From: Marsupella aquatica
Lineage: Eukaryota; Plantae; Marchantiophyta
Assembly: GCA_973895155.1 (NCBI GenBank)
Contig: OZ316892.1
Coordinates: 1,987,223-2,051,222 of the forward strand
DNA: 64,000 nucleotides
Reading direction: 5' to 3'
Numbering within the stretch: position 1 is the stretch's first letter; every line of letters starts with the position of its first letter. Under the pieces are notes generated by a model, which saw only the letters and a list, made by a program, of their open reading frames with translations, had not been told where the DNA came from and made no database searches. The position numbers were made by a program, and so were the translations under genes. Of the stretch, positions 1-64,000 are shown one piece after another.

Positions 1-1492
1 GGATGACCATCCTATGCATAGCATTCTGCAGCACATGATCAAATTGGGATCAGAGGATTTCTCCTAGGTCTCTCAATGTTGCATGTTCCCGCAAGATGAA
101 TCACTAGTTTGGACTAATATTTGCATGGGTTGGAGTAGAATCAAGAAGAATCTGATACCTGCCGCTCCCAGCCATCTTGTGAGCCATTTGTTTAAATTTT
201 CCTTAAGTGAAGGGAATCAAACCCCAATTAAGCCGATCAGCCTTCCAAGCAGAGCCCCTCCTATCTGCTTCCCTTGTATAGACTCTAAAACCCTGCAACC
301 ACAATCTATATATTTTAAGCCCCCACCCACAATTGCTCCCTACAAAGCATTGAACATACACAATGACATCAGCATACATTGCATATAGACAAAAAGAACT
401 CATACTGGCCATAACCACTACACCTAGTGCCTGGCAATATTGGCTCTGTCTGGATTCTGGGTCATTCCACAAGCCATGGAGAGATGGCTTACTAGGCCCC
501 TCCTCATCCAAAGACAACGTTGGCACATAGGCAAACACCCTCTCTTTCCCCTTGCAACCCTACAAACAATACTTTGATGGTCTGCAAATAATCAGTCTTA
601 GGAAAGGCAATACAATCTGCCAAAGGCACAAGTCACCTAGAGAGTCTCCAAATACAGGACCCCTCTCGAGAGACTTAGGGTCAGAGAAATCATCCTTTGA
701 GGTAACAAAATAGGTGCAGCCTAGGAGGATTTAGCTTCGTTGTAGACAATCCAATTTTAAAACTTGTCATCACCATATATATACAACAATTACAAAACAA
801 AAGCACTAAGAAGCAACTTGAAGCAATGACAAAAGGATGCACAATGCCAAAATAATCTACAAAGAAATGATGATAAGTTTCAAGAAGTAAGCTTATCAGC
901 TGGTGCCACAGATGAGCACTTAAGGAAAACTTAAAGAAATGGCTCACAATGAACAAAAATATCAGGACAACATAGGGTTATAAAATCTAGAGAACATATT
1001 AACAAAATTCAAGAATACCATAATAATACAGAAAGAAAAACACACCAGTTAAGCCCAACTAAACAAGCTATAACTATAGATGAGCTGGATTATGAGTCAT
1101 GGGAACAAGCCCCAATCCGTGCTGACTGTTTGACAACATGAGCACACTCATTGACCAATATGTAAACATCCAGGCAGGCAAAAGGGCATGAGGCCGACAA
1201 AATTATGCCTAAGTGGATTTTTAAAATCAAGATGTAACTGTTTATTAATGCCAATTATAGGCTGGTCTCGTGCGATAATGAGAGTGGGTACTACTTTACG
1301 TCATTATTCAATTTATTACAATACCAAAATGCCATGGTTTTTAGTTGGCAGGTTCCTGGGTTAACTTTGTGAAATCTAGATCCAAATTCCCCCTCTACAC
1401 TAATTGCTGATGGCCCAGACTGCGGGAAAAATGTCATAGGCACCGTTGTTGCACTTTGCTCCACCCTTACCAGAGCTTCCAGGTGAAGTGTC

Positions 1493-1839
1493 TGTTAGGA
1501 TTTACTCTTAGATCTAGAGTAACGACTGTACCGTAGTTAGAGCTAATCTTAGTCGCATACTAGGTTAGGTTAGTCATGCTGTGCATACTTTACATCCAAA
1601 CGATGTTTGCTTGGAGAGTAGGAACTCAGGCTCATTGTTACGGAGCCAATTGAGAGATAAGGAGAGCTTAACCAGGTTGCACTGAGAGAAAGATTGGGTT
1701 ATGAGACTCCAGGCACCCTTTGGCTAACCTAGCTCGGGCTCGGGTGAAAGTCTTCCTGTAAAAATGGCATAATATACTCATCTCTGTCTAAACACGCTAA
1801 TATGCAATCTCAATCTTTATTTGTCATGGTCTACTTACA
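1493..1839. repeat. Dispersed LTR-like repeat, copy 1 (possible solo LTR)
   Basis: Starts TGTTAG and aligns by eye over ~170 bp with 33455-33605 (tttactc..tag..agt.acgact.ta...tagtta..gcta..cttagtcgc.tact..gttag.ttagtcatg). The CA end is uncertain and no clear TSD is visible. Confidence 0.5.
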
Positions 1840-2004
1840 AAATGTTATTCTAGCCAGAAGCCTGCCTCCTCAGCCATAGGATTATGGAGACATTTTTTCA
1901 TGAATATGAGATGGAGCTAAAGCTGCCACTATGCTTTTTCACGTCCGACCCGTCACTCCTCCTAGCTCACATGCTCCTTGAAATTCCATTATCAAGCCAA
2001 CTTG

Positions 2005-2172
2005 CGATAGTGTCAAACTCTTTGGTCATCTCACTTATGCTCCACAACACTTGTGGGCAACATCACTTACTATTGGCCATGGGTTGTGAGCCCGATAGTG
2101 TCAAACTCTTTGGTCATTTCACTTATGCTCCACAACACTTGTGGGCAACATCACTTACTATTGGCCATGGGT
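2005..2172. repeat. Near-perfect direct duplication of ~80 bp
   Basis: cgatagtgtcaaactctttggtcat(c/t)tcacttatgctccacaacacttgtgggcaacatcacttactattggccatgggtt occurs at ~2005 and ~2093. Confidence 0.9.
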
Positions 2173-2288
2173 TAGTCAGTGCCCACAGAGCAAGCCTCGC
2201 AAAACGCAGCCTGGGCACGAACCCTTGGTTACGGAGTTAACCTGAGCGAGGTTCAGACCCCGATCGCCACAACGCTGCGAGGTGCTGT

Positions 2289-2297
2289 AAACCCTAA
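2289..2297 (+). promoter_or_regulatory. Telo-box (AAACCCTAA) upstream of RPL37
   Basis: AAACCCTAA lies ~225 bp upstream of the ATG. Telo-boxes are typical of plant ribosomal protein promoters and 5' UTRs. Confidence 0.5.
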
Positions 2298-2514
2298 AGA
2301 GACCGAATCGAGGGTCCAGAAATCGCAACGGGGATCTGACGGCCGGTAGCGCGCGTAGGGTGGCGGGGACGATCGGTCGAGGGCACAGAGGGTGCACTCA
2401 GCAAAGTATGCCCGACGCGACTCTAGCTCTCTCTTTTGCCGCAGCAGCGAAGCTTTGCAACGAGGGAGCTTCTCGTCGGGATTAGGGTCTGGTCTCTGCC
2501 GGGAGCTCGCAAAA

Positions 2515-3424
2515 ATGGTACGCACCTCGATCGATCACCTCCATAGCTTTTCTTGGATTTCGATTACGTGCTGAGTGCTTGAATGGGAAGCATTTCGGTT
2601 ACCACCATCGGTTTCTCTTAGGGTTTCGGTTGCGTAGGTTTGGGATGGTGAGCTTCTCGATCACCTGAATCGGCTGTCGGGGATTTTCGATTGCGGAGTG
2701 GTTGTTTTTCAAGTCAGCTGCTGTATTGAGTCATGCCTGCGTCTTGTACTTCCGGGACTTTGTTTTGCGCTCTTGTAGAGCTGAACCTGAATTCAGTTGA
2801 TTTTCTTTGTGGAGGAACTGGTGGAATGACTATTGGCTCCGCGGTTCTTTGTGTTGTTTTAGGGTAAGGGAACAGGAAGTTTTGGCAAGCGTCGGAACAA
2901 GACGCACACGCTATGCAGGCGATGTGGTCGCCGGAGCTTCCACATTCAGAAGAGTCGCTGTTCAGCATGCGCTTATCCTGCCGCCCGGATCAGGAAATGT
3001 AATTATCTCCGACGCATTGTAATCCTTTCGTCTCTTACTTTTTCACCGAAGTAGATGTGTACTTCCAATGCATTTTTATCATGCTCTTTGTTTTTGCCGA
3101 AGTCGTTCAGGATTTGATCTTCTTACGGCCTGTGGGTTACTTATTGGAATTGTGTCCTTGGTTTCAGATAACTGGAGCGTCAAAGCTATCCGCAGGAAAA
3201 CCACGGGTACAGGACGCATGCGCCACCTTCGGCACTTGCCCCGCCGATTCAAGAACAGTTTCAGAGAAGGTAAGCTTCTGGACATACAGTAGGAATTGCT
3301 TCACTGACGTTGATTTCGGGACAGGTATATGAATTTTTGAGATGGGGTTCTGACATGTCGCAACGTTGCTCATGCAGGAACTGAGGCAGTTGCAAGGAAG
3401 CCCGCAGCTGCTGCCGGATTTTAG
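2515..3424 (+). CDS. RPL37: 60S ribosomal protein L37 (eL37), 4 exons: 2515-2517, 2863-2998, 3168-3269, 3378-3424
   Basis: Spliced translation [96 protein letters not shown]4 zinc finger present; all introns are GT-AG and in phase. Confidence 0.97.
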
Positions 3425-3680
3425 TATGTAGATGTTCGCTCGTTGATAACAGTCGAGGAGTTGATCGTGATAGATGGGCAGCGGTGATTCTGTCCGTCAT
3501 TGTTTTGTAGTTACCCTAGTATTGTAGTGGTGGTTCAAGAAGAAATTCAATCACGGTGAAGGTGAGAAAGTACGGCTTTCTTGTTTTTCGACTCTCCAGA
3601 AAGCAATTTTCTACCTAGAGGATAGAGTGCATCTCGAAGTAATGGGTCTATTGAATCCAAGAGTCACTTGGAGGGTGCGC

Positions 3681-4066
3681 CATGCAACTCCATGCTTATA
3701 AAGGGTTTTTTGCCAATCTTCTTACCGATACAATCTTCTGCAAAGTCCTAAACGACCTTAATGGTTGATTTGGTTGTGGGATTGACTACTGTCACCTAGT
3801 AAAATGGAACCCACTTGAGAGCTGCACAAACAATGTCACAATCTGTTGAAGAGAGCGTTTCTTTTTGTGCTCGGTACTTCTCACACTTTCAGTCAACCAG
3901 ATCTTTAATTGCAACAAATAAAGTACCGTCCAAAATCAATCACTTGCAGATAGAGAAGACCACTCTAGATTCTAGAAGAGGCTGGTCGATCGATACAGGA
4001 AGGTAGCTCAGGTACAAGTCAATACAATCTGCCCTGGCTCCCTCATTAGTCCTTTGTAAAATCCTA
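3681..4066 (-). pseudogene. Degenerate partial duplicate of internal exons and intron of the neighbouring P-loop-like gene (source ~6107-6520)
   Basis: catgcaactccatgc...gatacaatcttctgcaaa...ctgtcacct and gctggtcgat..tac...aaggtagc.caggtacaagtcaatacaatct match 6107-6520 colinearly, including intron sequence. Confidence 0.8.
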
Positions 4067-4298
4067 ACAAAACAGAAAAGGTAATGTGATGAGATTGCGG
4101 CTTGGTTTGTCTGTCAATCACCCGGTCAAATGTGCAGAACTGAGCACAATTCAGGAGCGGAGCCACTTGAGAGATTATACCAAGTCACTCCTGCCCAAGG
4201 AAGCAGACGCAGTTAGGGCTTTAGAATCTGCTCCTTTGCTTTCCGTTAGAACTAAAAGCCCCCGAGGGCCAACGAAAAGCCCCTGAGGTCGATAATTG

Positions 4299-4469
4299 AT
4301 GTCTTCTGCTAGTGAAAGTCGTTTGGGTTGTTATCAATGATTAGAGGTTTAGCGACTTATTCATTGGTCGGAGCTTGCTAGCAACTCATCATAATTGTCA
4401 TCACAGCTCGGATGTCTCCTGCTAGTGAAAGTCGTGTGGGTCGTTATCAGAGATTAGAGGTGTAGCGAC
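4299..4469. repeat. Imperfect direct repeat (~60 bp x2)
   Basis: gatgtct(t/c)ctgctagtgaaagtcgt.tgggt.gttatca..gattagaggt.tagcgac occurs at ~4299 and ~4411. Confidence 0.8.
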
Positions 4470-5234
4470 CAATTCAAAGGTGGGAGACTTGCAAAACAAG
4501 CACTGATCGAGAGTGCTTGAAATGTCCGGGAAATGCCCGGGAGTGCCCCCTAACAGGTGGTTTGTGACGCCACTCTGCTCCACTTGGTGTTTCCGAAGTC
4601 TCATGAACACAGCTCTAGACTGGCGTCAATTGTAGGAGCTGGCTGCAGACAACTGTATTATCTTTCGTGCACCAAGGTTATCTTTTCGTATTGGTGATAG
4701 CATTTGCTTTGGCCTTGTCAGCTCCCAGAACGGGAAGCGGGAAGCCACAGTGCGGACACTTCCCATTTACACAAGTACTTCCCGTTTACACAAAGCGTTA
4801 GTGCTCCTCCTTCAGATTGGCGAATCGATCCATTCAGCCCGGCTCCAACCATATTGAGCATTACCAAGGCAACCAAAGTGAAAGGGACGTTACAAATAGA
4901 GGCGCTCTCCACGATACACCCTTGGGAGCACATCTTGTTGTAGTAAGAACAACCATGTTCCTGTACCGAAGTATTTATAGGAAATGCAAGGGCTCATAGA
5001 AAATTGTTCTCAATGAGTTGTTTCAATACATCCATACAGAACAACTCTTGTTAATGACGATAGATCTTTTGCCCTTTTGGGTGCGTTCCTTCTACTCCTG
5101 TGTTGAATCACTAGACTGGATATTGATGGCCTCGACTGCCTTTCAAACTACTGAGTTTTCCTCTTGACTGGAGCCGCTTTTCAATCCTCTTTCCAACGGG
5201 CTCAATGATGGATAAGGGCAATACGCTAAAATAA

Positions 5235-8200
5235 TCAGATTATGAGTAAATGTTTGTAGAACCTTCCTCGTATGAGCCGATGCCAAGTATACTTTAATTT
5301 ATCTCCTAAAGTCCAATTCAGCCTTTCCCTGACGTACCTGCAACATTAACCCCCGCAATTATAACTAACACAACGATGAACGCAGTAAGCACCCTACATC
5401 AACAGCTGAACTGTAGATATCTACTGTCTGAAAAGACTCTTGATCATACTAGAATGTACGAAGGTCAGAAGAATTTCAGCCATGACCAAGATGAGAATGT
5501 ATGACTCACCATGATCATACTAGAACGTACGAAGGTCAGAAGAATTTCAGCCATGACCAAGATGAGAATGTATGACTCACCATCGCGCAAGGCACCTTGA
5601 CACTCCTCGGGTTATTGGACGGAGGTAGGGTATGTCCTTTTGCTGATACAGTAGACCCACCTGTGAAAAATATAACCTCCGCACATCAGATTGTATTGAG
5701 TTCACCTGCATCCACAAGATTAACAAATTTGAGATGCATTGACCTCCCGCGATTTCTGGACGAGCTTTTACCTCTAATAGAGCATTTGTTGATGGATCTT
5801 CAAGAAGCTCTTGGGCCCTCACGTCTCTGTGATTGACCTGATTGAAAAAAGAAGAACAAGAAAAACGGGGGTAAGACATTAACACTGGTCCTGTACACAG
5901 ACCACAACTTAGAATAAAAATCTTACGTGATTTATCGATTTCCAAAAAGCTATTTGCATAGTCGAGCATAGAGAATATCTCGAAGTATTGGGAAAGGGGA
6001 ACACAAATTACTGCGAAGTCCGCGTTCGCCATGGCCTGTATGTAATCCAAGAGTTGAATCTTTGCCCAATCACGATGCTTGTCACGATCACCTGGAGGAT
6101 GTCTCCATGCAACTCCATGCTTTAAAGTTTTCTTGCTAATCTTCCCAGCGATACAATCTTCTGCAAATTTCTGAAGGATCTTGATGGCTGATTCCATTGC
6201 GGGATCAACTGCTGTCACCTGACATAATGAACTCACGTGAGAGCTGTGCAAACAATTTTTATGTTCAATGGCAAGCAATCTAACAATCTGCGCAAGAGAT
6301 CTTCATTAATTTTGTGCTCAAGGCCCTCCTACGCTGCCAGGCAACTAGCTCCATACTATCAGAAATGCACAGGAGAAAGCCTCCACATCCATGTATTTGC
6401 AGATTGAGAAGATTGCTCAAAAGTGTTAAGGGGGCTGGTCGATCTATACCTGAAGGTAGCCCAGGTACAAGTCAATACAATCTCCCATGGCACTCTCATG
6501 AGTCTTTTGTAAAACCCTGATACCACATAAAGGGTAGATCGATGAGACACGAACGCAGCTTTGGTCAAACTCAGGGTTTCATACTCCAACTGACTAGAAT
6601 CAGTGCCATTATACAGCCAAGACATTACACCATTTTGTGAAACATTCAACAATTTCGAAGAGGACAAGGAACACTTCCTATCCCTACTGAGTCGTTCCAC
6701 ATCTCACTCATGAACATGGATATCTGCTCTACTGGAGAGTGTGGGAAGTTTGTGGTAATGTACGTACTCTAGAAACGAGGGATTATTCCAAATTGAATGC
6801 AACTCTGCAAGGTGGCGAGCAGTAGGCCCCAGTATACCAGTTATCAGTTTCCACTGCACTCGTCACCAATACTTGTTAGTGACAAACGAAAATTAGGCTT
6901 TTCCATTTTATGTGAAGTATTCTGACGAGTTCTATCTCAGATCAGAGTTGTAGACACTATCCTGAATGCTGAATTAGCTCTGAACTCACCTCAGATTCTT
7001 CAAACACAGCAGGGACCAGATGAACTTCAGCTTCTTTGGGTGTCCAACCTAATACCTGAGACAAATATATTAAACTTAGCAAACGATATCACACAAAGAC
7101 CTGAGTGAAATGTTCCTGCATCTACGTTTGATGCTTCTTGGTGAGACCATTCGCTCAGGTCAATCTGCAAGGATCCTCATTTTCAGAGCTCACTCAACTA
7201 AAACATTTATAATGCCGTCGTCATCTATCTTCCTTCATACAACTTTCTTCTCTTGTCCTTACACAACCAACATCACTAAGATAGACGGGCCTTGGTCTTA
7301 ACACACAGAAATCCATCATTCATTGGACGTTGACGAAATTCTTTCTTTCACTACTAGTACAGATAGGAGAAAGTTACAAAGGAGTTCTATTTCTCAAACC
7401 AAGATGCTAATCTTTTCAAAAAGGGTAAATCACCATGATAACCAACAACATTCTGTTATCAGTGTACTATAACCTTTCATACCACCCCCTTGTCAGATAT
7501 GTAAATACCTCTTGAGAAATGAAGGCGAGCTCATCCCCATGGTCTGCAAAGACCCTACAAGAATAATAGCTGCAGAATCCCGTCAAAACAATGGAGTCGG
7601 TCAATGGACACAGAATCGGCCTTTTGTACATATACTCTTGCGACGAGAAGGGAGACGATTGGACCTAGCCGAGGAGGACATCGTATTGATACGGGAGAAT
7701 ACGGAAGAGTTACCTGTCTGATGATACAAGGATAGTAGGAATGCAGCCAACATTCACACCCATGTTTGTTATTTGCATCAGCAAGCTGTCATGATAAAGA
7801 GCACCATGTACATTTCCACCATGGACTTTTGCAGCGGCATTTCGCAATAACTCTAGATTGTTGATCACCAATTTCGGCTGCTCTGTTTTAAAAAAGCAGG
7901 TTCAGTTGGACATATACTTAAGAGAGCGCTAAAAGTGGCCCAATTCATAAGCAACGTCTGGCTTGGCCAACGAAACTCAGATAGAAGCCACAAATTACCT
8001 GAAAATGCCCTTCTTGAGCAGCAAAAGACAGCAACCGTAAGAGCAGAACTGACCAACTTGTGCTAGCATCTGCTGATGTCCTCGTCACGATACCGTGACT
8101 TGTTAAATTTGCTCCAGCCGACACTCTCCAATCCTCCTGAAGTTTTAGGATCTTCTTGGCAAGGGCCAAAGACATGAGGGTCTCCTCAGTAGATTGAGCT

Positions 8201-9530
8201 TTAAGCGTGTAGACTACCTTTCGATTACCAAGCCCTGGCGGACCCTTAAGTCGTGAGGAGCTGCTATTCGAGATCTTACCGGTATTTAGATTTTCCGCAA
8301 AGGAAACTTTGTCCACTTGTTTCATGAGCTGAATAGAATGCCTCCACTTGTCTTTGGTCTTTTTAGAGATTATGGCATTTAATTTTGTTGGAACTTCTTC
8401 ATGAGCCCTCAGATATTGGCGTAAAGCACCATCAATAGAATGACGCTCCAGCAAGGCATCTAATACGTTTTCACTGCTTACACAGCCCATTTCAACAGCT
8501 TTCCTTGTAAGTGACTCCAGGCCCTCTTCCAACTGTGTCCGAATCATCCCCAGGGTGAAAGAGTCCTGGACGTTTGATCTGTCACACGGTGAATCTACTC
8601 CAAGACCCTCGTGATATCCTCCGAGTCTCCCAGTTATTGTCCATGCTGGAATGTCCTCTTGACTTGAATACAGATCTATGTATGCACAAATATGAGGGCC
8701 CTTGTTCCACTTCCCGATCAGCTCTGTTCATGATTTCAACTGTTCAGCAAACAAGCTTTCTACAACCTAACCATTGAGGTCACGAGCATTCTTGCATCTT
8801 AACTATGTGATCAGTTCGAGATCGCAACTAGTGCACGGGTTATCATTAAATTGTGACTTAAAACTGACCATAAAGCACACCTGAATTCCCCCGGAAAATG
8901 GACATTCCAAATCGTCCACGCATTGGATGTAAAGATTGCTAGCTACAGTATTTCTGCAATTTAGAATTGATTGATTGAATTTTGCGAAGCAGGCACTAGT
9001 AATTCTGTCTCGACTTCAGATCATTTGCCTCAAGATTTCTTGCATCCAGCGGCTGTTGCATGGAGAGCACTCTAGAAACAAAAATGATTTGGCATAGGAT
9101 TCAACTTGCTTGCCACCCGAGCACAAAACCATCAAAGAATAATTGAAACAAAAAGCTTACTTTCTATGACAGTGCGCTTTCCTACGCCTCGAGGCCCATG
9201 CAAAATTAATGGCTGCGCCACAGTTGGATGCTCGGCGTAGCTTTTCAATAAAGTTTCTAGAATAGGCCTTTGAATTATTGTCCACGGTGCGCTTGTCCCG
9301 ACCGTACTTGTCCCATCCTCATCTTCCTGTGCTAGAACTCCATCGGCACTAAGGGTAGCTGCATTCCTCAAGTTCAAAGACCTAGTGTCCCTGATGAAGT
9401 GCTGATCGAGAGCAGCTGTGGTCTGCCCCAAGAAATCCTGGCAGGGAGGCCTCCAAAGAACCCTAAACCCTGGCCTCCCAACTCTGAGCATTGCAAACAT
9501 TGTGCCACCATTCAGATCTACCAATGGCAC
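5235..9530 (-). CDS. Conserved uncharacterized plant protein with an N-terminal P-loop-like motif (multi-exon)
   Basis: Exon 1 (9530-9161) encodes PWTIIQRPILETLL...QPLILHGPRGVGKRT. Further coding blocks lie at ~8700-7980, ~7860-7780, ~6850-6670, ~6520-6380 and ~6220-5580. The terminal exon 5337-5235 reads (W)YVRERLNWTLGDKLKYTWHRLIRGRFYKHLLII*. Internal boundaries are approximate. Confidence 0.75.
5441..5581. repeat. ~70 bp tandem duplication covering a 5' splice donor
   Basis: tgatcatactagaa(t/c)gtacgaaggtcagaagaatttcagccatgaccaagatgagaatgtatgactcacc occurs twice; on the minus strand each copy contains TG|GTGAGTC. Confidence 0.9.
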
Positions 9531-9859
9531 ACGACCACAGAACTTGCTTCTCCGGCACGTACTCGAGAATTGTCCACAAACAGCACCATTTTCTCGCCAA
9601 TGTAGATCGATCGATCAAACCCCCTCGAGAAAATTGAAGAATCGTCACTCTACGAATTCAGCTGCCGTGAACTTCTCGGAAACACCAAGAATCGTATAAT
9701 TGCTGCACTTTGAATTGAAAGTTCTCTCCTCAAGACCCTTTGCCCTCATCGAACGACAGTCATCGCGTGCCTCTACTCAAAGCGCATTGAAATGAATGCT
9801 TGGCGTCTGAATTTCGAGCTCTGGTCCTGTGGTGTTGTTTAGAACACCGAGGTTTTCTC

Positions 9860-10410
9860 GAATGTTTACTAACTGACGGAGTCCTTACGGTATTACACTG
9901 TATGGTGGTGTCATTTTAATAAGAGATGTGCTATTCAGAGTTTACTGACTGACGGATTCCTTCAAGCCTTATTAAGGTATGGTAGTGGGTTGTACTAGGG
10001 CGTCTCAAATCTCTTCTTTCTGTCTCAAATCTCTTCTTTCTGTCTCAGATCGCAGTCAGGGACAAATTCCCAGAAAAAAGTGGCGGACACAAAAATGCAT
10101 GTTCGCACAACTCCAGACTCCTGACCGAAACTGGTAGTTTTGGGAGTAGTTTTTTACACAAACTTCAAGGTTTGAGATACCCTAATAAGGGATGTGCTAT
10201 TTACAGTTTACTGACTTACAGTCTTACACTATGGTAGTGTTAATGTAATAAGTGATGCTCTATTTAGTTTACCTGGCTGATGGATTTCTTACACTCTTAC
10301 ACAGTATGATGGTGTCATTGGAATTAGGGATGTGCTATTTAGAGTTTACTGGCTGACAGAGTCCTGGCTTTACAGTCTTACACTATGGTGTTGTTGTACT
10401 AAGGGATTCT
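9860..10410. repeat. Degenerate tandem repeat (~60-70 bp units) interrupted by a MITE-like insertion
   Basis: The unit gatgtgctatt.agagtttactg.ctga.gga.t.cttacac..tatggt.gtgt recurs about 5 times. Confidence 0.75.
9998..10182. mobile_element. MITE-like element with GGGCGTCTCAAA / TTTGAGATACCC termini
   Basis: 12-bp imperfect TIRs, flanked by TA on both sides and inserted within a tandem array. Related termini occur at ~12590-13023 and ~42512-42864. Confidence 0.6.
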
Positions 10411-10731
10411 ACCAGAGCATTTCTACCAGAGCATTTAAAATTGATTGAGCACGTGGTAAATCTGTAATGATCTTCAATTTAAAATTTCATTCATTTTGAT
10501 ATTTGTCCAAGTTGTATGATATGTAATTTTATGCATGCATTGTATATGTGCATCCTATACTATAGGAAGGCTTGCAGATGCGAGTCAGAACAGCCTTGCT
10601 AAAACACTAACAAGCTAGCCAACAACACTCAAAGGCAACCCCATTTTCTTCAAGGTTTCAAAATGACACCTAAATATTTTTGTCATAGCACATCATAAAA
10701 ATGCGGCCAAACCATCAATGTAGACTGAGCA

Positions 10732-11004
10732 GTTTTTCTTTTAGTTTTTGGGCATTGGAGCATGCGATTTTGCAGGGACCTTGATGCAATGTTTGTTCTT
10801 CTTTAGTTTCTGCCATTTGAGCATGCAATTTGCTGGGTCAATGTGGAGGTTGAGGTAAGGTTAAAAGATAGAACAATGCAAATTGCATGCTCCAATGTCC
10901 CAGCAAATTGCATGCTCAAATGGAAGAAACTAAAAGAAGAACAAACATTGCATCAAGGTCCCTGCAGAATTGCATGCTCCAATGGGCAAAACTAAAATAA
11001 AAAC
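10732..11004. repeat. Long inverted repeat (foldback hairpin, ~105 bp arms)
   Basis: cattggagcatgc..tttgcagggaccttgatgcaatgtttgttcttctttagtttc..ccatttgagcatgcaatttgctggg is reverse-complemented at 10899-11004. Confidence 0.9.
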
Positions 11005-12589
11005 ACATTGCACGGTTCTATCTAAGAGAGATGGGTTATAAGGCCAAGAAGTCCTAAACAATGCACCCACCCTAAGGGCTGTCTTGCATGTGCAAGAGTC
11101 CTGAAAAAAGTGACCCTTTGCAGCCCACGGATGTCGGCAAAATACAATCAAGAAGAGCTTACGTGTGCCGTGCTTACTCAATCGCGTTTACTTCTTCGTC
11201 TTTGGCACCGCAAATTGTACAGGGCAGGATCAGCTGCCGTTTTGTTTTATTTGCAGTTCAAAGTTCGGGACCTCAAGGGCCGGAAAATTCCCGGCCCTTG
11301 CCCTTGCATATCCTCTAAAGCCGCTGTCACGACTGCCGGCCTGTCACTGCATTTACAAATGCCACGGGTTTCAGTTTAGGGCCGGAACACCAAGGACTTG
11401 TCACATGCAAGACGGCCCTAAAGGTGATCCCCTACCCCAAAAAGTGCAATACTTACTCTCTCGAAAAATTTCAAGCACTTATAAGTGGGCTTGTCTGTAG
11501 CTGTCTGTCATTGTGTTCCTACTGATAAGTGTTCTGGTCATCAGTGATAAGGGAAGAACGAGAATCGTTGCAGTTATCCAGGCTTTGCGAGTGTGCACTT
11601 AGCGAGAGACGACTATGTGTCGTGGGGTACATTTGACTTGGTTTGTGCACAACATGATGACCCAAAACCTGTCAATGCCACGAGTTACAGTTATTTTTCT
11701 ACAGCAACTTTTCATTGTTTGACGTTTGTGAAGCACGGTACTCTGTACTTGGGACTTAGCATTCAAGCATTGCAGAACCATTTGTAAATGAATTCTGTGG
11801 TGATGATGCAAGTCCGATTTTTGGAGAACGGGCACGCTTTGCATGAACAGAACGATACAGAAAAGTAGAAAAGCAAGGGAGGGAGGGAGTACTGGAGTAG
11901 GATGGTCGATCCGCTTTCTGCCTGCCGATTGAAGAAGGCCACCGAATACAATTAGGACAGTGATTATGGGCAGTAGACCTGGCTGTAGCTTGGTTGGACA
12001 AGTTTAAAAAGATCTGTTGTGACTACCGAAATCAAAGAATGCAATCTACACAAACCACAGTCGGACAACTCCTTCTGCTATAAATAGTCCGAACGGTTCG
12101 TAACGTTCATTGTTAGAGAAGACTTCGATGAATGGCGTCGTGGACTCGTGGCGATGGATCTCGAAGAGACAGTTGGAGAAAACAGCGGCGCTCTAAAGAA
12201 AGGGGCGAAAATCGAGGGAGATTAGCTGAATATCGATGCAGCATTAACTGAAAGGCTGATTCAAGAAGTTGCCCAACGTGTTCATTCGCCGTCAAGCATT
12301 GACCTAGACATTAGAATCAATTGTGGCCTATATTTGATTCGCAAGCCATATATATCGATCTCGTTCGTCTCATGGGTCATCACGTTTCGAAGGGGCTTCA
12401 AGTTTTAATTCTGTCTACTGTAGCTACCGGCCAGGTGAAGGAGTGGACTACTATTGATCCACCTGAATAATTGCAAACCTTTTCTAGGTCGGTAAGGACG
12501 TACCGTATTCGAGAGAATAGATTTTAGTCTGAAGCAATGCCAGGCCGGCCTCTTTGAAGTAATACATTGTGCAAGGGGAGGCAATCTAT

Positions 12590-13023
12590 TAGGAGTCTCA
12601 AATACAATGAATTTTTGTGCCTGGATCCAGTTCAGGAATGTTGTGGCTCGGGGCAGTGGGAACAACTGGTCGAGCATCGATTGTGAGGCCTAACCAGTCT
12701 CGTCCGGGAGTCATGACCGAAACAGAAGGCCAACTACTATGAGGAGAGGACCCAATTTCAATGTGTTCATTGAATCACGTTGTCATTTTCATACATTGCC
12801 TTGACCCTTCTCAAATCTGAGAACCCAAAAATATCATTAACCTACTACAACCAGTTTTGGTGTGCCCATGAGGTGGTTTTTCTTTTCAATATTTGAGAGC
12901 CCTAGTATAGCTAGATTGTGTTGCTCGGAATGATTTGAGAACCCAAAAATATCACTACCTAACTACACCCAGTTTTGGTGTGCCCGTGAGATGGTTTTTC
13001 TTTTCAATATTTGAGACACCCTA
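12590..13023. mobile_element. MITE-like element with a duplicated right end (~120 bp direct repeat, 12817-12926 / 12935-13045)
   Basis: Left end taggagtctcaaa and right end tttgagacacccta. Internal duplication gaacccaaaaatatca...ccagttttggtgtgccc..gag.tggtttttcttttcaatatttgaga..cctagtatagctagattgtgttgctc. Confidence 0.5.
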
Positions 13024-15259
13024 GTATAGCTAGATTGTGTTGCTCTGAAGTCTGAACCGCTTGTGTTCTAGTCGATCGGTCCCCATGAGTTCAACCCAAC
13101 TAAAGTTCACTCAATTATTCTTTATCACGGCAGCTTCTTTCTGTTAAGCTAATACACTATTTGAAAACCTTGACAACAGGTGTTCCCCAGTTTAAAGTGT
13201 CCTGTTTTTTGACTCCATGTGTCAGGGGAACAGCAGGTGAGGGGAAAAATGGGGTGGAGTTAAATGCCTAGAGTAACAGGGGAGGTTGCATGATGACAGG
13301 GGAACAGCCAGGCAAGGAAAATGTCCACAGGGGCAGTGTACACTTTTCGCCCAGGTCTTCCCGGGAATAACCATCAAAATCATTAATAGAGGGATTTGAC
13401 TCAACCCCTCAGACTTTTTACGTCAATAAAAAATGAACTTGTTTTTCAGGTCAAACGCTTGGCCCCCTTAGGAACTGTAGTTCTCTGCCTATTGAATGCT
13501 ACAGTTGTAATCAGTGCAGTTCTCTACCTATTGAATGCTAAAGTTGTTCAATGTATTTGCTAGTTGGTGGGTCCAGGTTCATATCAAAATATGACAAATA
13601 CCATGTATGACATCCTTCCAAACCATGAAAAAAAATTAGTTATTTTATTTAGATGAATGAGCGCACATCATATATTCTCACATTTTGATGTGTGATTATT
13701 GGCTGCCCTTCCAGTTTGTACCCTGCCAGCCTGATTCAAGCCACTCATTTAGCCTTTGCCATTTGACAAAAACTGCTTGTTCCCCCTAGCCGATGCTTCT
13801 GTCTATCAACAGCCCATTGCTTCCACCTGTCCAGAGCTTTTCTAGTCTGTTTTTTTAAAGAATGGCAGAGGATGTTTAAAAATTGCAAAGATGCCCAGTC
13901 CAGCCAGCCTCTGGTTGTGATACCCCCTGTCCTGTCACCTTGTACTTGCAGTCATCCAAGTCACACATTTCTGTTCCCAACTTGGTCGGCATATATACTA
14001 GGGAATACAATGTTGCCGTGGTGTTTTTAGTGAAACTAGTGCTTGGGTGTGGAAAATCAGACCAATTCTGTACTTTTCAGACCTATACGCCCCTTTTTGT
14101 TAGCTGTTTTTTGCGCATTCCTTAACCATGCTTGATTTTTACTTTTTGAAAAGTTCACCTGAAGTTGAATGTTACTATGCTACTCTAGCCTATTTACTCT
14201 ACATTGGCCTCTAAGTAATCCTCAAGTTTATCTAACACTGGGCGAGAAACTGGCCCCATGGTACTTGGGGAAGTCACTTTCATTGGAGTGACCCATCATG
14301 AGTGACAAAGTATAGGGTTTAAAACATGATTTTTGAGGAATTCTTTTAAGGAACTTAGTGGAAAGAAAATGGCTGTTGAATTGAAAGATGTCACGTGTGA
14401 TCATATGATTAATGTAGTACAACTTCAGTGATGTTCCCCATGAGAAGTGTCTTCCAAATTTCAAATGTCTTTACATGTGGGCACATCAGCATTTTCCAAT
14501 CACAAGCAGGGACTTCTATGATTGTGACAATACACAAACATGACAGTGTGTGTGTTTGATTTGATCGAGGCCATGACGCATTGGTATATTCAAAACATGT
14601 AAATTTTCTTCCGTGACCACAAACAAATAATAGTTTTAAATAAATAACCACACAATAAGCTGTCAAATTTCTGAAATAGATGGATGGGATCTGATGTTGG
14701 TGACTCAGTTGATCATTAACAGTGTCTCAAGTCTATTTGGGGCTGAGATTTGTTATATATGGTGCTGCCAAGCTTGGAGACCTACTCACTATACAAATTT
14801 GAAGAAAGTAGATCCCAAAAATTTCCAATGACCCTCATCAAAAAAATCCAATGAAAGAAAGGGAAAGAATAAGTTAGATGGGAGTGGGATAGGGAAAAAA
14901 ATCAAAACAGGCCTAATTGACAAATGATTTTTGTGTTTTAACTGAATCAATTGAGGACTTCAATAAAATCACTATTGAAAAGTTGTGTAAGAAGCAAACA
15001 ATAATAAACACCTTGTTCATTTTGCAATGTGGTGACACCATAGTGAGTCAGTGCAAATATAAATCCTCACTAAACCTACTAAAGGATGAGAAAATAACTA
15101 TTTTCAGCGTAGATAATGATCTCTTTGCAGGTGTCAGGGCAATTTTTTTCAATGGATATATTTGAGCAAACCTTTGGCACAACAGTTATAAGTGGTTGAA
15201 TAATTTTTGTATATACGACCATTATTCCAAAATGCAACACTGGGTACACTAACTAATTC

Positions 15260-15940
15260 GCCATAGAAAGCTATGCTTTGTAGTTATATATGGTCTAAAC
15301 TGAAGTCTTTCATGAAAGCTACTCTCTTGACAGGAAGCTGTAATTTAAAACTATGATCTATAGAAAGCTATTCTTTGAAGTTATATATGATCTTAATTGA
15401 AGCCTCAGATCGATACACAGTGAAAGCTACTCCCGTGATAGAAAACTATACTTTGGAGCTATGGTCGATAGAAAGCCTGCTGTTCTTTGGAGGTCTAAAA
15501 TGAAGCCTCTCGTGACAGAAAGCTATACAGTAGTTATTTTGGATCTTTGGTTTATAGAAAGCTACTCTTTGGAGTTCTGGTCTAAAGTGAAGCTACTCTC
15601 TTGATAGAAAGCTGTACTGTGGAAAGATGGTCGATAGAAAGCTGTACTGTGGAGGAATGGTCGATAGAAAGCTATTCTTTGGAGTAATGGTCTGAAGGGA
15701 AGCCTCTCACCCGAAAGCTACTCTCGTGATGGAAACCTGTATTTTGGAGCTATCGTCGATAGAAAGCTATTCTTTGGAGTTATGGTCTACAGTGAAGCCT
15801 CTCGTACTTGAAAGCTACTCTTGGGATAGAGAGCTGTACTTTGGAGCTACGCGTTTCTTTGGAGTTATGGGCTGAAGTGAAGCCTCTTGTGAAAAGCTAC
15901 TCTCGTGATAGAAAACTATAGTTTGGAGCTATGGTCTAAA
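15260..15940. repeat. Degenerate minisatellite (gatagaaagcta(t/c)tctttggag.tatggtc units)
   Basis: Many recurrences of gaaagct and tgaagcct cores across ~700 bp. Confidence 0.9.
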
Positions 15941-16897
15941 GCTAAGCATGTAGACATTGACTCTGGGGTGACGGCTGTAGACTGTGACGGCAAGTTCGTG
16001 ACAATGGGTGGCCGCAAGTTTCGGGGTGAAACTGTGATGGCGAGTTCGTGACTCTGGGTGACTGGGTGACAGCAAGTTCCGGGGTGAGGCACCGGGTGGC
16101 GGCAAATTTAGGGGTGATGCAATTTCGGGTGAGCAACGGCGGGCGTCAGCAAAGCTCGGGCAGTCGGGCTTAATAGCAGCAAAGAAATTCACAGAGCTAG
16201 CTAGGTCCAGTATCGAGGCAAAGACTAAATAGCAGCATACATGAAGTGCGCTGCCTCCAGTATCAATGAAAAGGCTAAATAGCAGCAAACGAGCAAAGAG
16301 ACTTCAGCTTGAGCTCCCGTATCGCTCGAGGTATCGCTAACCATCTGTAACGGGTATCATTCTGCATTGATGTGCATCGATACTAGAGCTCGCGCAGACT
16401 GCAAAGAGAGTGTTCCTGTTACTGTATGTGCGCATAAAGAGCTAGAAGAAACCCTTGTGGTCATTAGTGGGTTAGTTGTTCAGAGGGCAAGCACTCCAAT
16501 CTAGTTTGATAGCTGAAGGATCGCCTTTTGAGACTCCTCTAGAGAGTGGAGCATGCCAGATCGATTTGTGGTGGCCGAGTCAAGTTCAGACACAGCACTG
16601 TAGCGTATAGCTGAGTGTGGCCGCAATTATACAGAAGCAAGGTCGTCATTTTAAGTAGAAGTCTGTTCGTATCTAGATTGAGTGGAACTCGATCTGCGTA
16701 GTACATTTCGGCGCTTGTGTGGTCTCTCTTTAACATCATGTATTGACTGGTGTGTGTTTTCTTCCTACTCACTCACAGAAGGACATTGCCATTGCGACAG
16801 AAAGTAAATTTGAGTGAGTAGAGTTTGATCTGGAGACCTTAAATTCTACGCAGCACTCCACACCGCTGTGATCAGGGAGAGACCATTGTCGATAGTC

Positions 16898-19800
16898 ATG
16901 ACAACTACGCAACCAAAATCAGGAGAAGCGGGTACGAGAGTGCATCCCCGCTTGCGGGGCGGGCAACCGCCGCACCCCCATCAGTGGAATACGGAGCAGA
17001 TGAGGGCCCTTGCTGCAATGTGCGATACGTTCGTGCCTTCGATTGGTGTGGACCCTGATGATGTGTTCCTAGAGGAGTCTCGTGCGAAGGGTAGCTTTGA
17101 CGATGTGGACGCCTTCTACAAACTCTCCGGTTCTGACGTGGGGCTTGCAGTAGAGGTATGGACGTTCTACCCATTCCTAACGTACAAGACAAATGAATAA
17201 CTACTTCGCTGTCTTTACATTAAGGTACTTTGTGAATCAATTCTGGGAAGCGTTTCTTAGACACACTCTAGTTCTGAAGTTGAATACGCTACTCTACGCA
17301 AACGAAATTTATCCAACGCAGAATTTAGGATGTCAAAATGGATGATGGAAAACCATCTTGCATGATTATAATTGAAGAAAGCTTGGCCCTGCTTGTCACG
17401 CGTTGTCGTGATGACCAACTCCTGAGGCTGCTGGATATGCGAGCCACTATCTGTACCGACCTCACACACATCGTTCCTCCTACTTTAAATGGATACATGT
17501 CCAAGTCTGCTGAGGCTTCGCTTTCTCGTGAATTAGACTCAATCGAAATTGGCAGCAACGTAAATCCGGACTAAAATCCTGATTTGGCAGCAGACCAGGG
17601 TAGAAAAGAGACGGTTTAGACATGGGAACAGAGTCTCATTATCTACTATGCCTAGATTCCAATATGTACCATGCCTATCGTAGATTGCAATATGGAAGAT
17701 GGTGAGAGGGGGAGAGACGTCACGTTTACGATTCAACGTGATCACGCGTGCATCGAGGTCGCCGTGATTCGGTCACCTTCGTTAACTTGCTAGGCATTCA
17801 GGGGCCGAGACTAGATTAATTGTTGGTATGAGCTTACCGTGAGAGTGCATGCCTGGATCTCACATCCTTTCGTAATTTGTATGCATTGTGATCTTGCTTC
17901 CCCAAGATTCTGAAGCTCATGCAAACCTTGATGGTCGGAGTTGTCCGCGTAGAATGTCTGCTTGTCATAGTGGACTGAAGTGCATTGCACGATGAACTAC
18001 AGAACAATAAAAACGGCACAACGGCAGCAGCAGCTGTCTTCATTATGCGTGCATTTTAGTCGCACGGAATCGAGATATGAGTCACTCATTGTGTATTTAG
18101 ACTTAATTGAATGTTAGATAGATGATGAGTCTGTAATTAAAAAACCTCCGGGGAAAATCTTCGTCCATCGTTGAAAGTGGAATCATCAGAGATTGTAGTG
18201 GTAGCGCAAAATAATCCTTCAGAGAAAAGGTGAAGAATTAAAAGAAAGAAAAACAAATTTCAATGTAACGAGGGATGGTAAGGTGTAGGAGGAAGAGAAG
18301 AAGAGAGAATTTTTATTTTATTTTATGGAAGGCATAATCTCGTCATTATGATTGTTTTCCATTGTCGTAGAATGTAACAAACATGGAGTTTTAGGAAAGG
18401 GATCATTTACAAACAAGTATGCAAAGTGGCAATTTTGCTTTGTGTTAAAAACCTTTATTCTTCTTGTTCACGAATTCAAAGTATTTGAGAAAAACCGAAT
18501 GCTACATCGAATGCTGCATTCTGAACGCTGTATCGGGCTTTACCCACTTAAAACTCTGTTTATCTGAAATGCAGGTGGCAGGGCTAATTAGCGAATCACA
18601 GCCTTCGAAGGTTCTGATTATCGTCGGCATTGTGTTGTGGATGCTCACCTCCTCCCTCGGTACCCTGCTTTTGTTTGGAAGGGTGGGCTTGAGTAGGCGG
18701 TATCCATTCATCAAGAGCTTCGTGGACTTCTCTCAGGAGCAGCGAGAGAAGGCAGTGCACAGTTGGATGGACACATCGCTATCGGTTTTCAACACTTTTT
18801 TCAATCTGTTCAGAGGCTTCACTTTGTTCGCCTTCTATGGCAAGGTGAGTGCACGGAAACGAGTTACTCTAGCCGTTAATTGGAATGCTAGTTTGAACAT
18901 GTTTGGTTTACCATAAATTCTGCAGAACATCGTTCGCAGTATATACATTGATTGTTCCAACCGCTAACAGCAATCTTCTCATTGCTAATGTTTGTTTGAG
19001 CTACAGTACTCGTGTTCATCTTTTTTCACTTGTTCTGGTCAAAGACGTGTAACATCCAAGCTCCCAGGCTCCCGCAAGTTGAGATCTGGAAACCCTGATA
19101 ATAGACACCACCTACATAATGCCTTCCGACATTACGCTGTGGGAAAGACTTAGGCAATCTCTCAAATACCGAATGCGCGACTGCACTTGAAGTCCCTCAA
19201 CAGGAGACTAACTAGAAGATCGAACTGACGGATGTAGAGGAAATCTGTGAAACGGGTGAGTAGCAGATTATTGATCGGCTAATTAATCGGCAGGGAGACT
19301 GGCGGATTTTCCTCGCCGGTAGCTGAACTAGGTATCTATTGCAACGATCAGCGGATTTCTGACCTATTTAGATGTTGAAAACATCATTCTTGCGATTCGT
19401 TAGGTCGCTGAATCCTGATATAGCCTTAGGTTTGTAAGTGCGTTAAAAGAGGAGATGCTGCTCGTCATCTACCTACTAACAATAACAATTTTTGCAAGAT
19501 CTCTCTGTAAGACATATGGTGACTTCCTTGTAGACAGAAAATTGTAGTTTTTATTAGATTTATAGCCTTCAAGCGTCTTAAGGACAGCTGTAGTTGCCTC
19601 ATATCAAGGTTTCGAACTCAGTAGAGACTTCGTAAAATAGTTCTCCAACAATTGATACAGGTAGTCCTGAAAATTTTGTTCTGAGTTGACTCAGAAAATC
19701 ACTGGGCACCACTAGAGGTGCTGCTGAACACAAATACCTCGAACTATACAACTATTTACTTTGATCTCGATCCTACTACTCTGTTGCCATGAGTTCGTCC

Positions 19801-22800
19801 AGTGAGAACTCATCCTCCTCAATCAATTGTCCATCTTTACCATCCCAGGGCTCTGTCTGAGCAATGGAGATCTCACCTTTCAGGAGCATGTTTCCCTTGC
19901 CCCCCCTTCCTGCTTCCTTGACAAAATTCACAACAGCATCCAGTTCAAAAGCACTTCGAAGCGGGTTGTAAAGTCCCTTCTTCGTATTAACAGCAACCAA
20001 AGCAGGATACCCATAACCACCGACATCAACTGCTTTTTCAAGGGCTGATTGCTGTCCAGCTGCCGCCCAAACATAGCTGTAAGCACTCCTTTTGAACTTC
20101 TCAGCTATAGCCTGAAGAGTATTGACGTACTTGTTCCGCCCCTCTGCTCCAGAGTCCAAAATGTCAGGCAGAAAGGTCACAAAGCAGATCGCTGCGGATG
20201 AGCACTTACTATCCAGAACATCCGGCCCAGTCAGCTCCACTACCTCAGGTGTCACAGCATTTTCCTCAAGTTGCCTCAGTGCAAACGATTGAATGTCAGA
20301 GGCAACTCTGCCACCCTCGTAAGGGGACGGGTTTGATTTATCGGCACCAAAGAAGAGGATGGTGGGGAATCCCTTTACCCCATATTTGCTCATCAGGCTC
20401 TTGTCAGCATCGCAGTCTACCTGCCCTAGCTTGACTTTGCCCTTCAAGTTGCCGGCAGCAGTCTTCCACTCGGGAGCAAGCTTTTTGCAATGTCCACACC
20501 AAGGAGCATAGAATTCAACAAGCCAGATGTCAGTGCTCTGCAGCACAAGCTCGTCGAAATTGCTAGAGGTGAGCTCCACTGAAGCACTTTTGCTAGAGCT
20601 CTTCTTCGACCCAGCACCGCTCTTGCCACTCAACCTCTCCTGTGCTAGAGATTTCACCTGCCCCAGGGCATAATCCACAATTCCCTTGGCTTCGCGGGGC
20701 CCTTGGTAGTCTAGAGGCTGCTTGCCGGCACCGAAGACCTTGATGGTAGGGAACCCCTTGATTCCGTATTCCTGTGCAAGAGATTGGTGGGCATCGGCAT
20801 CCAGGGCTGCTATAGTCACAATGCCCTTAAGAGCCTTAGCTGCCTTCTCCCACTCAGGCGTCAGAGCCTTGCAGTGTCCACACCACGGAGCGAAAAATTC
20901 GACCAGGACAATTCCGTCGGCATTTAGCACTTTGGACTTGAAATTAGCAGGCGAGAGTTGAACTACGTCCGACGACGGGCCATATAACCCCATCGCAAAT
21001 CCGCTAAACTGCAACAGCAACAGCGTGACAACACACTGCAGCCTCCTCCGCTGCCCCATCGCCATCGCCAGCTCCCAAAAGCGATCAGCACAAACAGAAA
21101 ACAGGAAAATACAAAACCCTAAATTTCCCAATCCTTCCAACCTCAGATATCGATCAATGTGGCAGGAAGGCTCTGCTTCAACCAAATCGGACGTTCGAAA
21201 ACCCGAAACACCTAAAACTACCGCGGCAGAGATCGATCTGTTGGGCTGCACACACTTGCCTTCAAGCTGATCGCAAAAACCCTTCAACAAATCTTATACA
21301 GCTGATGCTGCTGGCTCAACGATCTCAAAAGAGCATCCTCAAAGACCGATCGGATTCCGCAAGAGCCCTCGCTTCCAGCTGACGGAACAGACGCCGACAA
21401 TGCTGACGAACTCAGCGAGAATGTGAAATCACTACTCTCCTCGTCTAGACCTCAAATGCGCGATGCCAAACTCGACGCTGTCTCATATTATCATCAAGAA
21501 CATTCCATCAAAGCATTTTATTCGGAGACGTCTTTGGCGTCCGAGCGACCGGTAACACTAAAATGCCGTCCCGGAATCCTGCCTGTGTAAAGTGCAGGGC
21601 CCCGGTAACGTCACTAGACAGATGTACGCCAATCCTATGCCTCCACGTCAGCACCGCAATCTTCGCCGCCAATGGAAGGGACGCGATTGTTCCCTAGTTC
21701 TTGGAACAAATGTCTTTTAGAGGGCGCCCCGAGAAGTCTTAAGGGCCCGGTATTGTGACGCCCTCAATACGTCATAACTGAGATCCCAACGAATCCCGTT
21801 TTGCCACGTCTGCGCTGTTACTGCAGCCCGGCAAGACGGACGCCATTTATTTTCGTCTTTCGATGCGAGCGATGTGTAGCTTCAGTCTTCACTAAGGGGT
21901 TCGAAACATTCACAATTCATAGTCCGAGACGGGATCTTTTCCGGTGTTGTGGTAGTCCAGCTGCCGAGATCAATCCCGTCGAAAGCATTCGTTTGCATTG
22001 GCAACTTTTGCCCGAGAAAACGTTGCGTGTGCTTTGGCAATAAAGAAGCTTCATCAGTCTTCAATAACCGTATCCGAGGTCAAAGAATCATTCCAATTGA
22101 AGACCGTCGAGTGATCGAGCCTAAATTTGAGGACCCATCAGCCTGCCTGCGTCCAATGGATGTCGCGGAGTCTCATTCCCATACTGCGGTGTGCGCCGGG
22201 CCACCGATTCCTCCGAAATGTGGCCCAAACTTGGCATGGGATCCGAGAAGAACAGACAGAAGAGGGCCCGCAACATTTCATCGTGCAACAACTATGGTGT
22301 CCAATTGAGTGATTGGACGAAGAAAGAAGAGTCCTCAGAAATTTGAGAACTACAATAGTCACCTTGAGGTCCTCGGGCTTATGCATCAACTGATGGCGAT
22401 AATAATCATCCCTCAAGGTTTCATAACTTTATACAGCTCGTTCATCAAATTCAGGGGCTGAAACAACGTTAGAGGAGGCAAAAGAACCGCGTGGAAGAGG
22501 CATCCTTCTTCTTCTGAAGTCTGGCCCCACTGAACTCTAAACTTCTACGCTCAGCGATTCTTGAATCCCGAATGGACTGTGATTTTGGAACTGATAATTC
22601 ATTATGTCAAATGTCGCTTTTGTACATGCCTTCTCCCTGTGTCCACTCCTATTGAACTGGTGCTGGCTTCAACTCCTCTTCAAAATTTATAATGCATTAA
22701 TGCCGTAAAGTGGAGGGTGACAACGCGGTGTCCAAAGCGGTTGCTATATTCAAATCTCGGAACAGGATTAAACAGAGATGCTTTTATAAGCGTTCCGATC

Positions 22801-24868
22801 GTCTTAAAATATATCCTTAGTTATCTTGAAAACTGCCTTGTTCTTATAGAGAGGTCGGTCTGTAGACTAATCATTAATGCCTTCACTCTGATGGTCACAT
22901 CGATCGGACCCATACTTGATCTGACTCCTATGCTAGTTGAGTTGAATTGAATCCAATCGAGTGTTCTTTAGTCATCAGAAATCGAGTGTTCTTTAGTCCT
23001 CTTTTTTGGGCACTGATAGATATTGTAATCTTTGCTCACAGGTGGACGAGAATGGATACAATCCTACCTGGAGCGCAATAGGCTATTTTGGTCCTGATCC
23101 CCAGGCTTCATCCCCAAAGCCCCTGGAAGGAAAAGTGCTAGACACAGCAGAGAACTCCAAAGAGAAGCTGATAACATTCCTTCGTGACGGAGGTTTTACT
23201 CTCTTAAATGACGTGTCCCATCTCGACAAACTTGCCCATAGCACCCGAAGTGGAAGTGACCAGCCACAGAGTAGAATCGGTATCAAATGTGATGTGGTGG
23301 TCGTGGGTTCAGGATCGGGAGGAGGTGTGATAGCAGGTGCTCTAGCCCAAGCTGGACACAAAGTACTCGTTTTGGAGAAGGGTGGCTACTTTGCTAGAGA
23401 TGACTTGAGCTTACTAGAGGTGCCAAGCATGGATGCAATGTACGAAGGTAGAGGTTTGCTGAGAACAGTTGATGGTCATGTATCCTTGCTGGCTGGAGCA
23501 ACTGTGGGAGGAGGATCAACTATAAACTGGAGTGCTGCATTGCCAACACCAGAACATGTAAGGCAGGAGTGGGCAAAAGATCATAGGCTCTCTATGTTTG
23601 CCACACAGAAGTATCAGGATGCTTTGGATAAGGTCTGGACACGGGCATCCGCGAATTCTACCTGTGATTACCCGAGCTTTCAGAACCAAGCCCTCACGAT
23701 TGGCTGCAAGAAGTTGGGGTATGACATCGGCGAGGTCGACAGAAATGTTCGTGGTGAACACTCATGCGGGTGGTGCAATCTGGGATGTAAAACTGGGGAG
23801 AAGCAGGCCACTTCGGAGACATGGTTGGTGGATGCAGTCCAGGCTGGAGCATTAATTCTCTCCAATTGTGTGGCCCAAGAAGTTCTGCACAAAGAGGACT
23901 ATCGTTGCAAGAAGGGCAGGAAGGCAGTGGGAGTGATTGCAAAATGTGGGGGCGGGGAAGAAGATGATCTAACCGTGTATGTGGAAGCAGCAGTGACAGT
24001 GGTTTGCGGAGGGTCGCTCAACACTCCTCCCCTGCTCCTTAGAAGTGGTCTTAGAAATCCCAACATCGGCCGCCATCTACATTTGCATCCTGTGGTGATC
24101 GGGTGGGGATATTTTCCCGAGGGAACAGGCCCTGCAGGCAAATCATATGAAGGTGGGATAATTAGTGCAGTTTCCAAAGAGGCAGCAAACTGGAATTCCT
24201 CCGGTTATGGTGCCCTCCTTGAAGTTCCCGCCCTTCGCCCTGCCACGTTTGCTAGCTTCATGCCTTCAAGATCTGCTGCTGATCACAAAAGGAGGATGAG
24301 GAAGTACTCTCGCTATTCCTGCTTCATCGTCCTCACCCGTGATCGAGGGAGTGGACGGGTGGCTCTAAACAAAAGCAAGGAACGGGAGATCACATACTCT
24401 GTCTCCCGTGAAGATGAGGCTAGCATGTTCCACGGTATGGAGAAGGGGCTGAGGGCTATGGTGGCAGCTGGGGCAGAAGAGGTGGGTGGTTTCCACATTG
24501 CATGGGAGACCTTTTCTGTCAAGGCCAGAGATTACTCTACTCTGGAGGAAGACTTCAAGAAATTTCTGGACGGTCTTAGGGAGAGGGGGCTACAAGGGGC
24601 CAAAACTCCCATTGCCTCAGCTCATCAAATGGGTTCTTGTCGGATGGGTGTTAACAGCAAGGATTCGGCAGTGGATGCGAGCTGTGAGACATGGGAAGTT
24701 GAAGATCTATTCGTCGGAGACGCCAGCGTGTTTCCCACAGCCTCGGGAGCAAATCCGATGATAACAGTACAAACGATTGCATTCTGCACTGCGCAAAACA
24801 TCATACTAAAGCTTCAGGATAGGAGATTCAATGAGGGTGGAGAAACGATTCCCGGTACTGGAAGTTGA
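16898..24868 (+). CDS. Long-chain fatty alcohol oxidase (GMC oxidoreductase, FAO-type), exons 16898-17155, 18575-18844, 23042-24868
   Basis: N-terminal LAAMCDTFVPS and LxxxLGTLLL motifs, FAD-binding VVVVGSGSGGGV, GATVGGGSTINW, C-terminal SAHQMGSCRMG and DASVFPTASGANPM. Both introns are GT-AG in phase 0. Confidence 0.93.
19776..21065 (-). CDS. Protein disulfide isomerase, P5/PDIA6 (plant PDIL2) type; intronless CDS nested antisense in FAO intron 2
   Basis: Signal peptide MAMGQRRRLQCVVTLLLLQFSGFAMG-LYG, two WCGHC thioredoxin domains, a b-type domain, and acidic tail EPWDGKDGQLIEEDEFSLDELMATE*. The likely start is the ATG at 21065. Confidence 0.95.
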   Translation of the reverse strand: MAMGQRRRLQCVVTLLLLQFSGFAMGLYGPSSDVVQLSPANFKSKVLNADGIVLVEFFAPWCGHCKALTPEWEKAAKALKGIVTIAALDADAHQSLAQEYGIKGFPTIKVFGAGKQPLDYQGPREAKGIVDYALGQVKSLAQERLSGKSGAGSKKSSSKSASVELTSSNFDELVLQSTDIWLVEFYAPWCGHCKKLAPEWKTAAGNLKGKVKLGQVDCDADKSLMSKYGVKGFPTILFFGADKSNPSPYEGGRVASDIQSFALRQLEENAVTPEVVELTGPDVLDSKCSSAAICFVTFLPDILDSGAEGRNKYVNTLQAIAEKFKRSAYSYVWAAAGQQSALEKAVDVGGYGYPALVAVNTKKGLYNPLRSAFELDAVVNFVKEAGRGGKGNMLLKGEISIAQTEPWDGKDGQLIEEDEFSLDELMATE

Positions 24869-26371
24869 GTACGTCTAGTAATTAATGGTTTCTAACCTTA
24901 GAAGCATTGATGCCAGGGATTGAAGCCTTCAGGTTTCATCTTAGAGTGCGGTTTCATATGAAATCTGCAAACAATATGCCGTTGATGAGGCAGCCACAAT
25001 GTAGGACCGAAGCCACCCTCAGATCCCCAATACCGTTGTTGGTAAGGAACAATGCAGAAGTAGACTCAGCTGGCTGCGGTCCACCTTCTTCCCTCGTTTG
25101 GGGCCCTGCTGTATGCTGTTTCAATGAATGGAATTTAATGAAGTCTTTGAAGTAAAAAGAGAAGACTCAGCTGGAAAGGTTTTGGCAAGAATACTTTAAA
25201 AGAAGTTGCATGACACAATTGGGCTGACCAAGTGTAAGAACTCACTGATATCCGAAGCTCACTTGCAGGCGACGCCACGTTCGACCATAGTCGAGTTGCA
25301 ACTGGTAAATGGTCGGCACCATGATAAGTCCTTTGGACCGTTATTTTACATCGAAACCATCACCATGTTTCATGTTGTACCACATAGCATTTCTGTTACT
25401 TCTTTGGATGATTGCATTTTGTGCTCGTCTTGTATTGTGGTCAGGGTGTCACTCTTTCGTTTATTTCTTTCTTTGACTAGAACCAATGTGCACGAAGAAA
25501 ATTTGAAAACTTTTGTGGAACGTGCATTTCTATACATCTTTGCAAAATAGTGACCTTTTACTAAGTACTTGTGTTCCTGGGTGATTAAGTGGGTGACGAC
25601 AGACATTGCACCAAGCTGCCACACGGATACGAGCCCCATGAATGTGGTTTTTTATGTTTGGAAAAGCCTCATGAATGTGCATTTGAGACCACTGGCTTGT
25701 AGCACACGTAATGATTCACAGGCGCATATGGGATACAAGGCCTTTATTGTCAAGCCTAAGGATAGCGCCAAACATTGTACAGTCAGTGCTCACGTCAGTA
25801 TTTCGAAGCCTCTTGCAAACAAAGCGATTTACAGTACTGCTCGAAGGGAACGTCATAATCACACAACTCGAAATCGGTTAGCTCTGACAGAGCGTCACAT
25901 ACAATACCACCCGGTCACCTAGGGTGTCGTTAGGAGTTAATCACATACCCAGGAGCTCGTGGATCACGTAATGTATCGTCTGATGTAAGTCAGTGAAGTA
26001 AGCCATCGTTGGGCAACGAGAAAAGTCTGGTTAATCGTATGATTATGTTAAGCGCATCCGGTCAAGGGAAAAAGTGGTACCGTTCTTCACAGACTGCAAA
26101 TAAGAGAAAGCCCATAGCACAAGCCGTGCAATTCACTCAAGCGTAGTGGTTCGTCGGACCAGGTTGTTCAGGTAGGAAATCATTCTGGTGAATGGATTCT
26201 AACGCAGATGAGGTAGCTCAGTTGATTGCAGCTCGGAATTTGCAACAATGACCACAATAGATCTGGGAGAGAACAGGGTTGAGGAGCAACCCCGTAGTAC
26301 ACTCGTGCCGAGTGCTTCGTCAGAGGTTGTGGTTCAAAGGTTTAGCTCGGAATTTGCACAACGATGACAAC

Positions 26372-26480
26372 GTAGCTACAGTAGATCTGGGACTCGAAGT
26401 GGCCATGATTTCTGAAGAAATGGGATGACATCGTAGCTACAGTAGATCTGGGACTCGAGGTGGCCATGATTTCTGAAGAA
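26372..26480. repeat. Direct repeat (~50 bp x2)
   Basis: cgtagctacagtagatctgggactcga.gtggccatgatttctgaagaaa occurs twice. Confidence 0.85.
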
Positions 26481-26814
26481 ACGGGTTGTTGAAAGGTGAA
26501 GGAAGGACTGTACTTGAAGCACTACTGCGTTTAGCATAGTGTGTGCTCTGGTCGACAAAGAAAACGGACTTTGTGGAGAGCGGGATTCAATCTAGGATGA
26601 ACATTTCTGCATCTCCGGGCGATTTTGCGCGACAAAATTTATTCAACTGGGTTCCGTAGATGAGTAAAATTGAAGTCCTAGTCTGTCCGCGCTCTTTGAA
26701 TGAATTCATCTGCCATTCATTACTACCATATTGCGGTGATCTAATGTATGAATGACATATTCCATCTACGCCATTCAGGGACAGAAGTGACTCTCACCTT
26801 GAGTGCAAACCCTC

Positions 26815-27130
26815 CCTCACATTCCTCAAGCAGCTGTAACCAGCGATACCATTCTCCATTCCTCTTCACATTTTTTCAACGCATATATCCAGCTCCAGTA
26901 CTATCCTTCATTTGTCTTCACATTCCTCCTCTTCAAGCATATACCCAGCTCCAGTACTATCCTTCATTTGTCTTCTCTGCGCTAGGCAGTAAGCGCCATT
27001 ACATTCCTCCGTTTTTCTCTACATTACTCAATTGATCTAAACATTCAGCTCTGCCGTTCGTCTTCACATTCCTCTTAGGATCGAGCTCATCAGTACCATC
27101 CTCCATTCCTCTTCGCATTCTTCAAGATCT
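26815..27130. repeat. Pyrimidine-rich degenerate tandem repeat directly upstream of the monooxygenase
   Basis: Recurrent cacattcctc(t) and ccagctccagtactatccttcatttgtcttc units. Confidence 0.75.
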
Positions 27131-27150
27131 CCACATCAAGAGCCAGCAGT

Positions 27151-28449
27151 ATGGCACTTCCGATGAACGCCAACTTCTCAGTAGGCATCATTGGCGCAGG
27201 CCTTGGCGGCCTCCAACTCGCCCGTGTCCTCCAACTGCGCGGAATCCACAGCACTGTCTTCGAACGGGAGGCCTCCCTCGTCTCGAGAGATCAGGGCGGC
27301 GTGCTAGACCTCCACCCCGAATCCGGCCAGCGAGCTCTCCAAATCGCTGGACTGCTGGACCATTTCAATAAAATCGCACACCCGGAGGCGGACGCCATGA
27401 GGATCGTCGACAAGAGGGGCAATGTGACTTTCGACGATGAGGAGATGGATTTTGGGCAGGGATCCGTGGAGACACCGATAGAGGAACAGCAGCAAGGGGA
27501 GGAACATCAAGAAGGTCCACCGCCGAATGCCAGGCCGGAAGTGGACCGTGGAGAGCTGCGGCAAATTCTGCTCGATTCGCTTGTTCCCAACACGATCAAG
27601 TGGGGGCACAATTTATCCTTCTGTGAACTCATCTGCAATGGAAAAGTTGAGCTGGTCTTCTCCACAGAAGCATCACCACAAAGAGTAACAGCAGTCTTCG
27701 ACATGGTGGTAGGCGCGGATGGGACATGGTCTCGCGTCCGACCACTCCTCTCCCCCGCCAAGCCAGAGTACACAGGAGTGTCATTCGTCGACCTTCAGAT
27801 TGGGGATGTCGATGGCGCATTCCCAGAGGTGGCTAAATTAGTAGGAAGAGGCAGTCTCTTCGCATTGGGGGACGACAGGGCCCTCATTGCTCAGCGGAAC
27901 AGCGGCGGGAAGGTGAGAGTCTACGTTGCGTTCCGTGTTCCATTCTCCTGGGCTGCACCATCATCTGGGATAGCCCTCCTCGTCGCGCAGCAGCAATTCG
28001 CCAAAGTGCAAGAGTACCTCCTGACGGAATTTGCCGACTGGAGCGACACTTTGAGGGCCATGATTTCGTCGGCTGATTTGGTGAATTCGACCTTTGCAGT
28101 GCGGCCTCTGATGACACTGCCCTCGGAACATGTGTGGGAGAGCATTGGGAAAGTGACTTTGATAGGCGATGCGGCTCATGTGATGTCGCCGTTTGCAGGA
28201 GAGGGTGCGAATCTCGCAATGCTTGATGGGGCAGAGTTGGGGGAGACGATTGCCAATTGGCGTGACGGGGATGGGGAGAGGTCTTTGGTGGACGTTATTG
28301 GGGACTTCGAGAGGAGAATGCTGGCGAGGTCCAAGGAGAAATCGGAGGAATCGATCAACAATCAGAATTTGTTTATGGGTGACAATGCGGCGGAGAGAGC
28401 GGGGAATTTGATGCGGGATCTCATGTCCAGGGGCCCTCCTCCTGCTTGA
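27151..28449 (+). CDS. FAD-dependent monooxygenase, TetX-like family, intronless (432 aa)
   Basis: IIGAGLGG FAD motif, RDQGGVLDLHPESGQ, RPEVDRGELRQILLDSL, VVGADG.WSRVR and LIGDAAHVMSPFAGEGANLAMLDG, all characteristic of TetX-related group A flavin monooxygenases. Confidence 0.9.
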   Translation: MALPMNANFSVGIIGAGLGGLQLARVLQLRGIHSTVFEREASLVSRDQGGVLDLHPESGQRALQIAGLLDHFNKIAHPEADAMRIVDKRGNVTFDDEEMDFGQGSVETPIEEQQQGEEHQEGPPPNARPEVDRGELRQILLDSLVPNTIKWGHNLSFCELICNGKVELVFSTEASPQRVTAVFDMVVGADGTWSRVRPLLSPAKPEYTGVSFVDLQIGDVDGAFPEVAKLVGRGSLFALGDDRALIAQRNSGGKVRVYVAFRVPFSWAAPSSGIALLVAQQQFAKVQEYLLTEFADWSDTLRAMISSADLVNSTFAVRPLMTLPSEHVWESIGKVTLIGDAAHVMSPFAGEGANLAMLDGAELGETIANWRDGDGERSLVDVIGDFERRMLARSKEKSEESINNQNLFMGDNAAERAGNLMRDLMSRGPPPA

Positions 28450-30917
28450 GCTACACACACTTCAGTTAAGCTACAAGCGATTGTTGTGCATAATCCTAGC
28501 CAGCTAATGAATGCTTGATATCCCTGAGTGGCCAAAAAGCTGAGAGTACGATGACATTTTATATCTACAGCGCTCTTCTCGGATGACATTGGGTTGCAAG
28601 GAACAAGGAGGCAGTTGATTTAAAATCGTTGGAGACTTATTGGTACCTGCAATATCGAATCAGGTACTGCAGTTTTAAAAATGCACAAGTTACTCTGGGC
28701 AATCTCAAACCTTTCGTGCAGCGATGATGATTTGGGAGGGACACAGATGTACCATTTTACGAATCAGCTTCAGTTGATATAAATAATGTCCGATATGTTA
28801 GGTGAAACCCTACATTCAGTCGTTAGTTTACACGGTAGGACATACGCTGATTTGATATGAAGCGTTGGAGAAGGCCTGTGTGCTGAACAATTGACGTGAT
28901 TGATCGGGCTTTCTGGGGAATCGGAAAAATTGCCATCATATTTGTGAGTTCGTGGAACTGTAAGCAAATCAAGGGTCATTCACCGTGGACAACAACTGGG
29001 ACGATTGGAGGGTACCAAAACAGCTTTTCTCAAAGGCAGAACAGATTCGGCTCAGTTGGATGTAGGGGTTAACGTTGAAGATGGTCTAGACAACTAGACA
29101 GAGCTATGCATTCCGTTTCTCGTAACATGGAGCAGATTCTCCGGCAGCCCAGGTCCGCCTTCAATCTAACTAAGCACAGTGGAAAGTATTGATTGCGATC
29201 CTCTCAAGAAGATTATAAAATCGGTTTTACTGGTGTACAAAACCAGACTTTCGTATCACGAAATTCGGTGTGGTTACAGCAGCTGAATTTGTAATGGACT
29301 CATTCATCAAATACTTTAGAACTGGTGGAAAATGGTCTTGCTGGATCATAAATCTTAAAAGTCTGTTAAGCATTTGAGATCCACTAGAACTCCGAACGTT
29401 TTGATACAGGAAGTGTGTTGCTTTACTACTTGAGAAAAATATCTGCCCAAGAACTTCTGGACTGCCAATATGTTGAGAATGACTCTTTGAAGAATATGCA
29501 TCCGTGAATACTTCTTGTGGATGCCATTATTTTTCAGTTTGTTCAGATCAGTAAGCAGAGTACAATCCTTGAATAGACAAAATCCTGCAATGAAGTCTGA
29601 CTCATAAAACAGTTACGGAGGTGACCCACAACTTGAGTTACGGCTAAATGTTCTCCTGAAACCTGTGGCCATTTCCCAGGAATTGGTTATGCTCAGATTG
29701 TACATGGAAGGAAAACGACACAGAAATTGCTCCCTTGAAGCTCAGAGCATGCCCAGAGCTCAATTTGTGGTAAGAAAGAGACTGACTACCTCCATGTATA
29801 TATGCCCTTGAGTGAATCTCACGGAAGGACCAAGTAATTCTTCCCCAAAGAACTGTGGATAGATTTGCCCGTGCATCGCCGTGCACCCCTGCACTTCGTT
29901 CTGATCGGAGTAAATTCTGTTGGAGACTATTTGGGATGACAGTCAGGACTAATCACACAATCAATCGTGGTCAGAAACCCCGAGAAGATCTTGGAAAGAC
30001 TGCGGGAGAGCAACAAAACACGCGACGGTCAGAGCATGAGTAACCGAGGAGTAGTGCAGTAGTGGTTCAAATTCTTTGAATCTGTTGAATGTGCTAAAAA
30101 ATGAGCGAAACAGGATGAGAGGACTAATCAAAGCATTAGGGACGCAAAACCTGCGTCGAATGAACATCCATTGCATTCCATGAAATCCTTCTTCGATATC
30201 CTTCGTCGATATCCTTCTTCGATATCCTTCTATGTGAACAGCAGATTTACCTATAAATCAATACCCTGAACTCAAAAGTGAAGAACCTCTGGTTAAAATG
30301 TATATAAATTAGACGAATGGAAACTGCAGAACTACCCACAAAAACCGTAGCTGCAGTGTTGTGCAATCGATTCAGGGAGTACGACCTATCCCCAAATTGG
30401 AAAATTCATCGAAGATGCTCTTCCCAAGCTACAACATTTTTCAACATCAAGATGTGTTGAGATGCTTCAATCCATCATGTTCACGAAACGTCGTCTTCGT
30501 AGCTTACAAGAGCTGTCAAGTCCTATCTTTAATTTTGATGCTAGCATAGAGCATTTGGAGGGACCAAGAATTAGGCATTTTGTCTTCTCATCAGCTATAC
30601 GTAAAGTGCCATATCTTAACAAATAAGTGAAACGTGCAAGTTGAATAAGTGATACGCATGGTTGCTTCATGTGTACCTCTGGGATCATTCCCTTTGCCTT
30701 TGCCTCTGGCTATTCTTCAACTTTTGTCTTTTGAACTTGTGGCCACAGTACTAAATTCAACCCAAATTTGTAAACCAGATATGTGTCATAGTTGAGATGT
30801 GACAAATCATCCCACAGTCCCGGCAAGTAATTGTTGGTTTCTTTGGTCGGAGTGGGCCAAGGTGCAACACCCAAAGAAGTCTACAAAATGGTGGGGGCAC
30901 TAATGCTAAAAGTTCCG

Positions 30918-30953
30918 TGAGTTGAGTTGAGTTGAGTTGAGTTAAGTTGAGTT
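30918..30953. repeat. (GAGTT)n microsatellite
   Basis: About 7 units of gagtt. Confidence 0.9.
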
Positions 30954-33454
30954 GCAGTAAATGCTTGGTGTTGGCTTTTGTGTGATGTGTATATGATGGT
31001 AATCCAAATGCTATAAGAGAACACTAAGAAGCCTCAGTCTTCCTTTATAGATCCCAGCTTACAAAATAGATAGAGATACCCTCCAAACTTATGACTCATT
31101 TGTTTTTAGATACATTTGTACATTTTTTGCTACTCAAGCCCTTGCTCATCAACAAACAATCACACCATGAAGGCTTTCTGTCAGGGATGATGCCGATGTA
31201 TTCTAACCAGCCCCCAAACAGCCCATTTGGTTTCAGAGCAAGGGAGGAATTTTCTGGTTTAAAGTTTTAGAAGCGGAGAGAATGTCAGGGAATGAGGGTG
31301 TAAGGGGTCTTACAGTCTTTGGGAGCTTGGTTGATTTGGGCATCTTTTTCTTAGGTCGACTGTCATCTCCCTCCCTACCTCATCAAACACCAATCAGTTG
31401 TCTCTTTCCATCTTGGATGTAACTCGTCCCATTCTCATGCTCTCAAAACTGAAAGGCCTGTTCCACCAGCCCTCAACGCCTAGTTAATGGTCTCTCCTCT
31501 AAAATGAAGTTTCTGTTTGGTGGGTGTGATGGCCAACCTCACCATTCAGGCCTTTATTCCATTTATTAGCCTTTGAGTGAGGCCTCACCCTCTTCAGGGT
31601 GAAAAGAAGCAGTGTGGAGGGTTGGGTGGCCCATCTACTCCCAAGTTGAAGTTGACAGTCCCCTCAAACCCTAAACAATTGTGATCTTTCCCACAGATTT
31701 TGGAGATAGAAAGGTATACCATAAAGCGTGTTATAGATTTGTATTCTCTCAAAATCAGCATGAAGCTCCTGTGCATTTTGGGTAACTGTGTTATCCATGC
31801 ACGGTTAGGGCATGACACAAGTAATCCAAACTTTACATGACATAGTTTTGAGAATAGAAAAACAACTATCCTCTCTATATTGCACTGGCCTCAATCTTTG
31901 ACTGCCAATCTCCATGCAAGCCTAGAAACAATTAGCAAAATGCAGCGTAAGAAGGAGGTGATTTGCATTGTTGCAAGCACCTTTTTTTTTAGTGAAAAAG
32001 ATTTGCCAAATTCCATCTCCCCAAAAAGCTTTTTGCCATTTTTGGCAAAAATGCACTAGTATTTTTCTGTCTCATTAGCCAGTGTTTCACCTAATCACAG
32101 GTTCCATTAGCCAGAATCTCACTGTAGTCCTTACATCTAGGGAGATATGACTCTCACGAAAATAATGGGATAAGGAATCTTTTGAGCATCTTTTAATTCA
32201 CACACTGGAAAAAAATTTAAAAATACACTGGTTGCAAGGTGACAAGGGCCGATGGAATACAGGCCTCACTCTCGTCCAAGGAGCCCTCAAATGACTACAA
32301 GGGCCCATGGAACACGGCCCCTCATCTTCTCTCAAGGGCGACGGTCCTGATGCCGTCGAGGCCGAAGTCGGCCGCCGTCGTGGGAATCCGGAGCCCTTTG
32401 GAACTGACGCCTGAGGTAAACGAAAATAGGTCCTCGTATTTGAGGCCTCGGCTCTACAGTACTAGCAGTAGAGCATTACGAAGCCCTCTCTTTATTATGC
32501 TCCTCTGGGCCCCGATTCTGTCCCTTGTCGCCCTCTCCGTCCTCGATCCGATCACGGGTTATTCCTCGATACCGTTAATTGGCATCTTACCCATTCCCCG
32601 AACCGATCGCCCACGATTCGCAGATTGGGCACTGCTAAAGGATGGATGGAGTATCATTCCGTCCAGTCCAGTCCAGTCCACGCTGCATAAGTGCAGCTGT
32701 ATAAGTGCATTATGCGGTTCAGTGGAGACGGCCATGACCCGGAGTATTGCACCAATTTCTTTTTTTAAGCGCACCAAAATGGCAATTTGCATAAGTGCAG
32801 GTCTACCCTCACTAACGACAAATACATGATTGAGTACACTTATGTGTGCATGTGCTTATCAATTATGGCGGCGATGCATACATAAGGAAAATTTATTGAT
32901 AGGTGCCACCACAATTGCATGAAATAGTGTCATGCACTCATCCAGTGGAATTGCGCAGTATGCAATATGGGGTGACATCAATAACCCTATGCAATAACCC
33001 ACTCAAATCCCGGGTGAGTTGACATGTGAACCCAATTTCAACGACTCACACTTAAAATACAGTCTTCAACTGCAAGAGGCCTCTAGGTGGTGCTTCACCC
33101 TAGGTCACCAAGAGTTCCAAACAAGACAACTTCCTGATTGAGAGAGCGGCTTCACCTTGTTAGAGAGCTCTTGTTAATTCACCCTCAGTTTTTACAGTCA
33201 ATCAATTTTTGGGCTATCATGAATCTTTCCATCCAGTTCATTTGTGAACAACCTTATCCTAAAAATAATATTCTTTGGTCTATTGTGACCATGTAATTTC
33301 TGTATAGAATACAGGTTACTAGTGTGTAACCATTTTAGTAGGTACTTGCTATTCTCATAATGTCTTGCCTGATAGTAGCTTTTTCAGGACAGTAATTATA
33401 TATTATAATGGGGGTCTGAGCAAGGGTTCTAGCCCAAACCGTGCTCCAAGAAAA

Positions 33455-33773
33455 TGTTAGACATTTACTCATAGGTTTGGAGTTACGACTATAACCTAGT
33501 TATGGCTAACCTTAGTCGCGTACTTAGTTAGATTAGTCATGTTGCACATTATATCCTCAAGCATGTTCATTGTTATGGGGCCAATTAAAAGATAGGGAGA
33601 ACTTAATTGTATTGCGGAGACTTGATATGACCAATGGATCTAGAGTATAGTAAAGCTATCATGTGTTCCTGTGGATGTCACCTTAGCTAAAGTGAATTGA
33701 TATCTCTTTGTGCGTATTATTTGTGAGTTGGATGATCACGGCCTTGGTGTTATGAACGTTATATTGCTCAACA
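33455..33773. repeat. Dispersed LTR-like repeat, copy 2
   Basis: Starts TGTTAG and is homologous to 1493-1670. A possible end is ...ctcaACA. Confidence 0.5.
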
Positions 33774-34670
33774 AAGAACTCAGATATACTTCCCGGCTGT
33801 CATTAGGTTTCCTCATTTTTTAATCATGTTTCTAATCTAAACAGGCTCATAATCCTAGACCGGACCACCATTATCCTCGACACAACTTTGGTGACTGGCC
33901 TAGTGGAGTGTGCACTTACAGAGAATTCACTCTAGTAGCTCCTCCAACTTGCCGGCGGCCGGTTTCTTGTCCGGGTTCTCTCATTCCCTCGCTTCAGCAC
34001 AAACAAGAGTTCGTCATTCCCTCCGTTTTAGCGGACCCGCTCTTTTGGCCCTGGTTAATAAATGCACCATCGGACATCTCCGCGTTGTCCGGACAGTGTT
34101 GTCAACTTACTCGTGACTCGAGTCATTACTACTATTACGTGTAGTCTAGACTTCGGGAGTTCAGGTTGTTGTCGATGTTGGTGTTCTTCGTGTTGGCCCA
34201 CTCTGCTTCTGCAGCGAGCTCCGGCAAATCGGGCTATGCCGCTGAAGTGCTGAACTGGAGCTCTGTCTGAACGCCAGCCAGCAGAGAGGGGGCGAGGGTG
34301 GGGCCGAAATTGGATTGCCCGTCTGAAGAGCTTGGCATGGAGTGGAAGCGCTCGTGGGCGGAGAGAGCGATGCCGGAGGACAGCGGGCGATAGACGGAGG
34401 CGTTTGTGTGCCGAAGTAGGAGAGGGAAACGGAACGGAGAGAGAGAGGGAATGGAGGTGAATTGAAACTTCAAGAAACGCAACGGGAAGGGGAAGGGAGG
34501 GGGGCGTGGGAGAAGCAATGCGCAATAGACTGATGAGACAGGGAATTGGAAGATAGGAAGGGAGGAACAAGAGCTGATTGGGCTCGAGGGTTTTTGTATC
34601 ACAAGAAGATCGAAAAAGAAAAAGCGAAGGAAAGAACGAACGAAAGGAAAGAAGTGAAAGGAGAGGAGGT

Positions 34671-36855
34671 ATGGCGGCCATCGCAAAGGCTGCTGTTGCT
34701 GTCGCAGGAGGCGCTTTGACTGCTACTGCGAATAGCAGTGCCAGAAATGGAGGGTCGTCTGCCAAGCCTTGCATTGTGTCCATGCAGCAGGGGCCTATTT
34801 CCATCTCGTCCCTCTGGGGTTCTTCTGTGGAGAGCACTTCATCTCGGATTTTCAGTGTAAGACATTGCCAGTATTCCTCCTGTGCATGTCCTGGAGGGAT
34901 TTGGAATTGGCCTCTTTCTTTGCGAGTCGGTCGGTCAGCTGCGGAGCTACTTACTCCTTGATTGGGCGGGCATGGATCTTGCACCGTTAGTCTGAGTTGT
35001 GCGCCGACATCTTAATTCTGGTGCAGGCAGTCTCCGTTTGGAACGCCAATGACTGGTCTAAATGTTTGGTGTAGTGCATACTGGATGCCTCAACTACTTA
35101 TGAAGATAATATTCTAGAAAGAATTCGTTTGAACTGTGTGGGAGGTCGAATATTTTTCCGCGGATGCATTCTTAGTTCTGACATCAATCATTGTCTTCCA
35201 GGCACGTGTTGGGCTTAAGCCTGTTGCCTGTGCTCAGGTTAACGAGGTGAGAATGGAATCTCTCCCGTCCTTGTTTTCCCGTCTGTAATCCAAGTGTTAT
35301 TCTCAACACGTTGATAGTTTCCATTTTGCTGGAGGCATCTCTTGGTCATAATTGCGCTGAGCTTTCGTTCTGGTCTCATCATAGGTTGCAGTAGAAAACC
35401 ATGTCCATTCTTCCCCAAAGCTGGGGGCACTTCCTGAAATGCCGGAAAAGGAAATCAAGGAGGAGCCTTCAGTCGAGCCTCCTTCGCAGTCAGCAATTTC
35501 CGCACTCATGTCTGAGGTTGCCAATCTTGTGAAGTAAGTTCCTTCATCTGAGGAGACTGCAGTGGAGTTATTTGAACTGATACACGTGTTGCAATTCACT
35601 TTGAAGTACTGAGTTGCTCAAATCGACCATCTAGGTAGTGAATGAATCGGCCAGACTTTCAATTTTCTCTCGCAATTTTGACGAGTATGAACCGTCAAGC
35701 AATATTTTCTCCGCTAGACATTTCGTATCCAGCCTGAATTTTGTTTGGCTTCCTTTTTCGAAATCTGCAGTTCGCCATTTTCTTTCCTAACTGATTGCAT
35801 CCACATCACTTGTTTTCTAGATTGGTGGATTCGAGAGACATTGTTGAGTTGGAGTTGAAGTCCAAGGACTACGAACTCATCATCAGGAAGGAGGCACAAC
35901 AACCCGCGGCTCCCCCGATGACCTTTCCTGGACCTCATGTGATGGCTCACACTACGTTCCCCGAACATCCTTCTCCACCACCCGGCCCTGTTGCTGCACC
36001 TGCCCCAGTGGCCTCCCCTGCCCCACCGGAACCCACTCCTGCTGCACCGTCACATCCACCAATGCTTTCACCCATGGCTGGAACCTTCTATAGAAGCCCA
36101 GGTCCAGGTGAAGCAGCCTTCGTTAAGGTGAGAATGTTGCCGAACGTCCTGTGAATGACCCTATCCGTGCTTGAGAAAAATCTGTGACGAGGTGTTGTTA
36201 ATTGGTGCTGTCGGAAATTTCTTACATACCTCTGTTTTCAATACACATTGGGGTTTCTATTATTCGCAGGTTGGAGACAGGGTGACAAAGGGCCAGGTTG
36301 TTTGCATCGTTGAGGCCATGAAGTTAATGAATGAGATAGAGGTAATTGCTCAAATTCTGAACAGTGTTTTGATACTATTATTCTATGGATCGTGACCTTT
36401 GTTTAGACTGAGCAGTGGTGGGTACATACGAGGCATTGTTGTGAGTTTGAGACGTTGGTGAGACTTAGGTGCATGGCTTAGGTGATGATACGATCCGTGT
36501 GTTCAATGCCCAGGCTGATCAATCTGGAACAATCGTGGAGATTCTGGCCGAAGATGGAAAGCCCATCTCCATGGAAACAGTAAGTTCTCAATGACGAAGT
36601 CTCTGCAGTTCTTTGGATTTATGGAAGTCGCACATTGGAGGTTTCAATAAGGACGAGGGTTCCTGTAGGTACATCTATTCTTAGGCAGGTCATCTTGACT
36701 TGTTAGGATGCTCAGGTGTCAGTTCCATACACTACATTTATGTACTCTTTTGAGTTTTGTCATAAGGGAATGTGTCTTCCTGTTTTTGCCATGGAACAGA
36801 ACTGACGAATAACATGTTTTCTATGTTGCAGCCCCTTTTCTCAATCAAAGCCTAA
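34671..36855 (+). CDS. BCCP: Biotin carboxyl carrier protein of plastid heteromeric acetyl-CoA carboxylase (multi-exon, transit peptide)
   Basis: Ser/Ala-rich transit peptide, VANLVK|LVDSRDIVELELK, Pro/Ala linker, SPMAGTFYRSPGPG, biotinylation motif IVEAMKLMNEIE, ADQSGTIVEIL, and final exon PLFSIKA*. Introns are GT-AG. Confidence 0.95.
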
Positions 36856-39800
36856 GCTTGAGAAACCTTGAGGAGGGATTGTGTTTTTTCAGCTGGGTCA
36901 TTTGGAGTCTACGCCCAGGATGAAGACTGGAGCAAGGACGTTGGGAAGTGCTGGGAATTCTGATTAGTAAAGGCGAAGCCTAATTTTGCTTGGCTTTTAA
37001 TCGCCATATGAAAGTAGAATCTAGAGTTCACATTCAAGTCTCTTGGGTAAACTATAATAGAAAGGTTCTGGGTGTAGTGTGTCAAGAGGCTTCAGTTTAG
37101 GGGTATACTTGTGTTTCTGAGTGAAGCTCCTTGGGAGCAGGTGCAACTTTGTTCCCATCACCGGCTGACTAGAAAGGAAAGCTAGTCTCCTTTTGTAAAC
37201 GGGGTCACAATGTTGGCAATAGGATTTCTACTTGCACAAGAAGGTTTTAAAGGAGTTTTGTAACCGCATGGTTTGCATATTGATTTCTCTGCAGGAAAGC
37301 TTTAGCAAGGAAATTATCAATGATTTCAATCCGTTGTGGAGAGTCTCTTAGTAGTGTAATTGAAACCGATGTTCAGCCGCACTCTTAAACCTTGTCAGTG
37401 TTCTTTGTGCAGTGCTTTCTATGAATGGAGTCCATGCTTCCTCGAGGTTTCTTCTCAGGAGTATTTTAATGAACCTAGATACTTCAGCCCCGTTACACAC
37501 TGCTTTCATAATCCTAGGGATCCAAGTTAAGATGTGACTGAGCATATTTCAGGTCCGAGTCTTTCAATGTGGCAGAGTTTGAGTCCCGTCTTTGGTTTCT
37601 TTGATCGTGTGCGTGGATTACTCTGAACTTGTACACTCTGTCACGGAGTTTTGTGGAGGTGCATCCTGGGGACTACGTGAGCATCTGGCTTGGGGGCTTT
37701 TTCAGTCAGTTTGTGCTACGTGTGAGCTGGTCGATACGCCAGTCGATGGCTCCGTGATCCCTCCTCTATGCCTTTCTACCGAATTTCCAAGAGCAAGAAA
37801 TGGATGTTAGTACTCTCTAGTGAGACCAGTTGAAAGTAACAGCTGGACTGCTCCAGACGCCGGCGAGCGATTTCAGAATATGCTACACATGTATTACCTT
37901 GATTTGATCGTCCAGAGAAGACGAGACAAGTACGAACGGACAAAAAACTTTTGACCCTCATCGAATTCTGAGATGACTGGAATCTATCCATCACTGGATA
38001 TTTTGCACATCTATGGGTTGAAACAACCATTTTTCTTAGAACTAGCCTGATTTCGTCAAACGACTCACCAGTCCCTCGCGTGAATTAGCCTCTCACTAAT
38101 CGATTGTAAAATAGAGTTATACCAAAAGTGTTTGAAACCTGATGAGTGGACATTTTGATTCAAGTTCAGGGTGACTTAGTGTTTAACATCAGCTTGCGGG
38201 TGTTCAATACCTGGGTAAAACTGATTTTGATTCAAGTTCAAGGTGAGCGTGATAGAAATTAGAGTTGAGATTACTAAGATTCATTTTAGCAAGAGATTTG
38301 GGTGCATTTGATAATTACCAAAATCAGGAAGTAGTGAAAATGTCTGGCTGTCCTTTTATGTGCACTTTACCGGAAGGCTATCCGTGGCCTTCTAGAGTTC
38401 TACTATATTCACTGAGGGAGGACGAGGCAAGGAGCTGACATCATTGTTCAATGCTTTACGGTACAGCATACAAATCCTGCCTTGTTGCGATTGTTTGCTG
38501 AGACTCTCATCAGTGATTTTTGTCTGTATTTTGTAAGCGAGTCGAACTGCCGAATGTCTCCATTCAAGGTCTCTGAGAGAAAATATTACTAAAATTATGA
38601 AAAGCAATTAGATATTTCCTAATATTAAAGAAAGCGGACAGATTTTCATAGATCTGGTAAATTCAAGTTCATCTAAAGGCAAATTTTGCAAATTTAACTT
38701 ATTTTTTCCTCTGGATTCTCTGGTATCGTTCCCAAGTTGCTTTAAGGACGTAAGATTTTGGCGAATATTTGCCAACGAAAAAATCACTGATTCTCATTTC
38801 CTAGATCTGACAGCCCTGGTCTTAGATGACTTCATCAAGATGGTCAAGCGATCTCCCAAGGTCCGAGTCATTTCGTGTACAGTTCTGCTTGTTCGAGAAC
38901 TTGGTACTGGAGCCTGAGAATCATATTAGCACAATTTCTTGAGAAAAGTTGGAAGGTCGATTAAAAAAAAATTTGTTGGTTTTCAAACGCAGTCTCCTTA
39001 ACAAGAAAATGTGCCCCTTGGCGAGAATTTCCCTGCATCATCCAGTACAGGAAATTCATCTTGAACGCGCATGCACTACCTTAGTCCAGTTTATTCGAAA
39101 TCTGGAATTTATGGCGTTGAACTTTGTTGCTCTTTAATGGCTGAAGCGGATGTTATGGTAGCAATGAGATTTCTGAAGTCTGAAAACCCTTACTCTGACT
39201 AGAGTTAGAGACGATTGAGATAAACTGCTAGTTGTGTGGCGTTTTTTGTTTATACTTCAGTGCAGCCCAAGTCTCCTTTTGCCGGGTTGAATTTGCATCT
39301 AATCAGTATAAATTTTAGAGCAGCGTAAAAAGATTGGCGTGGTCTATGTCACTGATGGGGCACTATCCTAGATGCTCACTCTTCAAACTCAAGGCCCATG
39401 TGTCTTGCCCAAGACTGGCAAACCTGAGAAGAACAGGATGGCAGAGAAAATACCGGAAGTCCATTTTCACAAAGCCGTTATACACGTCCTTTATTCAAGT
39501 GGACCAAGCGATGCTATTCATTGAAGGAAATTGATGAGAAGCTGAACTTTGGCCAAGTCTTTGTAGTGGGACACCAACTCACAGCAGCCAGTGGAGCCAA
39601 TGTGCTCCATTACTGCAAGACTCGACAGCTTCCCTTCGTGAACTCATTGCTTAATTGCCAGTTATACACTAACTTGAGTAGAGATTGATGCGTCTTACAA
39701 GGAAAAATGAACAGGACGATGCGAAACACCAGACGACTGCAGGGTACAATGGGGCTCCAAAATGATGAACAACGACAGCTAGGATGATCGATGGACAACG

Positions 39801-40268
39801 AGAATTAGAAGCCTGAGAAAATCCATTGAAAGTTCCATTAGGCACTTTACAAACAATGTGGTCAATCCGATTATATACATGGGTCAACATCCCCAAACAG
39901 AGTTGAAAGAATCGATGATATCCTGAATCCCCTACACTGTTTCAATAGATGCTCGAGCAGCTCAGAAGCCTCGACCCAGCACCCGCAGAGTCATGGCTGC
40001 ACAACTTGTGAGCGAACTGAAGTGGAACCTATCTTGCCAACTCCACCCTTGATCGGAAACGCCTTCCTCTCTGGAACAGGTACTACCCAGCGAGAGTTAC
40101 AAATAACATCGTTCTGGGAAAATCCCGAAAACGTGGCTGATTGGGAGGAGCCACTAATATTCACATCGTTGCAACAACAAAAAAAAGAGTTTCATTTCCG
40201 GTTCGATACAGTGCAAGGGATTTCTATCTGTAAATGATTATTTGGTCCAAAGACCCTCCAACGATTGT

Positions 40269-41614
40269 CTAGCGATCCCTATCCCTATCCCTATCCCTAT
40301 CCCTATCACTCTCTCTATCTCGTTCTCTCTCACTTTCTCTACCCCTATCTCTATCCCTGTCCTCCCTATCCCTGTCCCTCCTCTTCCTTTTAGCAGCTTT
40401 CCTCTCCTCTTCAGCTTCTCGCAAGGCAGCCTCTTCCTTTCTGAGGCGTTCCTTCTCCTCTTGCCTACGAAGCTCCTTCTCATCTCGTTCCTTCTGCTTC
40501 TTTTCTTCTTTCTCCTTCCTCTTGAGCTCTTTCTCTCGAGCCCGCTCCTCTTTCTCAATTTCAAGCTGCTTCTCTTTCCGCTCCCTCTCCTTGTCTTCTC
40601 TTGCCATGATCCTGTCCTGCTTACGTTGCTCTTGCAATTCTCGGTCAAAAGCCTCCCCTTCTTTAATGTCGTCTAGCCCTAAAGCAGCTTTCATTATGTC
40701 CAACTGCTTCTCCTTCTTTGCAGCAACTTGATGGGTCTGAGTTACAGATGTCCTGCGAAGTAAGACAAACAAAATTTAGGATCAAAGGCATTAATCAGAT
40801 ATTTTGCAGGATTGACGAAACAAAAGCCGTTGAATTTCCGACCCATACACATCCAATCAATTAGTTTTCCATTCTTTTGAAACTGTGCTCAGATAAGGGA
40901 CAGCAACGAGGGAGCCGGCATGACCTTTGACTTTTTGGGAGAAGGGCTATAGAGAAAACATTAAACTGTCGAGAAAGAATTAGGCTGTTTGCCACTCAAG
41001 TCACCCCACAGACTAAATCCCACGGTAAGTTACAGAGATGTCCTTATACGACACCTAAAACGGAAACATTCAACTGATGAGAGTTCTAAACCCCTAAGAG
41101 GCGTCCATGGTTCGACAGCTCAGGCCTAGTGCTAAACAAGGAAAGGTCAGGGCTCACGGACTCCAGCGACGAAATTTCATTGCCAAAATACATCCCAGCC
41201 CTCGAACTACAACAATAAGTGCGGTCTGAGCAAAACAAAACGAGCTGAAAGTTCACAAGGAGAAATCGAGTAACCGTACTTCATATCATCCTGACCGCCC
41301 ACTTCCCCCTCATTGCTGGCGGCCTCGAGAGCTTTCCTCTCGGCCAGAACCCGCTCAGCAATCTCCTCGAGGTCGAAGCCCTGCTCGAGCAGCTCATCTT
41401 CCAGCTCTGTACACTTGAGTTCGATGTGCCGCTTGCGATCATGCTCCAGAATCGCGCTATTCGCTTTCCTCGACACGCCCCCTTGCCCCTGCCCTTCCCC
41501 AAACTCCCGCAGCTCCGATTTCAAAGGCCTCGCCCGGACGAAGAACTTGTTCGTCTGAATGTACCCGTTGGTCCCCGACCCTCGAGGAGTCGTGAGCCCA
41601 ATTCCATTGTACAT
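40269..41614 (-). CDS. CWC21: CWC21/cwf21-domain pre-mRNA splicing factor (SRRM2 N-terminus-like), exons 41614-41280 and 40752-40269
   Basis: MYNGIGLTTPRGSGTNGYIQTN and ILEHDRKRHIELKC cwf21 motifs, followed by a charged coiled coil and an RD-repeat tail. The intron is GT-AG and in phase. Confidence 0.92.
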
Positions 41615-41672
41615 CTTGGCAGAACAATCTCTTTCTTCACTTCTTCATCCCAATTCAATCGATCTCCTCAAA

Positions 41673-41895
41673 GCCTAAACCCTAAACCCTAAACCCTACC
41701 AAACTTCACCCCCCCATTCTGCTCCACTGCTGCAGTCTGTCTGTTCCCGTCCAATGTTCACCCTTGTCAAAATCTCGCCCTTCTTGTAATCGTCAAAACC
41801 CCTTCACTTCACTTCACTTCACTTCATTGCAATCAATCAATCACTTCACTGCACTTCATTGCAAGCAAGCAAGCAATCAATCAATCAATCTCACT
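41673..41895. repeat. Telomere-like (CCCTAAA)n run plus (CTTCA)n and (CAAT)n microsatellites upstream of the CWC21 ATG
   Basis: cctaaaccctaaaccctaaaccctacc, cttcacttcacttcacttca and caatcaatcaatcaatc. Confidence 0.85.
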
Positions 41896-42156
41896 TCTCA
41901 ATCTCGGAAAGCCAATCCGAAGTATCAATTCGTGAGGCACCATCGGCAGCTCGCAGATCTTCTGTTCCTCGAATTTCAGGCCTGGAAATGTTCTCCTCTC
42001 GGCCACTGTTGCTTGATGCAATCTTAACTAACAAAGCTCAAAGCAAGCGCTGCTTTTGAAAGCTACTCTGATCAAGACAGTTTTCTATCCATCTCTATTC
42101 ACGTTCAAAGAAAGGGTACTCTGAGTTAGTTTTGTGCAACATTCAAATAGGATCCA

Positions 42157-42864
42157 TAGGGCATCTCGAAGCTTCAAATTAAATATGATGGCTTTTTGGG
42201 CTATAAAGCAATGGTGAGAACTTGCTCATGAGGTTATGTAATAGTTATTTTTGCTTTTTCTTCACTAGCCTCTGTAGTGACTATTGGCTATTGCATCTTA
42301 CCAACATTTATGGCAAACAATTATGGACCATTTAGGGCGGCAGCTTGAAGCTTCAAATTTAAGTATGATGGCTTTTTGGCTATAAAGCAATGGTGATAGC
42401 TTCTTCATAAGGTTACATAAGAGTTGTTTTTTTCTTTTTCTTCACTAACCCTATAGTGACTAATGGCTATTGCATATTACAAATATTTATGACAAACAAT
42501 TATGGACTATTTAGGACGTCTCAAAGGTGACAATTTTATGAACCTTAACTCTCTAGTTACGGGTTATGGACACAAAAGGTTACGGACTATGAAATTCATA
42601 GTCCATAACCTTTTGTCATAAGGATTGATTGTATGCCATAACCATTAGTTATTGTACAGGATAGTGACAGAAAAATCAAAAACAAAACTTTTACAATACA
42701 AATTCTTGTGAAAAAGTTATGACCATTTCTTTCTGGCAGAATGCGATCATCCATAATTTTGAGCTGTTAGACTCCCTACTAATTTGGTAGTCCGGAACTT
42801 TTTGTGTCTCTAACCCGTAACTACAGAGTTGATTCCATCAAATTCTGAGCTGTGAGACACCCTA
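42157..42864. mobile_element. MITE-like cluster: ~175 bp direct duplication plus an element with ~43 bp subterminal inverted repeats
   Basis: 42157-42332 is repeated at 42333-42515. aactctctagttacgggttatggacacaaaaggttacggacta (42548-42589) is reverse-complemented at 42788-42830. Termini are taggacgtctcaaa / tgagacacccta. Confidence 0.6.
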
Positions 42865-44206
42865 TGGACCTGTGGTCAATGGCTGTTGTATAATGGCCTC
42901 ATTGGTGATCCATGAGCTAAACAAGTACAATAAGGGTGGCTTTACAAAAGAACCTGGGGGTTTAGGGTTATGAGGGCATTTGTGAACCTTTTTCACCAAA
43001 GTAAATTGGAGAGAGCCACTTCTTAGTCTAAAGATAAAGTCTATACCCAAGATCTTTTCAACTGAACTTCAATATACATGCAAATCCCTTGAATGGAGGC
43101 GGAAAAATTTGGAAATGTTTGGACTAGGGTTGGAGGTAACTTCTAGACAATATAAACACGTACTCCACATCAGCATTTACTTGGGTCTGCTGTTTGCCAT
43201 GGAGAATAGGTAGACACCATACCTGAATGGGCCCCAAGTTGTTGTAAAGCCAGCTGTAGCAGTTTCCACTCACTACATGTCTATATTTAGTTACCTCTCA
43301 CTTAGAGGGAATGAAAAGAAAACAATGTGCCCCTGATGTCTTCCTCAGACTGGTTTTTTCTTTTATAAATATAGAACAGTGAAAACCCCAGAGAGGGGGA
43401 AACAAGCAGCCAGGGAAAGCCAAATAGACTAAAACTAACACAGCCCCCATGGGCCAGAGGGGGTAAGTCGTCACCGACCGCCCCACCAATGTGGTCCCGA
43501 TGTCTTGGAAAGTCACCCTAAACAATCAAAGCTGTACATGGGTTCACAGGAGGGCAAATTTGAAGGTTTCTTCTTTTTCCACAGGGTTGCAAATGTCACC
43601 TTTTGTGAAGGACAAGATGCCAAGAATAACTTTGATCTAATTTTCCTAGATTAGTTTGACTCTTAGATCTTCCCAGATTTAAGGATAACCGTCAGATTCT
43701 GGCTAGTGGGGCCTGCTGCTAGGTGGGAGCCTGACTAATTGACGACAAACAACAGTGCAAAGTTTTGAGTTAAGTGGAATAATTGACAAAAAAAAAATGG
43801 TTTCCATTGCTGGACTGAATTCTTGCTCTACAAGGATGCGTGTGATTGGCTTTGTTGTACACCTTTGGTCCACATTGTTCCAGGACCTGAACTATCAATT
43901 TCATCTGGTTTAATTTGGTCATAGCCAATCATAATTTTGCTGATATTCTTCAAGTTTCCTGCATTTTCTGAACTTTTAGTTTGGGTTGTAGCCCCTTGCC
44001 CTTGGCTGAAATGAAACTCTAATCCGTCCGGCCCCGGCCCCAGCCCCCTCCTGCACCCCCCCCCCCCCCCCCACTCCCCCCCTCTCCTCCTTATCGTTAA
44101 CTTAAGCATGCTTACAGATTTGTTGGCTCAAAACTTGCATATCATTTAACCAGCGAATGATTTACAGCCATCAAGAACAAAAGCAAGAGAGACAGAAAAT
44201 AGTCTG

Positions 44207-44330
44207 TAAAGTTGGGTAAGAATAGAGAACTCAATAATAAGCCAAGGTTAAAGTTGGGTAAGAATAGAGAACTCAATAATAAGCCAAGGTTAAAGTTGGG
44301 TAAGAATAGAGAACTCAATAATAGCCAAGG
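44207..44330. repeat. 42-bp tandem repeat x3
   Basis: taaagttgggtaagaatagagaactcaataataagccaaggt occurs three times, just upstream of DNAAF1. Confidence 0.92.
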
Positions 44331-44449
44331 CTTAGAAGGATTTCCTACAAACAAGGGCTTTAGCTCTGAAGACGCTCTTTTATTGTTCATCATAGAGGGA
44401 AAATTCAGGGAGCTTCATTGTGCCATAATTTGCTTCAAATTTGAAAGAG

Positions 44450-47400
44450 ATGGCTATGGAGATGACGAAAGACTGGTTGTTAGAGCGATGCAAGGCTCAA
44501 GGGTTGTATCGAACACCAAACCTTAATAATTCGTTGTACCTCCAGTGTCAAGCTTTTTCTGAAATCCAAAATCTGGATGAATACACGGTAAGAACTGTAG
44601 TCTGACCTCTCTTACATCCGTGCTTTGGCATTTTCGTTTTCTGATCCAAATAGATGTTTGGCCCAACGAGTTTAGTGGATCTGAAGTATTCGTTTCAGTC
44701 GTACCCCATGCCCAGTCCTTTTGTTATCAGTGAATTTTCGAAAGCAATTGATTTCTGAGTTATGCCGCTCTTCAATCAACGAGAATTTTTTTTGCTGTTA
44801 ACTTTCTGGATTTCAGTTTCTTGAATTTGGTCAAAGTATAGTTGGTTCACAGGTTTGCAATCAACGGTCCTGTGTGCATTTCGATTCTAATTTAGAGCTT
44901 GAATTGTTGACTATAGGGTGTAACGCAATTGCATCTTGAGGAAAATTGCATCGAAAGTCTCAATGGAGTGCAACCACTGAAACAACTACAATGCTTGTAA
45001 GCATGAATTTGTTTCAAATGGTACTACGTTTTGAATATGGTTGAGATGTTCACGAATCAACTGATCACTTCACAAGAAAGCGAGTCCATCGTCATGAACC
45101 TTAAAGTCGAGTGTGTCCATCTTTGTTTATCGTCATAAAATCGTTTTTTGTGATTAAGAACTCACCTGGCCAGTCTCTGGAGTCGTTCCAGGTACCTGCA
45201 CAAGAATTTTGTTCGAGCTATTGATCACCTTGAAGAACTACAGGATTTGGACACACTCGACTTAAGGTTTGTCGTCGCATCTACGCTTGTAGAATTAATG
45301 CGAATTACGTTTAAGAGTTGTGTCCATTACCTGATGCGTAGGAAACTCTAGCTCTAACCATGTTCATTGCGGTCATAGGTCAAGCACTTGCAAAACTTTG
45401 ATTCGGGTCATGTCAACATTTTTGGGACCATTCAACACCTTTTCCAGATCCGATCGATTGTCCTAATTGATGAACTGGGTTCAAGCCCAGGAGATTCGCT
45501 GCAAACTATGAACTTGCAGGAAAATGGAAAGTTTTCCGATTTAAGAATGACTTCCTGACTTGATTCTAATTTCGCTTTGGTACGAATCGGCTGGGAGCAC
45601 AGCCATAACTGTCTGTCAACGCTCGACAACTTATCAAAGTGTTCGAAATTGAGGGTTTTGGTGGTATCACACAACCTCCTTGACTCGGTGGCCTCCATTG
45701 AACATCTTACCCTCTGTCCTTCAATTATGTGAGTTCCTGAAGACCCTCTCTCTTTCGTGTTCCTTGGGTCCTAATCCACATAATTTTGTCTTGCCTATGC
45801 TGACTTTAAGGATGGTCTTCAGAAGTAGAATGACAACTCTGTTGTATTACTATTCAATGGTTGGCACATTGGGGAGTGCAGGATTTTAGATCTTTCTCAC
45901 AATAAATTGAAGGATGGAGATGGTGTTCTTGGTGTAGCAAAGGGCCTTGCTAACTTGACAGTACTTTACTTGTCAGGAAATCCCTTTGTCGCGGTCTTTC
46001 CTCACTATCGAAAGGTTAGTCTGATCTGAGCCTCCCGTGAACTAACACCATTCTTGAGAGAAAGAAGGAAGGAAGAGGAAGGTAGGGAAGGAATTCGTGT
46101 TGGGTTAGGACTTCAAATCGAAATCGATAATCGTCTGGTGAAGCAAAGCATCTAAGTACATACCCAACTTTAGAAAGTTCTATAATAATCTTTGTTCCAA
46201 AATATACCTCTGTTCCAAAATATCTAATAAAATTACAACCTTTATTCTTGGAAGGAACTGAAATTGCGCTCTTTTTAATTGGAGAGATGTATCCAGAAGC
46301 TGATTGGCACTTTAGATAAACTCAACCACTTGGATGATAAGCCAGTTTTCTGGGACGAGCGTCGATATGCAGAAGCATGGTGAGGACTTTTGCATGTGTT
46401 CGGAAGTTGCTGCAAATTTCTGAAATAATTTCCACTGTTTGTGGTTGTACATTAGTTTTCTTTACATATGTTTTGGCAAGCGATATTTAAAAATTGCTGT
46501 CATTCAATTTAGTTAATCTCTTCTTACTGGAATATGTAGATTGGTTGTTGTCATTCAACTTGGTTAATCTCTTCATAGTGCTGACGGCTCATTTCAAATG
46601 CTTGGCTGAGTGCTTGCCGGCAGGATGAGGGGAGGTCAAGACGAAGAGAGGCGAGAACGAGATCGTGTTCGTGAAATGCGAGCAACAGAAGAAACTTTAC
46701 AGTTTGAAGGTACTTTCGAGTTTTCCTCAATCCTGTCGTGAACTACTTCACCCTCTTCAAAAAGCCATTTTGATTGAGGAATTTCTCTCCTTTGAAGTTC
46801 AGGACCGTAGCCCTTCACTTTGGTTACCCATATGGTTGAAGCAATTCCTTTCTTTCGAAGATGAGGTCCTTGTGACTTGGTGACTGATGTGTCTGGAAAA
46901 GTTCCTTCACTGCCACCCATGTGGTTGAAGAAATTCCTCTGGTCCGAAGATGAGGTCCTCGACACTTGGTGACAGATGCGTCTGGAAAAGTTCTTTCACT
47001 GTACAGATCAGACGTCTCTTCCCCATCCATGCCCACTCGGATAGAAAAGAAAACACATTTCTGACAAAAGTAGACTCGTAGTACATCTGCGATCTTCAGC
47101 TTTCAGTTTCGACTAGGCTCTTTTGCAGCCGTATAGTGTTGTCCCTTATCTCAATCGGGCATGGCTTTGAATCAAAATTAATTAACTCTTCATGAAGTGT
47201 CTGATTGCATGCTATTCATTCTTTCATTAGCGAGTCCTCAGCTGAACCGAATATTGTCTGCGTTCTTTAAATTGGACGAGCAGCAATGCGACAACTGAGA
47301 TCTCAGGCTATGGAGGAGCGCCAGTATGTAGCACATCGTCCAATGCTACAATTCACCCCTGAAGAGCTTGGACAGGATGTGGAGTCGCTGGGGAGCCCTG

Positions 47401-48452
47401 ACTACATTGACCAAGCCTCAATTAGGAAGATCGAGGTCCAGGATATAGAAACTGGACTAAGGACCCTTCCATCCCCTTCTGCCAAGGTTGACCAAGGTCA
47501 AGAACGGGAAGGATGCTCTACTTCATACTCACAGGTGGAAGGTGTTTATTCTATGGAACATGACTTAATGCTAGCACAAGACGTATGTCAGCAATGGACA
47601 GCTACTTGTTCCATGGATCGTGATTCAATGCTTGCACACGACACAAATCAACAGCGGGAAACACCTACCGAACATGACTCAATGATAGTACAGGACTTAA
47701 ATCAACGATGGGAAGCAGATAATTCGATGGAACATGACTCCATGCTTGCTCAAGACCCACATCAACAATGCTACACCCAAAGATTGAATGAACGAGGATC
47801 TACCGTGTATTCCCAGGGTGAAGAAGAATGTCGATGTTCGTCACGGTCAACTGAGGGAAAGAAGGCCGAATTCTCCACCACATCTCCAAACCTAGAACTG
47901 AACTCCATGCAGCATGAGCCAATGGAAGAGATGGTAATCAAAACGTGGCCTGCAGGTTGTGCATCGATGCTCCAGGATCTAAGTGCAATTTCTTTCCCTG
48001 CGTGGGAGTCTCGATCCCAGGTAATGATTGAAGTGCCTATGGCGAACACTACCAAAGGCAACAATGACCATCATGAAGGGAATCCCAGCGTCGATACGTG
48101 TCAGGCATGTGAGCCGACCGACAAGCAGGGAGCTTCCTCGCCACCACCACAAGAACTAGAGAATGATTCACTTGAGTGGAATAGATACTACGACAACCCC
48201 AGCTTTTGTGAGGGACAACAATATGATGGCAATTTTCTCCTTTCTCTGCAGGCAATGAGCAATATCGAGCCAAACTTTAACAACGGAAAACTAAAAAGTA
48301 ACTCGAGCTTTTGTGGACAACAAATTGATGACAACTTCCTCCTTTCTATGCATAAAATTAATGATATCGAACCAAGCTGCACTAAAGGCACGTTACGTGC
48401 CAAATTCAGTGACTCAAATGAGCATGAACGTGACCCGGAAACTGTTTGCTAA
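44450..48452 (+). CDS. DNAAF1: Dynein axonemal assembly factor 1 (ODA7/LRRC50-like LRR protein), ~8 exons with a long low-complexity C-terminal exon
   Basis: Spliced: MAMEMTKDWLLERCKAQGLYRTPNLNNSLYLQCQAFSEIQNLDEYT|GVTQLHLEENCIESL..|YLHKNFVRAIDHLEELQDLDTLDLS|HNCL..|ILDLSHNKL..LYLSGNPF..HYRK|KLIGTLDKLNHLDDKPVFWDERRYAEAW|MRGGQDEERRER, then the terminal exon 47284-48452. SDS22-type LRRs and an LRRcap are present. Confidence 0.88.
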
Positions 48453-48459
48453 GCTAATC

Positions 48460-48565
48460 AAACTTCGTGATTAGCTTCGTGAAATTTCACGAAGTATCAA
48501 GTTTCAGGGTTTAGGGTTTAGAATTTCACGAAGTATCCAGTTTCCAATTTCACGAAGTATTTCCA
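48460..48565. repeat. Short repeats (aatttcacgaagtat x3) with a TTTAGGG telomere-like motif
   Basis: Read directly after the DNAAF1 stop codon. Confidence 0.7.
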
Positions 48566-49119
48566 ATTTTGAAACAAGGAAGTTGTACCAAACTACCTAC
48601 CTAGAATTGTAACGTCTTGAAATGTAAGTCATCAACTTTTCACCTTAGACAGCTCCATAGAATTGAAGACACTAAGTAAGCATCCAAATTGTCCTGGATA
48701 CAATCCAATACGACTAGGTGTTATGACACAGGAAATCAGAACTAATAATCAGAGTGCACATTGCAAAAAGTATTGAAGCGCAATATCCAGAAGACAACCT
48801 GTCTCGAAACCTTAAATATGCAATGTATGGACTGCATTGTGAGTAAGATCACGAAGCTTTCAGCAATGATTCTATAATTACACTGAAGACCTGTGCTTTG
48901 GAGATCTTCATGAAAGTTACTCATGTGGTTGGGAAATAATCATTTAGGAACTTACCTTATTCTAATCGTTGCCTTCGACGCCCTAGATTCGTCGAGAGGA
49001 CTTCCAGAGATCCTTTGCCTCTTCTGGAATCACTCACCAAGAGCCTAAATTGGCGAACTGGTGACTATCATGTAGTCAACTATCAACAAGGACACTATGA
49101 CTAATGATGGGGAGGCCTT

Positions 49120-52073
49120 CTAGCCTATGTAAAACATGATTGCAAGATAAGACAACACCAAGAATGCGGCCAATCGAGCTCTTTCTCTGTCAAGTCTTGT
49201 TCTGGCTACATCTTCGTGCCTCACAACAGGGATTGTGTCCAAAAGAGACTCTTGCTCACTGCTAAGGGATGATTCCTGTCTGGGAATTGTGTCTAAAGGG
49301 GGCCCTTGCTCGCTGACAAGGGAGGATTGCTCGCTGGGAATAGATTGCTTGCTGAGAAGCCTTTGAATTTTGGCTAGCTTGTTTTTACATTCAATATCTC
49401 GAGGTAGCCACTGGAGCACGTTGCTCAACTTCTCAATGGCGTCATGAAATTCTACAGGATCAGCGTTGGCGTGCTGCAGGGCTTCCTCTCTGTATCTTTT
49501 GCGACGCTCACGAAATTGTAATTCCTGTTCTGGGAAGGCTCTAAACAACTTCGATCTTGTCGTGATGTTATCACATAAGATGCCAAATTTTATGTTGCGG
49601 TCATAGGGAGATCTGCTCATTCCATGGTCAAGAATGGTCCATCTATCATATGTAAAGCCATCTGAGCACGTGACAGGGTCGCACATCTTTTCTGCAGTAA
49701 TTGGGTCATCGAACCAGTCATCCATATCATCTGCAATCATTTGAAAGAATGCATCACTATTTCCACTAGAAACAACCTGGAGCTCCCCAACCTAACATTG
49801 AACATCAGCTCTGCACTGGCCAAAAGAAGAATGTACACGTTAAGAGATTTGTTTCCTTACGCCCTCAGCCTACTACTTCCATTGAACATCCTTAACCTAC
49901 CCTTCTACTTGGAAAGAACCAATAAAGTGCTTAGTATCGTACGATTGCACACATCAGCTGTACCATTGTCTTGCAGTTTCTTGTGGTGGTGTTCTCCACT
50001 GGTTGATTCCTCCAAAGCCTGGAGCTCCTTCTCTGGAAGAGCTTTGTAAACCAATTTCTGCTTCAACCTCTGTGCCTTATCCAAAGCAAGGTAAGTTTGC
50101 TCCCATTCATCTTCATTATCTTGTGTCCTCAAGTACGTTCCCAAAACTTCTAGTGTTAGCGGTAGCCCTTCACACAGCTTTACGATTGCTTGCACTGTCC
50201 CTGTAAACCCGAGGAATGATGGTATTGTACAGTTTGGAAGTGCATGGTTCATAAAGAGTTCCTCAGCACAATTGTCTTTTAGTCGTTTGACCTCATATAC
50301 ACGACTCAACTTACGGAGAAGTTCTCGATCACGGGATGTAAGAATATAACGACTTTCTGCAGATGCAATATTAACTATTTCTGATAGAAGTTTTCCATCA
50401 CGTTCAGTAGAGATGTCATCTAAAGCAAGTAGCAAAGGTTTATCTTTCAATACAGACCAATCAGGTTGCGTTTCAATCTTCTTCCCAAGACAATACATCT
50501 GTTTCCACACTTCCTCCTTTAGGTTCTGAAGGTCGCCCTCGATAAGCTTCACATTAGAGACAAAACAACTATAGTCAAATTCCGGTCCCTGTTCGTTAAA
50601 GACTGCCTTTGCGAGGGTCGTCTTGCCTATTCCTCCAATTCCCGTGAGACCGACTGCGGCAACTTCATTGAGCCTGCCTATGACCCGCTTCACCTGAATA
50701 TCAATACCAACTGCGAACTTTGGCATTTCTTGATAGTTTTCTTCCTAGGACACTCTGCCGTCTTCCTGGGTTGCAACAACAGGCGTTGTCAGTGACATTT
50801 GTGCTTCCGATATGGACTATTTCTAAAGAGTTTCGAAGCCCTACCATTGGAGCTGAACACAATTTATTCGTGAGAGTTACGAGTCAGAAAAGCGTACCTC
50901 GATGTATCAGAAATCTGAGCGAATCATGTACGGAATATTAATTTATCACTTTGCTATTTGTCCATATCCAATTTTTCTTGTAGGAACTCCATTCTACAAA
51001 CGTTCTCATCATCAAACTAAGGTGATTCTTATACTTATTACACAAACAAATGAGGCTGAATTCCCTCACCTCGGTATCCCTGGCAATGTTGTCGAGGAAG
51101 TCCTTAAGCACACAGAAGCTTTCTGAGGTTTTGCTCCTTGGTCTGCTAATTGTAAAGTGGTCTACTCCCGGAACCATTTTGAACTTGTGTCCACCCTGTG
51201 CGGATGCCTCCGGTACTAGGACATCTTCAATTACGCCCTGCTCAAGACGGGCGAAATTCCACTTATCAATCTCAGGGCTTTGCTAATCTCCATCACAGGC
51301 AAACTTGTAAAAAGTGGACAATTGAACAGCACCTCGATGCATAATGAGGCATACTCCAATAAGAATGCATCAAATATAGCCAGCGTGCAATCATAAATCA
51401 AACTAAAGATAAGAGGTTGCAACTTTACCAAATTTGTAGGGAGAGTTTCCCCAATTCCAGCGATCAGCCACTTGTTCAACTCAGCGAGCTTATCGAACCT
51501 GGCTTTCAGCTGAACTGGGTGATCTTTCAGTGCTTTGTAGTAATTCAAGAGAGGAACGTCCATTGTATCGCCCAACTGGTCTACAACTGGGCTCCCCAAA
51601 TGTGGAGTGGCGTAGTAAAACATCCCTCTCAGGTTCTTGAACAATTTCTCCAACTTAGCCTTTTGGAACCCTTGATTCCAGATGTGGCGAGATTTATCAA
51701 CTTGGTGGCATACTTGCTTCATGACCAAGCCGCCAATACCGTGTCCAACGAGTATAACAGGACAGTGAGGTACTTGCCCGATGTTCCCCAGTAGAAGATC
51801 CGACACGAGGATTTCTCCGATAAGCTCCAAGTCAATTTTCTTGTCTGAGCTCGGTCCCAGGTACCCAATGTAAGAGGCAGAAAGCACATGAGCTCCAGGA
51901 AACTCTTCAACCAACCAGGTTTGTGGCCAGATACAAGACCCATCTCCACTTTCCCAGGTCAACAAATGTGCATCTGAGTAGTCCCCACCTAGTTTGTGGA
52001 TGCCATGGAAAAACAAGATCTGTATACTTGGTTTGCCTAGTGGCCTGCGCAATTCGTAGAGGTTGTCGCTCAC
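49120..52073 (-). CDS. NLR-related gene: alpha/beta-hydrolase, truncated NB-ARC, U-box-like domain, C-terminal TM helix; no LRRs; start exon unresolved; possibly pseudogenizing
   Basis: Hydrolase motifs ILFFHG, WPQTWL, ILVGHGIGG and FYYATPH (52073-51429, 51237-51070). NB-ARC motifs GIGGIGKTT, LLALDDI, SRYILTSRD and CEGLPL (~50744-49964). A phase-1 intron (49963-49731) joins DPITAEKMCDPVTCSDGFTYDR..SRSP (U-box-like), ending RLAAFLVLSYLAIMFYIG*. Confidence 0.8.
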
Positions 52074-52789
52074 CTGAGAAGAACCAATGACGCAGTCAGA
52101 AGCCTCAAAGTGCACTGAACCAATAACGGATGGAAATCTAACCAGAAAACACTCAAAGAGAGACAAGTAGGGAAGGTCTCCAAATGGTTCAAAAGACGAC
52201 GTAAGAGGCCGCAAAGGGAGTCTTCCAACGCAACGTCTTGGCCATAAGTCACGAACATTGCTGATTCACCATCAGCCTTGAAATCTTACAGTTCTATTAT
52301 CAATAGTGTAGAAGATTCTTGGTCACTTTAACTATCCACACAGATAGAATGATACACTAAGTTTCCTGAGGGACTGGACTCCGGAAAGATTACCTGAACG
52401 ATTCTCGTATACCCAGAAGAATGCGGCGAGTAGGAAGAACGTTGGAACTTCGTTGTGCTTCGCGAAATTTCCATGGACGATTGTTTACAACGGTCCCTGA
52501 TCTACTGAGAAGCACGCCTTGGGTGGAGAGTATGAAGTCATGTGCAACCACTCCGAGTACATGGGTTCGGCACGGCACGACATGATAGGGTTCAGTGGCG
52601 GCCTGTCCATGAAACGTCCTTTACAACGGGAGGATACTTGTACAGAGTATACTTACACACCCCATTCACGAGTTTCATGAGAGCTGCATCGAACTGAGTT
52701 CTGGTTGTAAAATGTACGGGTAAATCGGCATTGCTGAAGCCTGGGGCTAATAGTGGCTTGAAGTTTTGGTATTGTATAACTACCATGAA

Positions 52790-52950
52790 GTGATTCTCTG
52801 GAGGAAAGGAAAAGCTGTGGACATCAGGACTCACAGGGAAGCACAGGAAATTGAGTACTGTAATCAAAAGTGATTCTCTGGAGGAAAGGAAAAGCTGTGG
52901 CATGCAGTACATCAGGGACTCACAGGGAAGCACAGGAAATTGAGTACTGT
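52790..52950. repeat. Direct repeat (~75 bp x2) upstream of the NLR-like gene
   Basis: gtgattctctggaggaaaggaaaagctgtgg...catcagg.actcacagggaagcacaggaaattgagtactgta occurs twice. Confidence 0.88.
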
Positions 52951-53882
52951 AGTCAAAATAGGCTGATGTCATCAGCTCGCGGCAGTCCTTTAATTACTAC
53001 ATTGACATGAATCACGTTGATTCAAGCTTTGATTGGAGGACGGGAAACAGCTGAGTTGGATAACGGAATCTAGCCATTGTTTCATTCATAGATATATGCA
53101 CATTAAATGGACCCGTCCACATTCCATTCCTAAGGCCTCCCGAAGATTAAAACGGATTCTCTTGTGGAACGGATGGCTTTTCACGAACTCGTGCATGATG
53201 CCGCGTTGGGACATAGTCCCACTTTCGTGGAACTGAATGTTTGAACTCATGTCAACTGTTCATGCCTGGTTATCGAATAATTCGTTCAGCCAATATGTAA
53301 AGCGGGGCTGTCGAGAGAAGCTGTAGATCATGGCAAAAGCTTTTACGGGAAGTTTGAAACGACAACTTTGAAGAACAGGGATCATCCAGGGTACAACAGT
53401 AGCTCTGGAGTACATGTGGCATCATGCCTTTCTAGCTGACAGGGAATTCCCTTTGCCTCACCCCATGATTTCGAGCTCAAATAAATTCATCTAGGACGAA
53501 ATGGAGGTGGGCATTGCAACCTTAATCCTGGACCCTGGACTAGCTCGGAGGGTGATTTTGTGGGAGAATGATTTTGATGTTCTTTGACAACTCTTTCCAG
53601 GCGGATGGAATTAGTGTAGGTGGTTGATGACGAAGAGAATTTTGAACATAACTCCATCTTCTACAACTGTTGAGAGAAAGACGAGCATGCTCTCGGTCAA
53701 GCTAACTTATCCGTGGTAGTTCTGAAGTGAACTCCATATACACGTTGGCGACTGTCTTGTTGATGGTTAACTGAATTGCTATAAAATATATGTACATGGA
53801 CTTCGAAAATTTGGCATGATCCAGCTTGGCCGCCAAGAATACATAAATCTTCAGCTTAAATTGACGATATTTACATAATCAT

Positions 53883-56800
53883 TCAGGAAGCTCTTGATTT
53901 GGAAGGCCTCAACGGCTCATCCAATCTTTCATCGTTCCGTTTTGTTCTCCTGTTTAGTGGGCCCGAATCTGGGAAGACGAGTTCCCATGGTCCTTCGGAT
54001 GTTTTACTGAGCGAACACAGGGTTGTATCATCGACAGGAGGAAGCTTCAGCGTTGCCATCTCTCGTTGTTGATGAAGCTGCACCATTAGAACCAATATCA
54101 AATTCTCAGCTGAAGAAAGTGCAACAATGAATGAAAATCGACATGAATTGGCATTCGCATGTGGTACACGTGTATTCGTCATCATGCAGCTCCTACGCAA
54201 TGATGCCAAAAGGTAGCACTTTCGAACTCAATTTTGTGACAAATTACTACAGACTAATCCCACGTTTCCCAATGCGACATAACAGACTTGAGGCTTTCGG
54301 CAGACTCAGATTACAGGCGGCAGCCATTTTTTACCTCATCCACAGCTTTGTAAAGCTTCACAGCAGCTGAAGAATCTTCTGCAGATTCAAGGTGCGTTTC
54401 TTTCCACGCATTGACGACACCTTGTGATCTGCCCGATGGGTCCTATTCATTCACAAGTCCAACTCTAGTTAGAGCATACGTAAAACCCACCATTGTTTCT
54501 CGAGACGTGAGAAAGTGACGGCAGAGAAAGTGACGGCAGAATTTTTCTTTGTGACCATGAAAGGGAAAGTTGAGTCATTGAAATACCTGATCGATGAGAA
54601 GACGAGCTGATGAATGGAACACACCAATGTTTGCAAGTTGTTTCACTGCAGCTGTAAACATTCATCCGCAAATATTTCGATCTCGTGTCAATATCTGAGG
54701 ATTCTGCCTCGAACTTCTCACCAAAGCAACCCATGATTGGTCAGCAATCAAAAAAGATGCCCTGATGGACCCAATGGAGTGCACAACTTATAGGAACCCT
54801 AACATGTTGAGAAACTTGTACTAAGACGTAGTTGGTCTCCTTTAATACGTCACCTAAGAATGTTTCGCGCATCTGAGGATCCTTGCGACAGCTTCCCACC
54901 ATACTATTTACGAGAACATCCCGCTGCTCCTCACCCATAATGAGTCGCTTCCGATCATTGCTGTATTGTCCTCCTGCATTAACTTCCTGTCACAGACCAC
55001 GTAGGTTGGTAAGATACATCTCTAGTGCCATACATAAAACACATCCTCTTAGCTTCAATTCAAGCCTTACCTGGCAGCCACGTATATGCCTGATCAGCTG
55101 CGGAGAGCAATCATTGTTTTATGTTGTCACGTCCTCAAAAGTCTTAATCTCAGGCATTGGAAGAAATATCTCTCGGATAGAAAAAATTGTCGATGACATG
55201 CACGTATATCATTACCTTTAAACACTGCCAATCTATCTAGCTTCCCACAATGAGACGGTAAAGACGATACTTCAGACAGAAACCATTGGTACTTTTAGAG
55301 ATAAAAAAACAACCTGAATCAGTTTCGATTTTCGTCCCCAGAGCTTTAATTTCTTGATTACTTCAGTCCGCAGTTGTTGAAGTCTCCTCTTGCGCAGAGT
55401 TATTCTTTTTTGCTGAGGGCTTTCTCCCGTGTTACTCTTCTTCCTCTTGCTACGCGTATTGGGCAATTCTGTATCGTCTGGAGGATCAAATTCAGGAACC
55501 GAAAGACACGAAGGACCACTACATTGTTGATTTGCAGACGGCAAAGGTTGACGACAAGCATGAGGCAAATTTAGGCCATGTGGGTGGACATGGTTAGTAC
55601 TAGCCTGACTTAAATCATGAGGATGCTGTATCCTGTAACCAGGTCCTTGCTGTCCGTTTTCTTGCACGGTCAGTGGATTAGTTACATCGCTAGGGTGGCC
55701 AGATCTGAAATCTCTGGAGTGAGTTGATGAGAGAGGGCGAGGTGGCTTGCCAGAGGAGATGGGAGGGAGTTCGCTTTCTGGACGACAACGAGACCCTGTC
55801 GGAAGGCCAGCATCATCAACAGTGGCCGCAACGATTGAAAACTCCTCGCCAGTTTGTGTGGGAGGGGCCTGAACAGAAGCACTGGCCGAGGGGGGAAAGA
55901 CACGATGTACAGCCCCCAGAGATACTGAGTTTGTAGCCTGGAGAAGCTCATCAAATCTGAGTGGGCTAACCTGTGTGTAAGGCAGATGCAGACGATTTGC
56001 TGACATTGAAGGCGAGGAACCATTAGAAAGGCATGTGGAGAACTGAGATTTTAAATTGTTATGGACACTAGGAGAAGGATGGGGAAAGGGTATCTGCTGA
56101 ATCGCATCAATAGCTATATTTGCAGCACTATGGGTGGGAATGGACTCTGGGAGGCGACGTCTGGGCTCAGATTTCCTAGCCACAGCAGGTTGAATTGCCT
56201 GGAAATCCTCAGTACCAGGACTGGCAAGACTGTTAGGCTTGCGTCTGGCCATGTCCTTCCATTTGATCTTCCTCCCTCCGCTCACAAGGACACGTGTAGA
56301 GCTTCCATCCTTTAGTAAAAGTTCAACGGGAACCTCAATAGGAGTTCCTGGAAGTGAATTGGACAGGAAGACATCAGTGGTCCTAGATGTGGCCTTAGCC
56401 ATCCCATCCGTCGAGCAAGGTTCCTCAAAATATTCGGCCTCATGGGAAACTGCCACCGGGTCAGGTCCCTCTTGCGGTTCATCGATGACTTCCTTCTGAG
56501 AGGCAGCTATTGACTCAGTCTTCTTTTGATTGTCATCATTGGCTTCCTTTCGGGCTATTACCAACTGCTCGGTTGCCGCTTGAGGTTCATTGGTGACTTT
56601 GTTGAGGGAGGGTGCCAGCTCGGGTGCCTCTCGAGTATCATCGTTAAGCTCCTTGTGAGAGGATGCTGACAGCTGGGTTCTCTCTTCGGTGGCATCGATG
56701 GGTTCCATTTGGGAGGCTGCCACCAGCTCAGCTCCATCTTCGTTGTGATCAGTATCGTCCTTCTGGGCTGCTCCCACCAGCTCGGTTCCCTCGCTACAAT

Positions 56801-57497
56801 CATCATTGAGATCCTCCTTTTCACAGGCTGCAACCAGCTCAGTTCCCTGTTGAACGTTATCGCTGAGTTCCTGCTGGAAGCTTAGTTCTCGATTGCTTTT
56901 CTCGTGAAGATTATCGTTGGGATCCACGAGCTCCGTTTCCTCAGGAGTTTCATTAATGAGTTCCGGTTGAGAAGCACCCTCCAGCTCGGCTCCCTCTTGA
57001 GCATCACAGTTGACTTCCTTTCGTAAGGATTCAACGAGCTCCGTTCCCTCTAGGGTCTCGTCTCTGGGTTCCTCCTGGGAGGCTACCACAAGCTGGATGC
57101 TCTCTTCAGAAATGTCATTGAGGTCCCTCTGGGAGGCTGCCACCAGCTCAGTTTGCTCTTGAGTTAACCCAGTGCGTTCCTTGTGTGCGGCTAACACCAC
57201 TTCGGCTCCCTCACGAGGATCATTCTTGAGTTCCTTCTGTGAGGCTGCAACCAGCTCAGCCCCTCCTTGAGTGTCATCTCTGAGTTCGTGTTGAGAGGCT
57301 ACCACCAATTCAGTTCCCTCTTGAGTGTCCCTAACCACTTCTTGTTGGGAGACTACCACTAGCTCTGCTCCCTCTTCAGGATCATTGTTGAGTTCCTGCT
57401 GGGAAGCTACTACCAATTGGGTTCCCTCTTGAGGTTTGTCATTGGTTTCCATCAGGAAGGCTGCCACCACCTTTCCGGATTTCCCCGCAGCATCCAT
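53883..57497 (-). CDS. Uncharacterized protein with N-terminal acidic ~20-aa repeats, a disordered middle, a basic NLS-like stretch and short C-terminal exons
   Basis: 741-codon ORF with many EG(T/A)ELV(V/A)ASQxEL repeats and KRKK/RKRR. Downstream GT-AG-bounded coding blocks lie at ~54990-54854, ~54428-54335 and ~54078-53883. Confidence 0.65.
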
Positions 57498-58789
57498 TCA
57501 GCAGTCTTCCGGCGTCTACCCTAATCACTGTACTGGAAGACAGTCTGATTTCAGCTCCATTAAACTTATACTCGAATCGCTTCTGCATTTTTTTATTTCC
57601 TGAAGTTCTCCCCTTCTAGCGGTCTCAACGTGCTCCTTTTATTTAAATTTGGATGATCTTCACTCTCGACATCTCGTATCCACAATCGAACGTCTCCCTG
57701 TCATATCATTCCAGTCACAATAAGGCAGATTTCCTACAACACAAAACCTCAGGCAGGAACTCGAGAAATTGCCACAAACCAAGCCCATACTAAACTCTTA
57801 AATGGAAGCTGCAAGTGACGACATTTGGCAATTGAGTTAAATTTAACGCCTGAGCGAATTGGAGCGGTAGATAGACTGGAAGAAAGTAGGTCTCGATTGA
57901 ACTTAAGGATGCACTGTATGAAGCATTACACATAAAGTCTTGAAGGGATAACGATCTGGAGCATTGAATGGACGAAATTTTTGGTGGGCTTTGCAGGGGT
58001 TAGAGGACCAGGACCTCCTACCCACAGCGGGAGGAAAGGAAACTGTGTCGAGTGGATTACGGACGTGAACGCATAAAATTGAACTGCGACCAACCCCACT
58101 GTGATTCCAGTCTGGCCGACCGCAGATACGAGCAAGAACCAATCACAGTAGTCAATTCGAATCCACTGGAATAGAACTGAGTCAACAGAAAATGAGCTGC
58201 GGCAAATTTCCCTGCCAGTCAATCCCCTATGAATGGGCTCTCACAAAACCCACTGAACCCCAAACCCTAACCCAGAGAAAGACTTCAGTATGTCGAGTTC
58301 ATTCATCAGCATTGTACATTTCAGGTCCGACAAATCGTCCATCCGTGGAACATTACGAGTACACCCGAACCCTAAATCCTGCGGGAGCAGGGGAGCAGAG
58401 AGGCACTTGAATGGCATTGAGTTGCGTTTTCACAGCATTGCGTTATGCATTCAGGTTTGGCACAAGAAAAGTTACCTGCCGGAAAGCAACATCACTCCAT
58501 CACAAACGGTCTTGATGCGGATCCAGCACTACCGATTCAGCTCGCCGATCTCTTGAAACGCTGTTTCGTTCACTTTGCAGTCCCCAAACCTGACCCTCAA
58601 TGCCACACCTCCCGCTGAGCGTACTCAACTTCGAGGTCTTCATCATCAATCATCAAAAGTTCGTCAAATTTCCTCGACCAAGAAAAGTTCTCAATCGATT
58701 TTCGTCCGTCAACGAGAGGTCAAAGCGTTCCTCACCGAAAGCAGAACGTAGTACCGAAACGTCAGGTTGCCGGTGCGTCGCTACTTACG

Positions 58790-59418
58790 TACATGGACTT
58801 GTCCGACAAATGAGGCGACTTGTCCGACAAATGACGGGTCTGGACTCCGACGTCCGACATTTGTCACACGAGGTCCCGGTCCGGCCCCGACCGGCCCACA
58901 CCCCGGCCTGACCCGGCCTGGCCCGAGCCCAACCCGGCCCCGCCGACGACCCCGACCTTACCCTATCCCGCCCCGACCCGGCCCGGACCCCAAACCGGGG
59001 GGCTGGCTCACTAAACCGGGAGAGTCCGGGACCCGGCCAGGAAGGGTTTGGGAAAGTTTGGGCAGGTTTGAACTGACGGACAAGTTGTCGTGTTGTCGGA
59101 CACGACAACTTTGACAACACGACAATTTGTCATTTGTTGGCTCCAAAAGGGGTCAAATTTTGGATATTTGCTTACATTTCTCGGCCGAACGGGAAATGCC
59201 GGGACAGGCCAGGGTAGGCCGGGGTCAGGGCCGAGACCGGGGACAGGGTCAGGGCGGGGTGTGAGCCGTCCGGGGCCGGGACGACCGGGTGTGACACATG
59301 TTGGATGTCGGAGTCCAAACCCGGCACCGGCTGGGGAATATAGCAAATATGTGACAGTTGACCCCTTTTGGAGCCGACAAATGACAAGTTGTCGTGTCTG
59401 ACAACATGACAACATGTC
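58790..59418. mobile_element. GC-rich foldback/MITE-like element with overlapping inverted repeats
   Basis: 58836-58945 is inverted relative to 59217-59325, and 59106-59172 is inverted relative to 59341-59410. The motif gtccgac/gacaac recurs. No coding capacity is recognisable. Confidence 0.7.
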
Positions 59419-59419
59419 C

Positions 59420-62400
59420 TTCAGTAGAAACCGTACATCTGCCTCCCACCGACCCACACATGCTCCTACAATAATAGATCCAGGATCAATAAACAATTCC
59501 TCCCTGCCTTTAAAGGCTTGGTTCCATGGGCCAAGGGCAGGGAGTACAATCACTCCCTCTGACACCCCTGGGCCCAAATATGTTGTATTCCAAGGTACAC
59601 ACAGTATTTTAAATGTAGGTTAAAAAAAACCTTTACTTAGTCTTGTGAAAAAGGAAGTAAATGCTTGATAGGACCCTTGCCAAAACAAAATTTACGTGAT
59701 AGGCCCCTACTAAACCTTTGTTACAAACTAGGCCCCCCACAAAATTGTTGTTACCAACTAGGCCACCTACATAGTTTCCATACATATGGTTTTCATGCGG
59801 TGTCTAAAGGTATGGTCAACCATACATTTTCCACCGTAATCCATCACACGTTGGGTCACAATCCACCGAGCGTGCATTTATGCTTGAAGACATAATGGTT
59901 ATGTCTTCACATGGTTATAGAGTCTTAAAGGATTCACCGCTACACGATAGTGGGTTTGCACAACATGTCATGACATATAGTATCGTAGCCATAGTGTATC
60001 GAAAACATACAAGTCACCGGCAATGCATATGTGCAAGCTGCTAGCAACCAACATCCTGAGAAAAAAGTCCAATCACATTCACAAGTGCCAAGAAAAAGCA
60101 ACTGAGATGGTATGTACGTAGTGGAGGTGTAAACCTCTGTATCCCCCCCCAGACCACAATCAAAAGGAGGGCTGAAGAAAATTCAGGTAGCACGTGGAGC
60201 ACAGGAAGGGCAAAACCATAACCCTTCTGGCACCTGGGTAAGTTCAGGCCGAAGGCAGAAAAGATGGTACCCTCCATTGCAATTGTCACACAGCAGCATC
60301 TGGTCAGCATCATCAATTCGCAAACACACTTTGCAAGGGTAGTCCACAGGTGGAATCCAAGTAGAAGTCACAATGGTGGGATCCAGGTTAGGCAGATGAC
60401 AAGGGGCGCAATTCTTGGCATTGTCAGCAATTGTGCGCCCATCTGCCCCTTGTAACTCTAGCACTCCAGACGGTCGAATAGCTTTGACCCTGAGAATAGT
60501 GCGACTGGTAGAGGTGTCCAGGGTGTCGTTAGCTTGCCGCTGCAAGTACACAAAATCTCCCACTTCAAACTTCCTGACCTTGGGCTGAAAAGTGCCCCCT
60601 CGTGTGTGTGCATAACGCAGTGTGTCCCTGTGCTGTGTAATGGCCAAATTCTCCATGGCCATGGGCATAACCCTCCTGAATAGGGCAGCCCTCTCAGAGA
60701 TCACATCAGACCAAGTCACAGCTGAATCCAAGTCCACCACCTGAAGCATGTGAGAAGCAATAGTAGAAGGTGGAACTGGGTGACGACCAAACAACAAGAA
60801 GTAGGGAGAAAAGTTAGACAGGGATGCATGTCTGGACATCCTATACCCCATGGCAATGTAGGGTAAGGCCAGGTCCCAATCCTCCTTGTTTTTGGTGAGG
60901 CAGATCTTCCGAAGGCCCTTCTTGCATGTCTGAACCATGCGCTCTGCCAAGCCATCTGCCTGTGGGTGATCTCGTGATGTCCGGCGATGATCAATGAGAG
61001 CCTGATCAAGCAGCTCCTGGAACTCTCCTCTAAACTCTGAGCCCTGGTCAGTGAGACATTCTGCACAAGCTCCAAAGCGGCTGAGAACTTGTTGCAAGAA
61101 TGCCTGGCTGGTGCTACGGGAGGTCTTATCCGGCAATGCTACAAGTTCTATCCACTTGGAGAAATGCTCTATCATGATCATGATGTAGAGATTACCCCGA
61201 GATGTGAGGGGTATGTAATTCTCCAGCCAAATCACATGACCAACGATAAAACATGCCCTGAATAGGGAGTGGATGAAGTGTGGGTTGCCGAGATGTGAAA
61301 GAAGTCCTTACCCTATCACACTGCTCACACCGGGCAATAACATCTCGAACCTGGCCATGCATGCCTCTCCAATGATAATGGGGGACCAAGAGGCTATAAG
61401 TCCTCTTAACACCAAAATGACCAAGCTCAGAATGTACCTTACGGATAAGGCCAACCCTCTCATGAATGGGTGGAACCACCACTTCCCTGTCTGGCAAGCA
61501 GCGCACAAGATGATCTCCCTTCCACAATTAGCGCTTGGACCTTTGCTGAATTCGGTCTCTCTGGGCAGCAGTAACATGGGTGGGGTACTCCCCATCCTGC
61601 AGAAATCTCAGAGTGTCGCTGTCCTCCCATATGTCCACCACAGGTTGGTCAACAATGTAGCATGGCAGCAAAGCAAGATAGGTAGATGCATGAAATGTAG
61701 GCAGGGTGAAAACCTGGTCAAAATCCTGCCGTGCATCTGAGGGATCATCAGAGGCAATCAAAGGGCTGCGGGACATAGTGTCAGCATTTTGATGTGTCAC
61801 ACCAGGCCTATGAATTACCTCAAAATCATACTCCTGGAGTATGAGTGCCCAACGAGCAAGCTTGCCAGTAAGCTTGTCGTTGGTCATCAACCATTTCAAG
61901 GGCTGGTGGTCGGTGTAGAGAACAAACTTGGTCCCATAGAGGTAGGGCCTGTAATGTATGACAGCCCACACAACAGCAAGGCATTCACCCTCATAAGAAG
62001 AATAATGACTCTCTGCCTGATTGTTGCTCCTGGATGCATAGGCAATGACGTACTCTTTACCTTCCTCATCATGCTGGCCTAGAATGGCACCAATCCCAAG
62101 GGCACTCCAATCTGTGTGTAGCACAAAGACCTTGTTGAAATCAGGTCTTCTCAGCACTGGGTATTCTGAGAGCTTCTCCTTCAAAGTGGCAAATGTTGCC
62201 TCAACATCTGTACTCCATGTCCAAGTCACATTCTTTTTCAACAAAGCATACAATGGGTGTGCAATGGTACTGAAATCTTTGATGTAGATCCGGTAGTAAT
62301 TGCACAACCCAATAAAACTCCTCAAAGTGTGAACATCGGTAGGAGTGGGCATTTCCAAGATGGATACCACCTTGGCCCAGTGAGCCATGGTTCCATTTGG

Positions 62401-64000
62401 AAGAATGCGATGCCCAAGATATACGACTGATCTGACAGCAAATTCACACTTCTTGGGGTGTATGTTTAGGTTCACCTTCTTAAGCCTTATGAATAGCTCC
62501 TCAAGGTCAAGTAGATGCTGGTCAAATCCTTTGTTGTGGACCAACACATCATCAATGTAGCATTTCAGAAACTCAGCACCTTGAAGAACCTGGTCCATGA
62601 CTCTTTGAAAGAATATGGGCGCATTCTTCAAGCCAAATGGCATCACCAACCACTCCCATAGTTGGTTACTACCATGGAAAGTTGTTTTCTTGCGGTCCTT
62701 TGCAAGCAGCAAAATCTGGTTGAAGCCTTGCCTTAGATCCACAAGAGTGAAGATGTCTGAGTCTCCAATGCTGTCAAATAGCTCCTCTGGCCGCGGCATG
62801 GGGTACCTGTCCTGGGGTGTGACCAGGTTCAATGGCTTGTAGTCCCCACACATGCGCTTCTCTGTCCACAATCCACTGGAATCCTTCTTTGCTGGCATCA
62901 CTGTAGCTGCCGCAAAATCTGATGTAGATGGCTGAATAAGACCAGCTTCATAAAGCTCTTGGCACCTCTCATCCACCAGCTGCCACTCATGCTTACTCAA
63001 ACGGTGTCTCCGCCTAAAGATAGGTGTTTCATCAGCCAACTCAATGGAGAACTGCATAGTCTTGCACTTACCCAAGTCCTTCATAGAGAAAGCAAACACA
63101 TTCTCATGCTTGAGGAGCAAATTCAGCAGCTGGTCCCCGAGCTGGTCCTTCTGTCTTTTACTCAGGTGGTTGCCCATGATAAATGTGTAGTTGGCAACAC
63201 TAGGAATAGGACCTGATGTACTCATGCTTGAAGAGCCAGAAGTGCCAGCCTCTCCACTGTCCAAGCTGCTAGCATGCTGCTGATAAGGTGATGAGGCCTC
63301 TCCAAGGCCTGCTGTATCTGTTGCTCTGGTCTGATCCACACCATGAAACTCAGAAATAATGTCAGCCACATTACAAGGGACCTCCTCCCCCCCAACACTT
63401 GGACTGAAGCGGTGAGTGTTGAATAGAGGTAAGTGCACCTGGTCTGGATGCCATGTAGCAGCACTGTGGAGGGGTAGGGCTGGAGCTCCTAATGCTGGAG
63501 GAATGTACATCTGAAAAAGGATGCAAGTGACCAGAAGCCAAGTGAGAGCATTGAGATCCATTACCCTGCCAAGTAAAGCATTCCTGGCCAGCCTGGTGAT
63601 TTTGGTGTGACCTGTAGTACCGGGTTGGAAGCCCATAGCCCGTTCTCTCTCCTCAGGACTAGGTTCATCCCATGTACCGGTAGAATGTCGATAAACCAGC
63701 CCAGGACCATCACCCTGAAAAGCATGTGCACCTGGAAAGGACACAAATGTAGGCCAAGCAGCACGGGGTTGTCCAATGGTATTAGCTGGATACCAAGGTG
63801 CTGGCTCTTGCCGTGTAACTGGTTGGCAAGAACTGTCAGGATCCAAAATCTGGTCCACTGTAAGGTTAGTGTCCCTAGATGTGTGGTGAAGAGCCATCTC
63901 CAGCAAGGAAGGTGGTGCAAGGTTAGTCCAAAAGTTACGAAGACGATGTGCATAAGAACCACAGTGCACTGCATCAATGAGAAGGGGTGGTCCCAAGTAG
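59420..64000 (-). mobile_element. Ty3/Gypsy LTR retrotransposon (5' part outside the window) carrying a C5 DNA methyltransferase and a PHD finger
   Basis: Domain order RT-RNaseH-INT is Gypsy-type. The 3' LTR boundary is not resolved. Confidence 0.9.
60183..64000 (-). pseudogene. pol polyprotein: [DNMT C-terminal half]-RT-RNase H-integrase-PHD; in-frame stop at 61528-61530 and frameshift at ~61212
   Basis: RT: RMCGDY..LN, DLRQGFNQ, MPFGLKNAP, YIDD. RNase H: TDWS..GIG, YEGECLA, TDHQPL, NADTMSR. INT: H..GH...CEQC, DLAG, TDQGSEF, GLAER. PHD: CKVC..CDNC...H..C...WFCPSC. DNMT: IDAVHCGSYAHRLRNFWTNL, PEERERAMGF, RNALLGRVMD. Confidence 0.9.

Follow-up and report, generated by a model that had tools for sequence, protein, structure and literature searches.

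A gene on the minus strand of the stretch of Marsupella aquatica DNA analysed here (64,000 nucleotides, hereafter the window) probably belongs to the HNL lineage of liverwort NLRs. Most of ARC2 and the LRR have been exchanged for a U-box, a TPR-like unit and a predicted anchor helix, and an in-frame TAG likely truncates this allele to a hydrolase-only product of 304 residues. Every element of the domain order in the original prediction (hydrolase, NB-ARC, U-box, hydrophobic helix) was found on this strand. The gene had been placed at 49120 to 52073, but 52073 is an internal acceptor, with a putative coding exon upstream, and not the start of the gene.

Gene structure and splicing

The putative first coding exon (52474-52394) was chosen from enumerated pairs of ATG codons and donors and then translated. 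It starts with the ATG at 52474, comprises 27 codons, is Ser-rich, and ends in phase 0 at the donor CAG|GTAATC. We preferred this exon because of its donor and because of the likeness of its product to the N-terminus of the Calypogeia fissa protein P0008: RIVQ at the exon end, followed by VSDNLYELRRP, resembles the P0008 N-terminus RIVRVNESVHELYRP. Many other ATG/donor pairs were considered and rejected, including the ATG at 52258, which had only weak phase-0 donors.

Hydrolase exon 1 (52073-51429; 215 codons) was detected by Pfam and tblastn. It is followed by a 191-nt GT-AG intron in phase 0 within the hydrolase domain (51428-51238) and by hydrolase exon 2 (51237-51070; 56 codons), which carries a conserved DHF motif and was identified by tblastn (37-47% identity) and the family alignment; a Pfam search of exon 2 alone gave no match. 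A 304-nt GT-AG intron, also in phase 0, lies at the boundary between hydrolase and NB-ARC (51069-50766) and has a CTGAC branch-point-like site about 27 nt ahead of its acceptor. The NB-ARC exon (50765-49964) encodes NB, ARC1 and the first ARC2 helix, and ends in phase 1 at a 233-nt GT-AG intron (49963-49731). The last exon encodes the U-box (49730-49528), the TPR-like three-helix unit (49527-49339), a Ser/Gln-rich linker (49338-49174) and a C-terminal hydrophobic helix of 17 residues (49173-49123), with no residue between the helix and the stop codon (49122-49120). The linker, modelled with low confidence (pLDDT 54-74), has a basic stretch and the motif IPVV-HEDV, which is conserved in the family alignment.

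Splicing of four of these exons was observed in a relative. One 2128-nt contig of run X1, from a related organism about 92% identical to the window, aligns to 51810-51428, 51236-51069, 50764-49964 and 49730-48987, with all joints GT-AG on the minus strand and the three introns removed. Hydrolase exon 1 is covered over 51810-51428, and hydrolase exon 2 is included. The intron at 49963-49731 had been predicted from the window, and the contig crosses the 49964/49730 junction with exactly those 233 bases removed. Downstream, the contig stretches about 130 nt past the stop codon and then ends, giving a 3' untranslated region of at least 49119-48987. X1 is labelled RNA by presumption, and its splice evidence is that of a relative and not of the organism in the window; the spliced contig could conceivably represent a processed retrocopy in DNA. 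Among the sequencing runs with matching sequence, none is on record as RNA, and spliced contigs were found in X1 only. Such contigs lose rare isoforms, for example any that use an acceptor at 50744.

The contig and the window differ at 165 of 2096 letters, with no indels; divergence is about 13% in the 3' untranslated region versus about 7% in the coding part. Among the differences listed (49 of the 165), 27 codons alter the residue and 19 are silent, and constraint therefore appears to be only moderate. In the tail region, those listed are synonymous only.

The hydrolase head and NB-ARC module derive from HNL-type sequences

In the hydrolase exons, Pfam detected DUF676 with 23.3 bits (cut-off 20.3), together with Abhydrolase_6 at 20.7 bits, under the cut-off of 26.3. 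Identity to the heads of liverwort HNLs was 35-51%, and tblastn comparison of exon 1 with HNL, HU and HNU proteins gave this range too. The nucleophile motif in hydrolase exon 1 is GHGIGG, with a Gly codon (51740-51738) where relatives have Ser; the same Gly was seen in eight Riccia HNLs in a motif census. In the hydrolase tree, the window gene, P0008, five hydrolase-U-box proteins and the HNL P0014 form a clade (97/90) nested in C. fissa HNLs. A published study (PMC11218826) reports that two hydrolase heads of Marchantia NLRs gave HR-like responses in N. benthamiana.

The NB-ARC exon matched PF00931 with 88.8 bits (E 4.3e-25) over profile positions 4-229 of 248, and its P-loop GIGGIGKT (50642-50619), Walker B and GLPL motifs are intact. 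Its best matches were HNLs of C. fissa, Riccia and Marchantia, with 35-47% identity to Calypogeia, Marchantia and Riccia HNLs. The alignment with residues 363-620 of the C. fissa HNL P0011 (47% identity) ends at the start of ARC2, in its first helix. No MHD motif was found in the model of this exon, no LRR was matched by Pfam in the gene, and tblastn with eight HNL queries gave no ARC2 or LRR match across the whole 64-kb window; nor does the window contain a second NB-ARC/NLR gene. The predicted end of the NB-ARC soon after GLPL, with neither MHD nor LRR, was thus borne out. A quick NB tree placed the window gene as sister to P0008 (SH-aLRT 98), nested among the HNLs P0010-P0014. By structure, the P0008 NB-ARC has the TNLs RPP1 and Roq1 as its neighbours. 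Derivation of both hydrolase and NB-ARC from the leafy-liverwort HNL lineage is supported by the two trees.

The last exon encodes a U-box, a TPR-like unit and a predicted tail anchor

The last exon had been called U-box-like, and a profile match was indeed obtained: PF04564 was detected with 32.2 bits (cut-off 21.4; E 1.2e-7), over profile positions 3-42 of 73, and the remainder of the domain, which occupies residues 1-67 of the exon protein, rests on the predicted fold. The AF2 model of the exon protein has a pLDDT above 93 for residues 1-130. In a Foldseek search with the U-box model, the top 14 matches were all U-boxes, with 62-74 columns aligned to solved U-boxes and weak E-values (2e-3 and above), as expected of a 70-residue domain. 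By VIA, Z was 8.7 to the Ufd2 U-box (rmsd 2.3 Å over 66 residues) and 8.3 to both OsCIE1/PUB12 and CHIP, with an rmsd range for these U-boxes of 2.3-2.9 Å over 66-68 residues. The family profile matched the U-boxes of UBE4A (E 7e-8) and UBE4B, and the motifs conserved across the family (DPI, M-DPV and G-TYDRWT) are all present. According to the model, the U-box fold in the last exon is complete; it may act as an E3 ubiquitin ligase.

The TPR-like unit consists of three predicted helices (residues 67-88, 91-107 and 112-128 of the exon protein) with conserved columns, including W107, D111 and C114, and it always accompanies this U-box subtype. By VIA, residues 77-130 match TPR proteins with Z 7.1-7.5 and rmsd 1.2-1.5 Å. 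Matches from relatives to the exon protein cover query residues 1-130.

The last 17 residues (752-768 of the 768-residue model) have a mean Kyte-Doolittle hydropathy of 2.21, the highest in the model. The next highest 17-residue value, 1.51, lies within the hydrolase fold, and the model, whose N-terminus is the putative one described above, shows neither a signal peptide nor a further membrane segment. The helix at residues 171-201 of the exon protein has a pLDDT of 92-97, and equivalent hydrophobic tails occur in 11 of the 13 relatives checked; Marchantia and Riccia homologues lack the tail. From hydropathy and the predicted helix, we predict that this segment is a membrane tail anchor.

The architecture is shared with Calypogeia fissa

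The same domain order is present in two annotated C. fissa proteins, P0008 (824 aa) and P0246 (840 aa), which are 81% identical to each other over residues 470-720. The order had been described as unrecognised; our literature search likewise found no paper describing hydrolase-NB-ARC-U-box, and 'U-box' does not occur in the main text of PMC11218826, but the order was already contained in public C. fissa gene models. P0008 and P0246 are the nearest relatives of the window gene (NB-ARC, 52-54% identity; U-box, 66-69%), and a quick U-box tree groups the window gene with them (SH-aLRT 92). From end to end they have its domain order, and their NB-ARC breaks off at the same point; the TPR-like unit, the terminal helix and the motif IPVV-HEDV are likewise shared. 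They differ in belonging to another genus, with about 42-69% identity per domain, in keeping the nucleophile motif GHS(V/I)GG, in having a longer linker and in lacking a stop at the NB-ARC start.

Other arrangements of the same parts were also found. C. fissa P0007 (916 aa) has a hydrolase, an NB-ARC, a short LRR that has been kept, and a U-box. The shorter C. fissa proteins P0002-P0006 consist of hydrolase, U-box and tail. Like the Logan-derived P0248, they resemble the window gene in their HNL-type head (45-48% identity) and U-box cassette (62-64%), and they share its tail and belong to the same hydrolase clade, but neither they nor P0248 have an NB-ARC. Skipping of the NB-ARC exon was considered as a source of hydrolase-U-box proteins and rejected: the reading frame is lost, and translation would stop 37 codons into the U-box exon. 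Liverworts and ferns carry the U-box cassette on a variety of proteins, among them hydrolase-only, ARM, SPRY and kinase proteins.

The HNL class (alpha/beta-hydrolase-NBS-LRR; Hyd-NLR in later work) was described in liverworts by Xue et al. (2012), who report phase-0 introns within the hydrolase and between hydrolase and NBS (PMC3352924). The window gene has a homologous hydrolase head and NB-ARC, its first two introns are likewise in phase 0, and the position of the intron within the hydrolase matches. RPP1 and Roq1 as neighbours of the P0008 NB-ARC fit the affinity between HNLs and TNLs reported in the same paper (PMC3352924). Unlike HNLs, the gene lacks the LRR and ARC2/MHD and has a C-terminal hydrophobic helix; its third junction is in phase 1, whereas that of HNLs is in phase 0, and leads into a U-box; and Gly replaces the nucleophile Ser.

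PUB and UFD2/CHIP-type E3 ligases share the U-box fold, but the window gene differs from them in its partner domains and in the obligatory TPR-like unit. No angiosperm class in which a U-box is paired with a hydrolase or an NB-ARC is known to us.

A survey of NLR-ID fusions (PMC4759884) lists the U-box as one of the domains that occur in fusion with NLRs in Brassica napus, B. rapa and Fragaria vesca. In these, as in the window gene, NB-ARC and U-box occur in one polypeptide, but they are angiosperm TNL and CNL genes from domain scans, generally with an LRR, whereas the window gene has neither LRR nor ARC2 and has a predicted membrane tail. An NLR-ID is an otherwise complete NLR with a non-canonical domain fused to it, often with a paired helper, which is not what was found within the 64-kb window.

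A polymorphic in-frame TAG codon in the NB-ARC exon

An uninterrupted frame was implied by the original prediction, in which an in-frame TAG at 50747-50745 (minus strand) was overlooked: the NB-ARC exon of the relative begins at 50765, ahead of the TAG and not after it. With this acceptor the TAG falls at the 7th codon of the exon; in the four-exon reading it is codon 278, and adding the putative first exon makes it codon 305. Position 50747 is G, giving CAG, in X1 (depth 15/15) and in X5, another DNA run (164/164); it is A in X3, and X2 is identical to the window there. In the family alignment, P0008 has sense residues at this position. These results indicate that the TAG is polymorphic and derived with respect to CAG. 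The TAG allele likely yields a hydrolase-only product of 304 aa, with NB-ARC, U-box and tail untranslated.

Proposed origin and function

We suggest that an HNL gene recombined, within an intron or the early part of ARC2, with a liverwort/fern-type cassette of U-box, TPR-like unit and possibly tail, and that this would have given rise to the gene before the split of Marsupella aquatica and Calypogeia. The phase-1 third junction inside early ARC2 fits an origin by recombination or exon shuffling, and the exon-shuffling origin originally proposed is compatible with this junction.

In intact (CAG) alleles and orthologues, the C-terminal helix would insert post-translationally into an endomembrane, with the rest of the protein remaining cytosolic. 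NB and ARC1, with P-loop and Walker B and no MHD/LRR lock, may serve as a nucleotide-dependent oligomerisation module. The oligomers would cluster U-boxes, recruit E2 and thereby ubiquitinate nearby membrane-surface proteins. That the NB-ARC acts as a switch is speculative, because the usual NLR logic of autoinhibition and activation cannot apply without ARC2 and the LRR. The hydrolase head may be an adaptor or a cell-death-type signalling domain, presumably non-enzymatic in this copy. A bolder version of the proposal, to which we give little credence, is that in leafy liverworts an NLR has become a ubiquitin ligase, anchored in the membrane and switched by nucleotide, in which the NB-ARC lacking LRR and MHD oligomerises and fires the U-box at the organelle or ER surface, with TAG/CAG as an on/off allele.

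Alternative explanations

The TAG allele could still be functional if the AG of the TAG itself were the acceptor; with the exon beginning at 50744, a hydrolase-NB-ARC-U-box-tail protein of 761 residues would be made. We regard this as possible, if rather unlikely. Use of this acceptor, 21 nt downstream and in frame, leaves an open reading from the putative ATG to a single stop, the four exons are otherwise intact with no indels relative to X1, and three runs carry the TAG allele (X2, X3 and the likely source of the window). Yet the sole spliced contig uses 50765; the first AG past the CTGAC branch site is at 50766, and that acceptor also has a pyrimidine tract. The 21 nt ahead of the TAG are purine-rich, so 50744 would be a poor acceptor, and C. 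fissa P0008 retains residues over the 21-nt segment.

Truncation of this allele remains the preferred reading, and more extensive decay was also weighed. The premature TAG, the Gly at the nucleophile position, the 27 residue-changing and 19 silent codons in the X1 differences listed, and a nearby Ty3/gypsy-type element would suit a functionless chimera, a by-product of recombination in an NLR cluster that is now being lost. This is quite unlikely, as the TAG is polymorphic and derived (two other runs have CAG), the 2096 aligned bases contain no frameshift, the coding part has diverged less than the 3' untranslated region (about 7% against 13%), U-box and tail are conserved, the nucleophile Gly occurs in the eight Riccia HNLs as well, and the architecture is maintained as two paralogues in another genus. 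It is similarly doubtful that the U-box serves as an integrated decoy, a mimic of the host U-box ligases that pathogen effectors target, with its perturbation reported through the NB-ARC and hydrolase head, possibly with a distant helper NLR. NLR-U-box fusions are indeed listed for the two Brassica species and Fragaria vesca in the survey cited above (PMC4759884), the U-box of P0007 follows a short LRR, the customary place of an integrated domain, and the fold matches included a solved structure of a plant U-box bound by an effector (7c96, Avr1d:GmPUB13). However, ARC2 and LRR are absent from the window gene, P0008 and P0246, the window holds no second NLR, the same cassette is found on hydrolase-only and many non-NLR proteins, and the U-box residues conserved in the family (DP, M-DPV and G-TY-RWT) are retained, as in a working domain. 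Databases also contain short U-box-plus-tail proteins of 135-300 aa, and an in-frame ATG lies 4 codons ahead of the acceptor of the U-box exon; the U-box exon might accordingly be a separate downstream gene, and the fusion an artefact of assembly or annotation. That is very improbable, since one contig spans 49964|49730 with at least 255 letters on either side and a canonical GT-AG, independent C. fissa gene models share the order, and P0008 is the nearest relative of NB-ARC and U-box alike.

Implications and surroundings of the gene

Plant NLRs signal through CC pores and TIR NADases, and those of bryophytes through poorly understood hydrolase and kinase heads. The family described here places an E3-ligase domain and a predicted membrane anchor directly behind an NLR switch module; two or more liverwort genera retain this architecture, and a relative splices it into a single message. 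The system could address how hydrolase NLR heads function, whether an NB-ARC can work without LRR and MHD, and how new immune architectures arise by intron recombination. Hydrolase-U-box, hydrolase-NB-U-box and hydrolase-NB-LRR-U-box proteins in one genome form a natural domain-deletion series, and the TAG/CAG polymorphism would provide a natural null for genetics. If the reading as a nucleotide-switched ligase were true, immune STAND-type signalling would in this case proceed via ubiquitination and not via a pore or an NADase.

Upstream of the gene, a 741-aa ORF (55275-57497) had no Pfam match and no usable Atlas match. Tandem Repeats Finder returned nothing between 52300 and 53300; a two-copy direct repeat was detected by a separate repeat search.

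Exon structure and domains

The gene lies on the minus strand, and four of its exons share one reading frame: hydrolase exon 1 (52073-51429, 215 codons), hydrolase exon 2 (51237-51070, 56 codons), an NB-ARC exon that ends at 49964 in phase 1, and a last exon (49730-49120) that starts in phase 1. Pfam scans were performed exon by exon. The two alpha/beta-hydrolase exons of the original prediction were borne out by a match to DUF676, 'putative serine esterase' (23.3 bits; cut-off 20.3), with Abhydrolase_6 under its cut-off (20.7 against 26.3 bits) and no match for exon 2 scanned alone. The NB-ARC exon matched Pfam NB-ARC at 88.8 bits (E 4.3e-25, profile positions 4-229 of 248), and the protein model contains a P-loop (GIGGIGKT), Walker B (LLLALDD) and GLPL. 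No MHD motif was found in the model and no LRR match in the window, as had been claimed for a domain ending just past GLPL. The last exon, proposed as U-box-like, matched Pfam U-box at 32.2 bits (cut-off 21.4, E 1.2e-7, profile positions 3-42 of 73).

The NB-ARC exon is 47% identical to residues 363-620 of P0011, a hydrolase-NLR of Calypogeia fissa, and the alignment stops within the P0011 segment 'KVSYDGLKDVEKQMFLD', which we interpret as the first helix of ARC2. Beyond this endpoint, tblastn with eight proteins of the liverwort hydrolase-NBS-LRR (HNL) class detected no ARC2 or LRR in the 64-kb window. By this comparison, the NB-ARC is truncated rather than merely short. HNL genes have introns within the hydrolase, between hydrolase and NBS, and between NBS and LRR, all in phase 0 (Xue et al. 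2012, PMC3352924). The first two introns of the window gene agree with these in place and phase, whereas the third is in phase 1 and the HNL NBS/LRR intron in phase 0 (PMC3352924). Phase 1 would be expected there if recombination had placed foreign sequence behind the front part of an HNL gene.

Structure of the U-box exon

We modelled the protein of the last exon with AlphaFold2 from 45 sequences (mean pLDDT 87.4). The U-box and three following helices (residues 1-130, pLDDT above 93) are connected by a linker (131-170, pLDDT 54-74) to a terminal helix (171-201, pLDDT 92-97). The best 14 PDB matches in Foldseek were all U-boxes (OsCIE1/PUB12, GmPUB13, E4B, CHIP and E4A); the alignments cover 62-74 columns (TM on the target 0.51-0.70), and their E-values are weak (2e-3 to 6e-2), as expected because the U-box is so small a domain. 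An independent structure search retrieved the yeast Ufd2 U-box (Z 8.7, rmsd 2.3 A, 66 residues), OsCIE1 (Z 8.3) and CHIP (Z 8.3), and the family profile matched the UBE4A U-box (E 7e-8). Residues 77-130 resembled TPR units at Z 7.1-7.5 (rmsd 1.2-1.5 A), a weak similarity, since Z is below 8 for helical pieces. The hydrophobic C-terminal helix of the original prediction was recovered as predicted helix 171-201: mean hydropathy reaches its maximum for the whole model, 2.21, in the final 17 residues, and no residues follow. Among 13 relatives checked, 11 have such a tail, which is missing in Marchantia and Riccia homologues.

Splicing and a premature stop codon

A 2128-nt contig of run X1, from a related organism, aligned to 51810-51428, 51236-51069, 50764-49964 and 49730-48987, with 165 of 2096 letters different and zero indels. 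It omits 191, 304 and 233 bases, each gap being GT..AG on the minus strand, and the last is exactly the intron 49963-49731 proposed to lead into the U-box exon. DNA runs X2 and X3 are unbroken over the omitted stretches. Because the contig crosses all three gaps, the hydrolase, NB-ARC and U-box exons are united in a single spliced molecule in this close relative; the splice data are one contig from an organism other than that of the window, in a run whose RNA label is a guess. The rival reading, in which the U-box exon is a separate gene, has to be set against this molecule. The contig extends about 130 nt beyond the stop codon and contains no LRR. Skipping of the NB-ARC exon shifts the frame.

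In X1, the NB-ARC exon starts at 50765, not 50744. Read from 50765 in phase 0, the window gives GAA GAC GGC AGA GTG TCC TAG. The TAG, at 50747-50745, is a stop in frame that was overlooked when an open NB-ARC frame was assumed. The base at 50747 gives CAG in X1 (depth 15/15) and in DNA run X5 (164/164); X3 has the window base, X2 has no difference from the window, and P0008, a Calypogeia protein, has ordinary residues through the matching segment. The states in X1, X5, X3 and P0008 therefore mark the TAG as a derived nonsense variant that is segregating. If the first exon is as inferred, the TAG allele would yield a hydrolase alone, of 304 residues. Alternatively, the AG of this TAG could serve as an in-frame acceptor and rescue the allele, giving a 761-residue protein. 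We regard such rescue as rather unlikely: the downstream acceptor (50744) is preceded by a purine-rich stretch, and the upstream acceptor uses the first AG that follows a CTGAC branch-point-like site and a pyrimidine tract.

That the gene is simply decaying is a further rival, on which the hydrolase nucleophile and divergence from X1 also bear. The window has GHGIGG at the position expected for the nucleophile serine. In relatives with a recognisable motif, this position is Ser in 12 plus 5, Cys in 2 plus 1 and Gly in 8; the latter are all Riccia HNLs (P0022, P0026-P0029 and P0033-P0035), each with GHGFGG. Ser is retained in most of the Marchantia and Calypogeia HNLs checked, and three have Cys. 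Given glycine in eight Riccia HNLs, loss of the serine is therefore recurrent in the class and need not signal decay, and some HNL clades likely have non-catalytic hydrolase heads. Among the 49 of 165 X1 differences listed, 19 codons were silent and 27 residue-changing, one of the latter being TAG to CAG; none makes a stop, and changes in the tail helix were silent only. Divergence was about 13% in the 3' UTR and about 7% in the coding part shown. Constraint on the gene is thus moderate, as is common for NLR genes.

At 51885-51944 in hydrolase exon 1 (SCIWPQTWLVEEFP motif), extra short contigs stack on a 45-60-base piece in all four runs compared, with a two- to three-fold increase in read depth. 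The pile-up suggests a motif common to many paralogous hydrolase-head genes in the genomes of these runs.

Relatives and descent

With the protein of the last exon as query, seven longer proteins were found, in C. fissa only, where P0002-P0008 and P0246 are annotated publicly as 'unnamed protein product'. P0008 (824 aa) has a hydrolase, an NB-ARC cut at the same point as in the window gene, U-box, helices, linker and terminal hydrophobic helix; P0007 (916 aa) has the same order plus a short LRR ahead of the U-box; and P0002-P0006 (499-575 aa) have hydrolase, U-box and tail without NB-ARC. Among 25 matches to P0008 residues 470-720, only P0008 itself and its paralogue P0246 (840 aa, 81% identical) cover the NB-to-U-box stretch. 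The domain order first seen in the window gene recurs in these two C. fissa proteins and is not confined to it.

In a carefully searched hydrolase tree (29 rows), the window, P0008, five hydrolase-U-box proteins and the HNL P0014 formed a clade (support 97/90) that lies within the C. fissa HNL heads, with P0007 elsewhere on a long branch. A quick NB-ARC tree (43 rows) placed the window as sister to P0008 (SH-aLRT 98) inside HNLs P0010-P0014. In a quick U-box tree (84 rows), every hydrolase-linked U-box fell into one 18-row group (SH-aLRT 91), the window with P0008 and P0246 (SH-aLRT 92). Taken together, the three trees indicate that the hydrolase-NB-ARC-U-box form is older than the split of the window's organism and Calypogeia.

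An exhaustive search of 1.84 billion representatives yielded 113 matches at E <=1e-3 and 64 at E <=1e-10, the stronger mostly covering about query residues 1-130, the U-box and three helices. Partner domains in the 40 matches scanned with Pfam were ARM, SPRY, protein kinase, EF-hand, TPR, WD40, ZZ and ubiquitin, and nine of ten matches looked up were named, from Calypogeia, Riccia, Marchantia (Mp3g13280) and the fern Adiantum. By these partners and hosts, the 'U-box + TPR-like' unit is therefore a cassette widely shuffled in liverworts and ferns. In P0143 (Mp3g13280), P0142 and P0144 (Riccia), and P0146 and P0152 (Adiantum), the cassette lies about 220-320 residues into the protein, behind N-terminal regions with no Pfam match and a common TETE-FFADVLAN motif ahead of the U-box; ARM, SPRY or kinase domains follow in some. 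These five represent an uncharacterised liverwort/fern U-box family. The Logan-derived P0129 (300 aa) has two tandem cassettes, then a hydrophobic tail.

Proposed mode of action

In a full-length model of P0008, hydrolase (20-310), NB-ARC (325-540) and U-box unit (590-714) form separate well-folded blocks connected by low-confidence linkers, with the terminal helix at the end. Its best PDB matches were the TNLs RPP1 and Roq1, then WRR4A, then ZAR1 and other CNLs. The protein of intact alleles would be tail-anchored with every domain cytosolic. With the usual LRR/MHD lock missing, NB plus ARC1 may bind nucleotide and bring about self-association, and the U-boxes, once clustered, could recruit an E2 and ubiquitinate nearby proteins. 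An adaptor or output role is proposed for the hydrolase head; hydrolase heads of two Marchantia HNLs trigger HR-like responses in N. benthamiana (PMC11218826). The U-box might instead have an integrated-decoy role. HNLs are already known (PMC3352924), and three angiosperms have NLR-U-box fusions on record (PMC4759884). The original prediction had not recognised the domain order as described, and our literature searches likewise found no published description of a liverwort hydrolase-NB-ARC-U-box architecture; the main text of PMC11218826, supplements apart, does not mention a U-box.

Surroundings of the gene

No second NLR was detected in the 64-kb window by tblastn with HNL queries. A two-copy direct repeat (52788-52958; 33 nt 100% and 43 nt 98%, spacing 80-89 nt), not reported by Tandem Repeats Finder, is located some 320-480 nt ahead of the inferred start codon, where the promoter is likely to be. 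Upstream of the gene, an open frame of 741 codons (55275-57497, minus strand) matched nothing in Pfam and gave no usable match in the Atlas. A 393-codon open frame (47271-48452, plus strand) that converges on the 3' end of the gene also lacks a Pfam match and contains repeated units resembling 'MEHDSMLAQD'. Long single-exon-like frames encode a PDI-type thioredoxin protein (19779-21293, minus strand), a GMC oxidoreductase (22997-24865, plus strand) and an FAD-binding monooxygenase (27079-28446, plus strand). A Ty3/gypsy-type retroelement (60186-63999, minus strand) with reverse transcriptase, RNase H and integrase core extends past the window end and carries a PHD finger at the C-terminus of its integrase.

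Follow-up and report, generated by a model that had tools for sequence, protein, structure and literature searches.

A 64,000-nucleotide stretch of contig OZ316892.1 from the liverwort Marsupella aquatica (hereafter, the window) contains a damaged Gypsy-type pol gene whose integrase ends in a cysteine-rich module. The locus raises the question of what this module is, whether it belongs to the element, and what it might do on a polyprotein that also encodes a methyltransferase. A sequence-only reading had proposed a PHD finger of the type that reads unmodified histone H3, which together with a DNA methyltransferase on the same polyprotein would resemble the combination of ADD and methyltransferase in DNMT3. 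The sequence class of the PHD, its position and the shared polyprotein are upheld by the analysis presented here; the analogy with ADD is not.

A PHD finger at the end of a decayed integrase

A regular-expression scan of the six frames of the 64-kb window placed the 45 residues quoted in the earlier reading exactly at 60201-60335. The strand, which had been omitted there, is minus, and the plus-strand translation of the same interval is nonsense. The residues lie at the C-terminus of a minus-strand open reading frame (ORF; 60183-61307, P0001, 374 aa) that ends in ...DYPCKVCLRIDDADQMLLCDNCNGGYHLFCLRPELTQVPEGLWFCPSCAPRAT followed by the stop codon. Pfam assigns them to the PHD family (PF00628, E 5e-12, 46.1 bits against a cut-off of 24) over P0001 residues 325-369, with the profile matched from 1 to 47 of 47. 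The C4HC3 pattern, expressed as C-x2-C-x(7-25)-C-x2-C-x(3-6)-H-x2-C-x(8-35)-C-x2-C, has its single match in the window at this site. A chance match is excluded because none of the eight zinc ligands varies in any of the 116 aligned family members. As the catalytic core (rve) shares ORF P0001 and the stop codon follows five residues on, the finger is the last domain of the integrase. A genuine PHD finger, complete as had been proposed, closes the integrase of this broken retrotransposon copy at the position where chromoviruses carry a chromodomain.

The features of the copy are collected in Table 1. Their order is DNMT3-like domain, reverse transcriptase (RT), RNase H, integrase and PHD, and the pol order and H2C2/DDE integrase of Ty3/Gypsy elements are present, with RT, RNase H and rve recognized in the window sequence itself. 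The H2C2 region is the counterpart of residues 1045-1100 of P0163, where Pfam, run on that protein, places its PF17921 match; P0163 is an intact relative of 1471 residues whose single ORF spans all domains from the DNMT to the PHD. Of the DDE triad, the second Asp and the Glu are retained as D87 and E122 of P0001 and are invariant across 45 sequences. In the AlphaFold2 model, strands at residues 252-302 (block-mean pLDDT 61-91) are followed by a linker block at 311-320 with pLDDT 59, and a Foldseek search with the whole integrase-PHD model returned integrases only, including those of PFV and Ty3.

Table 1. Features of the Gypsy-type copy, by position in the 64-kb window
Feature	Position	Strand	Evidence or remark
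DNMT3-like cytosine-5 methyltransferase domain, C-terminal ~165 residues	63505..63999	-	Cut by window end; same frame as RT
DNMT fragment motifs resembling VIII, IX and X (AHRLRNFW, ERERAMGF, LGRVMD)	63505..63999	-	Translation
Reverse transcriptase	62404..62865	-	PF00078 RVT_1, E 1.8e-26, P0002 residues 379-532
RNase H	61828..62217	-	PF17917 E 1e-38 and PF17919 E 4.8e-32, P0002 residues 595-724
In-frame premature stop (TAA) between RNase H and integrase zinc finger	61528..61530	-	ORFs 61528-63999 and 61192-61527 contiguous in one frame
Integrase N-terminal H2C2 zinc-binding region	61300..61470 (approximate limits)	-	Read as ...HSELGHFG...HYHW...CEQCD
Frameshift in integrase core, near first catalytic Asp	61216..61226	-	tblastn against P0163 changes frame
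Integrase catalytic core (rve)	60963..61217	-	PF00665 E 6e-12, P0001 residues 31-115
Integrase C-terminal beta-strand (SH3-like) domain, then lower-confidence linker	60402..60554	-	AlphaFold2 model
PHD finger, C4HC3, last integrase domain	60201..60335	-	Pfam, regular expression and PDB matches; model pLDDT 85-88
pol stop codon, 5 residues past last zinc ligand	60183..60185	-	ORF list, translation

The window copy is dead: a single premature stop and a single frameshift interrupt it, its 5' portion lies outside the window, and no terminal repeats are recognizable. When P0163 is used as a tblastn query, the alignment runs straight across the stop at 61528-61530; residues 201-1129 align in frame -2 up to 61216, and residues 1125-1467 resume in frame -3 from 61226. 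As a result of the two lesions the finger is no longer in frame with the RT and DNMT. Neither a terminal repeat nor direct repeats were found downstream of pol, the 5' end lying beyond the window; the sequence 3' of pol contains a 36-nt match to the start of the terminal block of a related locus, L032, and nothing more. No histone H3 gene is present in the 64-kb window or in 80 related loci.

Conservation of the finger within the family

The finger was followed in two collections: the 120 best longer integrase homologues, of which 116 provided the alignment statistics, and related metagenome loci, which served as the other copies. In precomputed Pfam lists, 118 of the 120 homologues combine PF00628 with integrase domains; of the two that do not, P0089 is truncated within the integrase. 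The C4HC3 expression is matched by 115 of 120. Among the metagenome loci, all 74 that extend at least 160 nt beyond the integrase C-terminal domain give a tblastn match to the PHD, so that the absence from other copies against which the earlier proposal was to be judged is not observed.

Among the named hosts is Calypogeia fissa, with 88-90% identity. Further hosts are Sphagnum magellanicum, Klebsormidium nitens and, as a transcript, Coleochaete scutata, and the chlorophytes named are Volvox, Haematococcus, Chromochloris and Hariotina. Against the window integrase-PHD, three Klebsormidium nitens proteins (P0192, P0254 and P0275) reach 50-56% identity, and a repeated Pfam search of P0192 and P0254 gave the arrangement H2C2-rve-PHD; a protein search with P0163 returned no match from Klebsormidium nitens.

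When the window was compared with the family of loci, the PHD had a pN/pS of 0.089, against 0.067 in the integrase core and 0.097 in the C-terminal domain of the integrase. Raw pN and pS were used, as synonymous sites are saturated and the NG86 dS of Biopython is undefined; a PHD pS above 1 over 45 codons is a small-sample artefact, and the PHD ratio is trustworthy to an order of magnitude only. Purifying selection on the PHD is as strong as that on the integrase, and the finger is a family-wide trait of this green-lineage element family, present in essentially every relative examined.

Structural relatives and candidate ligand of the finger

The best 60 PDB matches of the finger include CHD4, WSTF, PHD1 of KDM5A/B/D and of Lid, BAZ2A/B, ATXR5, KAT6A/B, DPF, UHRF1/2, PHF21A (BHC80) and AIRE, and none from ING, BPTF or TAF3. 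The assignment to the BAZ2, KDM5 PHD1 and UHRF1 type made in the sequence-only reading agrees with these nearest solved relatives, to which CHD4, WSTF, ATXR5, BHC80 and AIRE are now added. Some of these close matches read other features, Arg2 in the case of UHRF1 and acyl-Lys14 in that of the DPF and KAT6 fingers. The closest single-domain match is WSTF (1f62). The alignments with WSTF, KDM5 PHD1, BAZ2A/B and CHD4 span the whole finger (phmmer E 1e-16 to 3e-12) and share C-x-V-C...D-x-(M/L)-L-L-C-D-x-C...(Y/F)-H-x-(F/Y)-C-L-x-P...P-x-G-x-W-x-C-P-x-C; those fingers belong to host chromatin enzymes, whereas the putative reader described here is part of a transposon integrase.

The tryptophan of the aromatic cage presumably lies two residues before the His. 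That residue is Gly in the window (N-G-G-Y-H) and in 108 of 116 relatives, and the lack of a Trp there, claimed earlier for this copy, extends across the family. The residue before the third Cys is Leu in the window and hydrophobic in 115 of 116 relatives (L96, I11, V4, F4). According to PMC3241642, PHD readers of unmodified H3K4 lack the cage Trp and have a hydrophobic residue before the third Cys; BHC80, AIRE, CHD4 and DPF3 are listed there as such readers, and CHD4 PHD2 is credited with a preference for K9me3 or K9ac. KDM5B PHD1 and AIRE PHD1 are likewise described as binding H3K4me0. Judged by these residues and matches, the finger groups with solved PHD fingers that lack an aromatic cage, several of which bind unmodified H3.

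The ligand could conceivably be something other than unmodified H3, such as another histone mark, a host chromatin protein, DNA or RNA, or a part of the intasome, with the finger serving assembly, nuclear entry or some other form of targeting. Some PHD fingers do bind non-histone proteins (PMC3241642), and WSTF, a close match, has no citable histone ligand. Only a weak acidic cluster precedes the first Cys, a single Asp at -3 in the window (V-D-Y-P-C) and D54 plus E6 among 116 relatives, while the acidic run DDAD sits in the loop between Cys2 and Cys3; and 64 of 116 relatives have a Trp immediately ahead of the His, one position away from that of the cage Trp. These observations have to be set against the conserved M-L-L-C-D and P-x-G-x-W-x-C motifs (P 115, G 96 and W 109 of 116), which we take to be the H3 Ala1 pocket and pairing strand of solved fingers, and against the fact that the best solved relatives are all H3 tail binders or paralogues of such. 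A different ligand is a possibility to be kept in mind, at perhaps a minority weighting, rather than the expected outcome.

Relationship to the methyltransferase and to known elements

The DNMT fragment of the window is 31-49% identical to the DNMT regions of 52 of the 120 homologues; by itself it has no match in the PDB or in Pfam. The corresponding domain of L032 finds DNMT3A/3C/3B as its best PDB matches (E 4e-9). The window copy is 75% identical to P0163 over the whole ORF, and P0163 contains PF00145. With the window fragment in frame with the RT, the single ORF of P0163 and the PDB matches of L032, the proposal of a DNMT3-like domain on the PHD polyprotein is borne out.

The place of the methyltransferase varies. 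It precedes the RT in the window, in P0007, P0083, P0035 and P0163, and in 29 of 35 evaluable loci, and in 49 proteins of a chlorophyte clade it is located after RNase H and before the integrase. P0051 and P0059 keep the PHD and have more than 600 residues upstream of the RT; a DNMT was detected in neither. Wherever the DNMT lies, the place of the PHD is constant, after the C-terminal domain of the integrase. In the clade of the window the two are separated by about 1,100 residues comprising RT, RNase H and integrase. A protease domain is found upstream, as a weak match in L032 (E 1.4e-3) and at E 1.2e-8 in P0304, which also has a gag CCHC knuckle and the order CCHC, PR, DNMT, RT, RH, H2C2, rve; processing would therefore likely part the DNMT from the integrase-PHD in the clade of the window.

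Because the PHD is fixed to the integrase and the DNMT has moved or is absent, a role in integration targeting is likelier than an ADD-like partnership with the DNMT. We favour, with moderate confidence, the view that the finger is a conserved integrase C-terminal module of a DNMT3-carrying Gypsy-type family of the green lineage and that it likely tethers the integration complex to nucleosomes by way of H3 tails unmethylated at K4. In such a scheme, protease processing would yield integrase-PHD as a mature protein, the finger would bind the N-terminus of H3 with K4 unmethylated, and this binding would bias insertion away from promoters marked by H3K4me3, in parallel to the chromodomain that sends chromoviruses to H3K9-methylated chromatin.

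Chromoviruses are Gypsy elements with a chromodomain ending the integrase (Gao et al. 2008). Both systems fuse a small histone-reader domain after an SH3-like domain, with a presumed role in the choice of chromatin for insertion; here, however, the reader is a PHD and not a chromodomain, and its likely ligand would be H3K4me0 rather than H3K9me. Neither the window ORFs, when scanned with Pfam, nor the Pfam lists of the 120 homologues show a domain of the Chromo family. Passages of PMC9940879, PMC6673714 and 10.1101/2021.11.30.470311 describe PHD and Chromo as the most frequent readers in fusions with retrotransposon domains. The Chlamydomonas element Gypsy-7a_cRei has a PHD in its polyprotein, and its new insertions are intergenic 2.6x more often than expected (PMC9940879). 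Like the family described here, such PHD-bearing transposons combine a Gypsy Gag-Pol with a PHD in a green alga and are suspected of target choice; the same passages of the three sources mention no DNMT for them. Gypsy-7a_cRei is offered as support by likeness, the resemblance being that of one PHD-bearing Gypsy element to another, clade membership aside.

The closest described elements are KnitGypsy-Dnmt3, or 'Gypsy-DNMT3', of streptophytes (de Mendoza et al. 2018, PMC5890265; named again in preprint 10.64898/2026.05.21.726589), which have a DNMT3-type methyltransferase within a Gypsy-type pol ORF and split direct repeats termed DIRS-like (PMC5890265). The methyltransferase inside the pol ORF is common to both. 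Split direct repeats of the form A1...B1-A2-B2, with no LTR pairs, occur in the window relatives L032, L057 and L018 and are not detectable in the window copy. The Klebsormidium nitens H2C2-rve-PHD proteins (50-56% identity) are similar to the window integrase, the published DNMT-bearing elements being compared by description only. The main text, legends and three supplementary files of PMC5890265 do not mention a PHD, although its Fig. 4c may draw one. The host here is a liverwort, and there a charophyte.

An alternative to tethering is that PHD and DNMT3-like domain form a reader-writer pair comparable to the ADD of DNMT3A/3L, which, where chromatin lacks H3K4 methylation, would steer or license the methylation of newly made cDNA or of flanking sequence. 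P0163 encodes both domains in one uninterrupted ORF, and a DNMT could be recognized in 52 of 120 homologues bearing the PHD as well as in 29 of the 35 loci that were evaluable. DNMT3A/3L and the present element alike encode a catalytic domain of DNMT3 type along with a PHD-type finger for unmodified H3K4, a specificity listed for the ADD fingers of DNMT3A and DNMT3L in PMC3241642 and predicted for the finger described here from its sequence class. The ADD, however, consists of a GATA-like part plus a PHD and adjoins the catalytic domain in one protein, whereas here a single canonical PHD resides on the integrase, far from the DNMT and past a likely processing boundary; no solved chain of DNMT3, DNMT3L or ATRX is among the best 60 PDB matches of the finger. 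The analogy drawn in the sequence-only reading is further disfavoured by the fixed place of the PHD, by a DNMT that differs in position between clades and is undetectable in several PHD-keeping sublineages, and by the protease upstream. In the chlorophyte clade the DNMT directly precedes the integrase-PHD, so that a DNMT-integrase-PHD product is conceivable there, and all three activities could, if the pairing is real, be on one mature protein. Overall we regard the partnership as unlikely. It would imply an old, large green-lineage retroelement clade with its own pair of an H3K4me0-type PHD and a DNMT3-type methyltransferase, choosing H3K4-unmethylated chromatin and methylating the insertion or neighbouring DNA in functional convergence with DNMT3A/3L, an outcome that we hold to be similarly doubtful. 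That the PHD is an accident of the window copy (a host exon picked up by it, or cysteines spaced so by chance, without function in the element) is refuted and deserves practically no credence, given its presence in 74 of 74 loci and 118 of 120 homologues, the invariant ligands and a pN/pS of 0.09.

The Gypsy-DNMT3 element type and the occurrence of PHD fingers in transposons are both already known. DNMT3-carrying Gypsy elements appear, from the homologues collected here, to be more widespread than described: homologues from Calypogeia and Sphagnum seem to take them into land plants, and many chlorophytes seem to have them with the domains in another order; the present data argue against a complete loss. 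Chromatin-guided integration is well documented for chromodomains and merely suspected for PHD fingers on transposon integrases, and the family is a natural test case, with a single small reader that is always at the integrase C-terminus. Its hosts include Klebsormidium, for which a methylome has been published, and Chlamydomonas, in which laboratory transposition of a PHD-bearing Gypsy element has been recorded. If the PHD reads H3K4me0, these elements would bring together both of the activities by which de novo methylation of the DNMT3 type is defined.

The PHD finger of the window integrase

When all six frames of the 64 kb window were scanned with a regular expression, just one C4HC3 match was returned, at exactly 60201-60335; the coding strand is minus, and plus-strand translation of the same interval is meaningless. 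The match falls within P0001, the integrase ORF, where Pfam places the full PF00628 (PHD) profile at residues 325-369 (E 5e-12) and, in the same ORF, the integrase core (rve) at residues 31-115. ORF translation, regular expression and Pfam agree that a complete PHD finger forms the C-terminal end of the integrase, 5 residues upstream of the stop, as the sequence-only reading had claimed. In an AlphaFold2 model of P0001 built with 45 sequences (mean pLDDT 80.6), the finger reaches 85-88 and is preceded by a linker of lower confidence; outside the finger, the model resembles the PFV and Ty3 integrases.

Features of the window element, its neighbours and metagenome locus L032
Feature	Position (nt)	Strand	Remarks
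P0001 ORF	60183-61307	minus	374 aa; C-terminus is the 45-residue finger, then APRAT and the stop
Frameshift in window copy	about 61216-61226	minus	from comparison with P0163
In-frame stop in window copy	61528-61530	minus	from comparison with P0163
P0002 ORF	61528-63999	minus	upstream of P0001; RVT_1, two RNase H families and ~165 N-terminal residues (Pfam, translation)
P0003 ORF	55272-57497	minus	741 residues; about a dozen degenerate acidic repeats (...EGTELVAASQKE...)
Putative serine esterase (DUF676), NB-ARC, U-box	49120-52265	minus	three adjoining ORFs
L032 repeat A1	2497-2788		element 2497-11821; partners 92-94% identical
L032 repeat B1	11168-11352		
L032 repeat A2	11345-11636		
L032 repeat B2	11637-11821		

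The N-terminal region of P0002, which contains motifs like AHRLRNFW, ERERAMGF and LGRVMD and is cut by the window end, is 31-49% identical to a region found in 52 of 120 homologues. Its counterpart in L032 and in P0163, an intact relative, is Pfam DNA_methylase, and the closest solved relatives of the L032 domain in a PDB search are DNMT3A, DNMT3C and DNMT3B (E 4e-9). Being too short, the window fragment gave no PDB match on its own. Comparison with P0163, which runs uninterrupted for 1471 aa and is 75% identical to the window copy over 830 aligned positions, exposes a stop and a frameshift. The 5' part of the window element lies beyond position 64000, and no terminal repeats are recognisable downstream of pol. 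The element, the sole such copy in the window by the C4HC3 scan, is dead and truncated.

Some 750 nt beyond the pol stop codon, a foldback of roughly 600 bp (58832-59432) combines several inverted repeats, nested within one another (arms of 34-56 nt, 82-88% complementary), with a CCCGRC-like tract rich in GC. A MITE-like insertion is a possible origin, and it would mark or disrupt the 3' end of the element. Nearby ORFs encode a protein disulfide isomerase, a GMC oxidoreductase and a FAD monooxygenase. A hydrolase-NB-ARC arrangement, as in the window, characterises the HNL class, relatives of resistance genes known from liverworts, and agrees with the Calypogeia-like identity of the transposon. 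P0003 matches no Pfam family and has no counterpart among the 80 related loci.

Occurrence and conservation of the finger

Among the best 120 longer homologues (of 225 at E ≤ 1e-10), PF00628 is listed alongside integrase domains in 118, and one of the other two (P0089) breaks off inside the integrase. The C4HC3 expression matches 115 of the 120, and all eight zinc ligands are invariant across these and the window (116 of 116 aligned). Host names were taken from database labels. Among named integrase-PHD homologues, those of the liverwort Calypogeia fissa are closest (88-90% identity); judged by this mobile element, the window would derive from that species or a near relative. A search among similar-length proteins added three proteins of Klebsormidium nitens, Sphagnum magellanicum and more Calypogeia proteins; a Pfam re-run on two of the Klebsormidium proteins (P0192, P0254) gave H2C2-rve-PHD. 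Cluster look-up contributed a 1083 aa Coleochaete scutata transcript with the order reverse transcriptase (RT), RNase H, integrase, PHD, as well as Hariotina reticulata; Haematococcus, Chromochloris and Volvox are further named hosts. In the ESM Atlas cluster nearest to P0001 (score 0.92; 80 members; PHD 99%, rve 94%), the phylum recorded most often is Mollusca, so that integrase-PHD fusions may also occur outside the green lineage.

A scan of metagenome contigs gave 496 loci with relatives, from which the 80 best were retained (70-84% identity to the window integrase-PHD); these stem from a small number of samples, and most of them are dead. The finger recurs in these other copies: among the best 80, it is present in each of the 74 that continue for 160 nt or more past the integrase C-terminal domain, and it is recognisable in all 66 that span it whole and ungapped. 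Owing to decay of these copies, all eight ligands are kept in only 30 of the 66, and 32 have a stop within the finger. Across the integrase region of the loci (837 aligned nt, 74 of loci L001-L080 plus the window), G:C to A:T transitions make up 74% of departures from the column majority (3128/4224), with rates per site per copy of 0.185 in CG, 0.241 in CHG and 0.063 in CHH. This pattern looks like deamination at CG and CHG sites methylated as in plants, and it accounts for the many Cys-to-Tyr and Gln/Trp-to-stop changes in the locus fingers. With synonymous sites saturated, comparison of the window with the column majority of the locus family gives a pN/pS of 0.089 over the finger, against 0.067 over the integrase core and 0.097 over the integrase C-terminal domain; the similar values argue that selection kept the finger about as strongly as the integrase.

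Domain order, methyltransferase and repeats

Domain order was established by BLAST with window segments and the C4HC3 expression, and set against a maximum-likelihood tree obtained by a quick search on the integrase region (119 rows; main split with moderate SH-aLRT support of 83). Absence of the DNMT3-like methyltransferase domain (DNMT) was scored only given enough upstream sequence, truncated proteins being uninformative. The tree comprises two clades. Clade 1 (36 rows, including the window and Coleochaete) has no DNMT between RNase H and integrase, and its PHD comes last, followed in most members by just 0-14 residues. Three members extend far enough upstream to show the DNMT (the window, P0007 and P0083); in each of them it precedes the RT, as it does in P0163 and in 29 of 35 evaluable metagenome loci; the remaining six lack other upstream parts too. 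Clade 2 (83 rows, including Volvox, Haematococcus, Hariotina and Chromochloris) carries the DNMT between RNase H and integrase in 49 rows, and most rows continue past the PHD for another 100-490 residues, for which precomputed Pfam lists give no further family in most members. P0030, P0041, P0064, P0095 and P0108 are among the proteins with this extension in the RT-RNase H-DNMT-integrase-PHD clade; G-patch (P0024, P0081) or PHD_2 (P0091) is listed, without positions, for a few clade 2 members. Some clade 2 sublineages with more than 600 residues upstream of the RT (P0051, P0059) have no detectable DNMT and keep the PHD.

P0304, a complete relative with one ORF of 2352 aa, encodes in this order a gag CCHC knuckle, an aspartic protease, the DNMT, RT, RNase H, H2C2 and rve, and L032 has a weak protease match ahead of its DNMT. 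P0304 is 46% identical to P0163 and ends about 217 residues past rve, roughly at the expected start of the finger. The canonical catalytic motif IV of DNMTs is Pro-Cys; it reads G-W-E-C-Q in 24 of 44 homologue DNMTs (residues ~130-140 of P0163), and P-C is kept in six (WPCQ in 4, FPCN in 1, PPCQ in 1). As G-W-E-C-Q is common to P0163, where the DNMT precedes the RT, and to proteins that have it between RNase H and integrase, this motif suggests that the DNMT was acquired once and then moved within the element.

Loci L032, L057 and L018 are flanked by split direct repeats (A1...B1-A2-B2) and not by LTR pairs. The same arrangement is found in KnitGypsy-Dnmt3, whose repeats were called DIRS-like by de Mendoza et al. 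2018 (PMC5890265). DIRS/Ngaro-like repeats are odd in an element with a DDE integrase.

Klebsormidium Gypsy elements with a DNMT3 domain have been described (PMC5890265), and a 2026 preprint (10.64898/2026.05.21.726589) names such elements "streptophyte Gypsy-DNMT3". PHD fingers are in print for Ginger1 transposases (PMC2836005) and for retrotransposon polyproteins (PMC6673714, PMC9940879, preprint 10.1101/2021.11.30.470311). No text found mentions a PHD in DNMT-bearing Gypsy elements: the term "PHD" is absent from the main text and three supplementary files of PMC5890265, and is used in the 2026 preprint only in "PhD fellowship"; these searches covered text, and a domain drawn in a figure is possible. 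The PHD is thus an accessory domain of these known elements that has gone undescribed, or at any rate unremarked.

Type of reader and proposed role

The best PDB matches of the finger (phmmer, all chains) include CHD4 (both fingers), WSTF (1f62, E 1.3e-16), the PHD1 fingers of KDM5D, Lid, KDM5A and KDM5B, BAZ2A/B, ATXR5, EHD3, MLL3/KMT2D, KAT6A/B, DPF2/3, ORC1B, UHRF1/2, PHF21A (BHC80), AIRE and PHF12; ING, BPTF and TAF3 fingers are absent from the best 60. Readers of unmodified H3K4, given in PMC3241642 as BHC80, AIRE, CHD4, DPF3, DNMT3A and DNMT3L, share three hallmarks there: no aromatic cage, a hydrophobic residue before the third Cys and an acidic cluster before the first. KDM5B PHD1 and AIRE PHD1 bind H3K4me0. 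The cage is indeed absent, with Gly at His-2 in the window and 108 of 116 relatives, and Leu precedes the third Cys in the window. Of the acidic cluster there is a weak counterpart, one Asp at position -3; the acidic run, DDAD, sits in the Cys2-Cys3 loop instead. The matches support, at the level of sequence, the earlier assignment to the BAZ2, KDM5 PHD1 and UHRF1 type.

Since the finger always accompanies the integrase regardless of the DNMT, and since a protease is among the domains, the most economical reading is that integrase-PHD would be the mature protein after proteolysis and that the finger would tether the intasome, by its predicted binding, to H3 tails without K4 methylation. The ADD-like coupling of PHD to DNMT that the sequence-only reading had proposed would be best accommodated by the chlorophyte order DNMT-integrase-PHD; the architecture of the family, in which the PHD stays with the integrase and a protease is present, nevertheless speaks against it as the primary role of the finger, and we consider it improbable. 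A PHD-bearing Chlamydomonas Gypsy element, which may belong to a different clade, inserted into intergenic DNA at 2.6 times the expected frequency (PMC9940879). The proposed tethering of the integrase by its PHD finger would parallel the role of the chromodomain in chromoviruses (Gao et al. 2008, as cited by later papers).
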